In this document: positions 1 through 64,000 of the stretch, piece after piece
Layout of the letters: each line of letters begins with the position of its first letter
Numbering within the stretch: position 1 is the first letter of the stretch
Source: an uncultured Chloroflexia bacterium
GTDB lineage: Bacteria; Chloroflexota; Limnocylindria; Limnocylindrales; CSP1-4
Reading direction: 5' to 3'
Assembly (NCBI GenBank): GCA_963763775.1
Contig: CAVXPZ010000001.1
Location: 1,507,473-1,571,472 of the forward strand
Length of the DNA stretch: 64,000 nt
Notes under the pieces: generated by a model
Databases searched by the model: none
The model's input: the letters and a program-made list of their open reading frames with translations, nothing else
What the model was told of the DNA's origin: nothing
Program-made: the position numbers and the translations under genes

Positions 1-796
1 GAACCGCGGCGGCTGCCGGAAGACCCCGACGCCGGCCGGTGTCCCGGTCGCGATGATGTCGCCGGGCTCGAGGGTCATGAACCGCGAGCAGAACGCGATG
101 AGCTCCGGGACGCCGTGGACCATCTCGGAGGTCATCGCCTCCTGGAGGACCTCGTCGTTGACGAGGCATCGGAGGCGGAGCGCGCTCGGGTCCGGCATCT
201 CGTCCGCGGTCACCAGCCACGGGCCGAGCGGGCAGAACGTGTCGAGGCTCTTGCCCCGGACCCACTGGCCGTCACCGAACTGCAGGTCGCGGGCCGAGAC
301 GTCGTTGAGGCACGTGTATCCCAGGACGTGCTCGAGGGCTCGTTCGACCGGCACGTCCCGGGCGGTCCGGCCGATCACGACCGCGAGCTCGGCCTCGTAG
401 TCGACCTGGTCGGTGTCCGCGGCGCGCCACACGATCGCGGCCCCGTCGCCGACGAGGGCGTTCGGGAACTTCGTGAAGACGATCGGGTCGGCGGGGGCCG
501 TCTTGCCCTCCTCGGCGGCGTGCTCGTGGTAGTTCCGGCCGACCGCGATGATCTTGCTCGGGTGCGTGACCGGGGGGAGCAGCGTCGACGTCGGCGGTGT
601 CGGTGACCGGCGCGGGACCGGCCGGACGCGAGCGCCCGCTGGAGCGCCGCGAGCGTGTCGTCGGCGTCGGCGAGGAGGCGCGCCATCGTCCACGGTCCGT
701 CGCCGAGGAGGTCCTCGACGTCCGCGATCGGACCGCGCGCCGACGAGGACGCCGAGGCGCTCACCGCCCGCGCGTCGCACGGCTGAGGAGTCGCAT
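1..796 (-). CDS. Fumarylacetoacetate hydrolase family protein (probable 2,4-diketo-3-deoxy-L-fuconate hydrolase); frameshifted, 3' end outside window
   Basis: Manual minus-strand translation gives KIIAVGRNYHEHAAEEG..DPIVFTKFP, DYEAELAVVIG and GDIIATGTPAGVG, which are FAH motifs. ATG at 796. The N-terminal part is broken by indels. Confidence 0.85.
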
Positions 797-803
797 CAGT
801 CGG

Positions 804-1577
804 TCACTTGGCGCCGCGGACGCCGCCGTCCACGAACAGCCCCGACCCCAGGACGAAGCGCGACTCGTCCGAGGCGAGGTACAGCGCCGCGGCGGCGACG
901 TCCTCGGGCTGGCCGAGGTCGCCGGTCAGCTGGCGCTTCTTGAGCGCCTCGAGGCCGGCCACCGGGTCGGCGTAGCTCTCCGCGAGGTACCGGTCCACGA
1001 ACGGCGTGTGGATGGTGCCCGGCAGGAGGGCGTTGACCCGGATGCCGTGGGCCGCGTAGTCGGCCTGCATCTGGCGCGTCAGCGACAGGACGGCGCCCTT
1101 GGAGGCCGCATACGACGCGCGGTTGGCCAGGCCGATCTCGGCGATGGTCGAGGACATGTTGATGACCGACCCGCGGCCGGCCGCGATCATCGCCGGCAGG
1201 ACGGCCCGCGCGACGAGGAAGACCCCCCGCACGTTGACCGCGAAGACGCGGTCCCACAGCTCGACCGAGGTCTCGTGGAGCACGCCGATCCCGGCGATGC
1301 CGGCGTTGTTGAACAGGACGTCGATGCGGCCGAAGCGCTCGACGACGTCGCGGGCCAGCGCCTCGGTGTCGTCCGGGTCGGTCACGTCGACCCCGAAGTC
1401 GGCGGCGGTCCCGCCGGCCTCGGCGATCAGGCGCACCGTCTCCGCCGCGGCGGCCCGGTCGATGTCGGCCACGGCGACCTGCGCGCCCTCGGCCGCGAAC
1501 AGCAGGGCCGAGGCGCGGCCGATCCCGGAGCCGCCGCCGGTGATCAGGCAGACCTTGTCCGCGAGGCGATCGCTCAT
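804..1577 (-). CDS. SDR family oxidoreductase (probable 2-keto-3-deoxy-L-fuconate dehydrogenase)
   Basis: TGGGSGIG, NNAG, YAASK motifs; HPGTIHTP-like segment LPGTIHTPFV. The ATG overlaps the upstream stop (ATGA). Substrate inferred from operon context. Confidence 0.88.
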   Translation of the reverse strand: MSDRLADKVCLITGGGSGIGRASALLFAAEGAQVAVADIDRAAAAETVRLIAEAGGTAADFGVDVTDPDDTEALARDVVERFGRIDVLFNNAGIAGIGVLHETSVELWDRVFAVNVRGVFLVARAVLPAMIAAGRGSVINMSSTIAEIGLANRASYAASKGAVLSLTRQMQADYAAHGIRVNALLPGTIHTPFVDRYLAESYADPVAGLEALKKRQLTGDLGQPEDVAAAALYLASDESRFVLGSGLFVDGGVRGAK

Positions 1578-2977
1578 CGGACCGGCGCCGCGGCCGGGTC
1601 GATGGTGGGTGCCCACGCCTCTCCGTCGGGATACGCGAACCTGGCGAGTGACGCCGGCCGCATGGTGATGCTGTAGCCCGGCGCGGTCGGGACCACGTAT
1701 CGGCCGTCCCGGACGACCGCCGGGTCCACGAAGTGTTCGTGCAGGTGATCCACGTATTCCACCACCCTGTCTTCGAGTGATCCGCTGACGGCGATGTAGT
1801 CGAAGATCGCCAGGTGCTGGACATACTCGCAGAGCCCGACGCCGCCCGCGTGGGGACAGACCGGCACGCCGAACTTGGCGGCCAGCAGGAGGACCGCCAG
1901 CACCTCGTTGACCCCGCCGAGCCGGCAGCTGTCGATCTGGCAGAAGCCGATGGCGCGGGCCTGAAGGAACTGCTTGAACATGACGCGGTTGTGCGCGTGT
2001 TCGCCCGTCGCGACGCGGATGCCGAGCGGCTCGAGGGCTCGGGCGATCCGGGCGTGGCCGAGGATGTCGTCAGGGTTCGTCGGCTCCTCGATCCACCATG
2101 GCCGCGCCGGCGCCAGCGCGTGCATCCACTCGATCGCCTGGTCGACGTCCCACGCTTGATTGGCATCGACCATGAGCACTCGCTCGGGACCGATCTCCTC
2201 GCGGACGATGCCGACTCGCCGGACGTCCGAGGCCATGTCGCCACCGACCTTGACCTTGAAGTAGCGCCAGCCGTCCTCGACCCCGGCGCGGCTCAATCGG
2301 CGGATCTTCTCGTCGGAGTAGCCGAGCCAACCGGTGGACGTCGTGTACGCCGGGTACCCGTCGGTCCGGATCTCGGCTTCGCGGATGGCGCGCGTGGGCT
2401 CCCGGCGACGCAGGATCTCGAGTGCCTCGTCGGGCGTCAGCGCATCGGTGATGTAGCGGAAGGGGATCGCGCGGACGAGCGCCTCGGGCGACAGGTCCAC
2501 GAGGACCTTCCAAAGGGGTTTTCGCTCGGCTTTCGCATAGAGATCCCAGACCGCGTTGACGACGGCCGCCGTGGCCAGATGGATGACCCCCTTCTCGGGG
2601 CCGACCCAGCGCAACTGTCCGTCACCGACGAGCTCGTACCAGAACGCCGCGAAGTCGTCGACGATCGACTCGAGCGTGCGCCCGACCACCATCGGTCCGA
2701 GGGCGTGGACCGCGGCGACGCACAGTTCGTTGCCTCGCCCGGTGGTGAAGGTGATCCCGTGCCCCTCGAGGCCGTCGGGATCGTCGGTCTTGAGGATCAC
2801 GTACGCGGCCGAGTAGTCCGGTCGTTCGTTCATCGCATCCGACCCGTCCAGCGAATCGGAGGTCGGGAACCGGATGTCGAGCGCGACGACCTCGGTGATC
2901 GTGATGGGCACGGGGACGGACTCCGGGCTCGAGTGGGGGAGTGGGACGGGGTGCCCGAGGGAGGAGGCCTCGGACAC
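1574..2977 (-). CDS. fucD: L-fuconate dehydratase (enolase superfamily)
   Basis: DIRFPTS..LDGSDAMN, LRWVGPEKGVIHLAT, GYPAYTTS.GWLGY, KVKVG, DANQ, EEP, ATGEH, CPHAGGVGLCE, EYVDHLHEHF. The start may be the GTG at 2911. Confidence 0.92.
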   Translation of the reverse strand: MSEASSLGHPVPLPHSSPESVPVPITITEVVALDIRFPTSDSLDGSDAMNERPDYSAAYVILKTDDPDGLEGHGITFTTGRGNELCVAAVHALGPMVVGRTLESIVDDFAAFWYELVGDGQLRWVGPEKGVIHLATAAVVNAVWDLYAKAERKPLWKVLVDLSPEALVRAIPFRYITDALTPDEALEILRRREPTRAIREAEIRTDGYPAYTTSTGWLGYSDEKIRRLSRAGVEDGWRYFKVKVGGDMASDVRRVGIVREEIGPERVLMVDANQAWDVDQAIEWMHALAPARPWWIEEPTNPDDILGHARIARALEPLGIRVATGEHAHNRVMFKQFLQARAIGFCQIDSCRLGGVNEVLAVLLLAAKFGVPVCPHAGGVGLCEYVQHLAIFDYIAVSGSLEDRVVEYVDHLHEHFVDPAVVRDGRYVVPTAPGYSITMRPASLARFAYPDGEAWAPTIDPAAAPVR

Positions 2978-3070
2978 CCCTGGAGCTCGCGAGTTACTTG
3001 AACCGGTCGTGCCGGGCCCTTCGGATGCGGTTTGAGCCGGCGTCCGAAGCGTGCTCCCGTGCGGAAGGGA

Positions 3071-4096
3071 TCACTGCCAGGCTTTCGTGAAGTCGGCCGC
3101 GTTGTCCTTCGTCACGAGCGTGGTGCCCGTGTCGATGGCCTTGACGTAGTTCTCGCCCTTGAGCGACTTGACGGCCGCCTCGACGCCGAGGTTCGTCATC
3201 TTGAACGGCGACTGCGCCATGGTGGCCGTGGTCTTGCCTGCCTCGATGAGCTTGGCCATGTCCGGGTCACCGTCGTAGCCGAAGATCAGCAGCGGGTGCT
3301 GCTTGGACTCCGCGACCGCCACGGCACCCATCGCCGGGGAGTCGCACGCCGAGTAGATCGCTGTGAGGTTCGGGTACTTGGTGAGCAGGTCCTGCGTCAC
3401 CGAGGCGCCGGTCTTGGTGTCACACAGGGTCTGCTGACCCCCGATGACGACCTTCACGCCAGTACCGTCGAGCGCTGCCTTGACACCGTCGATGCGCTGG
3501 TCGAGGTTCGGGACGCCACGCACGGCTTCGAGCAGGCCGATGGTGTCGCCCGACTTCAGCTGGCTCTTGATGTACGCGCCGGCAGCCTCGCCGCCCTTGA
3601 CGTTGTTCGTCGCCGCAACCGCATCCGGCACGACACCGGGGATCGTGTTGTCGACGAAGACGATCCGGACGCCCGCCTGCTGAGCCTCATTGAGGGCATC
3701 GGTGACGCCAACGCCCATCGGGGAGATCACGATCGCCTGGGCGCCCTTGGTGACAGCGTCCTGGATCTCCGCGATCTGGCAGGGCGTGTCGTCGTTGGTC
3801 TTGCACGCGTTGGTCGTGAGCTCGATGTCGTTCGGGTGATCGGTCTCGTACTGCTTGGCGCCCGCGATCATGGCATCCCAGAAACCGCCCGTGGCCTTGG
3901 TGAGAAGCGTGACCTTGATCTTCTCGGCTGCACTCGCGGACGGCGCCGCGGCACTCGCGGACGGCGCCGCGGCACTCGCGGACGGCGCCGCGGCACTCGT
4001 GGACGGCGGCGCGGCACTCCCGCCGCTGCTGCTGCACGCGGTGATGAGCATCGCCCCCGCTCCGAGCACGACCAACGCCTTCATTCGAGTCGACAT
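3071..4096 (-). CDS. Sugar ABC transporter substrate-binding lipoprotein (RbsB-like)
   Basis: Lipobox LITAC, S/A/P linker and periplasmic-binding-protein type I motifs (QIAEIQDAV, ATNNVKGG, GYDG). AGGAG RBS precedes the ATG at 4096. Confidence 0.9.
   Translation of the reverse strand: MSTRMKALVVLGAGAMLITACSSSGGSAAPPSTSAAAPSASAAAPSASAAAPSASAAEKIKVTLLTKATGGFWDAMIAGAKQYETDHPNDIELTTNACKTNDDTPCQIAEIQDAVTKGAQAIVISPMGVGVTDALNEAQQAGVRIVFVDNTIPGVVPDAVAATNNVKGGEAAGAYIKSQLKSGDTIGLLEAVRGVPNLDQRIDGVKAALDGTGVKVVIGGQQTLCDTKTGASVTQDLLTKYPNLTAIYSACDSPAMGAVAVAESKQHPLLIFGYDGDPDMAKLIEAGKTTATMAQSPFKMTNLGVEAAVKSLKGENYVKAIDTGTTLVTKDNAADFTKAWQ
3930..4019. repeat. 21-bp coding tandem repeat (~4.3 copies) encoding an AAPSASA linker
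   Basis: GCACTCGCGGACGGCGCCGCG at 3930, 3951 and 3972, with a variant at 3993. Confidence 0.9.
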
Positions 4097-4156
4097 GTGT
4101 GTTGCTCCTTCTTGTCGGATGTGCCGCACGTGCCGTGCGTCTAGAGTGGAGAAGCT

Positions 4157-4954
4157 TCAAACGGTGGTGCTCCCTCCGGCCCCGACGATCCAGGACACGA
4201 GTTGCTGTTGGTTGTCCGCGGTCGCCGGCGCCTCGCCGATCTTGCGGCCGCGGCGCATGACCATGGCCCGGTCCGCGACCGCCATCACGTGATCCATGCT
4301 GTGAGAGATCAAGATGACCGCGACGCCGGAGGTTCGGAGCCGATCGACCAGCTCCAGGACCCGCGCCGACTCCCGAAGCCCGAGGGCGGCAGTCGGCTCG
4401 TCGAGGATGACGAGCTTCGAGGAGAACGCCACGGCTCGCGCGACCGCCACCGCCTGGCGTTGGCCCCCCGACATCAGGGCCACGTCAGCATCGAAGTCAG
4501 GGAGCCGGATCTGCAAACGGTCGAGAAGGTCCTTTGTACGGGTGGACATCTCCTTCTGCTTCATCCACTGGAGACCGCGCGGCAGCCAGGACGGCCCCGC
4601 CAGTTCGCGGCCGGCGAAGAAGTTCGCCGTCGGGTTGAGGTTGTCGAACAGGGCCAGGTCTTGGTAGACGGTCTCGATCCCATTTGATCTGGCATCGGCC
4701 GCCGAGTTGATCTGCACGGGGGCCCCGTCGATCTGGATCTCGCCTCGGTCGAGTTTGTGGACGCCGCTGATGCACTTGATGAGGGTCGACTTGCCGGCGC
4801 CGTTGTCACCGAGCAGGGCGAGAACCTCACCGGCGCGGACCTCGAGGTCGACGCCCTCGAGGGCAACCACGGCCCCGAAGGTCTTGGTGGCATCACGAAC
4901 GCTCAGGACGGGTTCCACGTCGGCGGGCACCGCGACGTGAACGGCGTCAGTCAT
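4157..4954 (-). CDS. Sugar ABC transporter ATP-binding protein (single domain)
   Basis: GDNGAGKS Walker A, MSGGQRQ signature, ILDEPTAALG, ISH. Confidence 0.93.
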   Translation of the reverse strand: MTDAVHVAVPADVEPVLSVRDATKTFGAVVALEGVDLEVRAGEVLALLGDNGAGKSTLIKCISGVHKLDRGEIQIDGAPVQINSAADARSNGIETVYQDLALFDNLNPTANFFAGRELAGPSWLPRGLQWMKQKEMSTRTKDLLDRLQIRLPDFDADVALMSGGQRQAVAVARAVAFSSKLVILDEPTAALGLRESARVLELVDRLRTSGVAVILISHSMDHVMAVADRAMVMRRGRKIGEAPATADNQQQLVSWIVGAGGSTTV

Positions 4955-6096
4955 GCGAGCCTCGCCTGCATGCTTCGGAACCGGTTCTCGACGAGGGCCC
5001 GCAAGACGTCGAGCTCGACCGCGACGAGGACGACCACTCCCACCGCGATGTACTGGAAGTTCGGGTCGAGACCGAGCAGGTTGAGGCCGTTGTGCATGAC
5101 CCCGAGGATCAACGCACCTGTCAGGGCGTTCAAGACACCGCCACGGCCGCCCAGGAAGCTGCCGCCGCCGATGATCACCGCGGCGATGGCGCTGAGCTCC
5201 AAGCCCTGCCCGGTGAACGGCGAGCCGGCGTCAGCGGTTCCGACGAAGAGCATGCCGCCGATGGCGCCGGACAGTCCGCTCATGACGTAGACCGAGATCA
5301 ACGTCCCGTTCATCGGCACGCCGGTGCGGACCGCGGCTTCGGGGCTGCCACCGACGGCGTAGATCCATCGTCCCCAGACCAGCTTGTGCAGGATGACGGC
5401 ACAGACGACCGCGAAGACGATCACCACGAGCGTGGCGAAGGGGAACCATCCGATGTTGCCCGCGCCCGGGATCCCAGCGATACGTCCGCCGCCGAGCAGG
5501 TGGACGATCGGCGGGGAGCCCAGGACGGTGGAGCCACCGGCGATGTAGAGGGCGAGGCCGGCGCAGATGCTCAAGGTGGCGAGGGTGGCGATGAAGGGAT
5601 GCGGCAGACGCCCCCACACCAGCAGCAGCCCGTTGACCAGACCGACGGCCAACCCCGTCAGCAAGGTGACCCCGATGGCCAGCTCCGCCGAGTGGGTGTC
5701 GCGGTAGACGACAGTCACCATGACGCAGCACAACGAGACGTTCGAGCCGATCGACAGGTCGATGCCCCGGGTCAGGATCACGAGGAGCTGGCCCAAGGCG
5801 ATGATGCAGACACCGCCGGACTGCTCGAGAACGTTGCCGACGTTCCCGAACGTCATGAAGACGTGGCCCTCGGTGGCCGCCCAGAGGAACAGCATCATCA
5901 GCGTCAGGACGAAGAGCGGTCCCGCCTTCAGCCCCAGCAGGACACCCTTGATCGCGCGCGACGATCGGTCGTTGGCCGTATCCGGACCCCTCCCGACCTC
6001 AGGCTCTGGTGCGACGTCGGCGACGTCGGCAGCGGCGCGAGTCACCGACTCGTCGTCGAGCACGTCGCGCCCTCCGTTGTGTCCATCGTCGGGCAC
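4951..6096 (-). CDS. Sugar ABC transporter permease (RbsC family)
   Basis: GIDLSIGS, PFIATLA, GRWIYAVGGS, ELSAIAAVIIGG; multiple hydrophobic helices. Confidence 0.92.
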   Translation of the reverse strand: MPDDGHNGGRDVLDDESVTRAAADVADVAPEPEVGRGPDTANDRSSRAIKGVLLGLKAGPLFVLTLMMLFLWAATEGHVFMTFGNVGNVLEQSGGVCIIALGQLLVILTRGIDLSIGSNVSLCCVMVTVVYRDTHSAELAIGVTLLTGLAVGLVNGLLLVWGRLPHPFIATLATLSICAGLALYIAGGSTVLGSPPIVHLLGGGRIAGIPGAGNIGWFPFATLVVIVFAVVCAVILHKLVWGRWIYAVGGSPEAAVRTGVPMNGTLISVYVMSGLSGAIGGMLFVGTADAGSPFTGQGLELSAIAAVIIGGGSFLGGRGGVLNALTGALILGVMHNGLNLLGLDPNFQYIAVGVVVLVAVELDVLRALVENRFRSMQARLA

Positions 6097-6110
6097 TATG
6101 CCAGCACGTC

Positions 6111-6129
6111 ATCCTATTGTCTATAGGAT
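6111..6129. promoter_or_regulatory. Palindromic operator candidate between the divergent ABC operon and GntR
   Basis: ATCCTAT-N5-ATAGGAT perfect inverted repeat in an AT-rich divergent intergenic region. Confidence 0.55.
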
Positions 6130-6186
6130 AGAGATGATTTTGATGCTGTATGGTAGCCGTCGAGTACTCGACACGCGAAGGCCGAG

Positions 6187-6945
6187 ATGGACCGTTATCA
6201 GATCGAAGCAATCCATGAGTCCGCCGCAGGAAAGCGCCTGGCCCAACGGCAACCGCTGCCCGGCTCGGTCTACGAGATCGTCACGGACATGCTCATGACC
6301 CACGCGTTCGAACCCGGCGCCAGGCTCAACATCGAAGCGCTCGCCCGCACCCTCGGCGTGTCGCCGACACCGGTGCGCGAGGCCTTGGCACGCGTCGAGG
6401 CCGACGGTTTGATCGTGAAGCACCCAGGGCGCAGCTATACGGTGGCGCCCCTCATGGGGATCGAGCAGATGCGCGAGCTCATCGAGCTGCGGCTGCTCGT
6501 GGAACCCGCATTAGCCGCCAAGGTCGCTGCCCAGGCGGAGCCGAACGAGATCAAGGAGCTGCGCCGCGCTGCCCGGGCCGGTGGAGCCGGCGCCGAGGTC
6601 ACGGCTGCGGCGAACCGGTTGGACATGGTCTATGACGCGACCTTCCACGCCATGGTCGCCGACCTCGCGGGCAACCAGATGATCAGCGACATGCTGACCC
6701 GACTGCACAGCCACCTGCACACCTTCCGGCTCTACTACCACGCGGGCCTGCATTCGGTGACGAAGAACGAGCACCTGGCGGTGGCCGATGCGGTCGCCCG
6801 CCAGGATCCCGACGGGGCCGAGGAAGCGATGCGTGCCCACCTGGTATCGGCGCTGGAGCGGCTGGAGACGTTCGTCGTCGGCGGCAGCGCGACCGATGAA
6901 GCCAGGCAGATCCCGAAGTTCACCGCTGGGCGCGTCAAGGAGTGA
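6187..6945 (+). CDS. GntR family (FCD) transcriptional regulator
   Basis: wHTH PGARLNIEALARTLGVSPTPVREAL; FCD motifs DATFH and EH..V.DA, AMRAHL. Confidence 0.92.
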   Translation: MDRYQIEAIHESAAGKRLAQRQPLPGSVYEIVTDMLMTHAFEPGARLNIEALARTLGVSPTPVREALARVEADGLIVKHPGRSYTVAPLMGIEQMRELIELRLLVEPALAAKVAAQAEPNEIKELRRAARAGGAGAEVTAAANRLDMVYDATFHAMVADLAGNQMISDMLTRLHSHLHTFRLYYHAGLHSVTKNEHLAVADAVARQDPDGAEEAMRAHLVSALERLETFVVGGSATDEARQIPKFTAGRVKE

Positions 6946-9077
6946 CCCGGGCAGCGACCGACGACAGGAGTGGGGCGATGTCGGCCGGTTCCGACCGCGT
7001 GTTGTTCGGTGCGGCGTACTACCACGAGTACCAACCGCATGACCGGCTGGATGTCGATCTCGATCTCATGCAGGAGGCGCACTTCTCGGTCATCCGAGTC
7101 GGTGAGTCGGTCTGGTCGACCTGGGAACCGGAGAACGGCCAGTTCGATCTGGACTGGCTCGAGCCGGTTCTCGACGGTGCTGCGCGGCGGGGCATCTCCG
7201 TCATCCTTGGCACGCCCACGTATGCCGTGCCGCCGTGGTTGGCCCGGCTGTATCCGGAGATCGCCGGCGAACGATCCACGGGCGAACGGATCCCCTGGGG
7301 GGCTCGGCAGGAAGTCGATTTCACGCACCCGGCCTTCCTCTTCCATGCCGACCGGGTGATCCGCAAGATCCTTCGTCGCTATGCGGGGCATCCCGCCGTC
7401 ATCGGCTTCCAGGTCGACAACGAACCCGGCTTGCATCTCCTTCACAACCGCGGCGTCTTCCAACGCTTCGTGGACGACCTGCGTCATCGGTACGGCGACG
7501 TAGACAGCCTCAACCGTGAGTGGGGCCTCGTCTACTGGTCGCACCGACTCTCGACCTGGGACGATCTTTGGGCACCCGATGGCAACAGGCAGCCCCAGTA
7601 CGACGTCGCATGGCGTCGCTTCCAGGCCGCAGAGACCACCCGGTTCATCGACTGGCAGGCCGACATCGTCCGGGAGTATTCCTCCCCCGGACAGTTCGTC
7701 ACGACGTGCATCGCCTACGAACGGCCCGCCGTCGACGACGATCTGGTCACTGATGCCCTCGACATCACGGGGGGGAACCTCTACTACGCCATGCAGGACG
7801 GGCTACAGCTCCCGGACGACGGCTCCGGACCGCAGGACCAGGGCTGGGCCACCACCGGAACTTGGGCCCTGTACTTCTCCGCGGACCGGATGTACTCCTC
7901 ACGCCAAGAGGGCTTCCTCGTCACCGAAACCAATGCCATGCACATCGGTCCTCCCTGGGACAACCGCCCGGCCTTTGACGGCCAGTGGCGTCAGGTCGCG
8001 TGGGCGCTGGTCGCCCGTGGAGCGCGGATGGTCGAGTACTGGCACTGGCACACGCTGCCCTTCGGTACCGAAACCTCCTGGGGTGGGGTCCTTCCCCACG
8101 CGGGTCACCCGGGCCGAACCTTCGACCAGCTCCGCCAGGTCGGTGACGAGTTCCGGCGCGCAGGACGGCTGGTGGCGGGATGTCGACCCGACGCAGAAGT
8201 CGCCTTCCTGTATTCGCTCCCGAACCGCTGGCTGATGCAGAAATACCCGCCGTTGGCGGCAGCGGGAGGCGGACCCGATGCCCGGGCGTACGACGGGTTC
8301 TTCGCCCCCTTCTACCGCGGCGCTTTCGACGCCGGACTCTCGGCCCGGATCCTGCATTCCCGGAAGGCGACCACCACCCATCCGGCCGAGTTCGCCGCCA
8401 GTCATCCGCTCCTCGTCGTGCCCGGCCACTACATGAGCGCGGACCACCTGCTCGACTGGCTCGCGGACTACGCGGCCGCGGGAGGGCATCTCGTCATCGG
8501 CCCACGGACCGGATACGCGGATCACGAGGCGCGCGCTCGGACCGAGACGGTTCCCGGCCGCCTGGCCCAGGCTTCAGGCGTCCACTACGACGAGTTCAGC
8601 AACCTGAAGAGCATGCTCCCGGTTCTTCCTGCCGACGGGGCCACGATCAAGCTCGACGCGGCTAATGCCACGCGTTGGTGTGACGGACTGCTCGTAGACG
8701 ACGCGCAGGTCGTGGCGACCTACGAACACCCGCACTTCAGTCGATGGCCGGCGATGACCACGCGTGTCCACGAGAAGGGTCGCATCACATGCGTCGGCAC
8801 CATCCCCGACTCGAGCTTTGCCAAGTCGCTCTTCCAGTGGCTAGCCACCGACCTCGTTCGACCCTGGTGCGAGCTGCCGCCCACGATGACCTCGACCGGC
8901 GCAACGGCCGTCGACGGAACCAGGCTCCGATTCCTGCACAACTGGTCCTGGGATCCCGCCTCGGTATCCGTGCCCACCGAGGTGCACGACATCCTGACCG
9001 GGGAAACGTTCCACCCCAAAGATCACGTCCAACTCGGGCCCTGGGATGTTCGGGTGCTGTCAGTCAGACGACCGTGA
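6942..9077 (+). CDS. Beta-galactosidase (GH42)
   Basis: FGAAYYHEY, RVGESVWSTWEP, LGTPTYAVPPW, FQVDNEPG (acid/base), VTETN (nucleophile), YWHW. Confidence 0.92.
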   Translation: MTRAATDDRSGAMSAGSDRVLFGAAYYHEYQPHDRLDVDLDLMQEAHFSVIRVGESVWSTWEPENGQFDLDWLEPVLDGAARRGISVILGTPTYAVPPWLARLYPEIAGERSTGERIPWGARQEVDFTHPAFLFHADRVIRKILRRYAGHPAVIGFQVDNEPGLHLLHNRGVFQRFVDDLRHRYGDVDSLNREWGLVYWSHRLSTWDDLWAPDGNRQPQYDVAWRRFQAAETTRFIDWQADIVREYSSPGQFVTTCIAYERPAVDDDLVTDALDITGGNLYYAMQDGLQLPDDGSGPQDQGWATTGTWALYFSADRMYSSRQEGFLVTETNAMHIGPPWDNRPAFDGQWRQVAWALVARGARMVEYWHWHTLPFGTETSWGGVLPHAGHPGRTFDQLRQVGDEFRRAGRLVAGCRPDAEVAFLYSLPNRWLMQKYPPLAAAGGGPDARAYDGFFAPFYRGAFDAGLSARILHSRKATTTHPAEFAASHPLLVVPGHYMSADHLLDWLADYAAAGGHLVIGPRTGYADHEARARTETVPGRLAQASGVHYDEFSNLKSMLPVLPADGATIKLDAANATRWCDGLLVDDAQVVATYEHPHFSRWPAMTTRVHEKGRITCVGTIPDSSFAKSLFQWLATDLVRPWCELPPTMTSTGATAVDGTRLRFLHNWSWDPASVSVPTEVHDILTGETFHPKDHVQLGPWDVRVLSVRRP

Positions 9078-9170
9078 CCGCCGACGGTCAGGCCGCCGCG
9101 GTCGGCGTCGGCACCGTGCGCGAACGGGACTGGCTCTTTGACGGCCATGCGCACATCGCGGAGGGTCTCG

Positions 9171-10136
9171 ATGACTGACCCGTTGCCCACGGATTGGATC
9201 CGCAGACTGGGCGATACGTCAGTTTCGACCTCGGCGATCATCGCGGGTGCTTCCCCCCTTGGGACCATGCTGTCGACGTACGGCTACGCGGTCGCGGAGG
9301 CCGATGCCATCGATCTCGTCCAACAGGTCCTGAAGAGTCCGATCCGGGCCTTCGATACCTCCAACGCTTACAGCGACGGCGAGAGCGAGCGCCGGATCGG
9401 CATCGGCATCGCTGCCGCGGGGGGATTGCCAGAGGACTTCACGGTGATCACCAAGGTGGACGCACGACACGGTGACTACTCCGGTGATCGGGTGCGACGC
9501 TCGCTTGACGAGAGTCAGGAGCGGCTCGGGCTTGGTGTCCTTCCGTTGCTCTTCTTGCACGATCCGGAAGGCCACGACTTCGCCATGATCACGCAGGCAG
9601 GAGGAGCGGTTGACACGCTGGTCGCGCTCAAGGACGAAGGCCGGGTGCAACACATCGGCATCGCCGCAGGCGATGTTCACGTCGTTTCACGCTACCTTGA
9701 CCTGGGCGTCTTCGAGGTTCTCCTCACACACAATCGTTGGACCCTTGTCGATCGAAGCGCGGACGAGCTGATCGACCAGGCAACCGCGGCCGGCATGGGG
9801 GTGCTGAACGCCGCGATCTACGGCGGAGGTGTCCTCGCCAACCCGACTGGGTCGTCCAGGTACGGCTATAGCGCGGCACCCAAGCTCGTCCTCGATGCCG
9901 TCGCTGCCATGAACGACGCCTGCTTGAGAAACGGCACTGATCTAGCCACGGCGGCCCTGCAATTCTCGATGCGTGATCCCCGCGTGCACTCGACCGTCGT
10001 CGGTTTCACGAAACCTAGCCGGATCTCGACGCTCATGGCATCGGCCGCCGTCGAGCCGCCGCCTGACCTGTGGATCGAACTTGAGACCTTGGTACCACCC
10101 AAGTCATGCTGGCTCGACTTCCAAGCGAAAGGCTAA
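9171..10136 (+). CDS. Aldo/keto reductase (possible L-fucose / D-threo-aldose 1-dehydrogenase)
   Basis: FDTSNAYSDGESERRIG, TKV, LFLHDPE, HNRWTL, AALQF. Substrate inferred from context. Confidence 0.85.
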   Translation: MTDPLPTDWIRRLGDTSVSTSAIIAGASPLGTMLSTYGYAVAEADAIDLVQQVLKSPIRAFDTSNAYSDGESERRIGIGIAAAGGLPEDFTVITKVDARHGDYSGDRVRRSLDESQERLGLGVLPLLFLHDPEGHDFAMITQAGGAVDTLVALKDEGRVQHIGIAAGDVHVVSRYLDLGVFEVLLTHNRWTLVDRSADELIDQATAAGMGVLNAAIYGGGVLANPTGSSRYGYSAAPKLVLDAVAAMNDACLRNGTDLATAALQFSMRDPRVHSTVVGFTKPSRISTLMASAAVEPPPDLWIELETLVPPKSCWLDFQAKG

Positions 10137-10297
10137 GCCAGTTCCCTGGTCAACCACGCCGGGATCGCTCCAAAGAAGGATGCGCTCGACGTCTCCAGGG
10201 CTGTCGCCCGGGATCACGCGGCGCCCGCGCCGCCCGGCTCGGACCCGCGGATCACGTCGCCGCCCATCCCACCGTTAGAACGGAGACCGCGTCCCGC

Positions 10298-11005
10298 ATG
10301 CCGACTGCCCCATCGAAGCTCGCCATCGTCGTCCGCGGGGGCTGGGACGGCCACGCGCCCATCGAGGCGACGGACCTGTTCATCCCGCACCTCGAGGCGA
10401 ACGGCTACGAGGTCCGGATCTTCGACTCGCCGGCGCCGTACGCCGATCCGGACCTGATGGCGCGGACCGACCTGATCATGCAGTGCAACACCATGGCGAC
10501 GATCGCTCGCGACGAGCTTGCGGGCCTGCGAGCGGCGATCGCCAACGGGACCGGCATGGCGGGCTGGCATGGCGGGATCGCCGATTCGTATCGCAACTCG
10601 TCCGACTACTTCCAGCTCATCGGCGCCCAGTTCGCGTGCCATCCGGGCAAGGACCCGGCGACGATCACCGGCGACGGACCCGAGAACAACTACGTGCCGT
10701 ACACGGTCAACCTGCTGCCGGCCGCGGCCGACCACCCCATCACCCGGGGCCTCGCGGACTTCGACCTGGTCACCGAGCAGTACTGGGTGCTCTGGGACCG
10801 CTATCTCGACGTCCTCGCGACGACGACCCAGAAGGTCCGGCCGTGGGATGCGTGGCACCGCGAGATCACCTCGCCCGCCATCTGGACGCGGCGCTGGGGC
10901 AAGGGCCGGATCTTCGTCTGCACCCCCGGCCACAGCCTCGACGTCCTCGCCCATCCGACCGTCCATACCGTCATCGAGCGGGGGCTGCTGTGGGCCGGCC
11001 GGTGA
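10298..11005 (+). CDS. ThuA domain-containing protein
   Basis: VRGGWDGHAP, GMAGWHGGIADS, HPITRGLADF, EQYW, WGKGRIFVCTPGH. Confidence 0.85.
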   Translation: MPTAPSKLAIVVRGGWDGHAPIEATDLFIPHLEANGYEVRIFDSPAPYADPDLMARTDLIMQCNTMATIARDELAGLRAAIANGTGMAGWHGGIADSYRNSSDYFQLIGAQFACHPGKDPATITGDGPENNYVPYTVNLLPAAADHPITRGLADFDLVTEQYWVLWDRYLDVLATTTQKVRPWDAWHREITSPAIWTRRWGKGRIFVCTPGHSLDVLAHPTVHTVIERGLLWAGR

Positions 11006-12105
11006 GGATCGGGATGATCGGTTGCGGCGCGATCGCCCGGCAGTACCTCGACACCGCCCGCCGGCTCGACGCGATCGAGATCGTGGCGGCGGCGGATCGC
11101 GTCCCGGCCCGCGCCACCGCGGTCGAGGCGGCCGAGGGCATCCCCGCGATGCCGGTGGCCGACCTCCTCGCGAATGCCGAGGTGGATGTCGTCCTGAACC
11201 TCACGATCCCGGCCGCCCACGCCGCCATCGCCCTCCAGGCGATCGCCGCGGGCAAGGCGGTCTACGGCGAGAAGCCGCTGGCAGCGACGACCGCGGAGGC
11301 GCGCTCGATCCTCGAGGCTGCCGGGGCGGCCGGCGTGCAGGTCGGCTGCGCGCCCGACACGGTCCTGGGAACGGGGATCCAGACGGCGCGGAAGGCCGTC
11401 GACGACGGACGGATCGGGGCCCCGATCGCGGCGACCGCGACCATGGTCACGCCCGGCCATGAGCGCTGGCACCCCGATCCCGACTTCTACTACCAGCCCG
11501 GCGGCGGCCCGCTTCTGGACATGGGGCCGTACTACGTGACCGCCCTCGTCACGATCCTCGGCCCGGTCGTCGCCGCCATCGGCGCCGCGAGCCGCACGCG
11601 CGGGACGCGGACGATCCGCTCGGGCGCGCGCGCCGGCGAGACGGTCCCGGTCGCCGTCGACAGCCACGTGACGGGCGCCCTGATCCACGAGTCGGGCGCG
11701 ATCTCGACGCTCGTCATGAGCTTCGACGCGGTCGCCTCCAGGGCGTCGCGGATCGAGATCCACGGGGAGCTGGGGTCGCTCATCGCGCCGGACCCGAACC
11801 TGTTCCGCGGCGACGTCGAGCTGCGCGAGCTCGACGGGACCGGCTGGGTCACGCTCCCGATCAGCGCCGGGTACGAGCGCAGCTCGCGCGGCTACGGGAT
11901 CGCGGACCTGGCGGCGACCCCCGCCGGAGAGGAGCCGCGCGCCGGTGGCGCCCTCGCGTTCCACGTGCTGGACGTCATGGAATCGCTCCTGGAGTCGGCC
12001 CGGACCGGTCGCCGGGTCGACGTCGCGAGCCGCTGCCCGCGGCCGGCGCAGGTGCCGCTCCAGTCGCTGCCGAGCTCGGACGCGGAGATCCCGACCTACC
12101 ACTAG
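11002..12105 (+). CDS. Gfo/Idh/MocA family oxidoreductase
   Basis: IGCGAIA, EKPLA, APDTVLG, WHPDPDFYY.PGGGPLLDMGPYY. GTG overlaps the ThuA stop. Confidence 0.9.
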   Translation: MRIGMIGCGAIARQYLDTARRLDAIEIVAAADRVPARATAVEAAEGIPAMPVADLLANAEVDVVLNLTIPAAHAAIALQAIAAGKAVYGEKPLAATTAEARSILEAAGAAGVQVGCAPDTVLGTGIQTARKAVDDGRIGAPIAATATMVTPGHERWHPDPDFYYQPGGGPLLDMGPYYVTALVTILGPVVAAIGAASRTRGTRTIRSGARAGETVPVAVDSHVTGALIHESGAISTLVMSFDAVASRASRIEIHGELGSLIAPDPNLFRGDVELRELDGTGWVTLPISAGYERSSRGYGIADLAATPAGEEPRAGGALAFHVLDVMESLLESARTGRRVDVASRCPRPAQVPLQSLPSSDAEIPTYH

Positions 12106-12198
12106 CCGGGCTCGGCGGTCACGCTGCGACGGCCCGGGCACCGACTCGCGGTATCTTCGGAACGGCGTCAACCGACGCACACATGTAGAGGTCACGCC

Positions 12199-13122
12199 GT
12201 GGCTGCCCCGCTCACCGATGCCGCGATCGCCAAGATGCGCGAGATGATCGTCAGCGGGGAGTTGGCGACCGGCGCACCGCCGATCCGGGTCGACGCGCAC
12301 CAGCACTTCTGGGACATCGAGAGCGGCCGATACGCGTGGCCGACGCCTGAAGACGGCCAGATCTATCGCACCTTCACGCCGGCCGACCTCGAGCCCGAAC
12401 TCGAGCCCGCCGGGATCGACGCCACGGTCCTCGTCCAGACGGTCGACACGCTCGACGACACCGACGCGATGCTGGCCGACGCCGGCCGCCACCCGTTCAT
12501 CGCGGCGGTCGTCGGCTGGGTGCCACTCGCTGACGTCAGCGCCACGGAGCGCGCCCTCGATTCCCGGCCCGACCCTCGACTGCGCGGGATCCGCCACCTG
12601 ATCCACCAGGAGCGCGACCCCGATTGGCTGCTCCGTGCTGACGTCGGGGACGGCCTGCGGACCCTCTCGGCTCGAGGCCTGGCGTTCGACGTCGTCGCCG
12701 TGTTCCCGGAGCACCTTCGCCTGGTCCCGATCGTCGCCGACCGCCACCCGGACCTGACACTCGTCATCGACCACCTGGCCAAGCCGCCGTTCCGGTCGCC
12801 CGGCTGGGCGCAGTGGCACGACCAACTCCGCGACGCGGCGGCTCGCCCCAACGTCGTGGCCAAGCTGTCCGGCCTCGACACCGCCGCTGGGCCAGGCTGG
12901 ACCGACGATGGACTCCGCCCGGCCGTCGATGCCGCGCTGGAGACGTTCGGGCCAGGGCGCCTGATGTTCGGCAGTGATTGGCCCGTGTGCCGCCTCACGT
13001 CCACGTATGACCAGGTCATCCGGGCGATCGAGCGGCTCGTTGCGCCACTGACCGAGGCCGAGCGCCGGGCCGTCATGGGCGGGACCGCCGCTCGCGTCTA
13101 CGGGATCCGGCCAACGGCCTGA
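12199..13122 (+). CDS. Amidohydrolase (probable L-fucono-1,5-lactonase) with an N-terminal GntR-like remnant
   Basis: DAHQHFW, GIRH, IDHLAKP, KLSG, LMFGSDWPV. The first ~25 aa resemble a GntR/FadR N-terminus. Confidence 0.85.
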   Translation: MAAPLTDAAIAKMREMIVSGELATGAPPIRVDAHQHFWDIESGRYAWPTPEDGQIYRTFTPADLEPELEPAGIDATVLVQTVDTLDDTDAMLADAGRHPFIAAVVGWVPLADVSATERALDSRPDPRLRGIRHLIHQERDPDWLLRADVGDGLRTLSARGLAFDVVAVFPEHLRLVPIVADRHPDLTLVIDHLAKPPFRSPGWAQWHDQLRDAAARPNVVAKLSGLDTAAGPGWTDDGLRPAVDAALETFGPGRLMFGSDWPVCRLTSTYDQVIRAIERLVAPLTEAERRAVMGGTAARVYGIRPTA

Positions 13123-13251
13123 CGCTACCGGGTGATCTGCTCCGTCACGAGTTCATCATGAACCTCAGGCGCTCGCCCGCCGGGCCCATCGCCAGGACGT
13201 GGCCTCCGGCGTGCTCGACGGCCGTCGCGCGGCCGATCGGACGTCGCGCCG

Positions 13252-14316
13252 ATGCGGTGTGAGCGGCCGGGACCGTACGATGTCGGCGACAGGAGGTGGG
13301 ATGCCGTCGATGACGACGCCCGAGGTCGACGACTGCCCGGCGATGGACTCGAACAGCTGGTTCGCCCCGCGATCGAGGCGGGTGGTTCAGGCCGCCGCGA
13401 TCATGCGCGAGTGGCGTCTGGCATCGGCCGGCTTGGATCATGGTCGGACGACCTTGGGTCCCTGCCCGGCAAAGCCGGTCTGGGGCTTGCCGTGGGCCTG
13501 TGGCTCTTGATCATCGTGCTGTCGGCGCGCGGGCAGGTGTGGAGCGCGGCGCAAGAGGCCTGGTGCTACTGGATCCCCTCGATCCTGGATCCCTATCGGC
13601 AGTCCGACTGGACCAGCCCGGTCGCCTACGTGTACTCACCGGCCTTCCTCCAGGTCATCGCGCCGCTCCGGGCGCTCAGCTGGCCCATGTTCGTCGCCGT
13701 TTGGACCGCCCTGCTCCTCGGTGCCGTGACCTATCTGACGGGCCTTCGGCTCCTCTGGATCGGCGTCCTGGTCGCCGCCACAGAGCTGTACGGCGGCAAC
13801 ATCTCGCTCTTCCTGGCCGTGGCCATCGTGCTCGGCTTCCGCTGGCCGGTGACCTGGGCGATCGTCATCCTCACCAAGGTCACGCCCGGCATCGGGCTGC
13901 TGTGGTTCGCGGTGCGGCGTGAGTGGCGGAACCTCGGCATCGCCCTCGCCGCGACCGTCCTCGTGGCCGGCGCATCGGCCGTGGCCATGCCAGTGGCGTG
14001 GCAACAATGGGCACACGTCCTGATGGCGAACGCGGGTCGCGACGGGACATGGGCTGCCGTCCCGATCGCGTTGTGGATCCGGTTGCCGATGGCCGTCGCG
14101 CTCGTGGTGTGGGGGGCGAGGACCGACCGGCGCTGGACGGTCCCGGTCGCGTCGATGCTGGCCTTGCCCGCACTCTGGTTCGGCAGCCTCAGCATGATCC
14201 TCGCGGTGATCGCCCTCCGGCGGATGGGTGAGCCGGCCGGATCCGCCGTCGGTCGTGCCGACCTCGTGGACGATCAGGGAGCGAAGCCCGCCGCCCCGAC
14301 CCTCGTGCGCGCATAG
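13252..14316 (+). CDS. GT87/DUF2029-like multi-pass membrane glycosyltransferase (start uncertain)
   Basis: YVYSPAF, ELYGGNISLFLA, TKVTPGIGLLW and many TM helices. Confidence 0.7.
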   Translation: MRCERPGPYDVGDRRWDAVDDDARGRRLPGDGLEQLVRPAIEAGGSGRRDHARVASGIGRLGSWSDDLGSLPGKAGLGLAVGLWLLIIVLSARGQVWSAAQEAWCYWIPSILDPYRQSDWTSPVAYVYSPAFLQVIAPLRALSWPMFVAVWTALLLGAVTYLTGLRLLWIGVLVAATELYGGNISLFLAVAIVLGFRWPVTWAIVILTKVTPGIGLLWFAVRREWRNLGIALAATVLVAGASAVAMPVAWQQWAHVLMANAGRDGTWAAVPIALWIRLPMAVALVVWGARTDRRWTVPVASMLALPALWFGSLSMILAVIALRRMGEPAGSAVGRADLVDDQGAKPAAPTLVRA

Positions 14317-14322
14317 CCTCGT

Positions 14323-15141
14323 TCAGGGCCGACGCGGACCGCCCGCGTCCATCGACAGGTGCGGGTCCCGGGTCCTGCCCAGATAGGCGATGACCGGCAC
14401 CATCAGGAGGGGCAGGTCCTTCACGCTGTACAGCCAGCCCTCAGGACCGCGCGCATCGACCACCGCCCGCAGCCAATCCGGGATCAGCGGGATGAGTGGC
14501 AGCGTGAGGACGACCAGGATCCCGGCCGTGATCCACCAGCCGCGGGTCCGGATGCCGATCAGGGCGAACGGCAGGATGGATGGCTTGAGCAGGATGAGCG
14601 CGCCCGGCCACTTCCAGCGCAGCGCCGCCGCCACGAGCGCGGCGAAGACGATCACCGGCGCGCCTCGGAAGTAGAGGACCGGTTGATCCGGAAAGGCCAG
14701 GCAGACGAGGATCGCGGCCACCGCCCACAGCGCGGGTCGCCACGACCAGACCACGTAGCCCAGGAGCCCGACCGCGAGGACCCACCAGAGCTGGTACGGC
14801 AGCACCAGGAACGGGATGAACAGGTAGAGCATCGTCGGCGGGTAGAGCACGTCGCCAAGCACGATCGGGTACGGGCCGTGGAGCTGACGAGGCAGGTAGA
14901 AGCCGTCGCCAGCAAGCCACGAGCGGCTCGCTTCGACGTAGCCACGCAGGTCGGCGCCCCAGTCGGTCCCGCGGAGATCCGTGTACGGAAACCCGATCAG
15001 CAACTGGGCGACGATCGCCACGCTCGCGACGCCGATCACCGCGAGCGTCGCACCGCGGGCCACGCGGTCCCACGGGACGCCCGTCAGGACGTCGCCGGTC
15101 GCCCCCGTCTCTCGCCGCGATGTTCCGAGATCCTCTGACAT
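14323..15141 (-). CDS. GT87/DUF2029-like multi-pass membrane glycosyltransferase
   Basis: DLRGY..A...WLAGDGFY, LYPP, LLKPS and TM helices. Confidence 0.7.
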   Translation of the reverse strand: MSEDLGTSRRETGATGDVLTGVPWDRVARGATLAVIGVASVAIVAQLLIGFPYTDLRGTDWGADLRGYVEASRSWLAGDGFYLPRQLHGPYPIVLGDVLYPPTMLYLFIPFLVLPYQLWWVLAVGLLGYVVWSWRPALWAVAAILVCLAFPDQPVLYFRGAPVIVFAALVAAALRWKWPGALILLKPSILPFALIGIRTRGWWITAGILVVLTLPLIPLIPDWLRAVVDARGPEGWLYSVKDLPLLMVPVIAYLGRTRDPHLSMDAGGPRRP

Positions 15142-15203
15142 CCACGCTCCCGATCGTGCCACCGAGCCTAGCACCGGGCTTCACGCGCCCGCGATCCGCC
15201 ACA

Positions 15204-15232
15204 TTGAACCGATCGCGGCCTGACGCTGGACT
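15204..15232 (+). promoter_or_regulatory. Degenerate sigma70-type promoter in front of tRNA-Gly fragment 1
   Basis: TTGAAC (15204-15209), 17 bp spacer, TGGACT (15227-15232). Same position relative to the fragment as TAGAAT before fragment 3. Confidence 0.4.
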
Positions 15233-15237
15233 CAGGT

Positions 15238-15289
15238 CCTCCCGAGCGGGAGTAACTCAGTCGGCAGAGTGTCACCTTCCCAAGCCGAC
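15238..15289 (+). repeat. tRNA-Gly(CCC) 5'-half fragment 1 (att-like scar)
   Basis: CCTCCCGA-GCGGGAGTAACTCAGTCGGCAGAGTGTCACCTTCCCAAGC-CGAC. Two mismatches to 27329-27376, then divergence. Confidence 0.9.
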
Positions 15290-15369
15290 ACCCTTTGGCT
15301 TGTGACGGGCGACGCCGAAGTGGACTGGAAGCTGCTCGAGCATGTGGGCATGCTGCTGCACGCGAGTCG

Positions 15370-17430
15370 CTAGGGCTTCGACTCGCTGATGACCTTGGCG
15401 TCGACCGTGGCGTTGACCTTGTCCTGACTCGCCCCCACGGCGACCGTCTGCTTCACCGTCTTCTTACCGCCCTCCGGCTTGAACGTGAGGTCGGCGAGGG
15501 AACCATCCGGCTGGAAACCGCCCAGCAACGCGATCATGAAGGGGCCGGTCATGCCGTCCGGCCCGAGCTGCAGGAATTGACCGAGGCTGATGCCAAGGCA
15601 GCTCCCTGAGTCCAGGACCTTCGACGACTTGTCGTAGTTGACCTTCCAGTCACGCGGCACGGTCTCGTCGAGGACGGGATTCGACTGACCCTGCCGCCCG
15701 ATCTCGGCGATCGGCCGCTTGGCGGTCAGGACGACGGTGCCCTGCTCCTTGAACGGTGTCGGACACGGGACATCGCCGTTGATCCGCATCGTGCCCTTGA
15801 CCGGTCCTGACCCACGGTAGGTCCCATCGGGCTGGAGCTCCAGGACGACCTTGGGGATCGAGATGGTCGTCGTGTACGACACACCGAGTGCACTGACCGT
15901 GAGCGTCCCATTGATCCCCACCTCGAGCTTCTTGGCGCCGGTGTGGAAGATCAGCGTGAGTTTCGCGATCCCCTGCCTCGACGTGGCGGTGAGCCGCACG
16001 TAGGCATCCTTGCCGTCCTGGTCCGGCGCGACGTAGCTCAGGCTCCCGGGTGGTTTCTCGACGGTCTTGGGGTCGAGCGACTCCTTGCCATCCAGCTCGG
16101 CCACGATCTTGACCGGCGGCACGGTCTGGCCGTACCGATGGTCGAGCCCGACATCGAACTGGGTCGTGCTGCCCTTGTCGACCTCCTCGGTGTGGGTCGG
16201 CTTGGCGTTGTTGGCGAAGGCACTCATCGGGATGTAGCTCGGCGCGGTCACGATCATGCAGCGGGTATCGCGCCAGACTTCCTGCGCGTGCCGATACGCG
16301 GGATTCATCGTCACGAAGTCGTAGCCGGCGCTGCCGGTGATCTGCCCGATCATCGCGGGGGTCACGTCACCGGACCCCTTGACGTCGGTCTTGGCGCCGC
16401 TCCAGCCCCCGACGGTCCCCGAGCCCTCGGCGATCGGGGCCGGGACGCCGTCGGAGATGCCCGTCGTTGCGACGGTGTACTCGCCGTCGCTGGTCGTCTC
16501 GTCGCCGTCCGTGGTCGTGGACCGGTGGAACTTCTCGTGGTGCGTATAGGCCTGGGTGATGGCTCCGAGCGTCGCGGTATCGTCCGTCGTGCCTTCGAAC
16601 GTGCTCGATTGGTCGCTCGAGCCCGTCGCGTTCGATCCGCTGCCGCCGGGCCCGCCCGACGTCGATGCCGTGATCTGGATGGACGTGTCGAGCGAGGCTG
16701 GCACGAGCCCGGCCGCGTTCGGGCAGGCATCGAGCTGACCGAAGAGTCGCGTCTTGTTGCTGTCGGTGAGGACCGTCTGGCCGGTCGCGGTGTCGGTCAC
16801 GGTCTCGTCGATATCGGTCGTCATCTCCAGCTTGCCGACGGAGCCGGACGTCGAGTAGGTGACGACGGTGTGGATCGTCGCCGTGCTGCTTCGCCCGCCA
16901 TCGGTCTGGGTGAACGACTTCGTTCCGAGGTCGTTGACATGGGGGTTGTCGGCCGGGTACCCGATGATCTCGACCGCGCCGGCCATGAGCGGCCCGAACT
17001 GGGTACGGGACAGGTCGGGTGGGGACTTGAATGCCGCCTCGATGATCGCCGACTTCGCATCGGGCAACGTTCGCCTCGAGATCGCCCCGGTCTCCGTGTC
17101 GATCAGGAGGGCGAGGATCGCATCGGCATCAGGCCCGAGCGACTCGCGGATCCCCATCGCCTCCAGGAGCGCGAGATGGTCGTTCACCGGATCGAGCGGC
17201 TGCCCCTCACGAGAGGCTGCGTCCGCGACGACCGCGTCCAGGGTCGCCTGGAGCGAGCCATCGGCTGGCGGCGCGATCGGAACGGCCGGCGAACTCACGG
17301 ACCCGCTGGCTACTGGACTCGAGGCGACGATCGTGGTCGTCGCCGCCGGGCTGGGCGTGGCGACGTTCGGGCTCCCGCACGCGCTGAGGATGACCGTGAC
17401 CGTCATCAGCAGGCCGAGCAGCCGCAACAT
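15370..17430 (-). CDS. Large hypothetical lipoprotein
   Basis: MLRLLGLLMTVTVILSAC lipobox, S/P/A linker and T/S/G-rich beta-strand-like body. Family not recognised. Confidence 0.8.
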   Translation of the reverse strand: MLRLLGLLMTVTVILSACGSPNVATPSPAATTTIVASSPVASGSVSSPAVPIAPPADGSLQATLDAVVADAASREGQPLDPVNDHLALLEAMGIRESLGPDADAILALLIDTETGAISRRTLPDAKSAIIEAAFKSPPDLSRTQFGPLMAGAVEIIGYPADNPHVNDLGTKSFTQTDGGRSSTATIHTVVTYSTSGSVGKLEMTTDIDETVTDTATGQTVLTDSNKTRLFGQLDACPNAAGLVPASLDTSIQITASTSGGPGGSGSNATGSSDQSSTFEGTTDDTATLGAITQAYTHHEKFHRSTTTDGDETTSDGEYTVATTGISDGVPAPIAEGSGTVGGWSGAKTDVKGSGDVTPAMIGQITGSAGYDFVTMNPAYRHAQEVWRDTRCMIVTAPSYIPMSAFANNAKPTHTEEVDKGSTTQFDVGLDHRYGQTVPPVKIVAELDGKESLDPKTVEKPPGSLSYVAPDQDGKDAYVRLTATSRQGIAKLTLIFHTGAKKLEVGINGTLTVSALGVSYTTTISIPKVVLELQPDGTYRGSGPVKGTMRINGDVPCPTPFKEQGTVVLTAKRPIAEIGRQGQSNPVLDETVPRDWKVNYDKSSKVLDSGSCLGISLGQFLQLGPDGMTGPFMIALLGGFQPDGSLADLTFKPEGGKKTVKQTVAVGASQDKVNATVDAKVISESKP

Positions 17431-17503
17431 CGTCGGAGTATGCCCCTTCAGCCGGGCTTGCCGGCGGCTCCAGACGGCGTACACGCTCCGCGCTAGACGG
17501 AGG

Positions 17504-17581
17504 CCTCCGAGCGGGAGTACTCAGTCGGCCGGACCAGCTTCCCACGCCGAATGTCGCGGGTTCGATCCGACTCATGCTCCA
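17504..17581 (+). pseudogene. Degenerate near-full-length tRNA-Gly copy (fragment 2)
   Basis: CCTCCGA-GCGGGAGTACTCAGTCGGCCGGACCAGCTTCCCACGCCGAATGTCGCGGGTTCGATCCGACTCATGCTCCA aligns with the intact tRNA but its stems are broken. Confidence 0.8.
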
Positions 17582-17681
17582 CTCCTGGTTCCTCGACACA
17601 ACCCGGTTCGATTCACCGACGGGAAATCGTACTCTGGGACTTGACTGCGGCCAGGCATCCGGTGAGGCCTCGCCTGAGCCG

Positions 17682-19076
17682 TCAGCGCCCAGTCGGCTGC
17701 CAGTAGAAGGTGCGGCCAGGATCACCTGGCTCGGACATCGTGGTGACCCGGCCGGGCGCGTCGATGGCCGCCAGCGCCTCTGTCAGGTCAGCCAGGGGCT
17801 GGGCATCGTGCGGCGTGACGTCCAGCGCGACGCTCCAGAACCGGGCGTCGTCGCCCGAGCCGCCGCCGACACGAAGATGCGTGTCATCGAGCCAATCGAC
17901 GCAGCAAAGCCGGCGATCGGTCGCGTCGGATCCGGTCTCGATGCGCTCGACGTGGCCAGACGCGAGATCGGCGACGTAGACGGTCGTCTCCGGCGACGTA
18001 TCCGTGACCCACCGTTGCCAGGCGAAGGCGATCCGCGTGCCGTCGGGTGACCAGCGCGGCCCCAGGACCGAAACGTCCGCATCGAGCGCGACCTTGGCGG
18101 GATCCGTGCCATCGGCGTTCACGATCCAGAGTTCGCGGGTGTCGTTGCTCTCGTCCAGGACGGTATACGCGATCCGGCTCCCATCCGGTGACCAGGCGGG
18201 CAATTCCAGCGCCAGCTGCCGATCGCGTGTCTGATCCTTCACGAGCGTCTTGCCCAGGTCAAGCTGCTGGCGGGTCCGCAGGTCGAGCGTGCCCAGCGTG
18301 TGGCAATAGGTTCCGGCCGTCTCGGCGATGGCGGCGGCCAGGACCACCTCGACCCCGCCGATGACACCGACCGTCGATCGGGCCGAGCAGTGCACTGTTC
18401 GGACGAAGACCACGTGCTCGCCGTCCCCGGCGACGTCGAACGCGGTCCACTGCTCCGGTTCAGGGACCACGACACCGGTGTCGACGAAGTCGCCGATCGT
18501 CTCGCCGACCTCGGCGACGAGGATGTGGCCGGAATTCGCGACCAGCCGCGTACCATCCGGGGACCACGCGACATCCAGGGCACGATCGGCTTGGAGCTCG
18601 TGCGCGCCGGTCCCGTCCGCACGCATCGCCCACGTGCTCGGCAGCCTCGACACCAGCGATCCCCCGCTCGAGGGCACCGATCCCCGACTGCGGGCAAAGG
18701 CGACCCAGGGAGCTGGACCGACAGCGTCGGGCGAGGCCGCCGGCGTGGAGGAGGGCCGTGCCGTGGACGGGGCCGCCGATGGCGTCGCCGAGCCTTGGGG
18801 CAGAGCTGCCGGCGCGACCGGCGGCATGCGGACCAAGCCGGATCCCACGGCCACGGTCCCGACCAGCGCGGCGACCACGAGTACGACGACGGCCGTCAGC
18901 ATGAGCCGCCGGTCGCCCGTGCCGCGTGATCGCACGGGGATCCCCAGCTGGACGGCGGTCAGGCGTTCCGTGTGCCCGAGCGCAGCCGCCCGCTGCTCGA
19001 TCACGGTCCAGAGCTCCGGCATCGGTGCTCGGTCGAGCGTGGCGAAGCGGTCACGGAGGTCAGGCATCGTCGTCAC
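17682..19076 (-). CDS. Putative membrane-anchored anti-sigma factor with TolB-like beta-propeller
   Basis: Short cytoplasmic N-terminus, one TM helix, P/S/A linker and repeated WSPDG motifs. Overlaps the 3' end of the ECF sigma gene. Confidence 0.75.
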   Translation of the reverse strand: MTTMPDLRDRFATLDRAPMPELWTVIEQRAAALGHTERLTAVQLGIPVRSRGTGDRRLMLTAVVVLVVAALVGTVAVGSGLVRMPPVAPAALPQGSATPSAAPSTARPSSTPAASPDAVGPAPWVAFARSRGSVPSSGGSLVSRLPSTWAMRADGTGAHELQADRALDVAWSPDGTRLVANSGHILVAEVGETIGDFVDTGVVVPEPEQWTAFDVAGDGEHVVFVRTVHCSARSTVGVIGGVEVVLAAAIAETAGTYCHTLGTLDLRTRQQLDLGKTLVKDQTRDRQLALELPAWSPDGSRIAYTVLDESNDTRELWIVNADGTDPAKVALDADVSVLGPRWSPDGTRIAFAWQRWVTDTSPETTVYVADLASGHVERIETGSDATDRRLCCVDWLDDTHLRVGGGSGDDARFWSVALDVTPHDAQPLADLTEALAAIDAPGRVTTMSEPGDPGRTFYWQPTGR

Positions 19077-19551
19077 CCAGGAGTTGGCGGAGCCGGCGCC
19101 GACCGCGACTAAGGTTGGCCCGGACGGCCAGTCCGTTCGATCCCAGTCGCTGCGCGATCTGACTGATCGGCAGGTCGGCGTAGTAGAAGAGCACGACCGC
19201 GGCGCGCTGACTCTCGGGGAGTCGGCGCAGGGCCTCGAGGAGGTCAGGATCGGCGTAGCGGTCCACGTGGTCGGTGGTCGGGGTGGACACCTGGCCGGCC
19301 ATCCGGCCGGCCTTCAGGGCGCCCGAGGCGATCCGGAACGCCGCCCGCCACGTCCAGGCCTGCGGGTCGCGTACCGCCGCTCCCCGACGCAGGACTTGCG
19401 CATAGGCCTCCGCGACGGCATCGCTGGCGATCTCCGGATCGGCGGCGAAGGCGTAGACCGCGTGCCAAAGCCGATCGGCGTCCGAGCGGTAGATCGCCTC
19501 GACCGTCTGCTCTGCTTCGATGACCGGGACCGCGCTTTCCATCATCCGCAT
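19060..19551 (-). CDS. ECF RNA polymerase sigma factor
   Basis: Region 2 (ASDAVAEAY..WTWRAAFR) and region 4 (LPESQRAAVVLFYYADLPISQIAQRLG..VRANLSRGRRRL). Confidence 0.9.
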   Translation of the reverse strand: MRMMESAVPVIEAEQTVEAIYRSDADRLWHAVYAFAADPEIASDAVAEAYAQVLRRGAAVRDPQAWTWRAAFRIASGALKAGRMAGQVSTPTTDHVDRYADPDLLEALRRLPESQRAAVVLFYYADLPISQIAQRLGSNGLAVRANLSRGRRRLRQLLGDDDA

Positions 19552-19707
19552 AGGGACCGTTTCTGGTCAAAAGGTGACATCCGAGGGAGCCGGGCTGAGG
19601 GTCGACGCGCCGGTGCCCCGGGTCGTGGTGACCGCGGGCGGCCCGGAGGCTAGATCGTTGCTCCGGGCACATCACGCCTCGTCCGGCTGACCTTGGCTCG
19701 CATCAAC

Positions 19708-19774
19708 TAGAATGTCTGCCTCCCGAGCGGGAGTAACTCAGTTGGCAGAGTGTCAGCTTCCCAAGCCGACTGTC
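19708..19774 (+). repeat. tRNA-Gly(CCC) 5'-half fragment 3 with -10 box
   Basis: TAGAAT at 19708-19713. 19719-19766 is identical to 27329-27376 (48 bp), followed by CGACTGTC versus TGAATGTC in the intact gene. Confidence 0.92.
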
Positions 19775-19856
19775 TGGCCCCCTGCCGACCTGGCCCAGCC
19801 GAGCCCTCCCGCCTCGTGGTTTGAGAGTTGTGAGAGTCCCCTGAGCCGGTGGACGA

Positions 19857-19888
19857 AGAGAACTAGTTGCGCATGCAACCAGTTCTCT
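19857..19888. repeat. 14-bp inverted repeat (hairpin or protein-binding site)
   Basis: AGAGAACTAGTTGC-GCAT-GCAACCAGTTCTCT, one mismatch. Confidence 0.75.
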
Positions 19889-20017
19889 AGCCTCGCGAGC
19901 AACGGCGCGGCAAGCTCTCCGATTGTTCGGAAGTGCTCTGTGCTGGGCACCCACGCCTCCATCAGGCAACGCGGCACAACGGCAGTTCACCACCAACCTG
20001 GGGCAGTGGACGTCGGC

Positions 20018-20794
20018 CTACGAGTGCGACTCCTCTTCCGGCTCCTCGTACCACCTGACACGGTCCCCGATCCTCGCCCGGGCCTTCCAGGCAAATGACT
20101 TTGGAGCGGAGCGAAGGCGGTCGACGAGCTCCTGGGCCTGGCTGGCAGCGTCATATCGGGGTGGCTGGCTGAAGGTCAGTTCGACGGGTACGGGTTCCTC
20201 TGCGACGAACCGGACAAGCGTCTCGAGGGTCCCGGTCACGGTCCGCCACCACCCCCAGTCGCCACGTGTCAGGCGAACGATCGGCGCCGTCGTGATGCTG
20301 TGGCCATCCTGATTCGAGTCGGAGTCTGCGAGTGGCAATCCCGAAAGTAGGACAGTCGCATCGATCAGGTCCTTGCGGGTGACCTTCACCACTTGCAGCT
20401 TGCTGAGCAGCAAGTCCGTGGGCGAGATCGTCGGGCCCGGTCCGGCGAGCGACGACCTGAGGTCGAGGGTGTGGCACATCTCGAGTCGGTCGACGATCAC
20501 GTCCACCGGCCGACCACGCTCAGGATCGACGGCGTACAGCTGCTTGTGACCGGCGGCGGCGTTGTACCGGCGATCGGGCACGTACCCTTCGGCCTCCAGC
20601 ATCTCCAGGACGCGTCGCCGGCCCGCCGATGTGGTAGCCATGTCGAGGTCGCGTCCTGGCCGCTCGCCACGACCATGCCACCCTGGCACGAGGAGCTCGA
20701 CCGCTGCTCCGCCCAGCACCTGCAGTGGCACGCCACGGTCAGAGGCGATCGAAACGAGCCGCAACGCCTCGGCGCGCAGGCTAGCCTCCGTCAT
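20018..20794 (-). CDS. Uncharacterised nucleotidyltransferase-fold protein
   Basis: LGGAAV...RDLDM (GG..DxD), a third acidic residue in VDVIVD, and DLLLSKLQ..KDLID. Confidence 0.7.
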   Translation of the reverse strand: MTEASLRAEALRLVSIASDRGVPLQVLGGAAVELLVPGWHGRGERPGRDLDMATTSAGRRRVLEMLEAEGYVPDRRYNAAAGHKQLYAVDPERGRPVDVIVDRLEMCHTLDLRSSLAGPGPTISPTDLLLSKLQVVKVTRKDLIDATVLLSGLPLADSDSNQDGHSITTAPIVRLTRGDWGWWRTVTGTLETLVRFVAEEPVPVELTFSQPPRYDAASQAQELVDRLRSAPKSFAWKARARIGDRVRWYEEPEEESHS

Positions 20795-21813
20795 CGGGTC
20801 TCCGGGGCGATGCCGGACGATTCCCGCACGATCAGGCGGAGCTCGATCGACTCCGTGCGAGGCTCGCCACCCTCGATGAGATCGATCGCCATGGCGACGG
20901 CATCGGCGCCGATCCGCGCCGCCGGGATCTCGACCGTCGTCAACGCCGGCTCGAGCATGCGCGCAAGCTCGATGTCGTCGAAGCCGACGATCGAGACATC
21001 GCGCCCGACCTTCAGGCCGCGCTCGACGGCCGCCTTGTACGCGCCGGCGGCGAGAAGGTCGTCATCACAGAGGATCGCCGTCGGCCGGTGTTCGATGTCG
21101 AGGAGCTGGCCGGCGGCACGACTCGACGACTCGATGTCGAACCGGCTGGTGACCTGAGCCTGCGGGTCCAGCGGCAGTCCCGCTTCGTCCATCGCGGCGA
21201 GGTAGGCGCTGCGCCGTGCGTGGAAGGTCTCCTGGGCGAAGTTGGCACGCAGGTGGGCGATGTGGCGATGGCCGAGGCTCACGAGGTGCTCCATCGCCCG
21301 ATGGGCACCGCCGTAGATGTCGAGCTCGATGCTCGCGGCGTGCGAAGCATGCGCTTCCACCAGCACCACGTTCGCGCCCAGCCGCTGGACGTCCCGACTC
21401 GGCACCGGGTCGGCCGCGTAGACGATGCAGCCGTCGACGGCGCGAGCGGACATGATGTTCGCGAGCCAGTTGATCCAGTTCGGATCATCGCCGATGTCCA
21501 GCAGCATGACGGCGTTGCCGCGGGCTCGAGCGGCGCGCTCTGCCCCCAGCAGCACCGATGAGAAGAATGGGTTCGCGACATTGGGGACGACGAGAGCGAT
21601 CGCGTGGGTACGCCCGAGACGCAGGTTGCGCGCGGTCGCATTGGGCTGGTAGCCGAGCTCCTGCGCGATGCGCAGCACCGAGTCGCGCTGTTCGTCCGAG
21701 ATTCGCCCGTCCGACTTCCCTGTCATGACGAGCGAGACGGCCGCCTGGGAGACGCCCGCCGCGCGCGCGACGTCTCTCCCGGTCACTCGACGCTCCGCCT
21801 TCCTGGATTGCAT
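20791..21813 (-). CDS. LacI family transcriptional regulator
   Basis: VTGRDVARAAGVSQAAVSLVM, LGYQPNATARNL, NPFF, SIVGFDD, PALTTV. Confidence 0.93.
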   Translation of the reverse strand: MQSRKAERRVTGRDVARAAGVSQAAVSLVMTGKSDGRISDEQRDSVLRIAQELGYQPNATARNLRLGRTHAIALVVPNVANPFFSSVLLGAERAARARGNAVMLLDIGDDPNWINWLANIMSARAVDGCIVYAADPVPSRDVQRLGANVVLVEAHASHAASIELDIYGGAHRAMEHLVSLGHRHIAHLRANFAQETFHARRSAYLAAMDEAGLPLDPQAQVTSRFDIESSSRAAGQLLDIEHRPTAILCDDDLLAAGAYKAAVERGLKVGRDVSIVGFDDIELARMLEPALTTVEIPAARIGADAVAMAIDLIEGGEPRTESIELRLIVRESSGIAPETR

Positions 21814-21842
21814 CGGACCAGAGGGTATCAAGCGCCCGACCG

Positions 21843-22295
21843 TCAGTCGCCACGACCGAGCGATGCCCCGCCGAACCCGAACGGCAGCCAGTCCGGGATG
21901 GCGCCCCAACGGACGCGATCCGTGGTCAGCGACGCGTTGATCACGAGCACCTCCGGACCGAACTCGGCCAGCAGCTGCCGACAGACCCCGCAGCATGACG
22001 CCGGATCCTCATCACGAGTCACCGTCACGCACGCCCGGATGCCATGGGCTCCGCCGGACAGGGCCGCTCCGATCGCTGCTCGCTCAGCGCACAACGTCGC
22101 GGCGTAGGCCGCCAATTCGATGTTGCAGCCGCCGGTGATCGCCCCGCGATCGTCGAGCACCGCGGCACCCACTGGATAGCGCGAATACGGCGCCCGCGCA
22201 TGGCCTGCTGACTCGACCGCCACCGCGAGCAGCTCCCCGATCGAGGGGAGCTGGCTCGCGAGGGTCGGGTCGGATCTGAACCCCTCGTGGATCAT
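21843..22295 (-). CDS. cdd: Cytidine deaminase
   Basis: APYSRYPVGAA, GCNIE, CAERAAI, CGVCRQ (zinc ligands). The usual PC is seen as CC. Confidence 0.82.
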   Translation of the reverse strand: MIHEGFRSDPTLASQLPSIGELLAVAVESAGHARAPYSRYPVGAAVLDDRGAITGGCNIELAAYAATLCAERAAIGAALSGGAHGIRACVTVTRDEDPASCCGVCRQLLAEFGPEVLVINASLTTDRVRWGAIPDWLPFGFGGASLGRGD

Positions 22296-22299
22296 CTCG

Positions 22300-23932
22300 T
22301 CAGTCCGGCGGGATCTCGGCGTAGGCGAGGTCGATGTCGTACCCCTGGCGACGCCGTAGCGCCCGGCTGACGAAGTAGATGGCGATCCCGATCGGGAACA
22401 ACGCGATGCTGCCCCAGAACATCCCCGGGTTCACGTCGATGTTCACGCCGGAGCCAGGGTCGCGCACCATGTTCACGACGAGCAACAGGGCGCCGATCGC
22501 ACCGAGCACGCCGACGATCGTGAGGACCGGCACTTTCCCGATGAACCAGCCGACCGGCGACATCTCGTACAGGCTTCGGAACTTGTACGGGATGATCGCG
22601 GCCGCCAGACACGCCGAGCCCGAGGGCGCTGACCTGGCCGAAGGCACCGACCACGACCGTGAAGTAGCTCGTGTACGCCCAGGCCCAGGCGACCACGGCT
22701 GCAACGACCGTCACCAGGATCACCGCGTTGACGGGCGAGTTCGAACGCTCGCTGACCTTGGACAGGCTGTCCGGCACGACTCGGTCCATGGACCAGGCGA
22801 AGATGCACCGCGTCATGAGCAGGAGCGACATCGCGACGGTCGGGAACAGCCAGGACGCGAAGCCGATGATGATCATCGAACCCGACGATCGGGTTGCCGC
22901 TGGCGATGGCCGCCGTCTGCATGAACGTCGGGGCGCCGGCCAGCCCGGTGGCGTCGGCGCTGGCGGCTGCCAGCGGCCCCGAGGAACGACTGGCCGAGGC
23001 GCGTTCACCGCCAGGAGGGCCACCACCATCGCACCGACGAAGGCGATCGTGGCCGTGACCGGACCAGCCAGCAGCTGCGGGTCCGGGCAGACCTCACCTC
23101 GCCCGCGAAGTACGCGGAGCCCAGGTAGAACGGCATCGAGAACGCGGTCCAGGACACCGCCAGGATGGTGATCCCAAGATCGAACGGCGCAGCGGGTGCG
23201 TAGCCATTGGTGGCGGCGGACTGCGATGACCGCTGCGGACGCGTGCTGCACGCCCGTCGCGGTCGCGACGTAGGCGTCGAATGCAGCGATCGTGTTGGCT
23301 GGGGTCGAGGTGATGAGCACGACCGCGGTGACGGCCAGCCCGATGAGGCTCACGACCATCGTGTACTTGAACACCTTCAGGACGGTCCTGATGTTGCCCA
23401 AGATGAACAAGAGCGCGAACCCGAAGACGAACAGTTCACCGACGACGAAGATGGCGAACGGTGATGCGAGATCCGTCGACGCCTGCACCAGGCCGGGATT
23501 GTTCAGTTCGACCCCGAGGAACTGGGCCAGCGGCGACAGACCCCAGATGCAGAAGAAGTAGCCGGTCGACGTCAGGAACACCACGTTGAACAAGACGAAC
23601 ACGAAGTTCGCCGCGAAGCCGATCGATGGATGGATCGTGCGGCTGATGAACACGTAGTCGCCGCCGCTGCGCTTCATGACGGAGCTGGCGATCGCATACG
23701 TCCCGACGATCGGTATGGCGAGGACGAAGCCGATCGCCATCGTGAGGAAGATGTTCGCCCCTGGGTAGAACGCCAGAACGAGCCCGAGTATGAAGGCGAG
23801 CATGATCGGGAACGTCGCGACGTACATGTTGACGAACGACGCGTCCGTTGCCGAGGCTGCTCGCACCAGCCCTGACGACTTGCGGGCGAATACCGGGACG
23901 GCTCCCGTGCCAGACCCTACGCTGCTATCCAC
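22300..23932 (-). CDS. APC family permease (frameshifted)
   Basis: VFARKSSGLVR, RSGGDYVFISR, R..FAWSMDRVVP and C-terminal GYDIDLAYAEIPPD, spread over several frames. Confidence 0.8.
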
Positions 23933-23959
23933 ATCCTCCTCCTCTCCTTCTCGACCGAC

Positions 23960-24886
23960 TCATGCCACGACCAACTGGCACTGCTCCACTTTCCCGGGCC
24001 TGACCTGGATGACCGCGCCGAGCAGCGATCCCTGGTCGTACTCGCTCCCGGGGTTCACCACGGTAGATCCTCCGACCTTCACGACCCCGCGACTCTCGTG
24101 GATGTGCCCGTGAAGGCTGAGCAGTGGCTGGTACTGACGGAGGCCTTCGGCCACCGCGGTCGACCCGACCGGGATGAGATCCGGGGCGCCGGCGACGAGC
24201 TCGACTCTGAGGTCGTCCCCGAGCCGGGGCGCCACGTCGAGCCCTGACCCGTACGGAGGGACGTGGATATTCCAGATCGTCTGCGCCCGGTCGCCCGTCT
24301 CGAGGGCCTCCATGAGGAGACGCAGCTCAGACTCAGGCTTCTCGCGGTTCGTATGCCAAGGTGTTGGATTGCTCCATCCCACGCTGCCGAGCCAGAAACC
24401 GTCGATCTCGGTGATCCCGTCGGGCGGGCTGATCATCGGGCCCTCATTGAAGATGGGCGCGAGCTCATCGAAGTCGTCGTTACCGAGGCCCATGACGAGG
24501 CGGGTCGATGCCCCGATCCGGTCGCGGGCGAGCTGCACCCAGTCCCACGCTCGGCTGACGATCAGGTCGCGCAGCGTGTCCTCGACAAGCTCATGGGATG
24601 CTTGGAGCTGCGCCACGAACTCGCGATCGGTGCGGACGGAGTATGCCCCGTGGTCCGCGAGGCGGCCTTCGAGGGTGACGAGCTCCTCCTCCGTCGTCGC
24701 CTCGAAGTTGGCGCCCTGGAATGAGGCGCGCCAAGCGCTGGACTCGCGCACGATCGGCACGAGGTGCTTGCCCGCAGCATCGCCGCCCATGATCAGCCAG
24801 TCCGCCTTGTAGAACGCGGCCGCGTTCAGGAACTTCCTGAAGCAGCGGTTCGAGCCATGCAGGTCGCTGGCGAAGAAGATCCGCAT
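23960..24886 (-). CDS. Calcineurin-like metallophosphoesterase (Icc-related)
   Basis: SDLHG, GGD, GNDD, HVPP, HGHIHE, NPGS. Confidence 0.9.
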   Translation of the reverse strand: MRIFFASDLHGSNRCFRKFLNAAAFYKADWLIMGGDAAGKHLVPIVRESSAWRASFQGANFEATTEEELVTLEGRLADHGAYSVRTDREFVAQLQASHELVEDTLRDLIVSRAWDWVQLARDRIGASTRLVMGLGNDDFDELAPIFNEGPMISPPDGITEIDGFWLGSVGWSNPTPWHTNREKPESELRLLMEALETGDRAQTIWNIHVPPYGSGLDVAPRLGDDLRVELVAGAPDLIPVGSTAVAEGLRQYQPLLSLHGHIHESRGVVKVGGSTVVNPGSEYDQGSLLGAVIQVRPGKVEQCQLVVA

Positions 24887-24905
24887 CGAACGCTCTGACG
24901 GGGGG

Positions 24906-24952
24906 TTGACTGGATACAGAGGAAGTTATACGATTGACGTCCGATGTCAATC
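24906..24952 (+). promoter_or_regulatory. Sigma70-type promoter overlapped by a 21-bp palindromic operator
   Basis: TTGACT (24906), 17 bp spacer, TACGAT (24929). GATTGAC-N7-GTCAATC at 24932-24952. Confidence 0.6.
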
Positions 24953-25900
24953 CCTGATCTGGATCGCTCGCTCAGCCGCAACGCGGCAGGTCATCGACGG
25001 CCTGTTCGCTGCGGCGGCGACCGGGTTACCGCGGACGTGCTCGAGTGGTGGCACGTGGACGGCTATCTCGACGACGTGACGATCGCTCGCCGGTTCGCCG
25101 GCCACGACCAGCTCTACCCATACCTGGATGGTACTACCGCGCCTGCCGGACCTCGACTTCACGCCGGCGCGAATTATCGTCAGCGGCGACCTGGCCTCGG
25201 TCGAGTGGGCCGAGCGCTGCCATCTGCGAGCGCGTTCGACGGCGTGGCGGCGGACGGGCGAGCTGCGTTTCCGGGCATGGACCTGTTCGGCATCCGCGAC
25301 GGCAAGGTCGCCTGGGAGTCGAGCTGGTACGGCGACGCGTGGATGCGGCGCGACTCGAGGAACCCACGAGGCCCGGATGCGCCGCCGCCGCCGCTCCCAC
25401 GGCGCGGATCCTGGGAAGAGCCTTCGCGTCCCGACGAGCGGGGCGAGGCATCGAGCGCGGCGACGCGTGACGTCATCGACCGACTGTTCGCGGCCGAAAC
25501 CGGGGACACCGCACGAGTGCTCGAGCTGGTGGGCGAACGACGGCGTTCTCGACGACGTGACGCTTGCGATGCGTGTGCGCGGACACGATGAGTTACGCGT
25601 GTACCTCGACGAGTACTACGCCGGCTTGCCGACCTCGACTTCACCCCCCGGCGCATCCTCGTGGACGGCCCATGGGCCTCGTGAGTGGGCCGAGCGTTGC
25701 CACCTAGACGGTCCGTTCTTCGGCGCGTGCTGATGGGCGCGAACTACGGCTCCAGGCCGTGGACACGTTCGAGGTCCGTGACGGAAGGTGGTGTGGAGTC
25801 GGCTGGTATGGCGACGGCTGTTGATCGATCGGCTCCGAAGTGCGGACCGATCCGAGCTGCCAGCGGAGTTGCGTTCGGAGTGTCGTGGGATGAGGAGCGT
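24944..25900 (+). CDS. Tandem SnoaL/ester-cyclase (NTF2-like) domain protein, heavily frameshifted; boundaries approximate
   Basis: Two internal repeats: DDVT.A.R..GHD.L..YL..YY..LPDLDFTP.RI.V.G....EWAERCHL...ADGR....D.F..RDG.V.WES. Confidence 0.6.
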
Positions 25901-26039
25901 GGGCATGACAGAGCGCATCGAGTGGGTCTCGCGAACTGCCGATTGCTCGGGGTCGATCGCGACGAGTTCCAATGACACGCAGCGTTCGCAGGTAGGACGA
26001 TCGGACGGCATCACCTAGAGCCAAGACCGTGGCGCTCCT

Positions 26040-26435
26040 CTTGCGTTGAAGGCGCGCGCACGTTCGTCCCAGCTTCCTCGCCCGCGAGAGCGCGGGCGCG
26101 ATCGGAAGGGCTTGGCCCAGGCGGTCGGCGACCGCCTGCTCGAAGTCCTCGATCGGCATCTGCCACAGCGCTGATGCGTACGCGAAGAGCTGTCCGACGA
26201 CCGCGCGACGTATCTCGGGGTTCGCGCGGAGCTTGCACTCGACGAGGAGCACCGAACCGTCGAGGCCGATGCCGACCAGGTCGGCCGGGCCCGCGCCCGT
26301 CTGGACCTGGCGCGCGACCACCATCGGACCCGCTGACGCGCCAGGGAGGAGGTCAGGACTCGCGGCGAGCAGCTGTTCGAGCGCTTCCTCGTTGGGATAC
26401 GCGCTGACCTCCGGGCGCATGCCAGGCTCCCTCAC
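26040..26435 (-). pseudogene. PD-(D/E)XK (NucS-like) nuclease fragment, C-terminally truncated
   Basis: E..LEQLL...PDLL...GPADLVGIGLDGSVLLVECKL..NPEIRR.VVGQLFAYA, after which the protein-like sequence degrades near 26040-26090. Confidence 0.6.
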
Positions 26436-26468
26436 CGGCGCGGCGCATCAACAGCATCCCGTCCGACC

Positions 26469-27328
26469 CTACTCGCTGTCGCCGTGCGCGCGGCGCATCA
26501 GGTCGACGAGCAGCTCCTTGCTCTTGGCGAGATCGGCCTTCGTGAGCCGGATCCGGTACTGGCCGTAGCGCGCGCTGTACTCGAGCAGCTCGATGCCCGC
26601 GGTCTCGAGCTGCGCCTGCGTCTCCTCCGAACGCTCGACCCGGAGTTCCGCGACGACCCAGTCCTTGCGCGGCCTGAAGGTCATGAAGTTGTTCGGGTGG
26701 CCACCCTTCGCGAGGCCGATGTAGAACTTGTTGTACTTGAGCTCGAGCCCCGGATCGATCTCGCGGAGCCAGCCGAGCAGCTCGTCGATCATGCGCGAGC
26801 GTCTGCTTCGTTGCCGCGCTTCTCCCAGTAGGCGCGGTCGGTGACCTCGGCGATCTCCTCGTCCTCGTCGACGAGGCCGCGTTGCACCTCGTCGATCACC
26901 TTGCGTGAACACGAGCGAGACGTTCTCGCCGAGCCTGGATGGCGCTCAGCTGGATCGCGACGAGCGGGATCGCACCGTTGAACAGGCGCGATCACGTTCA
27001 GGAACCGGCTCGTGATGTCCTCGGCGACGATGACGGCGGCGTGGTCGTACTGCGGGTAGCGCTTGCGCTCGATGTCCCAGTACTCGATGGTGCGGATGAT
27101 GTGCGCCTCGTCGGTCTTGCCGAGCTGGATCTCGACCTCGTAGCGGTGGTTCGTCTCGGCGTCCTGGAGGAGGAGGTCGAGACGACCGGCCGGGGCTGGA
27201 TCCGCTCGCGGTCCTTGAGGACGAGGTCGCCGAAGCCCGAGGAGCGACGGGTCCTCGCCGATCCGATCCTGGAGCCAGCGCTCGTCGAGTTCGGGGTGGG
27301 TCTTGAGCCAGATGCGCTCGGGCTTGGC
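26469..27328 (-). pseudogene. PD-(D/E)XK-type nuclease / DUF5655-like protein; start missing, frameshifted
   Basis: AKPERIWLKTHPEL..., GRLDLLLQD..RYEVEIQLGKTDEAHIIRTIEYWD, C-terminal LKYNKFYIGL..NNF. The frame runs into the tRNA leader with no nearby start codon. Confidence 0.7.
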
Positions 27329-27336
27329 CCTCCCGA

Positions 27337-27412
27337 GCGGGAGTAACTCAGTTGGCAGAGTGTCAGCTTCCCAAGCTGAATGTCGCGGGTTCGAACCCCG
27401 TCTCCCGCTCCA
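27337..27412 (+). tRNA. tRNA-Gly (CCC)
   Basis: GCGGGAG/CTCCCGC acceptor stem, ACTC/GAGT D stem, TCAGC-TTCCCAA-GCTGA anticodon arm, GGTTCGAAC T loop, T discriminator, encoded CCA; 76 nt. Confidence 0.97.
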
Positions 27413-27554
27413 CCTTGCTCTTGTGCTCAGCGCGGCACCCGACCGGGCGTCCCCTCTGAACTCACTCGTCCCTCGGGCTGGCGATGACGCCCGTGAGGCG
27501 ATGCTCGCACCGACGATGGGCTGACCGGATCGCTCGGCCAGCCGAGAGGGTTCC

Positions 27555-28892
27555 ATGACCGAGAGCGTCACGCCCGGCCCGCACGGACCGCTCGCCAGCG
27601 TCCTGGAGATCCGCCGGGGTCCCGATGATGCGCACACCGGTGGCCTCGAGCACCGGGAGGCCCTGATCTACACGCTCGGCAAGGCCGCCGAGCTCGAGCA
27701 CCTCGTGATGCTCCAGTACCTGTTCGCGGCCTTCTCGCTCAAGCAGAAGGTCGACGAAGGACTCACCACCGAGACGCTTGCCGCCGTTCAGCGCTGGCGC
27801 GCGACCCTCCTGGGGATCAGCGCACAGGAGATGCTCCATCTCGCGCTCGTCCAGAACCTGCTGACGGCGGTCGGCGCTGCCCCGCGTTTCGCCCGCCCGA
27901 ACTTCCCGATGCCCGCCTACGCCTACCCGGCCGGTGTCCGGATCGAGCTGGTGCCGTTCGGCGAGGCCGCCCTCCGTCATTTCGCCTTCCTCGAGCGCCC
28001 GGACGGGATGGACGTCGAGGATGCCGAGGGGTTCGAGGCCATCGCGCAGGCCGTGGCCCTCCCGCACGAGGCGCACGACGCGATCGTCCCCCATCTCCTC
28101 GAGTTCGACACCATCGGCCAGCTCTACCGCTCCATCCAGGCAGGCCTGGCGTACCTGAACGAGCGGCTCGGGCCGGAGCGCCTGTTCATCGGGCCACCGG
28201 CCGCCCAGGCCACCGAAGCGCATTTCGGTTGGCCGGAGCTCGTTGCCGTCACCGACCTCCCCTCCGCACAGCGAGCCATCGACACGATCGTCGAGCAAGG
28301 CGAGGGCGCCCGTGGCGAGTGGCGCGACGCCCATTTCGGGCGCCTCCTCGGCATCCTCGACGAGTACCTCGAGCTCAAGCAGGCGGATCCGACCTTCGAG
28401 CCGGCCCGACCGGTCGTCGCCGCCAACGTCCGGCCGCAGCCGAGCGGGGTCGTGGTGCCGTTGATCACCGATCCGGGCACGACGCGCGCGATGGACTTGC
28501 TCAACGTCGTCTACGAAGTCCTGCTCCAGCTGCTTTCCCGCTATTTCGCCAATACGGACGAGTCGCCGGAGCAGCTCAAGGTCCTGGCCGATGTATCGGT
28601 CGGGCTGATGTACACGGCCATCAAGCCTCTCGGCACCGTCGTCACCACGCTGCCCGTCGGGCCCCACCTGCCGGGGGTCACGGCTGGCCCCGGGTTCGAG
28701 CTCTTCTACCAGGTCGACTACCTGCTCCCCCATCGGGAGGCGGCGTGGGTCCTGATGGAGGAGCGACTGCGAGATGCGGCGGCGTTCGCCGTCCGCTGCG
28801 GCGAGCTATGTACGCCAGCCCTGATGGAGCCGCTGGCCAAGGTGGCGAGGTCGCTCGAGAAGTCCGCCGACCAGCTTCTGGCCGCGACATGA
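27555..28892 (+). CDS. Ferritin-like domain protein (VioB C-terminal-like family)
   Basis: AAELEHLVMLQYLFAAFSLK, QEMLHLALVQNLLTAVG..P, FLERP, TIGQLY, IVEQGEG, AHFGR. Confidence 0.85.
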   Translation: MTESVTPGPHGPLASVLEIRRGPDDAHTGGLEHREALIYTLGKAAELEHLVMLQYLFAAFSLKQKVDEGLTTETLAAVQRWRATLLGISAQEMLHLALVQNLLTAVGAAPRFARPNFPMPAYAYPAGVRIELVPFGEAALRHFAFLERPDGMDVEDAEGFEAIAQAVALPHEAHDAIVPHLLEFDTIGQLYRSIQAGLAYLNERLGPERLFIGPPAAQATEAHFGWPELVAVTDLPSAQRAIDTIVEQGEGARGEWRDAHFGRLLGILDEYLELKQADPTFEPARPVVAANVRPQPSGVVVPLITDPGTTRAMDLLNVVYEVLLQLLSRYFANTDESPEQLKVLADVSVGLMYTAIKPLGTVVTTLPVGPHLPGVTAGPGFELFYQVDYLLPHREAAWVLMEERLRDAAAFAVRCGELCTPALMEPLAKVARSLEKSADQLLAAT

Positions 28893-28938
28893 AGTCGCGC
28901 GATCCCAGCCGGAACGCCGCGGCAGCATAATCCGCAGC

Positions 28939-31900
28939 ATGCTGGGCGAGTCGACGTCCACTGGGCACGGCACGGCCCCTCGGGTGGCCGACGGCGGTGT
29001 GCTCGACCCCCTCGTGGGACCGCAATGCTCGCTCGCGGTCCAGCTGCGTCGCGCGACGGGCGCGGTGATCGGGCGGAATGCCGAGCTCGACGCGATCGGC
29101 CAGGAGTTGCGCGAGGCCTCCGGCCGCCTCGCCGCGGTGACCCTGGAGGGCGAACCGGGCATCGGCAAGACCCGCCTGCTGCTGGCCTCCAGTGAGCTCG
29201 CGTCAGCGGGTGGGTTCACGTGCGTCGCGATCGCGGCTGACGAGGAGATCCGCGGCCCGTTCCTCGTCGCGCGGAGCCTGTTCGCCTCCAGCGCGATCCA
29301 CGAGATGTCGGCCGGCACGCCGGCGGAGTCTGCCGTCCGGCGCGTGGTCGAGGCCATCTCCGGGCGGGACGAGCCGGGATTCGAGATGCTGTCGCCGGAC
29401 GCGAAGCTCCTCCGCGCCTTCGACCTGGCGGGCGTCGCGATCTCGACGCTCGCCGGGATCCGACCGTTGGCGATCCTCGTCGACGACGTCCAATGGGCCG
29501 ATGACGACTCTCTCCGGCTCCTCCGGTACGTCGTCCGCAGCGACGCCGATCGGCCGGTCTTCCTGTTCCTGACGATCAGGCCGGATGAGTTCGCGTCGGT
29601 CACCGAAGCGGTGAACTTCGTCGCCGACATGGAGCGGATGGGCCTGGTCCGACGGTTGCGGCCCGGCCGGTTCAGCTCGGTGGAGACGGCCGAGCTCCTC
29701 AAGCGTGTCCTCGGCGGTCCGGTCGAGGCGGCGTCCGCGGCCGCCGTCCAGGCCCAGTCGGAGGGCGTGCCATTCATCGTCGAGGAGCTGGCACGGACGC
29801 ATCGCGAGGCCGGGACGTTCCAGCAGATCGATGGTGAGTGGCGGCTCGGCCGCAACGCCGCCCGGCTCGTCCCGTCCGCGGTCCGGACGCTCATCGATCG
29901 CCGCGCCGCGCGACTCCCGGCCCGGACGCGGGCAGCGCTCGGCGACGCCGCGATCCTCGGCCGCAGCTTCAGCCTTCGCGACCTCAGGGCGATCCGGATG
30001 CGTGTCGGGGACGGCGAGGTCGCTGGGGAGGCAGCGACTCCCGACCGGCGTGGTCCATGGCGAGGCGGCTCCCTTGGACCCGGAACGAGGGACCAGGCGG
30101 CGGGACCGACCCGCTCGCCGACGATCTCGGGCCTGCCGTCCAGGCGGGGCTCCTGCTCGCGCAGGCGCTGGGCGAGCCCGCCGACTACACGTTCACGCAC
30201 GAACAGGTCCGCCAGTTCGCCGCGAACCAGCTCGTCGGCTGCCCGTCGTCGGCAGGTCCACGCCGCGGTCGTCGACCTGCTCCTGGAGGGTGGCGACCCC
30301 GCCCCGGCCGGCCTGCCGATGCTCGCTCAGCACGCGCTCGCGGCCGGCGACACGGGGCGGGCCGCACGGTTCTCGATCGACGCCGCCACGGCCGCTCTCG
30401 CGTCGAATGCCCCCGAGGAGGCGCTCCGCCTCGTCGAGCAGGCGCTCCCGGTCGTGTCGGCGCCGGCCGACCGGCGGGTCCTCCTCGCGACCCGTGACGA
30501 CGCGTTCGCCGTCCTTCGCCGGACGGGCGAACGGCTGGACGGCCTGACCGAGCTGGCCGCCCTCGCTGCGGCGATGCGCGATCCGATCGTCGAGCTCGAC
30601 GTGCAGCTCCGACGGGCATCGGCCCTCCGGATGAGCCACGACGAGGACGCCGCCGCGGAGCTGGCCCGCCACGTCGGCGTCCGCGCGGCCGAGCAGGGCG
30701 ACGGAGCCCTGGAGCTGCGAGCGTCACTCGAGCTCGGCCAGGCGCTCCTGCGGAGCCCACTCGGCGAGTCCTTCGGCGCGGCGGCCGTCGAGACCGACCT
30801 CGATGGCTCCGAGCAGGCCTACCGCCGCGCGATCGAGCTGGCGGAGCAGCTCGGCGACGAGCGCAGCCTCGCGGCGGCGCTCCGGGAGATCGGGATGATC
30901 GACTTCGCGCGCGGGCGGGCGTGGTTCGCGGGCGAGGTCCTCGCCGGCCGCGCGAGCGACGTGCTCGCGATCCTCGCGACGGGCGCGAGCGTCGAGGAGC
31001 TGCTCCTCTCGACGCCGGTCGCGCCGCTGTTCGTCGAGGCGACCCAGGTCCTCGCTCGGTCGCTGGACATCTTCGAGCGGCTCGGCGACCGAGCGGGCGT
31101 GATGTCGACGGTCATCGCCATGGCCTACGCCCAATACAGCCCCGTCATGCACCTGTCGTCCTCGGCGCGTCATCTCGAGGAGATCCGGCGCGTGACGAGC
31201 CGTCTGTCCGAGCTCGTCACGGAGAGCGAGCGGGCCCGTCTGGATCTCCAGATGCTGTTCGGCGTCCATGTCTACTCCATGGCCAAGGTGGTGCCGGACC
31301 TGGCCTTGTCCCGCGGCAAGGACGCGTACCGCGCGGCCAAACTCCAGGGCGACCGGACCATCGAGTTCCTCGCCGCCGGCGGCGTGGCGATGAGCCTGCT
31401 GGAGCTCGGCGACGTCGACGAGGCCGAGCGATGGATCGACCTGGCCGCCGCCGCGGCGTCCATGGTCGCGTCGCGATCGCGCGCGCAGCAGCTCGAGACC
31501 TGGCGTGGCATGGCCAGATCGCGTGCCGGGGACGTCGCGGGGATGCGCCGTCATCTCGAGCGCGCCGTGGCGCTGGCCAACGAGAGCGGCCGCGCATCCG
31601 CGCGGTGCGAGGCCCTGGCTCGCCTTGCCACCGAGTCGGCGCGCCTCGTCGGCGTCGGCGCGTCCGATGGTTCGCCGTCAGATGAAGCCGCACCGGATCC
31701 GGCGCTGGTCGAGCTCGTCGAGCGGTCGGCGGCGCAGGTGAAGGAGCTGCTGCCGCTCCTGCCCGGACACGCGCCGTGGGGCGCACAGACCGACGCCGCG
31801 CTGGCCACGGTCGCCCTCAGGCGCGGCGATATCCCGGGCGCCGCCATGGCCGGCGGGGCGGCCCTGGAGGCCCTCGAGGCCGGATTGCACGAGGACGCCA

Positions 31901-32374
31901 GCCTCGAGATCGTGATCCCGGCCGCCCGCGCGGTGCTCGCTGGTGCGCCGCCGGAGGTCCAGCGATCCGTTCGAGGGTTCCTCCTGTCGACCGTGTCCAG
32001 GATCGCCCAGGGAACGGCCGACGAAGCGATCCGCGTCCGGTGGCTCACCGGGCCCGTCGGTCGCGAGCTCGTCGAACTGGTCGGCCCGATGGACGTGCCG
32101 GCCGGCGCCAGTGCCGGAGTCGGCGAGTCCGGCGGCGCCATGCCGGGGTCGGCGATATCGGCGGCCGGTCCGGACCTCGAGGATGCCGAGCGCCGGCTGC
32201 TGCAGCTCCTGACCGAGGGCCGCACGAACGCCGAGATCGCCGCTGACTTCGGCGTCACCGAGGACGAGGTGGCCCAGCGCCTGGCGCGACTCCAGGCCCG
32301 GCTGGGGACATCGAGCCGGGCCGAGGCGACCTCGCTCGCGTTCCGCGGGCTTGGCGTCGGTGGGGTCGCGCTGA
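28939..32374 (+). CDS. STAND/AAA ATPase - helical repeat - LuxR HTH regulator (with apparent indels)
   Basis: IGRNAEL, GEPGIGKT, LVDDVQWAD, SEGVPFIVEEL; FTHEQVR lies in another frame near 30190; C-terminal LLTEGRTNAEIAADF. A TGA at 32372-32374 comes into frame if one base near 32353 is removed. Confidence 0.8.
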
Positions 32375-33108
32375 TGGCCATCCGGGCGCGGGTCGACCGC
32401 CACAAGTGCATCGGCGCGGGGAACTGCATCACCCTGGCCCCGACGGCCTTCGACTGGCTTGCCGGCGACTACGGCAAGAGCGACGTCGTCGGCGAGGACA
32501 CCGTCGACGAGGAGGTCCTCCGCGCGGCCGCCTTCGCGTGCCCGACCGCCGCGGTCATCCTCGAGGACATCTCGGAACTCCTGCCGTGGCAGCTGCGTGG
32601 CAAGGACGGCGCGTCCCGGCGGGTGCTCCGGACCTTCATGTTCACCGACATCGTCGGCTCGACGAGCCTGGTCGAGGCGCTCGGTGACGAGGCCTGGGAC
32701 ACGATGCTCCGCTGGCACAACACGGTCCTCCGTGAAGTGTTCACGGCGCAGGGCGGCCGGGAGATCTCCACCACCGGGGACGGGTTCTTCGTCAGCTTCG
32801 ATTCGCCCGACCTTGCCGTGGCGGCGGCGGTCGCGATCCAGCGGCGACTCGCCGAGCAGCGATCGACACAAGGCTTCGCGCCGCAGGTCCGGATCGGCCT
32901 CCATGCCTCCGGCGCGACGGAAGCGGGCGGCGATTTCCACGGCAAGGGCGTCCATGAGGCGGCTCGGATCGCCGCGCTCGGCGGGGCCGGCGACATCATC
33001 GCGAGCGTCGGCACCGTCGGAGCGTCGCACCGGACCTCCGATCCCCGGAGCGCGACGCTCAAGGGCCTGTCCGAGCCGATCGACGTCGTGAACGTCGAGT
33101 GGCGCTGA
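32374..33108 (+). CDS. Ferredoxin - class III nucleotidyl cyclase fusion protein
   Basis: VDRHKCIGAGNC...ACP (single-cluster, 3Fe-4S-like), followed by FMFTDIVGST, TGDGFF, VRIGLH, DFHG..VHEAARI. ATG lies in a TGATG overlap. Confidence 0.82.
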   Translation: MAIRARVDRHKCIGAGNCITLAPTAFDWLAGDYGKSDVVGEDTVDEEVLRAAAFACPTAAVILEDISELLPWQLRGKDGASRRVLRTFMFTDIVGSTSLVEALGDEAWDTMLRWHNTVLREVFTAQGGREISTTGDGFFVSFDSPDLAVAAAVAIQRRLAEQRSTQGFAPQVRIGLHASGATEAGGDFHGKGVHEAARIAALGGAGDIIASVGTVGASHRTSDPRSATLKGLSEPIDVVNVEWR

Positions 33109-33111
33109 CGC

Positions 33112-34212
33112 TCAGCGATCGCGGTCGAAGATGAGCCGCCGCGCGTTGCCGGCGTAGACCGCGCGCAGCACGTCGTCCGGCAGGCCCAGACCGTGGATCT
33201 GCCAGCGGCCCTGGATGCCGGGGCCGCCGTCCGCGTCGTAGTCGAACGACTCGTCACGGGTCTCGAGGAAGCGGGCGTGGACCGCCCACGCGGCTGCGTC
33301 CGGCGGCGCGTCGGTCCCGAACAGGACGCGGTCGGGCCAGCGGAGGATGAGGTCCCGCGCCGAGTACGGCTGCCGCCCGAGCTCGGCGATCCGTGCCGCG
33401 ATGTCCACGTTCCAGTTGGGGTAGGCCGCCAGCATCCGGTCCACCCGGCCCAGATCCTCCGGAACGCATCCCACGTGCGCCCCGATGAAGGTCGTCTCCG
33501 GGTGCCTCGCGACGACCGCCTCGAGGCCGTCGATGAGCTCGTCGAACGGCGGGAACCCCTCCTCGTCTGGTCGCCCGAGCGGCCTCGTCGGCCAGAAATG
33601 CCAGTCCGGGTGCTCGAGCAGCTCCTCGTAGCGCTCGTTCGTGGCGTCGAGCGGTTCGAAGAACGCGACCGGGTCCGCGACGTGGATCGTGACCGGCAGG
33701 TGGAGCGCCGCGGCCGTCGACCACAGCGGGTCCAGCCGCGCGTCGTCCACCGGCACGAGCCGTCCGGCGACGTCCCGTGCGCGCAACCCCAGCAGTTTCC
33801 AGACCTTGAGTCCGCGCGCGCCGGCGGCCGCGCCGGAACGGAGCCGGGCCGCCTCCACCTCCCCGAAGTCCGGGCGCTCGGCCCACATCGCGTAGTCGAG
33901 GCCAGCGAACACGGCGACCCGGTCGCCGAGCGGCGCCCACCGTTCGATCTCGCGCTCGAGCACATCGGCCCAGCCACCGTCGAGGTCGACGATGGCCTCG
34001 ATGTTCGAGGCGTCCATCGCGGCCGCCAGCTGCGCCGCCGTCCGCCCGCCCCAGCCGTCCGAGAACGGCGTCGGGCCAAGGTGGTTGTGCGCATCGATCG
34101 CCGGGTGCGACGGTCGGGCAGGCGGCTCGCCCGTTCGAAGCCGGAGCTGCGTCTTCGGCCGGAAGTCGACCAGGCGAAGGTCGCGAGGCGCCGCGGCCGG
34201 CTGGTGATCCAC
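33112..34212 (-). CDS. Amidohydrolase family protein
   Basis: IDAHNHLG, GLKVWK, IHVADP, GAHVG, ELGRQP, LFGTD. Confidence 0.85.
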   Translation of the reverse strand: MDHQPAAAPRDLRLVDFRPKTQLRLRTGEPPARPSHPAIDAHNHLGPTPFSDGWGGRTAAQLAAAMDASNIEAIVDLDGGWADVLEREIERWAPLGDRVAVFAGLDYAMWAERPDFGEVEAARLRSGAAAGARGLKVWKLLGLRARDVAGRLVPVDDARLDPLWSTAAALHLPVTIHVADPVAFFEPLDATNERYEELLEHPDWHFWPTRPLGRPDEEGFPPFDELIDGLEAVVARHPETTFIGAHVGCVPEDLGRVDRMLAAYPNWNVDIAARIAELGRQPYSARDLILRWPDRVLFGTDAPPDAAAWAVHARFLETRDESFDYDADGGPGIQGRWQIHGLGLPDDVLRAVYAGNARRLIFDRDR

Positions 34213-34217
34213 GAGCC

Positions 34218-35150
34218 TTACCCCTTGAGCCCGGACAGGGTGATGCCTCGAACGAAGTATTTCTGCGCGATCACGAACAGCACGATCATCGGGAGGAGGC
34301 TGACCAGGGCCCCGGCCATCATCTCCGGCCACTTGCCGACGAACTGGCCCTGGAAGAAGGCGAGGCCGACCGTCGTCGTGTAGTTGGGCAGGTCGCGCAG
34401 GTAGATGAGCGGGTCGAGGAGGTCGTTCCAGCTCCACATGAACTGGAAGATCGCCAGGGTCGCCAGGGCCGGCCGGGCCAACGGCACGTAGACGCGCAGG
34501 AAGATCTGCCACGGGTTGGCGCCGTCGACGCGGGCGGCGTCGGCCAGCTCGGTCGGGATGGCCAGGAAGAACTGGCGCATGAGGAACGTCCCGAAGGCGC
34601 CGCCGAAGAACGCCCAGACCCACAGCGGCAGGTTCGTCCCGATCCAGTTGCCGCTCTCGCTGAACGGCATCGGCAGGTATCGATAGAGGATGAAGTTGGG
34701 GACCAGCACGATCTGGAACGGGATGATCAGGGTGGCCAGGATCAGCGCGAACAGGACCCGCTTGAACCGGAAGTCGAGGACGGCGAACGCGAAGCCGGCC
34801 ATCGAGCACGTGATGAGCTGACCGATGGTGGCCAGGGAGGCGATGACGATCGAGTTCTGGAAGAACGTCCCGAAGGTCACGTCGGGCAGGGCGAACCACA
34901 TCCGCGTGTAGTTCTCCCAATGGAGCCCGGTCGGAAAGGACAGCGGGGCGGTCGAGAAGACCTCGGAGCGAGTCTTGAGCGAGGTCGTCAGCATCCACAG
35001 GAACGGGATCATCATCAGGAAGCCCCCGACGATGAGGGCGGTGTACGTGGCGGCGGTGCGGGCCCCCTTGCGCGTGCGACGACGCGTCGACCGACGAGGC
35101 GCACGCGGGCCACGGTCCTCCGCCGCGACGTTCGTCCGAGGCGTGCTCAC
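34218..35150 (-). CDS. Carbohydrate ABC transporter permease (MalG-like)
   Basis: PFLWMLTTSLK, FLMRQFF..IP.EL.DAARVDGA, WNDLLDPL. Confidence 0.92.
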   Translation of the reverse strand: MSTPRTNVAAEDRGPRAPRRSTRRRTRKGARTAATYTALIVGGFLMMIPFLWMLTTSLKTRSEVFSTAPLSFPTGLHWENYTRMWFALPDVTFGTFFQNSIVIASLATIGQLITCSMAGFAFAVLDFRFKRVLFALILATLIIPFQIVLVPNFILYRYLPMPFSESGNWIGTNLPLWVWAFFGGAFGTFLMRQFFLAIPTELADAARVDGANPWQIFLRVYVPLARPALATLAIFQFMWSWNDLLDPLIYLRDLPNYTTTVGLAFFQGQFVGKWPEMMAGALVSLLPMIVLFVIAQKYFVRGITLSGLKG

Positions 35151-35986
35151 TGGTAGTGCACCCATCGATCCTGGGTGCGGAAGTAGATGATCGTGGCGAC
35201 CGCGACGATGAGGAACATGATCCACGAGGCCGCGCTCGCGTAGCCCATCTTGAAGTTGCGGAACCCGGCCTCGTAGATGAAGTAGACGAGCGTGATCGTC
35301 GACTCGCCGGGCTTGCCCGGGTTCGCCATCACGTAGACCTGGTCGAACACCTGGAACGCGCCGATGAGCGCGAGGATGCCGGTGAAGAACAGTGAGGGCG
35401 TGAGCAGCGGCAGGGTGATCCACCGAAGGCGACTCCGGCGGCCCGCGCCGTCGACGCTCGCCGCGTCGTAGTACTCGGCCGGGATCGCCTGCAGACCGGC
35501 GAGGAAGATGATCACGTTGGCCGGCAGCGCCTGCCAGATGCTCATCGCGATGATCGAGGGCATCGCCAGCGTCGGGTCGCCGACCCACCGTTGCGGCGGG
35601 ATCCCGAAGAGGCCAAGGGTGCTGTTGAGCAACCCGGTCGGACTGTAGATCCACAGCCACACGAGGGCGATCGCGGTCGCCGACGTCACGAGCGGGAGGA
35701 AGTACGCGGTCCGGATCCAGGCGATGCCTCGGATGGCCTGGTTGAGCGCGAGGGCCAGGCCCAGCGCCAGCGTCATGCCGATCGGCACGGACACGACCGT
35801 GTAGAAGACCGTGTTGCGAAGGGCCTTCTGGAAGCGGTCGTCCCCGAGGAGGTTGACGTAGTTGTCGAGCCCGACGAACCGGGGCGCCGTCAGCATGTCC
35901 CACTTCGTCAGGCTGATCCCGAGGGCGGCCAGGATCGGCCCGGCGGACAGCACCGCCAGGCCGATGAGGGTCGGGGCGAGGAACAC
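35147..35986 (-). CDS. Carbohydrate ABC transporter permease (MalF-like); true start probably ~100 bp upstream
   Basis: FVGLDNY, RTAYFLP, FLAGLQAIPAEYYDAASVDGA, FQVFDQVY. Confidence 0.9.
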   Translation of the reverse strand: MFLAPTLIGLAVLSAGPILAALGISLTKWDMLTAPRFVGLDNYVNLLGDDRFQKALRNTVFYTVVSVPIGMTLALGLALALNQAIRGIAWIRTAYFLPLVTSATAIALVWLWIYSPTGLLNSTLGLFGIPPQRWVGDPTLAMPSIIAMSIWQALPANVIIFLAGLQAIPAEYYDAASVDGAGRRSRLRWITLPLLTPSLFFTGILALIGAFQVFDQVYVMANPGKPGESTITLVYFIYEAGFRNFKMGYASAASWIMFLIVAVATIIYFRTQDRWVHYQ

Positions 35987-36126
35987 CCACGCCCAGCGAG
36001 ACTCGCCCGCACGCGGGCCGCCCTTCGAGCGCGCGTGTGCCGGCTGTGGCCTTTCCTCGGCCGCGGCCCGGCCGGCGCACGAGGGCGGTCACGTCGATGG
36101 CCCTGCGAGCGCCGGTGGGCCCGACC

Positions 36127-37506
36127 TCACTGGGCCAGGAGCTGCTGGAGCTTCGGCGTCACCTCGTCCAGGGCGGCCTTCGCCGTCAGGTCGTCGTTAT
36201 TGAAGACCTTGGTGTCGAGCTCGTCCTGGAGCGTGCTGTTGAACTCGTCATACCCCTTGAATGACGGCTTGAGGTGCGCGTACGCGAGGGCGTCGGCGAA
36301 CGTCTTGCCGCCGTCGAACGAGGTCGCGTACTGGTCGGTCAGGACCTGCTTGTTGGCCGGCATCGAGGCCTTCAGCGACGCGATCATCGCCTGCAGCTGC
36401 GGACCGGTGTAGCACTTGACGAACTCCCAGGCGGCATCCGGCGACTGGCTCGCCTTGGAGACGACGACGCCGCTCGGGTTCACCGACGTGGCCGGCCCGG
36501 CCGGACCCTTCGGGAGGGGTGCCACGCCGAAGTCGAGCCCGGCCGCCTCGTGGGTCGGGACGAGCCACGAGCCGTTGGCCTCCATGGCCGCCTGACCGTT
36601 CTCGAAGGCGTCACCCGTGCCACCAGCGACCGGCTGCGGCATCACCTTGTCCTTGTAGATGAGGTCCTGGAGGAACTGGAGCCCCTGCGCCGCCTGGTCG
36701 GTGTCGATGACGACGCTCTGCTTGTCCGGGCTGAGGATGTCGCCGCCGGCCTGCCACACGAGGGACGACCAGAGGTTCTCCATGTCCGACGTCTCGGTGT
36801 AGAAGCCCCACTGCGAGGTGGTCGTGCCGGACGTCTTCGTGAGCTGCTTGGCGACCTCGGTCAGCTTGGCCCAGTCCCACGTCTCGTCCGGGTACGGGAC
36901 CCCGGCCGCATCGAACATCGCCTTGTTGTAGAAGAGGGCGATCGTATTGAGGTCGCGCGGCAGCCCGTAGTGATGGCCGTCCGGCGCGGTGAAGTCCTGG
37001 ACGGCGAGGTCGACCAGCTGGCCGGTGTCGAACCCGTCGCGAGCGATGAGCGGGTCGAGGTCCAGCAGGACGTCGCGCGTCTGGTAGTCGGGGAAGAGCG
37101 GCCCGTCCATCAGGAAGACGTCGGGCGCGTTGCCGCCGGCAAGGTCGGTCTGCAACTTGGGCCAGTACGAGTCCCAGTCCGAGACCGTGACGTTCACGGT
37201 GATGTTCGGGTTCAGCGCCTGGAACGCGTCCACGATCTTCTGCTGATTGGCCAGCTCGGTCGTGTCGCCCCACATCGCGAAGGTGATCTTGGCGGGAGCG
37301 CCGGTATACGACCCGCACTCGGCCGCCGACGCGGTCGAGGCGCTCGGGGCGACGGCGCCGCTCGCGGCAGCCGACGGGGCGGCCGGGCTCGAGGCGGCTG
37401 GCGCCGAACTCGCGGACGGGCTCGATCCGCTGCAGGCGGCGACGAGCAGGGTCACCGCGAGCACCGCCACGAACCTCGGGCGGCGGGCGGCTCGGATCAC
37501 TCGCAT
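36127..37506 (-). CDS. Carbohydrate ABC transporter substrate-binding lipoprotein
   Basis: LVAAC lipobox; AGGNAPDVF, YGLP, LFYNKAMF, FENGQAAM..NGSW. AGGAGGAG RBS. Confidence 0.92.
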   Translation of the reverse strand: MRVIRAARRPRFVAVLAVTLLVAACSGSSPSASSAPAASSPAAPSAAASGAVAPSASTASAAECGSYTGAPAKITFAMWGDTTELANQQKIVDAFQALNPNITVNVTVSDWDSYWPKLQTDLAGGNAPDVFLMDGPLFPDYQTRDVLLDLDPLIARDGFDTGQLVDLAVQDFTAPDGHHYGLPRDLNTIALFYNKAMFDAAGVPYPDETWDWAKLTEVAKQLTKTSGTTTSQWGFYTETSDMENLWSSLVWQAGGDILSPDKQSVVIDTDQAAQGLQFLQDLIYKDKVMPQPVAGGTGDAFENGQAAMEANGSWLVPTHEAAGLDFGVAPLPKGPAGPATSVNPSGVVVSKASQSPDAAWEFVKCYTGPQLQAMIASLKASMPANKQVLTDQYATSFDGGKTFADALAYAHLKPSFKGYDEFNSTLQDELDTKVFNNDDLTAKAALDEVTPKLQQLLAQ

Positions 37507-37523
37507 GGCGTTCTCCTCCTTGG

Positions 37524-38843
37524 TCAGCGCTTCCAGTCGGGGGCGGTCCCACCGAGCCATCTCGGTAGCCAGGCCGCCTCCGCGTCGATCAGCTCGTCGG
37601 TCATCCTCCAGGCCTCGTCGAGCGTGAGCCGGGCCTGGACCTGGGGGTCGGTGAGCACCGCGTGATAGATGAGGTCGCGGTCTTCGTCGAGCGCGGCGCG
37701 CACGGTCAGGTCCTGCGTGTCGACGGCCGGGCGCGTGTACACCGCGCAATGCGGCGGCAGCGGGTCGACGGCGATCGGGTGCACCCCGAGCCCGTCGACC
37801 AGGGCGGGCACCTCGACGCACGCGTCGCCGGAGAGGTTCGGGATGAGGCGACCGCCGTCGTTGGGGACGTTGACGACGATCCGGGACGGCTCGCCGGTCA
37901 GCATCGCGTGGACGATCACCGCGGCGTACTCGCCACTCCGCTCGATCTCGAACGGCTCGCCGGCGTCGAGTCGACGCTTCGTGTCGGCGTACTCGTCGAG
38001 GTTGTGGGCGACGCGGTCGAGGTACTCGCCGATCGGGATGTGGAACCGCTCCACGAGGTCGCCCTTCGGGATGAACCACGGGTTGTACTCGGCGTGGTGC
38101 TCCGAGGATTCCGTCGGATACAGGCCGAACCGCTGGAAGAGGTCGGCACGGACGAGGTCGTCGTCCGGGACCTTGCCGGCCTCCACGAAGGCTCGGAGGG
38201 CGGGATAGAGGTCGACGCCTCGATGCTCGAAGCGCGTGACCCAGGCGAGGTGGTTGAGGCCCGCCGACGCCGCGTCGACCTCGGCGACCGGCACGCCGAC
38301 GTATCCCGCCAGCCGGTCGATGGTCCAGTACACCGAGTGGCAGAGACCGATCGTGGGGACCCCGACGGCCTCGTCGACCGCGCGCACGAGCATCCCCATG
38401 GGATTCGTGTAGTTCAGGAACAGCGCGTCCGGGCAGACATCGACCATGTCGGCCGCGATCCCAAGGACCACCGGGATCGTGCGCAGCCCACGGAGGACAC
38501 CGCCCACGTTGATCGTGTCATTGATCGTGTAGCGGAGTCCGTAGCGTCCTGGGATGTCGAAGTCGACCTGCGTGGCTCGGGCGCCGCCCACTTGGATGGT
38601 GTTGATCACGACATCGGCGCCGGCAAGCGCGTCGCGCCGATCGAGCGAGCCGCGGACGCGCGGGGCGGCGCCGAGCACGTCCGCGGTCCAGCGTGCCATC
38701 CGCTCGGCCGTGTCGAGCCGGTCCGGATCGATGTCGTGGAGCACGATCTCGACGTCACGGAGTTCCGGGTACGACAGGATGTCGCCGAGCAGGTTGCGCG
38801 TGAATTCGACGCTGCCGGCGCCGACGAGCACGATCCGCGGCAT
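37524..38843 (-). CDS. GH4 alpha-galactosidase/alpha-glucosidase (MelA-like)
   Basis: IVLVGAGS, IQVGG, DT..VGG, LNYTNP, GLCHS, GLNH, TESSEH.AEY. Confidence 0.92.
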   Translation of the reverse strand: MPRIVLVGAGSVEFTRNLLGDILSYPELRDVEIVLHDIDPDRLDTAERMARWTADVLGAAPRVRGSLDRRDALAGADVVINTIQVGGARATQVDFDIPGRYGLRYTINDTINVGGVLRGLRTIPVVLGIAADMVDVCPDALFLNYTNPMGMLVRAVDEAVGVPTIGLCHSVYWTIDRLAGYVGVPVAEVDAASAGLNHLAWVTRFEHRGVDLYPALRAFVEAGKVPDDDLVRADLFQRFGLYPTESSEHHAEYNPWFIPKGDLVERFHIPIGEYLDRVAHNLDEYADTKRRLDAGEPFEIERSGEYAAVIVHAMLTGEPSRIVVNVPNDGGRLIPNLSGDACVEVPALVDGLGVHPIAVDPLPPHCAVYTRPAVDTQDLTVRAALDEDRDLIYHAVLTDPQVQARLTLDEAWRMTDELIDAEAAWLPRWLGGTAPDWKR

Positions 38844-39925
38844 CAGGCCTCCTCCTCGACCCCGACGATGTGTCGAAGGCCCTGGCTGTGGTAGCGCTCG
38901 ACCCAGCCCGGATGGTCGGGGTCGTGCCCACGCCGTACCGCGAGCGCGAAGGCGAGCAGCGCGACCGGCGCGACGGTCGTCAGGGCTGCGTGGTCCTCGT
39001 CGGCTGCGGCGGGGACCGGCAGCAGGGAGGCACCATCGATGTCCGACCGTGGCGCCACCTCGATGATCCGTGCCCCCCACGCGGCGGCATGCGCCGTCAC
39101 GTCCATCGTCGCCGCCCTTCCAGGCCCGTCCGGGGCGAGCGCGATGACGACGGACGACGCGTCGACGATCGTGGCGACACCAGAGGCCATCTCCCACGAC
39201 TCCGTGCCCTCGGCGTGCACGATCGCCATCTCCTTGAGCTTGAGCGCGGCCTCGAGCGCGGCCGGATAGGCGCCGCCGCTCCCGACGACGAAGAGGTGGG
39301 CGGCGTCAGCGAGCGCATCCGCGAGGGCAAGGACGCGGGGTTGGGCCGCCTCGATGGCGACCTCGGCATGGTCGGCGGCCGAGCGGATCGAGCGCCGGAT
39401 CGTCTCGGCGCGATCGCCGCCGAGGAGCTCGGCGAGCACCAGCTCGGTCGCGACGAGGGTCGCGGCGAACGTCTTGGTCATCACCGGGACGTGGCTCGGT
39501 CCGCCGGCCGAACGGACCACGTGGTCGGCGCTGCCGTCGAGCGTGCTCCCCGGCACGTGGACGACCGCCACGGTGGGGATGCGGCCGCGGAGCGCGTCGA
39601 CGACGCCGACGACATCGCGGAACTCGCCGGACGCCGAGATGCCCAGGACGGCGTCGCCGGCACCGAGCCGTGGTGGGTAGGTCCGGAACTCGCCCGCGGT
39701 GAGCGGGATGACGACCGGGTCGTCCGGCATGGCATACCGGCGATAGAGCGTCGCGGCGGCGAGCGAGGAGTGGTACGAGGTCCCGTTCCCGATCACGTGG
39801 AGACGGCGGACCCCGCCCTGGCGCAGGGCCGAGGCTGCCGCACGGGCCGCCTCAAGGCTGGCGTCGAGCGTGCTTCGGATCGCGTCCGGCTCGGCCGCGA
39901 TCTCGGCGGGGATGATCCCGTTCAT
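38843..39925 (-). CDS. Double SIS-domain sugar-phosphate isomerase/deaminase (AgaS/GlmS-C-like)
   Basis: EIAAEP, GNGTSYH, ISASGE, TKTF, ALEAALKLKE. Confidence 0.85.
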   Translation of the reverse strand: MNGIIPAEIAAEPDAIRSTLDASLEAARAAASALRQGGVRRLHVIGNGTSYHSSLAAATLYRRYAMPDDPVVIPLTAGEFRTYPPRLGAGDAVLGISASGEFRDVVGVVDALRGRIPTVAVVHVPGSTLDGSADHVVRSAGGPSHVPVMTKTFAATLVATELVLAELLGGDRAETIRRSIRSAADHAEVAIEAAQPRVLALADALADAAHLFVVGSGGAYPAALEAALKLKEMAIVHAEGTESWEMASGVATIVDASSVVIALAPDGPGRAATMDVTAHAAAWGARIIEVAPRSDIDGASLLPVPAAADEDHAALTTVAPVALLAFALAVRRGHDPDHPGWVERYHSQGLRHIVGVEEEA

Positions 39926-40698
39926 GCGGTCACGGCGCTCCGTTCCGGGGCACCGGCCAGGATGACGCGGACGCCGCCCGCCTCCAGGGCGGCAACCTCC
40001 CGTGGGTCGGCATCGCGGTCGGTCACGACCGTGTCCACCTGGTCGATGCCGAAGACGTACGCGGGAGCGACCGCGCCGAGCTTCGAGCTGTCGGCGAGCA
40101 CGATGCAGGCACGAGCCGCGCGACGGAGCGCGCGGTCGGTGAGGATCTCGGGGATCGAGTCGTTCATGAGGCCGTGCTCGGCGCCGAGCGCGCCGATCCC
40201 CATGAACAGGGCGTCCGCGCGAAGCTCCATCAGGGCGAGCTCGGCGAGGTGGCCGAGCATCGAATGCATGCCCGGCCGGACGACACCGCCGAGGACGACG
40301 AGCTCGATGCCGGGCCGGTCGAGCATCACGTCCGCGACGTCGAGCGCATTCGTGATCACGGTCAACCGGCGGTCGACGAGGTGACGGGCCAGTTCGAGCG
40401 CCGTCGATCCGCTCGAGATCGCGATCGTCTGGCCGTCCTCGACGAGGGATGCGGCCGCGGCGCCGATCGCGCGCTTGGCACCGAGGCGAGGGTCGAGCAC
40501 GTCGCGCCCGGGCCCCATCCGCCCGGCCGCGGCGCCGCCGTAGGTCCGCACCAGGACGCCGTCGGCGGCGAGCCGCGCGAGGTCGCGTCGGATCGTGGAC
40601 GGCGTCACGCCGAGGTCCCGTGCCAGCGTGTCGACGCTCGCCTGCCCTTCCTCGTCGAGGAGGGCGAGCAGCTGCGTGCGGCGGTCGCTGCTCAACAT
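39922..40698 (-). CDS. DeoR/GlpR family transcriptional regulator
   Basis: LARDLGVTPSTIRRDL..L...G.LVRTYGGA, GST, VITNA, ADSSKLG. Confidence 0.92.
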   Translation of the reverse strand: MLSSDRRTQLLALLDEEGQASVDTLARDLGVTPSTIRRDLARLAADGVLVRTYGGAAAGRMGPGRDVLDPRLGAKRAIGAAAASLVEDGQTIAISSGSTALELARHLVDRRLTVITNALDVADVMLDRPGIELVVLGGVVRPGMHSMLGHLAELALMELRADALFMGIGALGAEHGLMNDSIPEILTDRALRRAARACIVLADSSKLGAVAPAYVFGIDQVDTVVTDRDADPREVAALEAGGVRVILAGAPERSAVTA

Positions 40699-40704
40699 GC
40701 GCGC

Positions 40705-40794
40705 ATGCTGTGCCCGGCGCGCGCAGATTGTCAAGATGTGTCGCGCGTTTCGCGTCGAGGAGCGGTTGTCATCGCGCAGAACGCGCGCTAGCAT
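40705..40794. promoter_or_regulatory. Divergent sigma70-type promoters (DeoR operon / aldolase operon)
   Basis: Plus strand: TTGTCA (40766), 17 bp, TAGCAT (40789). Minus strand: TTGACA (40734-40729), 18 bp, CAGCAT. Confidence 0.55.
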
Positions 40795-40823
40795 CGGGTC
40801 CTCCGTCCGCTCGAGGTGCATCG

Positions 40824-41795
40824 ATGGCCTTCCTGCCCGGCACGCGTCGTGGGCTCGACGCCTGCGCATCGCCGCGCGGGACGTTCGCCGTCCTGGCCCT
40901 CGACCATCGTCAGAACCTGCGCCGCGAACTCCACCCGGACGCCCCGGAGTCGACGACGTTCAAGGAGATGGTCGAGTTCAAACGGGCGGTCGTTCGGGCG
41001 CTCGCCGCGCACGCGACCGGCACCCTGCTCGACCCGGAGATCGGCGCCGCCCAGGCGATCGCCGACGGCTCGCTCCCGGGTGGAACGGGCCTGCTCGTGG
41101 CGATCGAGGCGACCGGCTACGAAGGGCCTTCGACGGCGCGGGTGTCCAGGGTCCTGCCGGGCTGGTCGGTCGAACAGGCGAAGCGGATGGGCGCGTCGGC
41201 GGCGAAGCTGCTCGTCTACTACCACCCCGATGCGGCGAACGCCGCGACACAGGAGCAGCTCGTGGCCGAGGTCGCGGCCGAGTGCGTCCGGCTCGACCTG
41301 CCCCTGTTCGTCGAGCCGCTCGGCTATGACCCGGCGACCGGCGGCAAACTCGCCGGCGAGCGGCGTCGCGCGTGCGTCGTCGAGACCGCGCGGCGTCTCA
41401 GCCGCCTCGGAGGGACGATCCTGAAGGCCGAGTTCCCGTACGACGCGTCGGTGACGGACGAAGCGGCCTGGTCGTCGGCCTGCGCCGAGCTCGACGAAGC
41501 GTCCTCGGTGCCCTGGGTCCTGCTGTCGGGCGGGGTCGACGATGCGACGTTCGAGCGCCAGGTCGCCGTCGCCTGCAGGTCCGGGGCGTCGGGCGTGCTC
41601 GTCGGACGGTCGGTCTGGGCCCCGGCGGCGACGCTGCCGCCTGCCGACCGGGATGCCTGGCTGGCCAGCGAGGGACGGGACCGGCTCGACGCGCTGGCGC
41701 GGCTGGTCGACGAGCTCGCCTTGCCGTGGCACGAACGGCCGAACGCCGGGCTCGCCTTCGAGGTGCCCGGCGAGGGCTGGTACCGACGATACTGA
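40824..41795 (+). CDS. lacD: Tagatose-1,6-bisphosphate aldolase (LacD family)
   Basis: LALDHR, LLDPE, KLLVYYHPD, FVEPL, LKAEFP, PWVLLSGGV, GASGVLVGRSVW. Confidence 0.85.
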   Translation: MAFLPGTRRGLDACASPRGTFAVLALDHRQNLRRELHPDAPESTTFKEMVEFKRAVVRALAAHATGTLLDPEIGAAQAIADGSLPGGTGLLVAIEATGYEGPSTARVSRVLPGWSVEQAKRMGASAAKLLVYYHPDAANAATQEQLVAEVAAECVRLDLPLFVEPLGYDPATGGKLAGERRRACVVETARRLSRLGGTILKAEFPYDASVTDEAAWSSACAELDEASSVPWVLLSGGVDDATFERQVAVACRSGASGVLVGRSVWAPAATLPPADRDAWLASEGRDRLDALARLVDELALPWHERPNAGLAFEVPGEGWYRRY

Positions 41796-41801
41796 GCGAC
41801 G

Positions 41802-42782
41802 ATGACCGATCGGGCGCGTGACGCGCGGGACACCGGGCGCGACATCGACGTCCTCGTGCTGGGCGAGATCAATCCGGATGTGATCGTCCGAGCCCCGGAC
41901 CCGCGGCCGACGTTCGGTCAGGTCGAGCGACTCGTCGACTCGATCGACCTGGTGATCGGCAGCTCGTCGGCGATCTTCGCCTGCGGGGCGGTCCGACTCG
42001 GGTTGCGGACGGCGTTCGTCGGCGTCGTTGGAGACGACCCGCTCGGCCGGTTCATGCTCGAGGCGATGCGGATGCGCGGCGTCGACGTCACGGCCTGCCG
42101 CGTCGACGAGGCCGTGCCGACCGGCGCGTCCGTCATCCTCACGACCGGCGCCGACCGGGCGATCCTCACGGCGTCGGGCACGATCCCGCTGCTCCGCGAC
42201 GAGGACGTCCCGGACGCGCTCGTCGAGCGAGCCCGTCACCTGCACGTCGGCAGCGTGTTCCTCCTCGATGCGTTCCGGCCACGGCTCGCGGGCCGGCTGC
42301 GCGCCGCGCGCCTGGCGGGGTTGACGACGTCCGTTGATGCCAACTGGGACCCACGCGAGACCTGGGACGGCGGCCTGCTCGACGCCCTCGCCGAGACGGA
42401 TGTCTTCCTGCCGAACGCCGCCGAGGCGACCCGTATCGCCGGGACCGACGACGTCGAGGCCGCGGCGCGTGCGCTGGTCGCGAGGGGGCCGCGCGTCGTC
42501 GCGGTGAAGTGCGGGACGGACGGCGCGATCGCCGTCGAGCGGGACGGCACCCTGACGCGAGTCCCGGCACTCGCCGTCGACGCGGTCGACACGACCGGCG
42601 CCGGAGACTCGTTCGACGCCGGGTTCCTGGCAGGGTTCCTCGATGGGCGCGCGATCCAGGACTGTCTCGCCCTCGGCGTCGCCGCGGGGTCGCTCTCCAC
42701 CCTCGGGATCGGGGGGACCGAGGCCCAGCCGACGCTCCACTCGGCCGAGTCGGCCGCCCGCGCCGCCGGCCTGCTCTCGTGA
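41802..42782 (+). CDS. PfkB family carbohydrate kinase
   Basis: VGVVGDD..G, PN..E, VKCG..GA, DTTGAGDSF. Confidence 0.92.
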   Translation: MTDRARDARDTGRDIDVLVLGEINPDVIVRAPDPRPTFGQVERLVDSIDLVIGSSSAIFACGAVRLGLRTAFVGVVGDDPLGRFMLEAMRMRGVDVTACRVDEAVPTGASVILTTGADRAILTASGTIPLLRDEDVPDALVERARHLHVGSVFLLDAFRPRLAGRLRAARLAGLTTSVDANWDPRETWDGGLLDALAETDVFLPNAAEATRIAGTDDVEAAARALVARGPRVVAVKCGTDGAIAVERDGTLTRVPALAVDAVDTTGAGDSFDAGFLAGFLDGRAIQDCLALGVAAGSLSTLGIGGTEAQPTLHSAESAARAAGLLS

Positions 42783-43855
42783 ACCCCGACGGGACCACGC
42801 CTGGGGTCGCGCTGCTCGCGGCTCCCGCTTCGGACGCCTGGCCACGCCGGCTGGTGTGCGTGTCGGTCAATGCGGCCATCGACAAGATCGAGGCGGTCGA
42901 CCGGCTCGTGCCCGGCGATGTCCATCGGCCGGACGTGCTGTCCGTCGTCCCGGGCGGCAAGGCGCTCAATGTCGCACGCGCGGCGGCGGCCCTCGGGCTG
43001 CCGGTCCGGGCGATCGCCGTGCTCGGCGGCCATGCCGGCGACTGGATGGAGGCGGCGCTCCGGGCGAGGGGCATCGAGACCGGGGCCGTGCGCGCCCACG
43101 GCGAGACGCGGACCTGCGTCTCGGTCCTGGACCGAACCCACGGGACGTTGACCGAGTTCTACGAGCCGGGCCTGGCGCTCGGCGCGGCCGACTGGACCGC
43201 GGTCGAGGATGCCCTGCGATCGGCCCTCGCGGACGACCCGGCCGGGACGGTCGTCGTGCTTGCCGGGAGCCTGCCACCGGGGGCGCCGGACCGCGGGTAC
43301 GCCGACCTGACCGGCATCGCCACGGCGGCGGGTGCGCGGACCGTCGTCGATGCGGACCGTTCAGCGCTCGTCGAGGCGCTCGCGGCCCGGCCGTGGCTCG
43401 TGAAGGTCAATGCGCGCGAGGCCGCGGCGGCCGCCGCGGCTACGGGGCGTGCGGGCGGTGCCGCGCGCCCGGACCCCTCGACGATGGCGGCGGACGGCGA
43501 AGGCCCGACCGTCGAGGCGGCCCGCATGATCCGCGCCGCGACCGGTGGTGCCGTCCTCGTCACGCGGGGCATGGACGGGGCCGTGCTCGTGGATGAAGCC
43601 GGGTCCGCTTGGCGGATCGGCGGTCCGCCGGAGCGCGGCCGATTCCCCGTCGGCAGCGGCAATTCGCTGCTGGCCGGGCTCCTCGTCGCGCTGTCGCGCG
43701 GGTACCCCCTCACCGAAGCCGCGCGACGCGGCGTGGCCGTCGGAGCCGCCAACGCCCTCGTCCCCGGCCAGGGCGAACTGGACCCGGCGGATGCCGACCG
43801 GATCCTGCCCGCGATCGCGGTGGAGCCGATCAGGCCGGGTGCAACCGCGCCTTGA
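42779..43855 (+). CDS. 1-phosphofructokinase/tagatose-6-phosphate kinase (LacC-like)
   Basis: NAAIDK, PGGKALNVAR, GETR, AGSLPPG, KVNARE, VGSGNS (the usual GSGD Asp appears as Asn). Confidence 0.85.
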   Translation: MNPDGTTPGVALLAAPASDAWPRRLVCVSVNAAIDKIEAVDRLVPGDVHRPDVLSVVPGGKALNVARAAAALGLPVRAIAVLGGHAGDWMEAALRARGIETGAVRAHGETRTCVSVLDRTHGTLTEFYEPGLALGAADWTAVEDALRSALADDPAGTVVVLAGSLPPGAPDRGYADLTGIATAAGARTVVDADRSALVEALAARPWLVKVNAREAAAAAAATGRAGGAARPDPSTMAADGEGPTVEAARMIRAATGGAVLVTRGMDGAVLVDEAGSAWRIGGPPERGRFPVGSGNSLLAGLLVALSRGYPLTEAARRGVAVGAANALVPGQGELDPADADRILPAIAVEPIRPGATAP

Positions 43856-45119
43856 GCGCCGAGATACGCTGCCACGACGCATCGATCCGTGCCGGGTCGA
43901 TGCGGCCGGCACGCACCGCCGCCTCGATGATGTCGATCGTCTTCGCCACGATGCCGCGCTCGAAGAGCTGCTCGTTCGCGATCGTCAGGATGTCGGCGCC
44001 CGCGATGATGGCCTGCTCGACGGCGGTCGTGTACCCGTAGGCCTGCCGGATCGCGCCCATCTGGAGGTCGTCGGTGATGACGACGCCGTCGAAGCCCAAG
44101 TCGTGGCGAAGCATCCCGTCGATGACCTTCGGTGACAGCGACGCCGGATAGTCGGCGTCGAGCTTCTTGTCGAACACGTGCGCGACGAGGACGGTATCCG
44201 CCTGGCCGGCCGCGATGATGTCGCGGAACGGCTCGAGCTCGGTCTTCGTCCAGGTCGAGGTCACGTCGACCCAGCCGAGGTGCGTGTCCGCCGTCGAGCT
44301 GCCATGGCCCGGGAAATGCTTCAGCGAGCCCGCGATGCCGGCGTCGTGGAGGCCGGCGAGGTAGGCGAGGCCCTGGCGCGCGACGACGGCCGGGTCCGCG
44401 GAGAAGCTCCGGTCGAGCGCCCCGATGACGGGGTTGCGCGGGTTCACGTCGAGGTCGACGACCGGCGCGAGGTCCAGGTCGATGCCAAGGTCGGCGAGCG
44501 TGTGGCCGATCGCTCGGGCCCGTCGCTGCGTGTACGCGGCGTCGTCGCGCGCCCCGAGGGCCGCCTCGGACACGGTCTTCGGGAAGCCGTATCGCGCCTT
44601 CAGGCGGTCCACCTCGCCGCCTTCCTCGTCGATCGCGACGAGGAGCGGGATCGTCGCCGCCGCCCGGAGACCGGCGACGAGGGCGCGGACCTGCGCGGGC
44701 GACCGGACGTTGCGGTCGTACGTGCCCGGACGGCGTGTCGTAGTCGAAGAGCAGGACGCCGCCGAGACCGTGGTCGCGGATGTCGGCGACGGTCGATGCG
44801 GCCTCCTTCGTCGTCATGCCGCGGAAACCGACGAGCAGCATCTGGCCGATCTTGGCGCGGAGATCGGGCTCGGCGGCGGACGGGGACGATGGGCGCTCGG
44901 ACGTGGGCGGTGGCGGCGGGCTGGCGCTCGGGGCGGGCTGGCGGGGACGGCCCGCGCCGTCGGCGAGGCCGATCCGCGGGGTCGCGCCGTCGCTGACGGC
45001 GACCGCGACGGGATCGCGTCCGCGCAGGCCGCGACGACGATCGCGACCGCGGCGGCCGCGAGCCCCCCGAGGAAGGCCCGACGCGAGATGCCGGCAGCGG
45101 GTACTCGGGGGTCGCTCAC
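43830..45119 (-). CDS. GH3 beta-N-acetylhexosaminidase, Tat-lipoprotein (frameshifted)
   Basis: SRRAFLGG...VAAC signal, IDEEGG.VDRL, APVVD, RSFS, KHFPGHG...DTH, ITDDLQM, across several frames. Confidence 0.82.
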
Positions 45120-45318
45120 CCGCGCATCTTGCAACGGATCTCGTCGAAGGCCCTTTCGGGCGCCGACGCGCATACTCGGTTCATCGGCAGGAGGCATCTG
45201 GGCTCTCGAGTCCTCGCCAGCGCGACGCCCCTCAACCGGTCGCCAAGACCGCCGCGCTGGGCCAATGGCGAGTCCGACCCGCCGTCGTCGGGCGCGCATG
45301 CGCCCTGGAGGTCCTCCC

Positions 45319-45675
45319 ATGCCGATGATGGCTGTCGCATTCCCGATCCTGCCCGGAAAGACCGACGAGTGGCGCGCCTGGATGGCCGAGGTCAACGGCC
45401 CGCGACGCGACGAGTTCGAGGCGTCCCGCCGGGCCGCCGGGGTCCGCGAGCGGACCTACCTCCAGTCGACGCCGATGGGCGACCTGGTGATCGTGACCCT
45501 CGAGGGCAGCGATCCGGGTCGAGCCTTCGGGAAGATGTTGAGCGCGGACGACGCCTTCACCGCGTGGTTCATCGAGCGCGCCAAGGCGGTCCACGGGGTC
45601 GATCTGTCCGTCCGGCCGACCAGCGCGCCGTCCGAGCAGGTCATCGATACCGAAGCGGCCCTCGCCCCGGCCTGA
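45319..45675 (+). CDS. Hypothetical protein (118 aa)
   Basis: GGAGG RBS, then MPMMAVAFPILPGKTDEWRAW...ERTYLQSTPMGDLVIVTLEG; GC3-biased codons. Confidence 0.75.
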   Translation: MPMMAVAFPILPGKTDEWRAWMAEVNGPRRDEFEASRRAAGVRERTYLQSTPMGDLVIVTLEGSDPGRAFGKMLSADDAFTAWFIERAKAVHGVDLSVRPTSAPSEQVIDTEAALAPA

Positions 45676-45762
45676 TCCTCGACGCCCGCGCGGCGGGCAC
45701 GCACGCGGAGGCCGCTCGCTCTCGGCGGGCGGCCTTCGTTCGCGCCTCGACGGATCGTCGGC

Positions 45763-46431
45763 CTAGGCCCTGGCCGTCCCCGCCGCATCGAAGGCCATGG
45801 CCCGCTGGAGGGCGGCGGCCCGCAGGTCCGCCGGGACCTCGACCGCGCCACCGATGCCGCTCGCGTTGATCGCGGCCTGCGCCGCCTCCTCGATGATCCC
45901 GCCGGTCAGCACCGCGAGCTCCGGCGTGCGGTGGAACACGAGGACGCCGTGGTTGGCCAGCAGGACCGCCGGGTTGCCCGGCAGCATGGCCGCACGGATG
46001 TTCGCCACGGCCTCATCGGAGCCACGCGGCCCGTAGCCGGCGATCGGGACCCCGTCCGGGAGCCCGAACATCGCGAGCGCCTCCACCCAGCAGCCGATCG
46101 GCCGATTGGCGACGGCGAAGGCCGTCGCATACGGCGAGTGCGTGTGGACCACGCAGCCCACCTCGGCCCGGTCCTGGTACATCGCGGTGTGCATCGCCAC
46201 GACGGCGCCCTGGATCGGCGGCAGCGCGCCCTCCCGGAGGCCGCCATCGAGGCCGACCCGCACGACGCCGTCGGGCGTCATCCCGCGGAGCGACGGCGCG
46301 GAGGTGAAGTACATCTCGTCCGAATCGGGCACGCGGACGCTGACGTTGCCGTGGCCGTTGTGGGAGATGGCCCCGCTCGCGACCACCCGCGCGGCCGCGT
46401 CCAGCACCTGGTCCACGATGGCCTTGTCCAC
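45763..46431 (-). CDS. Class II aldolase/adducin family protein
   Basis: GNVSVR, MH...Y, VVHTHSPYATAFA, AVLLANHG. Confidence 0.9.
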   Translation of the reverse strand: MDKAIVDQVLDAAARVVASGAISHNGHGNVSVRVPDSDEMYFTSAPSLRGMTPDGVVRVGLDGGLREGALPPIQGAVVAMHTAMYQDRAEVGCVVHTHSPYATAFAVANRPIGCWVEALAMFGLPDGVPIAGYGPRGSDEAVANIRAAMLPGNPAVLLANHGVLVFHRTPELAVLTGGIIEEAAQAAINASGIGGAVEVPADLRAAALQRAMAFDAAGTARA

Positions 46432-46562
46432 GTCGGGCTCCCTTCGATGTGTCGGTCGGTGGGTGGTCTCGTGTGCACGCTACATCGTGGCGAAGCGACG
46501 CGTCCGTCCCGCGACCCGGTCCGGCCCGACGCGGGGACCGCGGGGCTCCGTACCATCGCGTC

Positions 46563-48550
46563 GTGACGCCAACGTCCTCCCCGATCGCGTTCCCGCGGCT
46601 GTTCGAGCCGCTGCGGATCGGCAGCGTGACGGTCCGCAACCGCATCGTCTCGTCCGGCCACGACACGGTGATGGCCGTCGACGGGTTCGTGACCGAGCAG
46701 CTCGTCGCCTACCAGGCCGCCCGGGCCGCCGGCGGCGTCGGTCTGATCGTCGTCCAGGTCGCCGGCGTCCACGAGAGTGCCCGCTACACCTCGCACGTCC
46801 TGATGGCCACCGAGGACGCCTGCATCCCCGGCTTCCGGCGCCTCGCCGACGCGGTCCACGGCCATGGCGCCGCGATCGTCGGCCAGATCTTCCACGACGG
46901 CCGCGAGCTGATGGAGTCGATGGACGGCACGCTGCCCGTCGCGCTCGCCCCGTCCGCGGTCCCCAACGAGCGGTTCCACGTGATGCCCCGCGCGATGCCG
47001 ATCCCGCTCATCGAGGAGATCCGCGAAGGCTACGCCTCCGCCGCCCGACGGCTTCGCGACGCCGGCCTCGACGGCGTCGAGGTGGTCGCGAGTCACGGCT
47101 ACCTCCCGGCCCAGTTCCTCAACCCGCGGGTCAACCTCCGGACGGACCAGTACGGCGGCAGCCCGGAGAACCGGCTGCGGTTCCTGCGCGAGGTCATCGC
47201 GGCCATCCGTGCCGAGGTCGGACGCGAGCCCGTCGTCGGCCTGCGGATCTCCATCGACGAGATCACGCCGGAGGGCCTCACGCCCGACGACGTGCTGCCG
47301 GCGCTCGCGATCCTCGACGCCGACGGGCTCATCGACTACGTCTCGGTGGTGGCGGGGACGTCGGCGACCCTCGCCGGCTCGGACCACATCGTGCCGCCGA
47401 TGACCGTGCCGAACGCCTACACCGCCCCGCTCGCCGCGCAGGCGAAGACCGTCGTGTCCGTGCCGGTCATCGTGGCCGGGCGGATCAACCAGCCGCAGGA
47501 GGCCGAGCGCGTCCTCGAGCTCGGGCAGGCCGACGCCTGCGTGATGACCCGCGCGCTGATCTGCGATCCGCTCCTGCCGATGAAGGCGGCCGACGGCCGC
47601 GTCGACGAGATCCGGGCCTGCATCGGCTGCAACCAGGCGTGCATCGGCCACTTCCACGCGGGCTACCCGATCTCGTGCATCCAGTACCCGGAGAGCGGCC
47701 GCGAGCTGGAGTTCGGCGAGACCGCGGCGCCGCGGCCCCGGCCCGCGACGTCATGGTGGTCGGCGGCGGCCCGGGCGGCCTCAAGGCCGCGGCGGTCGCC
47801 GCGTCGCGCGGCCACCGGGTGACCCTGTACGAAGCTGCGCGACGGGTCGGCGGTCAGGCCCTGCTGGCGGAGCGGCTGCCCGGCCGGGCCGAGTTCGGCG
47901 GGGTCGTGACCAACCTCCTGGGCGAGGCCGAGCGGGCCGGGGTCCGGATCGTCACCGGCACGACCGTCGACCTGGACCTGGTCGCCCGCGAGCGGCCGGA
48001 CGTCGTGATCGTGGCCACGGGAGCCGGGCCGCGGCACCCGCCGATCGAGCTCAGCGGCGCACCGGTCGTGCTCGATGCCTGGGAGATCCTGCGGGGCGCC
48101 GAGGTCCCGGCCGGCCGGGTCGTCGTCGCCGACTGGCGCTGCGACTGGATCGGTCTCGGCCTGGCGGAGCTGCTGGCGGGCCGCGGCCACAAGGTCACGC
48201 TCGGCGTCGACGGGTATATGCCCGGCCAGCGGATCCAGCAGTACGTCCGCGACGCGATGACCGGCGCCGTCGCCCGGGCCGGCGTCGAGGTCCTGCCACT
48301 CGTGCGGCTGTTCGGGTACGACGGGTCCGCCGTGTTCCTCCAGCACGTGCTCACCGGCGATGCGGTGATCGTGGAGGACGTGGCCGCGCTCGTGCTCGCC
48401 CAGGGGCACGACCCGGTCGACGGCCTGCTGACGGCACTCGAGGCCCCGGGCGCCTTCGATGGCGAGGTCCACGGGATCGGCGACTGCCTCGCGCCGCGGA
48501 CGGTCGAGGAAGCCGTCCTCGAAGGCCTCCGGGTCGCCAGCGCGATCTAG
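46563..48550 (+). CDS. NADH:flavin oxidoreductase (OYE + Fe-S + FAD domains), one frameshift near 47745
   Basis: LFEPLRIG..RNRIV, SHGYL..QFL, RTDQYGGS.ENRLRF, CIGCNQAC; then VVGGGPGG and IGDC.APR in the next frame. Confidence 0.88.
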
Positions 48551-48596
48551 CCGGCGACGAGTCGCGGCCCGGCTGACCGGACGCGCCCGCCCGGCA

Positions 48597-49562
48597 TCAA
48601 GGCGCGAGCGTCAGCGGCGAGTACCCCGCCTTGGCGATCGCATCGGCGAAGTAGTCCTGCCCGCCCTGGTTCAGGTCGCCGTACTGCTCGGAGAACCAAC
48701 CCGACGGGAGCGGCTTGTCGCCCTTCGGCCCGTTGATCGCGTGGTAGATGTCGACGCAGGTCGCCCCATGCTGCTCGGCCGTCGAGCAGAGGTCCTTGTT
48801 CCAGCGGTCCAGGAACGTGCGGGCGCTCGTCGCTGCCTGGGCGATGGCCGCCTTCGGCCAGTTCGGCTCGTACTCCGGCCCGGCGAGCAGGTCGTTGTAC
48901 TGGGTCGTGACCCGTACCGCGGTCGGCTTGCCGGCACGGATCGACTCGATCTCGTCGAGGATCGCGCCGAGGTCCCTGATGAACGGCACCTCGACCCGCT
49001 CGATGCATGCCTTGTCGTAGACGGCGCCGCAGGGGTCGACGTCTTCCGCCCACGGCATGTGGTTGGCTGACACCGTCAGGGTGATGAGGTCCGCCGCGGC
49101 GATGGCCGTGCGGGGGCTGGGGCCGTCCGTCCGCATCGGGAAGCCGTCGACCTGGAACCACTCGTCGAGTTTGATCTCGTCGAGGAGTGTCGGGGCGTCG
49201 AGACCGTTGTGTTGGCTCTCGTCGAGCAGCGTCACCGACTTGCCGGTATCGGCGGTGATCCGTTTCGCCAGGATGTGGGGATACGTTTCGCACGGGTAGC
49301 CGCAGTCCCCCCAGGCGCCATAGACGTTCGAATCGCCCATCGCGAGGTAGACGAGATCCGTCGCAGCGAGGCTCGGGGCCGGCGTCGGCGTCGGCACATC
49401 GGCGGCGCTCGCTGCCGCACTCGGCGACCCCGCCGTGGGGGATGCGGCACTGGAGGACGGGCTCGGCGTGGCGACCGGTGAGCCGCCGGAACAGGCAAGG
49501 ACGAGCAGCGCCGGCAGCAGGCCCCACGAACGTCGTGCGAGACCTTGGCTGGATCGGATCAT
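48597..49562 (-). CDS. SGNH/GDSL hydrolase-like lipoprotein
   Basis: LVLAC lipobox, YLAMGDS, TLTVSAN. Block V reads YGDLNQGG, lacking the usual DxxH His. Confidence 0.75.
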   Translation of the reverse strand: MIRSSQGLARRSWGLLPALLVLACSGGSPVATPSPSSSAASPTAGSPSAAASAADVPTPTPAPSLAATDLVYLAMGDSNVYGAWGDCGYPCETYPHILAKRITADTGKSVTLLDESQHNGLDAPTLLDEIKLDEWFQVDGFPMRTDGPSPRTAIAAADLITLTVSANHMPWAEDVDPCGAVYDKACIERVEVPFIRDLGAILDEIESIRAGKPTAVRVTTQYNDLLAGPEYEPNWPKAAIAQAATSARTFLDRWNKDLCSTAEQHGATCVDIYHAINGPKGDKPLPSGWFSEQYGDLNQGGQDYFADAIAKAGYSPLTLAP

Positions 49563-49602
49563 CGTGTCGCTCCCTCACGGTGCCCGACCCAGGACCCGGC
49601 CG

Positions 49603-50834
49603 CTACGCTCGGCCGCGCACCATCGCGATCAAGCGGTCCAGGACGCGCTCGCCGTCGGCGCGAAGCGCGTTGTGCTCGTACTCGTTCGTGATCCAGGGCC
49701 GAAGACCCCGGATCGAGGCCGCGGTCTCTTCCGCGAACGCCCGCTCCACGTACAGGTCGTCGGTATAGATGGTCGCCGCGACAGGCACATCGTTGCATTC
49801 GTAGCTGATCCGCGTCGAACATCCGGGGCCACTCGTGCTCGGCCAGGATCTCCGCCGCCGCCGCGGTGCGACCGGAGTCCCGCGTAGTCCTCGAACATCC
49901 ACGGGAAGACGTGCTCCGCGGTGAACAGCCGGCCGTCGCGGACCTCGTCGGGCATCAGCCGGTCGGCCGACCAGCGGGTCGCGCCGCCGTCGGCGTACGA
50001 CGACTCGTGGAGCGTCGCGTAGATCGGGTTGCGCTCGAACCGCGCGCCCCCTTCGACGTCCGCGAGGAAGGCCCGCGAGCCGAACGGCAGCTCGAGGACG
50101 TGGTGGAGCAGCTCGAACCCGGCGCTGTCGCCCAGCCACATGCCCAGCTGGCGGAACCGGCGCGAGGTCAGCCGGTCGCCGCCCGGGAGTCGGACGTCCT
50201 CGCCGTCGAGGCGTCGGTGGATCTCGTCGACCCGTGCGCGGTCCTCCGGATAGCGCTCGAAGTAGCGCCGGTGCTTGTCGATGAGCCGGACGTACGTCGC
50301 GCCGTACACGTCGTCGACGGGGCGCCCGATCGGGGCCAGCCCGCCGGTGAGCATGCGCCTCGCGCAGGCCGTCCGGCGCGATCGAGAGGTAGGTCATCGA
50401 GGTGAAGCCGCCGAAGCTCTGGCCGAGGACGCTCCACCGGTCGCCGCCGAGCTCCGCCCGGATCAGCTCCGCGTCCCGGACGATCGCGTCCGCACGGAAG
50501 TGCGTCAGGTACGCCGCCTGGTCGGCGGCGTGTCGCCGGGGATGTCGCCGACCGGCGTCGAGCGACCGGTCCCCCGCTGGTCGAGGAGCAGGACCCGGTA
50601 GTCGGCGATCGCCCGGCGGAGCCAGCCGGTCGGCGGGCTCGTCGGTCGCGTCGCCTCCATGCCGGGACCGCCCTGGAGGAACAGCAGGTAGGGCTTCTCG
50701 GCCCCGCCGTCCGGATCCGCGACCTCCCGCGTGAAGACCGTGATGGTCGGCCCGTCCGGTCGCGCGTGGTCGAGCGGGACGCGGTGCTCGCGCTCGGTCA
50801 GGACCGCGCCGGGGACGCGGATCGTCGTCGCCAT
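49603..50834 (-). CDS. Proline iminopeptidase (alpha/beta hydrolase), frameshifted
   Basis: VPLDH, LQGGPG, LLDQRGTGRS, LGQSFGG, YATLHES.Y, DDLYVE, WITNEYEHNALR, across three frames. Confidence 0.85.
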
Positions 50835-51065
50835 GGGTCGTCACTCTAGCGGCTCACGGGGGTCCCTCGCCGGCGTCCGGCGCGACGGGCGAGCGAGGTC
50901 AGGCGCCCAGGCCGCGACCCTTCTCGAGCGTGATCTGGAGGTCCTAACCACGCGAAAATCAAGGCCTGGCGTGAGGCGGAAGCGCTCAGGATTACTCGCG
51001 AGCGGCGGCCGGATTTACTCAAACGTCGCTAACTCACAATTGGCCACTGGTGAGTTGGCGCGAGC

Positions 51066-52169
51066 TTATGATCGCTTGCCAATACATTCGGGAAAAGCCT
51101 TGGCGAGCGCGTCGCGAGTGGCCGAGATCACGCCGCGCTCAGTGATGAGACCTGTCACCAGGCGGGCGGGCGTCACGTCGAATGCGTAATTGAGGGCGCT
51201 GCTCCCGGCTGGAGCGATGCAAACCGTTTCGATCTGCCCGTCAGCGCCAAGCCCCGTAATATGGGTGATTTCCCTGGCCGAGCGGGTTTCGATCGGCACT
51301 TCGGCGATCCCGTCCTCGATTGTAAAATCAATCGATGGCGATGGCGCGGCGACGTAAAATGGCACGCCATTGTCTTGCGCCGCGAGCGCTTTCAAATAGG
51401 TGCCAATTTTGTTGCAAACATCGCCGGAAGCGGTTGTTCGATCGGTCCCGACGATCACCAGATCGACCTCACCATGCTGCATCAAATGGCCGCCAGCATT
51501 ATCGACGATGATCGTGTGAGGCACACCATGCTGGCCAAGTTCCCAAGCCGTGAGTGAGGCGCCTTGGTTGCGCGGCCGCGTTTCGTCGACCCATATGTGT
51601 AGCGCAATTCCTTCGTCATGCGCCTTGTAGATTGGCGCCGTGGCGGTCCCCCAATCGACCGTCGCCAGCCATCCCGCATTGCAATGCGTCAGGACATTGA
51701 CGCGTTGACCGGGCTTGCGGGCGGCAGCGGCGCGGATCAAGCCGAGCCCATGTCCGCCGATTGCCTGACACAGTTCGACATCTTGTTCGGTGATCGCGCC
51801 AGCATGGGCGAACCCCGCCTGTTCCCGTTCCGCGAGAGGCAGGGCCAAGAGATGCCTGCGCATGGAATCGATCGCCCACTGCAAATTGACGGCGGTCGGC
51901 CGGGCTCCCGCGAGAATGGCACACGCCGAGTCAAGGTTCGTATCGGAAGCGTCGGTGCGCATGGCGAGTGCCATTCCATAGGCCGCCGTCACGCCGATGA
52001 GCGGCGCGCCACGCACCTGCATCGTTTTGATGGCATGCGCCGCCTCAAAAACAGTATTTATGGACAGACTTGCGAATTCATGCGGCAGCCGCGTCTGATC
52101 GATAATTTTGACTGACCTGGTTTGCCCATCCAGCCAAATGGTTCTAAAAGGCTTGCCTTCGACCCGCAC
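51066..52169 (-). CDS. mtnA: S-methyl-5-thioribose-1-phosphate isomerase
   Basis: [61 protein letters not shown]. Confidence 0.96.
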
Positions 52170-52289
52170 TCTATTCTCCTATTCCGTGCGGCGAGTGTAG
52201 CGTGGATGTGGAAGGGATGTCATGCGAAAGAACGCTTGGCTGCCACACCCACCCCAACAGCAAGAAGGCGTTTACTGGCCGGTCCAGAT

Positions 52290-52559
52290 TCAATTGCAAT
52301 TGCTGCAAATGCTTTGTTCGAGACTGTTGTCCTTCTGCTCGATCCGTCGATCGAGGTCAGTCGTGGCTGCACCTTGCGAGACACCAGGGCGGGGAACGGT
52401 CTCGCCAGTCGGGGCCAAATAATTTTCATTCAAGAGGTGCGAATTGAGCCCCCGGGAAGAGCCGCCGGTGCCCCCGGATTCCACAGTCTGGGCCTGGACC
52501 GGGCAAATTGCACTCGCGGTTACGATGAGCAGAACTGCATTAAATGCTTTCATCATCAA
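52290..52559 (-). CDS. Small exported hypothetical protein
   Basis: Signal peptide ending VQA-Q and C-terminal SICSNC motif. Confidence 0.65.
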   Translation of the reverse strand: MMMKAFNAVLLIVTASAICPVQAQTVESGGTGGSSRGLNSHLLNENYLAPTGETVPRPGVSQGAATTDLDRRIEQKDNSLEQSICSNCN

Positions 52560-52714
52560 ATGTTCCTCCCCAATGAAAATAACGCTTACGGAGCAAAAAG
52601 GTTCTGCGGACTTGTCGAATCATCTCGTCGTGAGTCCCCGATTTGTTAACGCGGTTTTAAGAGGAATGCGCGCAAGGCTCACCGTTAAGCCTTAACCATC
52701 CGTGGAGCGCACGC

Positions 52715-53753
52715 ATGACTGATTCCGCTGCTGGAGCAGTTCCTGAAGCCGGGGCGGGAGGGGCTCGCCCGCCGGCCGCGAATGTCCCGATGGGAACAAG
52801 GGAGCGCAATGTCTCGAGACCCCGGGCCGACCGGTTGTCGGGGCTCGTAATTCTTAATAACGCGGAGCCAGGCTCTGCAGGACAATTACCACCCCGGCTG
52901 GAACGGATCTTAATCTACGGATCGCAGGCGGCTTTGGCGGCTTGCTTGTTTGGTTTTGCCTGGGCGGCGAGCTCGTATTTTTCTGGCAACCCTTCCTTTA
53001 TATCGAGCCTAAATCCAACCCCCGTTAACCAGATCGCCGCGCAAGATAGCGCTGAGCGACGGGAAATCTTGCGTGCGACACAAAAAATGGCTGAGGATCT
53101 CCGCTCCCTTAAGGCAAGCGTCGAGGTTTTACGCGCCGCGCAAAGCCAAATGGGGGTTGAGACCACGAGGCTCGAAAACCTGAAGACGCGTCTGGATGCG
53201 ATCAAGTCCGAAACCAGCACCTCGATCGCTGGACTTGCTGACAAGGTCGAACGCGTACAGCGCGAACCGGAGGCAAAGCTCTCCCAAATTATCGAACGGC
53301 TCGATCGAATGGAGCGCCAAATTGCGGCGCCCGTTGCCGCCGGATCCGCGGGCGCTGCCCCGGCATCAGGAACAGTCTGCGCCGCGGAAACAGGCGCAAG
53401 GCGGCCGTGGTGACGCCTTCGATCCTTCCCAAAATCCCAATGCACCAGGGTCTCCACGTCCGCTCGGGAGCCTTGCTCCAGCTGCGAACGCAAACCCAGC
53501 AGGGGCGCGATTGTCGCCGTTTGAACCAGCGAACGGACAGCGAAATCCGCAATTGATCACGAATTGGGTTGTCCGAGACGTTTACGATGGCATTGCTCTG
53601 GTGGAAAGTCCACGTGGCTCGATCGAAGTCACACCCGGAGAAACCATTCCAGGCGCGGGAACCGTTAAATCAATTGAAAGGCGCGGCGCGGGCTGGATCG
53701 TGATTACCAGCCGTGGACTCGTCAATTCCGCCCGCGACAATTTCCAGCCCTGA
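52715..53753 (+). CDS. Membrane-anchored coiled-coil hypothetical protein (frameshift near 53380)
   Basis: One TM helix, coiled coil, and C-terminal WVVRDVYDGIALVE...PGAGTVKSIERRG.GWIVITSRG in the next frame. Confidence 0.7.
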
Positions 53754-53836
53754 GCTAAGTGGACCCTTATTCCGGACCTGCCGTAGCAGAAAATCGGTGC
53801 TCCAGCCGGGCTTAGGTTCTAAGTCTTTGATTTCAT

Positions 53837-53883
53837 TGGTATCGCCACCCCGGCTCGAACAGGGGACCTCTAGATCCACAATC
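53837..53883 (-). repeat. tRNA-His(GTG) 3' fragment (att site)
   Basis: Reverse complement GATTGTGGATCTAGAGGTCCCCTGTTCGAGCCGGGGTGGCGATACCA covers the anticodon loop, T arm and ACCA end. The 5' half is absent, and an integrase lies next to it. Confidence 0.85.
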
Positions 53884-54010
53884 TTATATTGTGTCATTTT
53901 CGAAAGTTCCCCCAGATTGCTGTCAATTCCTAATACATTGAATTTTTAGGAATTGATCGCCTATTACCTGTGCTGTAGGTTTCTCGAGTTTCCATTTTGG
54001 TGGCAACTCG

Positions 54011-55284
54011 GTGGCGACACATTTCAACACGGCAAGACTCTCCAAACGAGCGGTCGATGCTCTCGCACCCCGCAACAAAGCGTTCGTCGCCTTCGATGAC
54101 GATGTAAAAGGGTTTGGCGTTCGCGTCATGCCCTCCGGTTGCAAAACCTTTGTTCTTGAATACCGACCTGGAGCGGGTGGGCGAGGCGTCGTAAAGCGGC
54201 GGCTCACCCTCGGACGCTACGGGTCAATGACAGTAGAACAGGCCCGGAAAGCGGCGCTGGACGCCTTGGCGCAGATCCGCCTCGGCACGGATCCTCAAGC
54301 CATGAAAATGGGCCAACGGGCGGCACTCTCTGTCTCGGATTTGATCGATGCCTTCCTCAGAGGCCATGTCGGGACCAAACTGAAGCCCGGCACGGCGGCA
54401 GGCTATAAAATCGCTTTGGCGACATTGCGAGAGGCTTACGGTAGCACCAAGGCCGAAATCGCTAAAGCGCGTCGCTGTAGCTGCTTTGCATCGATCCTTG
54501 GCGGCGACACCCTATCAAGCAAATCGGACTCTGGCCGCTATTTCCTCCCTCTACTCATGGTCAGAACGACATGGGTATTTGCCCGAAGGGCACGGCAATC
54601 CGGCACAGAAGATCGGTTGCTTCCGCGAGCAGAGCCGAGAGCGATATTTGACCAGCGACGAACTCACTCGCCTTGGCGACGCGCTGGCGCAAGCCGAGAC
54701 CGTGGGCCTCCCCTACATCGTTGACGAGACAAAACCGACGGCGAAACACGCGCCGAAGCCAGAGAACCGGCGCCGCAAGATTGATCCTTTCGCGATTGCT
54801 GCAGTGAGGCTCTTCATCCTGACGGGAGCCCGCCTGAATGAAATCCTGACCGCGAAGTGGAGTTACATCGATTTTGAGCGCGGTTTACTGAATCTTACCG
54901 GCCTCAAAAACCGGAAAAAAGTCCGTTTACCTCTCCACCGCCGCGCTCGAGGTATTGTCCCAATTACCTCGTGTCGTTGGCAACCCGCATATCATCTGCG
55001 GAGAGAAAGCAGACGGGTACCGTGCCGATCTCAAAAAACCCTGGGCTGCGATTACGCACGCGGCTGACCTCCGTGGCCTTCGCGTTCATGATTTACGGCA
55101 CAGCTTCGCCAGTGTCGGGGCGGGAGGAGGATTGGGCCTGCCGATTATTGGCAAGCTTCTCGGGCACTCGCAGCCGGCGACGACGGCGCGTTATGCTCAC
55201 CTGGATGCAGATCCGATACGCCGAGCCGTCGAGGCTATAGGAGACACGATCTTGGCTGCGATGAACCGCAACTCGAGCGCGTGA
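54011..55284 (+). CDS. Phage/island tyrosine integrase with arm-binding domain; frameshifts near 54460 and 54900
   Basis: GFGVRV.PSG.KTF...YR...RRLTLGRYG, TGARLNEI, HDLRHSFAS, LGHSQ..TT.RYAH. Confidence 0.88.
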
Positions 55285-55483
55285 TCTTGGCGATCAAGAA
55301 GAATACGATTTGACCACCGCATGGAACCCCCTGCGCGCCTCCATTTTTCTGCAATGTCAAAATCAGGCGAAAGCGCCACACCAAAGATCTCGAGTTTTTC
55401 AGAACACCGAGTACAAAAGCGGTGGAAATGTATCCTCCGCTTTTTGTCACTCATTGTCCTCGGAGCATGAACTCATCAATTTT

Positions 55484-56224
55484 ATGTTCCGGATGGATCG
55501 GGGGGCCCCTGTGCGAGATCAGAAACGTCGACGCTTCGAAGATTATCTGCCACGAGAGGGATTCGCAGAGATTGAACTTTTGCTCCAAGATTTTCGGATG
55601 ATCCTCACCGACGCAGTGCCCGGCGGTGAATGGACCGACGATGTCATTGACGCGGCATTGGATGAAGTTAGAGAGCATTTTGCCCGTGCGGTTGGAGAAT
55701 TCGGTTGGTTTCAATTCAACGCAAAGCGCCGGGATCTGGAAAAGCGTCTTGTTTTGTTGCGAGAGAGCCTCGAAACTGCGGTCCATATTTTGGCCTCCGC
55801 CGGTCACCTTCGTGAGAAGATCGATATTGACCTTCTCGGATTTATTGCGAGTGTCGCTGTGGAGGTGGAGCCTAGTTTAACGTCCTCCGAGATGAACCAA
55901 AAATGCGCAAGCGTATATGAACAAATCAGGGATATATTGAAAAACGTTAAAGCCGCCGAAAACACTATAAAGCAGTGCAGCACAGACGGCCCAGCGCGCG
56001 CAAGCTATTATGATCGTATCGTCGAAGGGATCTGTTCCGCTGCTCAAATTCTGGCGATTCCTTTAACGACTGGGGGAGACCGGAGTCGCGATTCCCATGA
56101 CACCCCCTTTGTGCAATTCGTGAAGCGCCTGGAGTTGTTCCTTCCATCACAGATGCAATCCAACTCGTTGGCCGCCTCCGCGAAACGCATCGAGCGCAGC
56201 CCAGCTTGGCGTTCATCACGATAG
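55484..56224 (+). CDS. Hypothetical protein (lower GC; start uncertain)
   Basis: Long helical-looking ORF downstream of the integrase with no recognised motif. Confidence 0.55.
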   Translation: MFRMDRGAPVRDQKRRRFEDYLPREGFAEIELLLQDFRMILTDAVPGGEWTDDVIDAALDEVREHFARAVGEFGWFQFNAKRRDLEKRLVLLRESLETAVHILASAGHLREKIDIDLLGFIASVAVEVEPSLTSSEMNQKCASVYEQIRDILKNVKAAENTIKQCSTDGPARASYYDRIVEGICSAAQILAIPLTTGGDRSRDSHDTPFVQFVKRLELFLPSQMQSNSLAASAKRIERSPAWRSSR

Positions 56225-56639
56225 TTTTTCCACGATGTCTCCCCAAAGCGGGCATTCGATGCGGCAGTTTGACTCGCAGGCTAAGTTCAGCGTGTGGCGG
56301 ATGAACAGCCGCTTCGCGCCCATGTCGGGCAGTCAGCCGAAGCTGGTTCGTTCGCGAAAGCGGACGATAAGGTCGGCAGAAGGCTTTCCGACCATCATGG
56401 GTGCGAGTTGACTTTAGGTTGCTCACTATGTGTCGTTGGTCGGACAAATTGGCAGGGCGCGAGGAATCAAATGATGCGGCCGTGGGACATGCTTCGAAGG
56501 GAAATCCGCCGCATACCCTACAAACTCGTGCTCGCCTCATCGGCCAACTTTACCGGATCATTATCTTATGGGAGATATATGAAATACGGCGACGTGGTGA
56601 AAGCTTTCGCGCTAATATCTGGCGTGCTCCGGCGGGCTC

Positions 56640-57245
56640 TTACTCGTTGTGCGATTTTGGACCGCTGACGAACGGACTGTCCCGAAGATAAAATCGCAGG
56701 AGGCGGTTCGCATCCCGCGAAATGCCGATCCTAATGCTCTGCCCGATTTCGCCAGGTTCGTGGTCCCCGCGTCCGAGCCATAGAGGGCCTTCGCGGCAAA
56801 GATCGAGCCCATCGAGCGAACGATCAACCCGCAACGCCGCAGTGAGCCTTCCTGGTCCTCGCGCTAAGTTGCGCAAGCGCTCGACGCCACGATTTCGCTG
56901 CATGATCGGGATGCCTCTGAGCGGCTCGAGTGCCCTGATGAGGACGCCGGCTCCGATCCCGGGCATCTCGCTTGAGACATTGAGCATATATGAGCTGCCG
57001 TAGGCGAGATAAATATAGGCGTGCCCATGCTCGAGAAACAGCGAACGATTACGCCGAGTCATCCCCCGATAGGCGTGCCCGGCAGCGTCGCCGACTACAT
57101 ACGCCTCGGTCTCAACAATACGACCGCTGGCAACGCCTTCAGGCAACTCCCGCACCAATACCTTGCCAATGAGATAGCGAGCGAGAGAGACCGTATCAAT
57201 CGGCAGCTCAGAGCGAGCGAGCGAGCGGCAGATGGCCACGGCCAT
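56640..57245 (-). CDS. mpg: DNA-3-methyladenine glycosylase (AAG/MPG family)
   Basis: LIGKVL, GRIVETEAY, AYIYLAYG, GVLIRALEP, GPGRL, RIGIS. Confidence 0.92.
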   Translation of the reverse strand: MAVAICRSLARSELPIDTVSLARYLIGKVLVRELPEGVASGRIVETEAYVVGDAAGHAYRGMTRRNRSLFLEHGHAYIYLAYGSSYMLNVSSEMPGIGAGVLIRALEPLRGIPIMQRNRGVERLRNLARGPGRLTAALRVDRSLDGLDLCREGPLWLGRGDHEPGEIGQSIRIGISRDANRLLRFYLRDSPFVSGPKSHNE

Positions 57246-57263
57246 CCTTACGGCGGCCAGGTT

Positions 57264-57644
57264 TCAGGGCATTCGTTCGACCCATTGCGCGCGCGAAGGT
57301 CCCGGCTCGAACGGATCGCCGAAATACTGCGTCTCGCGGGCCACCTTCCCATCGAGGAACTCCATGATGCTCACGGTGTAAGACGGCAGCCCGTCATAGG
57401 TTAGGACAAATTCAGTCACCCAGAGGTCGCCCGCACCGATGATCCGCCGCACCGTGAAGCGTTTCCGGTTCGGCTGCGCGGTGCGAGATGACTAAATCTT
57501 CCGCTGCCCGCGGATGCGCTCGCCCGATTGGGGATATTCGAGCACCGCATCCTCTCGGTAAATCTGGTGCTCAGCCTCGAAGTCGTTGGCGTCGGAGGCG
57601 GCCCAGTGGCGATCCAGGGCCGCTCTGATGTCGTGGTCTTCCAT
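57264..57644 (-). pseudogene. SnoaL/NTF2-like protein with in-frame TAG
   Basis: GGGAGG RBS; MEDHDIRAALDRHW...EYPQSGERIRG..I*SSR...ETQYFGDPF. TAG at 57494-57492. Confidence 0.8.
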
Positions 57645-57656
57645 CTCGATCCTCCC

Positions 57657-59033
57657 TCAACCTACCGATTTGAGGTCACCTAAGATAGTCGGTAGCAGCT
57701 CGCTGACCGTCGGATGAATGTGCATCGCGTGCTGCATGACCGTGTACGGGGCTTTGGCATACATCAGATCGAGGATCGCGTGGACAGCCTCGTCGCATCC
57801 CGTACCGAGCAATGAGGCGCCGAGGATCTCTTTGCTGTTGCCATCGACGAGGATGCGCATAAATCCTTGCGTCTCGCCTTTTTCGACGGCGCGGGCAACG
57901 CGCGTCATCGGCCGTTCGCCGGCCAGCACTCGACGCCCGCTGGTACGCGCTTGGGCCAAAGTCATACCGACGCGACCCAATGGCGGGTCGATATAAAGGG
58001 CATATGCGGTGATACGCTCGCTGACCCTGCGCGGATCTCGGTCGAGCAAATTCGCGGCGACGATCTCGAAATCGTTGTAGGCGGTGTGGGTGAAGGCGCC
58101 CTTGCCGTTGCAGTCGCCGAGGGCCCAGACGCCCGGCGCAGTGGTTTGCAATTGGTCGTCGACGACGATGTAGCCACGCTCGTCGCAGCGCACCCCGGCT
58201 TTGTCGAGATCGAGATCGTCGGTATTCGGCCGACGACCGACTGCCAGCAACAGATGCGAGCCAGCGACTTCGGGGGCGCCGTCGGTGCAATCGACCTTGG
58301 CGATGATCTCGTCGCCGCGTTTCGCGAGGCTGATGCATTCGGCATTCAGCCTGACATCGACGCCCTCGAGCTCGATGATGTCCTTGATCGCCGCCGACAC
58401 GTCCTCGTCCTCGTGGCGAACGAGCCGCGGCGCCATTTCGATGATCGTTACCTCGCTGCCAAAGCGGCGGTACATTTGGCCGAATTCGAGGCCGATATAG
58501 CTGCCGCCGACAATGATGAGATGGTGCGGCAGGAAATCGACGTCCATCATCGACGAATTCGTCAGGTAGGGCACTTCGTTTATGCCGGGCATTGGCGGCA
58601 CCAGCGCCCGGCCACCGACATTGATGAAGATCCGGCCAGCGCGCAGCCGCTCGCCGGCGATTTCCACTGCTTGCGGCGACGCGAACCGAGCGTGGCCGCG
58701 GTAGAGCGTGATGTTGGCGGCGTTTTCGAGGGCCGAGGTAAGCCCGTTTCGTGACGCCGCCACAATCGCATCCGCGCGCGCTTTAACCCGCCGCATGTCG
58801 ATGCCGATATCGCCCCCGATCACCACACCATACTCGGCGGCGCGCCGCGCGATCCGGGCGGCATAGGCGCTCGCTACCAAGGCCTTGGTCGGGGTACAGC
58901 CGGTATTGACGCAAGTGCCGCCGACGAGATGTCGCTCAACGACAGCGACCTTCATCCCGGCGCCGGCTAGGCGGAATGCCAAAGATGGTCCGGCCTGGCC
59001 GGTGCCGATGATGATCGCGTCGAAGTCGGGCAT
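57657..59033 (-). CDS. Pyridine nucleotide-disulfide oxidoreductase (MerA/RclA-like, lacking MerA C-terminal Cys pair)
   Basis: IGTGQAG, GGTCVNTGCTPTK, GGSYIGLEFG, GDCNG..FTH, HPTVSE. Confidence 0.9.
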   Translation of the reverse strand: MPDFDAIIIGTGQAGPSLAFRLAGAGMKVAVVERHLVGGTCVNTGCTPTKALVASAYAARIARRAAEYGVVIGGDIGIDMRRVKARADAIVAASRNGLTSALENAANITLYRGHARFASPQAVEIAGERLRAGRIFINVGGRALVPPMPGINEVPYLTNSSMMDVDFLPHHLIIVGGSYIGLEFGQMYRRFGSEVTIIEMAPRLVRHEDEDVSAAIKDIIELEGVDVRLNAECISLAKRGDEIIAKVDCTDGAPEVAGSHLLLAVGRRPNTDDLDLDKAGVRCDERGYIVVDDQLQTTAPGVWALGDCNGKGAFTHTAYNDFEIVAANLLDRDPRRVSERITAYALYIDPPLGRVGMTLAQARTSGRRVLAGERPMTRVARAVEKGETQGFMRILVDGNSKEILGASLLGTGCDEAVHAILDLMYAKAPYTVMQHAMHIHPTVSELLPTILGDLKSVG

Positions 59034-59136
59034 GACAAGCCTCTCCAGCAGTAGGAGGCGCCATTATAATAACCGGTTGCTTATATCGTTAATGTACAAC
59101 ACGACCGGCCGGGCACAAGGGACCACTTCGACCGTA

Positions 59137-60897
59137 TCAAAGATCGAGCGCAATGTCACCTTGGGGCTGGCTGCAGCAGATCAACAGATTGCCCTCGACC
59201 GGCGGCTCGACTGGGTCCGGCCGGTAGATGACGGAGCCGGAAATCAGCCCCGTCTCGCAAGTATGACAAACTCCGGTGCGGCACGACCAGCGCACGGGCA
59301 CATCGCACGCCTCGGCTAGTTCGAGCAGGCTGTGGAATGCGGAACCCCAGTGGACAGCGAGATTGCTGCGCGTAAAGGATACAAGCGGCCCGCCCGTGGC
59401 TTCCCCCGGCGGATGCGGCGGCCGCCGCGGGACCGCGGCGATGCCCGGCGTCATCGACTGGCCCGACCCGAAATTCTCGGTGTGCAGGCGGTCACGGGCG
59501 ACCCCCCAGCCTGCAAGGCCGTCGACGAGACCGCTCATAAACGCGGCTGGACCGCAGATGTAGAAGTCCGCATCGGGCGGGACGCCCATTTCCTCGAACA
59601 CGTCCACGCCGATGCGCCCCACCTTGTCGAAATCGACAGTCGGCCGATCGGTTGGCTTTGGCGCACTGTAGCGAATGTGGCTGCGGCTTCCGGGCAAGGT
59701 CTTGAGGAGCTCGCGCACCTCCGCCGCAAATGGATGCTCGCTGCTGTTGCGGGCACCGTGAATCCACCAAATCTCTCTCCGAGTTTGCTCGACGGCCAGT
59801 GCGTGCAGCATAGCGAGGACTGGGGTGGCGCCGATGCCGGCGCTGACAAGGACCACGGGACGCTCGCCCTGCCGCAACGTGAAGCTGCCGCGCGGGGCGC
59901 TTACATCAAGAATATCGCCTGCCTGAACCCGCGTATCGATGTAAGCCCCGGCAGCGCCATGCGGCTCGCGCTTGACGCTGATGCGATAGCGATCCTCGCT
60001 CGGCGCGCCCGACAGCGAATAGCTGCGTAGGAGAGCGCTCCCGTCGGGCCGTGGCCTGAGCCGCAATACGATAAACTGCCCCGCCAGGGCGGCCGTCAGC
60101 GGCTCACCGTCGGCCGGCTCCAGGACGAGCGAAGTGACATTGCTGCTTTCGTGCAGCTTGCGGGACACCCGCAATGAGCGGAAGCCTCGCCACGCGGGGG
60201 GCGGGCCCGTCGGTGGGCCAAGCCCGGGGTTACCTGTTATTCCGTTGCCTTTCCGTTCCCGGTCGAGCAGCGCCTCTAACGAGGTGCGCCAACCGGCACT
60301 CAATGCCGGGATACGCAACGCTCGTTCCAGCCCGCTCGCCGGGTGACCCGGCAAATATAACAGCGCATTGATCTCGGCGACGGCCACCCGCTCGGGACCC
60401 GCCTTGACCTTCACGATTTCGTCGCCGGCACCGACTTCGCCTTCCCCCAGGACCCGGAAATAGAATCCGGGCCTGCCGTGTGAGACGAGCAGTGCTGCCA
60501 TCTGAGGCTCGTTCATGCGGATGCCGACCCGATAGCAGGTGACGCGCGGCTGCGTCACTTCGAACAGGGCATCGCCGATCCGGTAATGATCGCCAATGCA
60601 CACTTCAGTATCCGCCAGTCCCTCGACTGTAAAATTCTCTCCGAACTGGCCATAGGTAAAGTCGTTTCGACCGAGCTGGTTTTGCCAATAACGATAAGAT
60701 TCGATCTGGTAGACAAAGACTGCCCGATGTTCGCCGCCATGCCCCGCCAAATCTCCTTGGCCGTCTCCATCGACGTTGAGCCGTCGTGTCATCCGTCGGC
60801 CCTGAACCGGCGTTTTCCAAACGGCGGTGTGGACAGTTTTCCCTTGCCACTCGATGTCGCGTGGCAGGCCCACATTTACTGAGAGCAACCTCGCCAT
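59137..60897 (-). CDS. MOSC + FAD/NAD-binding + 2Fe-2S ferredoxin fusion oxidoreductase
   Basis: FGENFT, QPRVTCY, RSYSLS, SAGIGATP, CGP, CRTGVCHTC...CC. Confidence 0.92.
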   Translation of the reverse strand: MARLLSVNVGLPRDIEWQGKTVHTAVWKTPVQGRRMTRRLNVDGDGQGDLAGHGGEHRAVFVYQIESYRYWQNQLGRNDFTYGQFGENFTVEGLADTEVCIGDHYRIGDALFEVTQPRVTCYRVGIRMNEPQMAALLVSHGRPGFYFRVLGEGEVGAGDEIVKVKAGPERVAVAEINALLYLPGHPASGLERALRIPALSAGWRTSLEALLDRERKGNGITGNPGLGPPTGPPPAWRGFRSLRVSRKLHESSNVTSLVLEPADGEPLTAALAGQFIVLRLRPRPDGSALLRSYSLSGAPSEDRYRISVKREPHGAAGAYIDTRVQAGDILDVSAPRGSFTLRQGERPVVLVSAGIGATPVLAMLHALAVEQTRREIWWIHGARNSSEHPFAAEVRELLKTLPGSRSHIRYSAPKPTDRPTVDFDKVGRIGVDVFEEMGVPPDADFYICGPAAFMSGLVDGLAGWGVARDRLHTENFGSGQSMTPGIAAVPRRPPHPPGEATGGPLVSFTRSNLAVHWGSAFHSLLELAEACDVPVRWSCRTGVCHTCETGLISGSVIYRPDPVEPPVEGNLLICCSQPQGDIALDL

Positions 60898-61045
60898 CGT
60901 TTTGATCTCCTCTCAAGAGAGGCCCAAGAGTAAGCACATTTCCGTCAGGGCCGATAATCCTGCCTTTGATCGAGCGTCAAATCGAGAGCGCGAAACTCAG
61001 GCCCGCCGGCGTCATCGTCACGAAAGGCAGGAACAGCTTGCCGCT

Positions 61046-61266
61046 CTTTCCAAACCGGCATTCTCTGGAAAGTCCGGGCGTTGCAGACATCTCGATTTCA
61101 TACCGCAGCGCCGAATGTCCGGAAAGGATCGGTTGCTGCCAAGGCACCTTTCCGACTTTGGTGTCTGCTTGGCCGGGTTACGCGCTGGAAAGCAGACAGG
61201 CCGCTTGCGGCCCGAGGGCGATGGCACCCATTTTTCTTTTGGCCAAGGATCGCCAAGAGGAGAAAG
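61046..61266 (+). other. Multi-hairpin non-coding leader of the small recombinase
   Basis: Inverted repeats CTTTCCA/TGGAAAG, CGGAAAGG/CCTTTCCG and TGTCTGCTT/AAGCAGACA, plus an imperfect stem over the RBS. Confidence 0.55.
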
Positions 61267-61269
61267 GCA

Positions 61270-61959
61270 ATGGGACACTCGGAATATGGTCCGGGCGCCA
61301 AAGAGCGGCGCCCATGGAGCGCGGGCCGGAAGCTTGGCGGCAAACGCGGGCTGAAGCCACAACAGGTCTGGGCCATCAGGTTCTGGCTGGATCGAGAGCG
61401 GCGGCTTCGAGACCGCGCAATGTTCGATCTCGCAATCGACAGCAAGCTCCGGGGATGCGACGTCGTTAAAGTTAAGATCGGCGATCTCACCAGCGGTGGC
61501 CGGGTGCGTGCACGCGCGATCGTCATTCAGCAGAAGACCGGCCAACCCGTTCAGTTCGAGCTTCTCGAACCCGCTCGCGGCAGTATTCTGGCATGGCTCG
61601 AACGCCGCGGCGGCACTCTCGACGACTTCGTCTTTCCAAGCCGGATCGATCATGCCGGTCATATCAGCACTCGGCAATATGCTCGGCTCGTTGATGAGTG
61701 GGTCAGCGGGATTGGATTACGCCACGAGGACTACGGGACGCATTCGCTCCGCCGAACCAAGGCATCGATCATCTATAAACAGACAGGTAACCTGCGCGCC
61801 GTGCAGATATTGCTCGGCCACACAAAGATCGAAAGTACCGTTCGGTACCTCGGCGTCGACATAGAGGATGCACTCGCCCTGGCGGAGGGCACGGAGGATA
61901 GCGATCTTAAGCGAGTATACACTATTTCCGGCCAGAAAAGGCGCGGCCCGTGCCATTAG
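61270..61959 (+). CDS. Small tyrosine recombinase (catalytic domain only)
   Basis: DSKLRGCD, KT, HSLRRTK, LLGH, TVRY. GAGGAG RBS precedes the ATG at 61270. Confidence 0.9.
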   Translation: MGHSEYGPGAKERRPWSAGRKLGGKRGLKPQQVWAIRFWLDRERRLRDRAMFDLAIDSKLRGCDVVKVKIGDLTSGGRVRARAIVIQQKTGQPVQFELLEPARGSILAWLERRGGTLDDFVFPSRIDHAGHISTRQYARLVDEWVSGIGLRHEDYGTHSLRRTKASIIYKQTGNLRAVQILLGHTKIESTVRYLGVDIEDALALAEGTEDSDLKRVYTISGQKRRGPCH

Positions 61960-61989
61960 TGATCAAGCAACGGCATAACAGCGATAGAA

Positions 61990-62017
61990 ATGCGGGAGGG
62001 ACGACCCCGTCCCGCAT
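61990..62017. terminator. Hairpin between convergent genes
   Basis: ATGCGGGA-GGG...CCC-G-TCCCGCAT stem. Confidence 0.55.
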
Positions 62018-62027
62018 AACGTTGCAA

Positions 62028-63290
62028 TCACTGCCACGCCGACACCGGGATCGGGAGCGGATCAGCGGGAACTAATGTGGCGACCGAGACATGCGGCCAG
62101 GACAAACCGTTGAAGTTCAGGATCACTGTCTGGCTATACTGGATCTGTGTCGACGTCACCTTGATGATGCGCGGCCCCGTCAGCTGAATCGGCGGATCGA
62201 GCAGGAACGACGGCACTGGAAGTCCGAACGGCGCTCCGCGGGGTTCGACCGTCGTCGGCGCGCTTCCGTTGGGAAAGTCTATGTGAAGCTGGTGTTCAAC
62301 GGTCTCGATCCAGAACACCGCGGACACCGTGACGGCGTTTGCGTTCGGGGTCGTGCCGGCCGCGTTGCCAAGAAGGAACGCGATATTGTCGGTTCCTCCG
62401 CCGAACAGCGGCGAGGCCGGATCGGTGCTCACGACGATCGTGGTCGTGGACAGAATATTTTGCACCGCGATGGCGTTCCTAAGCAATGAGTTTGGATCGT
62501 CCAACAAGGCCTGCGTAATCGTGCCGGCTTTGATCCAGGCCGTGAGGTCTTGCGGGATGCGCGCTGTATCCTGTTTCGACGCGGTCTGACTGGGGAACTT
62601 GATCGGAGCGCCGCCCCCAACCGGGAACGGAGTGATGTCGACAGAATGTATGTTTGGCGGGCCCGCCTTCGGGGGGAACGCCACACCCTGCGCCACGATG
62701 GTGGTCCCATGCGGGATCGAAGCTAAGCGCGCAAGAGATATGGGTTCCTGGGGGTTGGTCGTAACTGGGACGCTCAGCCAAATTCCAGGCTCGAAATGAA
62801 TGCCCGTCGGCGGGGCCGGATTTGTCACATCGTTGATCGACTGAACGTAGGGCACGCCGTTAAGGAAGATGTCATCCTGGAGCATGCCGCGATTAGGGAT
62901 CGAGCCCAGACTCGGGGAGAACGACAGCGTCTCCGATGTCAAATTGAGTTCCAGGAGGTTGTCCCCGGGCACCGGGATCGGCAGCGGGAAGGTCTGCTTT
63001 TGCGGCCGGAAGATCGTGTTGAAGCCGATGCCGCTCCAGGTCCCCACGAAGTCTGAAAGAGGCCCGAGTGACGGCGGACCCGACACCGCGGCTGCGGCGA
63101 CATGGCCTTGCAAGACCTCGGGGGCTCTTGGACGAACTTCATGGATTTTGAAGCCGATCGGTATGGAAAAGGCTGATTCGAGGCGATCCGCCAATGTGAT
63201 CCTCCATGAGCTGCTAATTTCGTTTGATCTGGCATTCTCCACATACCGAGAATATGCCATACGCGTATTGTAAATCTCCTGCAGTGACAT
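62028..63290 (-). CDS. Uncharacterised 'heme-binding protein'-type beta-rich protein (start uncertain)
   Basis: GPL...VGTW.G.GFNTIFRP, IPNRG, GIHFEPGIWL, SIPHG, QYSQTV.LNF..LSWPHVSVATL. Family recalled, not searched. Confidence 0.65.
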   Translation of the reverse strand: MSLQEIYNTRMAYSRYVENARSNEISSSWRITLADRLESAFSIPIGFKIHEVRPRAPEVLQGHVAAAAVSGPPSLGPLSDFVGTWSGIGFNTIFRPQKQTFPLPIPVPGDNLLELNLTSETLSFSPSLGSIPNRGMLQDDIFLNGVPYVQSINDVTNPAPPTGIHFEPGIWLSVPVTTNPQEPISLARLASIPHGTTIVAQGVAFPPKAGPPNIHSVDITPFPVGGGAPIKFPSQTASKQDTARIPQDLTAWIKAGTITQALLDDPNSLLRNAIAVQNILSTTTIVVSTDPASPLFGGGTDNIAFLLGNAAGTTPNANAVTVSAVFWIETVEHQLHIDFPNGSAPTTVEPRGAPFGLPVPSFLLDPPIQLTGPRIIKVTSTQIQYSQTVILNFNGLSWPHVSVATLVPADPLPIPVSAWQ

Positions 63291-63396
63291 CAGACATTCG
63301 TCCTATACCGACATCTCCCGAATCACCCACTTGTCGAGGATGAGATTGGCGCGCTGCCGTGATTCTCCGGCATACCAAAGGACATCAGACGAAAGG

Positions 63397-63938
63397 CTAC
63401 AGTCCGCTTGGGAGCTTGGATCGCATCATCTCTTTTCTATCGATCTTGCCCCCATCGACGACAAACGTGCCATTGCCAACAGCATGGATCATTCTTTTCT
63501 CCTCGCGGGCACTGTCAAAATATGCGGCAACGCCTTCGAGCACGACGATGCTGTGCCGGTCGATGATGTCGACAACCCGGCATTCGATATTTGCGAGGCA
63601 CTCCTTGATGAGCGGCGCTCGGACATATCTGGCTTTAACGGGGTGAGACCGAACTTTTCAAACCTGTCCGTAACTTCTCCAGAACATGTTCCCACGCCAA
63701 TGGCCATATCAATTAGATCGACTGTGGGGATTGAAATCACGCATTCCTACGTTTCCAGAAGTGCGGCATAAGAATGGTTCCAAGGCTCGGTGGTGATGGC
63801 AAATGGGGCTGAAAAGCCTATTACCATGGTCCAGGTGATGGTCATCACATTGTCTTTCTGACCGTCGTTCGTCGTGACCAGAACAACTGGTCCCGGCTCT
63901 ATCAGCGTTAATGCCTTGCTGAGCAGCAGAATTCCCTT
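63397..63938 (-). pseudogene. Flavin reductase family pseudogene
   Basis: KALTLIEPGPVVLVTT...NVMTITW, APLIKECLANIECRV, IHAVGNGTF. In-frame TAG near 63748, a frameshift and no clear start. Confidence 0.75.
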
Positions 63939-64000
63939 ACCCGCCTCAGTCCTGCATGGACCGTTGTACTCATAGCATTGTAGCCTGGGAATAGTGCCGA

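Follow-up and report, generated by a model that had tools for sequence, protein, structure and literature searches.

A probable tandem stack of integrase-less islands upstream of tRNA-Gly(CCC) in an uncultured Chloroflexota genome

Introduction

Blocks of DNA that carry attachment-site repeats and no recombination genes of their own, and that lie in tandem with related elements, are known as cis-mobilizable elements (CIMEs) and from ICE accretion arrays. Islands at tRNA genes may be bounded by a fragment of the target gene. Of the 3919 islands surveyed in the Islander paper, 159 have a 5' tDNA fragment, and 125 tandem arrays of at least two are listed there (PMC4383910). The 5' configuration is, as that survey presents it, already known and rare. 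In the tycheposon islands of Prochlorococcus, as described in the report on them, an integrase subclade serves each target tRNA and the islands grow beside that tRNA, with partial tRNA copies and degenerate remnants scattered through them and newer arrivals displacing older ones outward (10.1101/2020.12.28.424599).

Here we set beside these systems an array lying upstream of a tRNA-Gly(CCC) gene in genome G000 (throughout, G-numbers denote genomes and L-numbers loci). The window is the whole stretch of 64,000 nucleotides of G000 that was analysed.

Results

Partial copies of tRNA-Gly(CCC) and their breakpoints

The tRNA-Gly(CCC) gene at the end of the array is the sole tRNA called by ARAGORN in the window and the single gene of its kind found in the assembly. 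An earlier note on this DNA had described three 5' halves of this gene, each with its leader, followed by the intact copy. A 40-nt 5'-half pattern matched at 15246 (two mismatches), 19727 and 27337 (none), with no match in 100 shuffled sequences, and with the 8-nt leader CCTCCCGA included these copies begin at 15238, 19719 and 27329, where the note had them. The description held for copies 1 and 3 and for the intact gene (Table 1), the half in copy 3 being identical to that of the intact gene. It failed for copy 2 at 17504, which is a decayed, near-full-length pseudo-tRNA with deletions in the D arm and broken T and acceptor stems, and which ARAGORN did not call. Copy 2 stands between the other two and has decayed further than copy 1, which a strict order with the oldest copy furthest from the tRNA does not predict. 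All three copies and the intact gene lie on one strand.

Table 1. Features of the array and its flanks in the window.
Feature	Position	Strand	Remarks
Upstream flank	1..15226		Older part of the same variable region; no recognisable tRNA fragments
Copy 1	15227..15289	+	TGGACT 15227-15232; leader CCTCCCGA 15238-15245; 5' half 15246-15285; then junction CGAC
Block A, 704-aa ORF	15370..17484	-	Likely true start ~17430
Copy 2	17494..17581	+	-10-like TAGACG 17494-17499; leader CCTCCGA; decayed pseudo-tRNA ~17511-17581, including a 3' half
Block B, 464-aa PD40 beta-propeller protein	17682-19076	-	
Block B, ECF-type sigma factor	19060-19551	-	Overlaps start of PD40 protein gene
Copy 3	19708..19777	+	-10 TAGAAT 19708-19713; leader CCTCCCGA 19719-19726; 5' half 19727-19766; then junction CGACTGTCTGG
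Block C	20018..26912	-	Nucleotidyltransferase-like, LacI/CytR-like regulator, cytidine deaminase, permease, metallophosphoesterase, two unknown ORFs, DUF5655 protein
TRNA-proximal end of block C	26913..27328		~415 bp without a convincing gene
Intact tRNA-Gly(CCC) with leader CCTCCCGA	27329..27412 (tRNA 27337-27412)	+	ARAGORN and pattern match
Ferritin-like gene	27555..28892	+	Conserved downstream chromosomal flank, outside the array

Both clean copies, 1 and 3, break off directly past the anticodon loop. Counted along the leader and tRNA, the 5' copies stop at query position 47/48 and the 3' copies found in relatives start at 38/39, so that the two overlap in CTTCCCAAG, the anticodon loop, and the breakpoints agree with the crossover in or next to this loop that had been suggested earlier. 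The stem difference reported in the note was also seen, all three upstream copies reading GCCGA where the intact gene reads GCTGA, as was the shared continuation CCCAAGC-CGAC of copies 1 and 3. The idea that the cassette junction has a stronger dyad symmetry than the native tRNA was considered and rejected, since the counts by eye (8/11 against 7/11) do not differ meaningfully.

The hexamers TGGACT, TAGACG and TAGAAT, present as the note had listed them, stand at the position of the tRNA gene's own -10 box. As an E. coli-type promoter and terminator scan called none of the three, the argument that they are promoters rests on the comparison with relatives, in which 20 of 28 intact tRNA-Gly(CCC) genes carry TAnnnT at -26 to -10, against 2% of random 17-nt windows. 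The intact gene of the window has no canonical -10 box and shows CGGGCT at that offset, although the model discussed below would give it the promoter of the newest element.

Cargo of the blocks and search for a recombinase

The copies delimit three blocks, A, B and C, of 2.2, 2.1 and about 7.6 kb (the third had been put at about 7.5 kb), whose likely genes are, as previously noted, nearly all antisense to tRNA-Gly; the one plus-strand candidate ORF of block C lies at 24944-25591 or 25128-25733. Block B is an ECF sigma module and the cargo of block C is a nucleoside-use module. The 704-aa ORF of block A gave no family match in Pfam, NCBIfam or PHROGs and no usable match in a protein atlas look-up; it is a predicted lipoprotein on account of an N-terminal signal peptide with the lipobox LSAC, followed by a Ser/Thr-rich linker. 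Homologues of it occur in 8 of 300 other family genomes and in 0 of 19 of the same genus, and none of them lies at the tRNA-Gly(CCC) locus.

No recombinase was found among the main ORFs of the array with Pfam, NCBIfam and PHROGs, in line with the note, and a search of the whole of G000 with PF00589 and PF00239 placed no recombinase in the array and no tyrosine recombinase adjoining the tRNA. A family HMM, built from 76 homologues of the tRNA-linked integrase described below and run on all six frames of the window, matched only at two places well away from the array, 54384-55281 and 60970-61956. It detected no integrase remnant in the array, including the gene-poor segment that closes block C next to the tRNA, the spot occupied by the integrase gene (int) in integrase-bearing relatives. 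G000 as a whole holds no integrase of this family, its best matches being two Xer-like genes at 26-32% identity.

The same architecture in related genomes

The comparison covered 301 family genomes of Limnocylindrales-type Chloroflexota, G000 included, and at least two matches to the 5' half were present in about 59 of them by hand count of the table. The relatives share the geometry and carry unrelated cargo, including TIR/CHAT/SLATT defence-type genes and catabolic operons. Five 5' fragments lie upstream of the intact tRNA-Gly in G005 and one lies 22 kb upstream in G015, while G207, G320 and G222 have four to five copies in a single orientation. This recurring geometry supports the proposal that each insertion contributes a promoter and leader together with the 5' half, and that the inserted DNA accumulates on the upstream side of the intact gene.

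The window starts 7.2 kb beyond the end of the conserved upstream anchor that relatives also have, and the distance from this anchor to the tRNA is 34.6 kb here against 11.4 kb (G021), 6.9 kb (G024) and ~19 kb (G007). A profile of 52 copies revealed no further decayed 5' fragments between this anchor and copy 1. The content between anchor and tRNA differs in every relative compared, and the array proteins of the window have no counterpart in the loci of 10 relatives, save that the sigma factor and the LacI-type regulator gave generic paralogue matches at 28-34% identity. The comparison of gene content upstream of tRNA-Gly(CCC) that the earlier note had recommended shows variable cargo and speaks for recombination footprints and against an old tandem duplication. 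On the other side of the tRNA, the next protein is 87% identical to the ferritin-like protein of the window in G007 and 76% in G017, where the two genes are separated by a 2.1-kb cassette that ends in a 3' half.

Two further species of the genus (L164 and L166) also have the copy 3 junction, CCGACTGTCTGG, at 5' fragments. Downstream of the tRNA, cassettes of 0.9-2.7 kb separated by 3' halves were seen in G198, G005, G011 and G017. Integrase-less cassettes of G005, G207 and G316 are conserved over ~100 bp at both ends around unrelated cargo, and these ends match those of integrase-bearing elements. The window blocks show none of the conserved arm motifs of these cassettes (CAGTTATACGCTG and others), the two matches to CAGTTATACGCTG in the window, at 6432 and 60013 with two mismatches each, both lying away from the array. 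Arrays without an integrase of the tRNA-linked family were found in G000, G005, G015 and G016. A 4.9-kb contig of G016 (G016:C6), with an intact tRNA and an element-type upstream region, was considered as a circle and rejected, as it has no terminal overlap.

An integrase family linked to tRNA genes

Tyrosine integrases beside such fragments, for which the note had advised a search, are present in other genera, where a Xer-like member stands head-to-head with tRNA-Gly(CCC) inside elements of 3-5 kb bounded by a 5' fragment; elements of this kind at tRNA-Gly(CCC) were found only in genera other than that of the window. G198 (L051) carries, in this order, a 5' fragment (9574-9612), PIN, MarR, int (12335-13375, minus strand) and the intact tRNA (13463-13538). 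In G207 (L050) 75 bp separate int from the tRNA, and the two integrases share 46% identity along their entire length. In all five close homologue loci (L060-L064) the 5' fragment is found on the same side of the tRNA as int, with 2.8-4.8 kb between fragment and intact tRNA. Among 80 homologue loci, a divergent tRNA lies at most 500 bp from the int start in 52, a co-directional one in 16 and none in five, and seven meet a contig end, so that, with these seven set aside, the homologue adjoins a tRNA in 68 of 73 loci. The targets are many different tRNAs, among them Pro-tgg, Thr-ggt, Arg-tct and Met-cat, and the choice tracks the integrase subclade.

Within the genus of the window, 26 of 81 genomes carry a homologue (E<=1e-20), and the 12 loci examined are all divergent to a tRNA, which in none of the 12 is tRNA-Gly(CCC); likewise, tblastn (E<=1e-3) found no family homologue in the fetched tRNA-Gly(CCC) loci of the genus. 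Five genomes of two other genera, four of them with the anticodon-stem variant of the window as judged by the 5'-half match, have no homologue near tRNA-Gly(CCC), and two of the five carry one far off.

The integrases consist of a SAM-like N domain and a catalytic domain, with no arm-binding N domain. The models that fit them best, though under cut-off, are those for Xer and for integron integrases; the integron-integrase model gave 45.6 and 49.9 bits on the relatives' integrases against a cut-off of 265. Truncated integrase pieces adjoin 5' halves in G324. Each genome examined has two Xer-like recombinases, which are often its only members of the tyrosine family. A limited literature search on Limnocylindrales and 5'-side tRNA integration found no publication on this integrase clade.

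Discussion

The stretch from 15.2 to 27.4 kb is probably a tandem stack of three integrase-less islands at tRNA-Gly(CCC), formed by site-specific recombination at the anticodon loop in the reversed, '5'-fragment' configuration. The recurrence of the arrangement with different cargo, together with the integrase elements of relatives, is what places the array in this known but rare class. As in the 5'-fragment islands of the Islander account, the intact tRNA gene and a co-oriented end fragment mark the ends, the crossover is centred on the anticodon and the regenerated gene has the 5' fragment on its upstream side. By the terms given there, the window has a full tRNA gene and same-orientation cognate fragments on one replicon, 5' end fragments upstream of the gene that start at tRNA position 1 (copies 1 and 3) and block lengths within 2-200 kb, whereas the integrase that the account requires within each island is lacking from all three blocks.

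The other systems match in part. As described for tycheposons, partial tRNA copies lie in a variable island abutting a tRNA, and the target tRNAs of the integrase family overlap with those named for tycheposons (Pro-tgg, Thr-ggt, Arg-tct, Met-cat). Unlike them as there portrayed, the array belongs to another phylum, the window shows no tycheposon hallmark replication genes, and the tRNA-specific recombinase clade at the tRNA-proximal end is absent from the window and G000 and present in relatives. The CIME likeness lies in direct attachment-site repeats flanking blocks without recombination genes, but no ICE or conjugation genes are nearby and a promoter-bearing tRNA 5' half serves as the site.

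Under the island reading, the attachment site of an incoming circle would have promoter, leader and tRNA 5' half to one side, and to the other a short half-site resembling a stem, GCCGAC (GCCGACTGTCTGG in copy 3). The 5' half of the circle would join the resident 3' half to give an intact gene, and the prior promoter and 5' half would be left stranded upstream after each insertion. Repeated insertions would shift older blocks away from the tRNA, and the order of insertion of the blocks would presumably follow this displacement. Insertion from the 5' side would oblige the element to bring a working promoter along with the 5' half. The enzyme would most likely be a member of the Xer-like tyrosine integrase family, which in relatives lies ~90 bp from its target tRNA and divergent to it. 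Because the window blocks lack the shared arms, their tie to this family, which may well have made them, rests on the same site, side and breakpoint. Since G000 has no such integrase, the blocks would be either remnants that lost it or passengers moved in trans. Against the island reading and the tie to this family weigh the lack of such an integrase in G000 and of a remnant in the array, the failure to find a homologue at tRNA-Gly(CCC) in the loci examined within the genus or in the five genomes of two other genera, the stronger decay of copy 2 and the missing -10 box of the intact gene.

A broader scheme makes the anticodon stem-loop of tRNA-Gly(CCC) a hub of trans-served cassettes, each with conserved arms and either promoter plus 5' half or a 3' half, which the Xer-like integrase of a small helper element, head-to-head with the tRNA, would capture on both sides and reshuffle, as a functional analogue of an integron; we hold this to be rather unlikely.

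An unlikely reading, too, is a dedicated integron-like system, in which cassettes that never had an integrase, with tRNA halves as their sites, would be shuffled to either side of the tRNA by a Xer- or IntI-like recombinase in trans. The conserved ends of the G005, G207 and G316 cassettes, matching those of integrase-bearing elements, the small cassettes with 3' halves downstream of the tRNA, the arrays free of the integrase family and the lack of an arm-binding N domain in an integrase that scores best with Xer and integron models would all suit such a system. Yet the integrase lies inside the mobile element with its 5' fragment boundary in five of five close loci and not on a fixed platform, the truncated integrase pieces in G324 fit the decay of once-autonomous elements, the window blocks are without conserved arms, and their cargo is multi-gene, has its own regulators and runs antisense to the tRNA promoter. 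Nor is the array an integron. It shares with integrons cargo units split by repeated recombination sites and, in relatives, a simple Xer/IntI-like recombinase divergent from the site, but G000 has no intI beside attI at the array head, the units are not promoterless co-oriented cassettes (LacI-type and sigma factor regulators, antisense), and the sites are tRNA halves, putative duplex-type core sites as against folded attC. The 'integron-style' label of the earlier note is therefore an analogy only.

Movement of the blocks by host XerC/XerD, as for IMEX elements or dif modules, with the anticodon stem-loop as a pseudo-dif site, is very unlikely. The two Xer-like recombinases per genome, often the only ones of the tyrosine family, and the Xer-like nature of the tRNA-linked integrases themselves would permit it, but relatives have a dedicated integrase clade at exactly this site, and host Xer does not explain why target specificity follows integrase subclade.

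Scarcely tenable is either an old tandem duplication of the tRNA that has decayed under an invariant gene order or a misassembly at a short repeat. Although copy 2 is a whole decayed tRNA copy and the assembly is of metagenome type and 87% complete, copy 3 matches the intact gene over 48 bp and is unrelated from the next base, the anchor-to-tRNA content varies among relatives, many independent assemblies show the same architecture, and a collapsed or chimeric 48-bp repeat would not create the differing flanks and sequence variants. The sequencing runs contained at most 17% of the sampled words; four yielded contig pieces of 150-450 nt, whose joints, with sides of at most 34 nt and below 95% likeness, were taken as noise.

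Read as a stack of integrase-less islands, the locus shows how accessory genes build up beside one tRNA gene in a little-studied uncultured Chloroflexota lineage, and points to an integrase clade that acts mostly at the 5' side of its target tRNAs. Should units that have conserved arms and no integrase indeed be moved in trans, they would constitute a compact natural cassette platform with a ~40-bp site in many genomes, which would be of interest for studies of island growth and for site-specific integration tools.

Copies of tRNA-Gly(CCC) and their promoter region

ARAGORN called a single tRNA gene in the window, tRNA-Gly(CCC), which is also the only gene of its kind among the 52 tRNAs of the assembly (3.3 Mb in four contigs, 87% complete). 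A 40-nt pattern for its 5' half matched at 15246 with two mismatches and at 19727 with none, and gave no match in 100 shuffled controls; with the leader included, this confirmed three of the repeat copies described in the earlier note (copies 1 and 3 and that of the intact gene). Past CCCAAGC, copies 1 and 3 continue with CGAC and then run into unrelated sequence. Copy 2, reported as a further 5' half, does exist, but a variable loop and a T arm can be recognized in it (GAATGTCGCGGGTTCGA), followed by a degenerate acceptor end, and its D arm has deletions; it is a decayed whole tRNA copy, not a half, and was not called by ARAGORN. Using a profile built from 52 copies, no additional fragments were found upstream of copy 1.

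The -10-like hexamers TGGACT, TAGACG and TAGAAT were located exactly where the earlier note had placed them, and take the position that the -10 box has in the tRNA gene itself. TAnnnT at −26 to −10 was present in 20 of the 28 intact tRNA-Gly(CCC) genes of the fetched loci and in 6 of 26 fragments, its frequency in random 17-nt windows being 2%. The intact gene of the window keeps the leader but has CGGGCT in place of a -10 box, and the preceding 97 nt (27240-27336) contain no TA dinucleotide. The related genome G001, which aligns across the region upstream of the tRNA, carries TAGAAT at that position.

Coordinates of features in the window and in two loci of related genomes (L051 of G198, contig C70; L053 of G324, contig C57)
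Feature	Position	Strand	Description
Copy 1	start 15238	+	48-nt repeat with 8-nt leader CCTCCCGA, ending CCCAAGC
Block A	15.3-17.5 kb		single 704-aa ORF; no family match
Copy 2	17504 to ~17581		decayed whole tRNA copy with degenerate acceptor end
Block B			ECF-type sigma factor gene overlapping PD40 beta-propeller protein gene
Copy 3	start 19719	+	as copy 1
Block C			nucleotidyltransferase-like, LacI/CytR-like regulator, cytidine deaminase, permease, metallophosphoesterase, unknown ORFs, DUF5655 protein
Repeat of intact gene	start 27329	+	as copy 1
Intact tRNA-Gly(CCC)	27337-27412	+	
1389-aa protein	28939-33108		AAA_16, LuxR-type HTH, 4Fe-4S ferredoxin and adenylate/guanylate cyclase domains
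Low-GC stretch	51000-64000		53-64% GC versus ~70%
Tyrosine recombinase	54384-55281		split over two frames
Second tyrosine recombinase	60970-61956		unrelated to the first
L051, 5' fragment	9574-9612		
L051, genes after fragment			PIN, MarR-like, DUF6036-like
L051, tyrosine recombinase	12335-13375	-	346 aa; Phage_int_SAM_4 and Phage_integrase
L051, intact tRNA	13463-13538		end of series
L051, downstream cassettes	13463-19658		four, 0.9-2.7 kb, each terminated by a 3' half; peroxidase, PIN, alpha/beta hydrolase, unknown
L053, split tRNA	6231-7180		5' half 6231-6270, 3' half 7140-7180, ~870 bp between

Cargo of the blocks and search for a recombinase

The block A ORF encodes a predicted lipoprotein, because its N-terminus has a signal peptide and the lipobox LSAC. 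With one exception, the likely array genes run antisense to the tRNA, in line with the earlier note, whose description of the array as free of a recombinase also held in every search. None was detected among the main array ORFs with Pfam, NCBIfam and PHROGs; genome-wide, PF00239 gave no matches, and PF00589 matched two Xer-like genes at a distance of ~0.8 Mb plus two genes at 54.8-55.2 and 61.4-61.9 kb of the window. An HMM built from 76 homologues in the integrase family described below, run with --max over all six frames of the window, found nothing in the array and matched only the two recombinase regions at its far end. The low-GC stretch there is probably a separate island.

Flanks and extent of the variable island

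The downstream flank is conserved: a ferritin-like gene lies 143 bp past the tRNA, with protein identities of 87% in G007 and 76% in G017. The two genes are separated in G017 by a 2.1-kb cassette with a 3' half at its end, and the window thus represents the empty state of the downstream side. Part of the 1389-aa protein is also kept beside the ferritin-like gene in G017. An upstream anchor of ~8-12 kb is shared with G021 and G024, and with G007 by one gene only; in the window's own genome it ends at G000:C1:1500243, 7.2 kb before the window start. The anchor lies 34.6 kb from the tRNA in G000 (G021, 11.4 kb; G024, 6.9 kb; G007, ~19 kb). When proteins encoded at 1-27 kb of the window were compared with the 20 kb preceding the tRNA of 10 relatives, only paralogue-level matches and no true counterpart were found. 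Given conserved flanks, differing distances and the lack of counterparts, the whole stretch is a variable island, of which recognizable fragments mark just the tRNA-proximal 12 kb.

The same footprint in related genomes

Within the genus, the 5' half was matched in 15 of 24 further genomes. G005 carries five 5' fragments, each located upstream of its intact gene on the same strand, G015 has one, 22 kb upstream, and G016 has two intact tRNA-Gly(CCC) genes. The cargo of these relatives' blocks differs (enoyl-CoA hydratase and beta-eliminating lyase; transposase pieces; TIR/CHAT/SLATT/AAA genes; a 22-kb catabolic/transport set), and this recurrence of the footprint with other cargo bears out the stacking geometry upstream of the tRNA that had been proposed. 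No integrase was found in these blocks, nor any PF00589 match within 100 kb of tRNA-Gly(CCC) in the 24 genomes. Across the family, 247 of 301 genomes (G000 included) matched the 5' half and 59 by hand count had at least two matches, with a maximum of 13; these tallies take in the unpublished G121, G177, G231 and G238, each of which matched once.

Breakpoints were mapped by blastn-short using an 84-nt query of leader plus tRNA. The 5' copies stop at query position 47/48, and the relatives' 3' copies downstream of the intact gene (two in G005, one each in G011 and G017, four in G198) start at 38-41. The stretch common to both, CTTCCCAAG, is the anticodon loop plus one base on each side; a few junctions (G015, L055, L170) are displaced by up to 10 nt toward 3'. 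Such breakpoints are the hallmark of crossing over inside the anticodon loop, where the inserted DNA brings either the 5' or the 3' part. In locus L053, which contains no intact tRNA-Gly(CCC), the gene looks split by an insert with neither side restored.

A tRNA-linked integrase family

In a relative from another genus (G198, L051), a 5' fragment, cargo, a tyrosine recombinase gene and the intact tRNA follow one another, and, like the window's blocks, the element has its genes antisense to the tRNA, here without exception. In G207 (L050) a 325-aa integrase lies 75 bp from intact tRNA-Gly(CCC). The two integrases are 46% identical end to end, and their best models are XerC/XerD, with scores below the cut-off. 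As L051 also carries 3'-half cassettes downstream, arrays occupy both sides of one gene.

Eighty homologue loci from public genomes were scanned for tRNAs. In 52 a tRNA lies head-to-head with the integrase (opposite strand, ≤500 bp from its start) and in 16 on the same strand; seven are cut by a contig end, and five have no tRNA, four of these belonging to the tRNA-Gly(CCC) clade without an intact tRNA call and the fifth having a tRNA that overlaps the extrapolated integrase start. Among the tRNAs targeted are Gly-ccc, Gly-tcc, Pro-tgg, Thr-cgt, Thr-ggt, Arg, Ala, Val, Lys, His and Asn. Where an intact tRNA-Gly(CCC) is present, the five closest loci have a 5' fragment on the integrase side, 2.8-4.8 kb from that tRNA (one partly masked), and one tRNA-Ala element spans just ~1.6 kb. 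Two co-directional loci have a 3' fragment on the integrase side, the ordinary geometry; one integrase family thus acts on the anticodon loop from either side, in most cases the 5' one. Within the genus of the window, homologues reaching E ≤ 1e-20 (33-54% identity) occur in 26 of 81 genomes; each of the 12 loci examined is head-to-head with a tRNA, none of them Gly-ccc. G000 has no such homologue.

Relationship of the window blocks to the integrase family

Attachment arms are common to the integrase-bearing elements and to cassettes that lack an integrase in G005 (same genus), G207 and G316: GGCAGACGCT..GAGCGTGA..CGA upstream of the 5' half, and (T/C)CTGAGC following CCCAAG, with CAGTTATACGCTG ~75 nt further on. 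In the loci L026/L030 (G005) and L058/L059 (G207), CAGTTATACGCTG flanks the core on both sides, and in the element-type leaders ACGCT-N7-AGCGT forms an anticodon-arm-like 5-bp stem with a 7-nt loop; both motifs may be extra binding sites of the recombinase or of an accessory protein. The arm motif is not present in the window array, and the upstream sides of its blocks resemble the native promoter and leader. They have a shared junction of their own: CCCAAGC is followed by CCGACTGTCTGG in copy 3 and likewise in 5' fragments from two further species of the genus, G296 and G049, and copy 1 retains CCGAC at the junction. GCCGA matches the 3' strand of the anticodon stem except for one change, which is expected of an element-borne half of the core site. 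Site-specific recombination through this kind of integrase is well supported as the origin of the blocks; we infer that the maker was the relatives' integrase clade itself. The fragments with a window-type junction lie 181 kb (G296, L164/L169) and 63 kb (G049, L166/L171) upstream of the intact gene, and belong either to islands of very large size or to arrays that have decayed in their inner copies.

Discussion

Blocks that lack an integrase and have att repeats on both flanks are known as CIMEs. The window blocks could be either remnants whose integrase was lost or passengers of an integrase supplied in trans. Loss is favoured by truncated integrase pieces adjoining 5' halves in G324 and by the overall picture of remnants accumulating beside the tRNA, and supply in trans by several integrase-less cassettes within one genome that retain both arms round unrelated cargo. 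Our preferred model, site-specific insertion stacking islands at the tRNA, leaves two points unexplained. One is the loss of the -10 box by the intact gene; the other is the decay of copy 2, which is closer to the tRNA than copy 1 yet more decayed, suggesting that insertion is possible at internal copies too or that pre-assembled arrays arrive.

The Islander account (PMC4383910) treats a 5' fragment upstream of the gene as a valid configuration and requires an integrase in every island; it counts 159 islands with 5' fragments versus 3760 with 3' fragments, 2083 sites centred on the anticodon and 125 arrays in tandem. The tycheposon study (10.1101/2020.12.28.424599) describes integrase clades specific to tRNAs, and islands growing at the tRNA-proximal end through remnants and partial tRNAs. 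Our literature searches found no publication on this integrase clade or on Limnocylindrales islands. The array and the geometry described in the earlier note are confirmed. The array is not an integron: it consists of stacked tRNA islands without integrases, in the rare 5' configuration, probably made by a Xer-like integrase family linked to tRNAs and common in this lineage.
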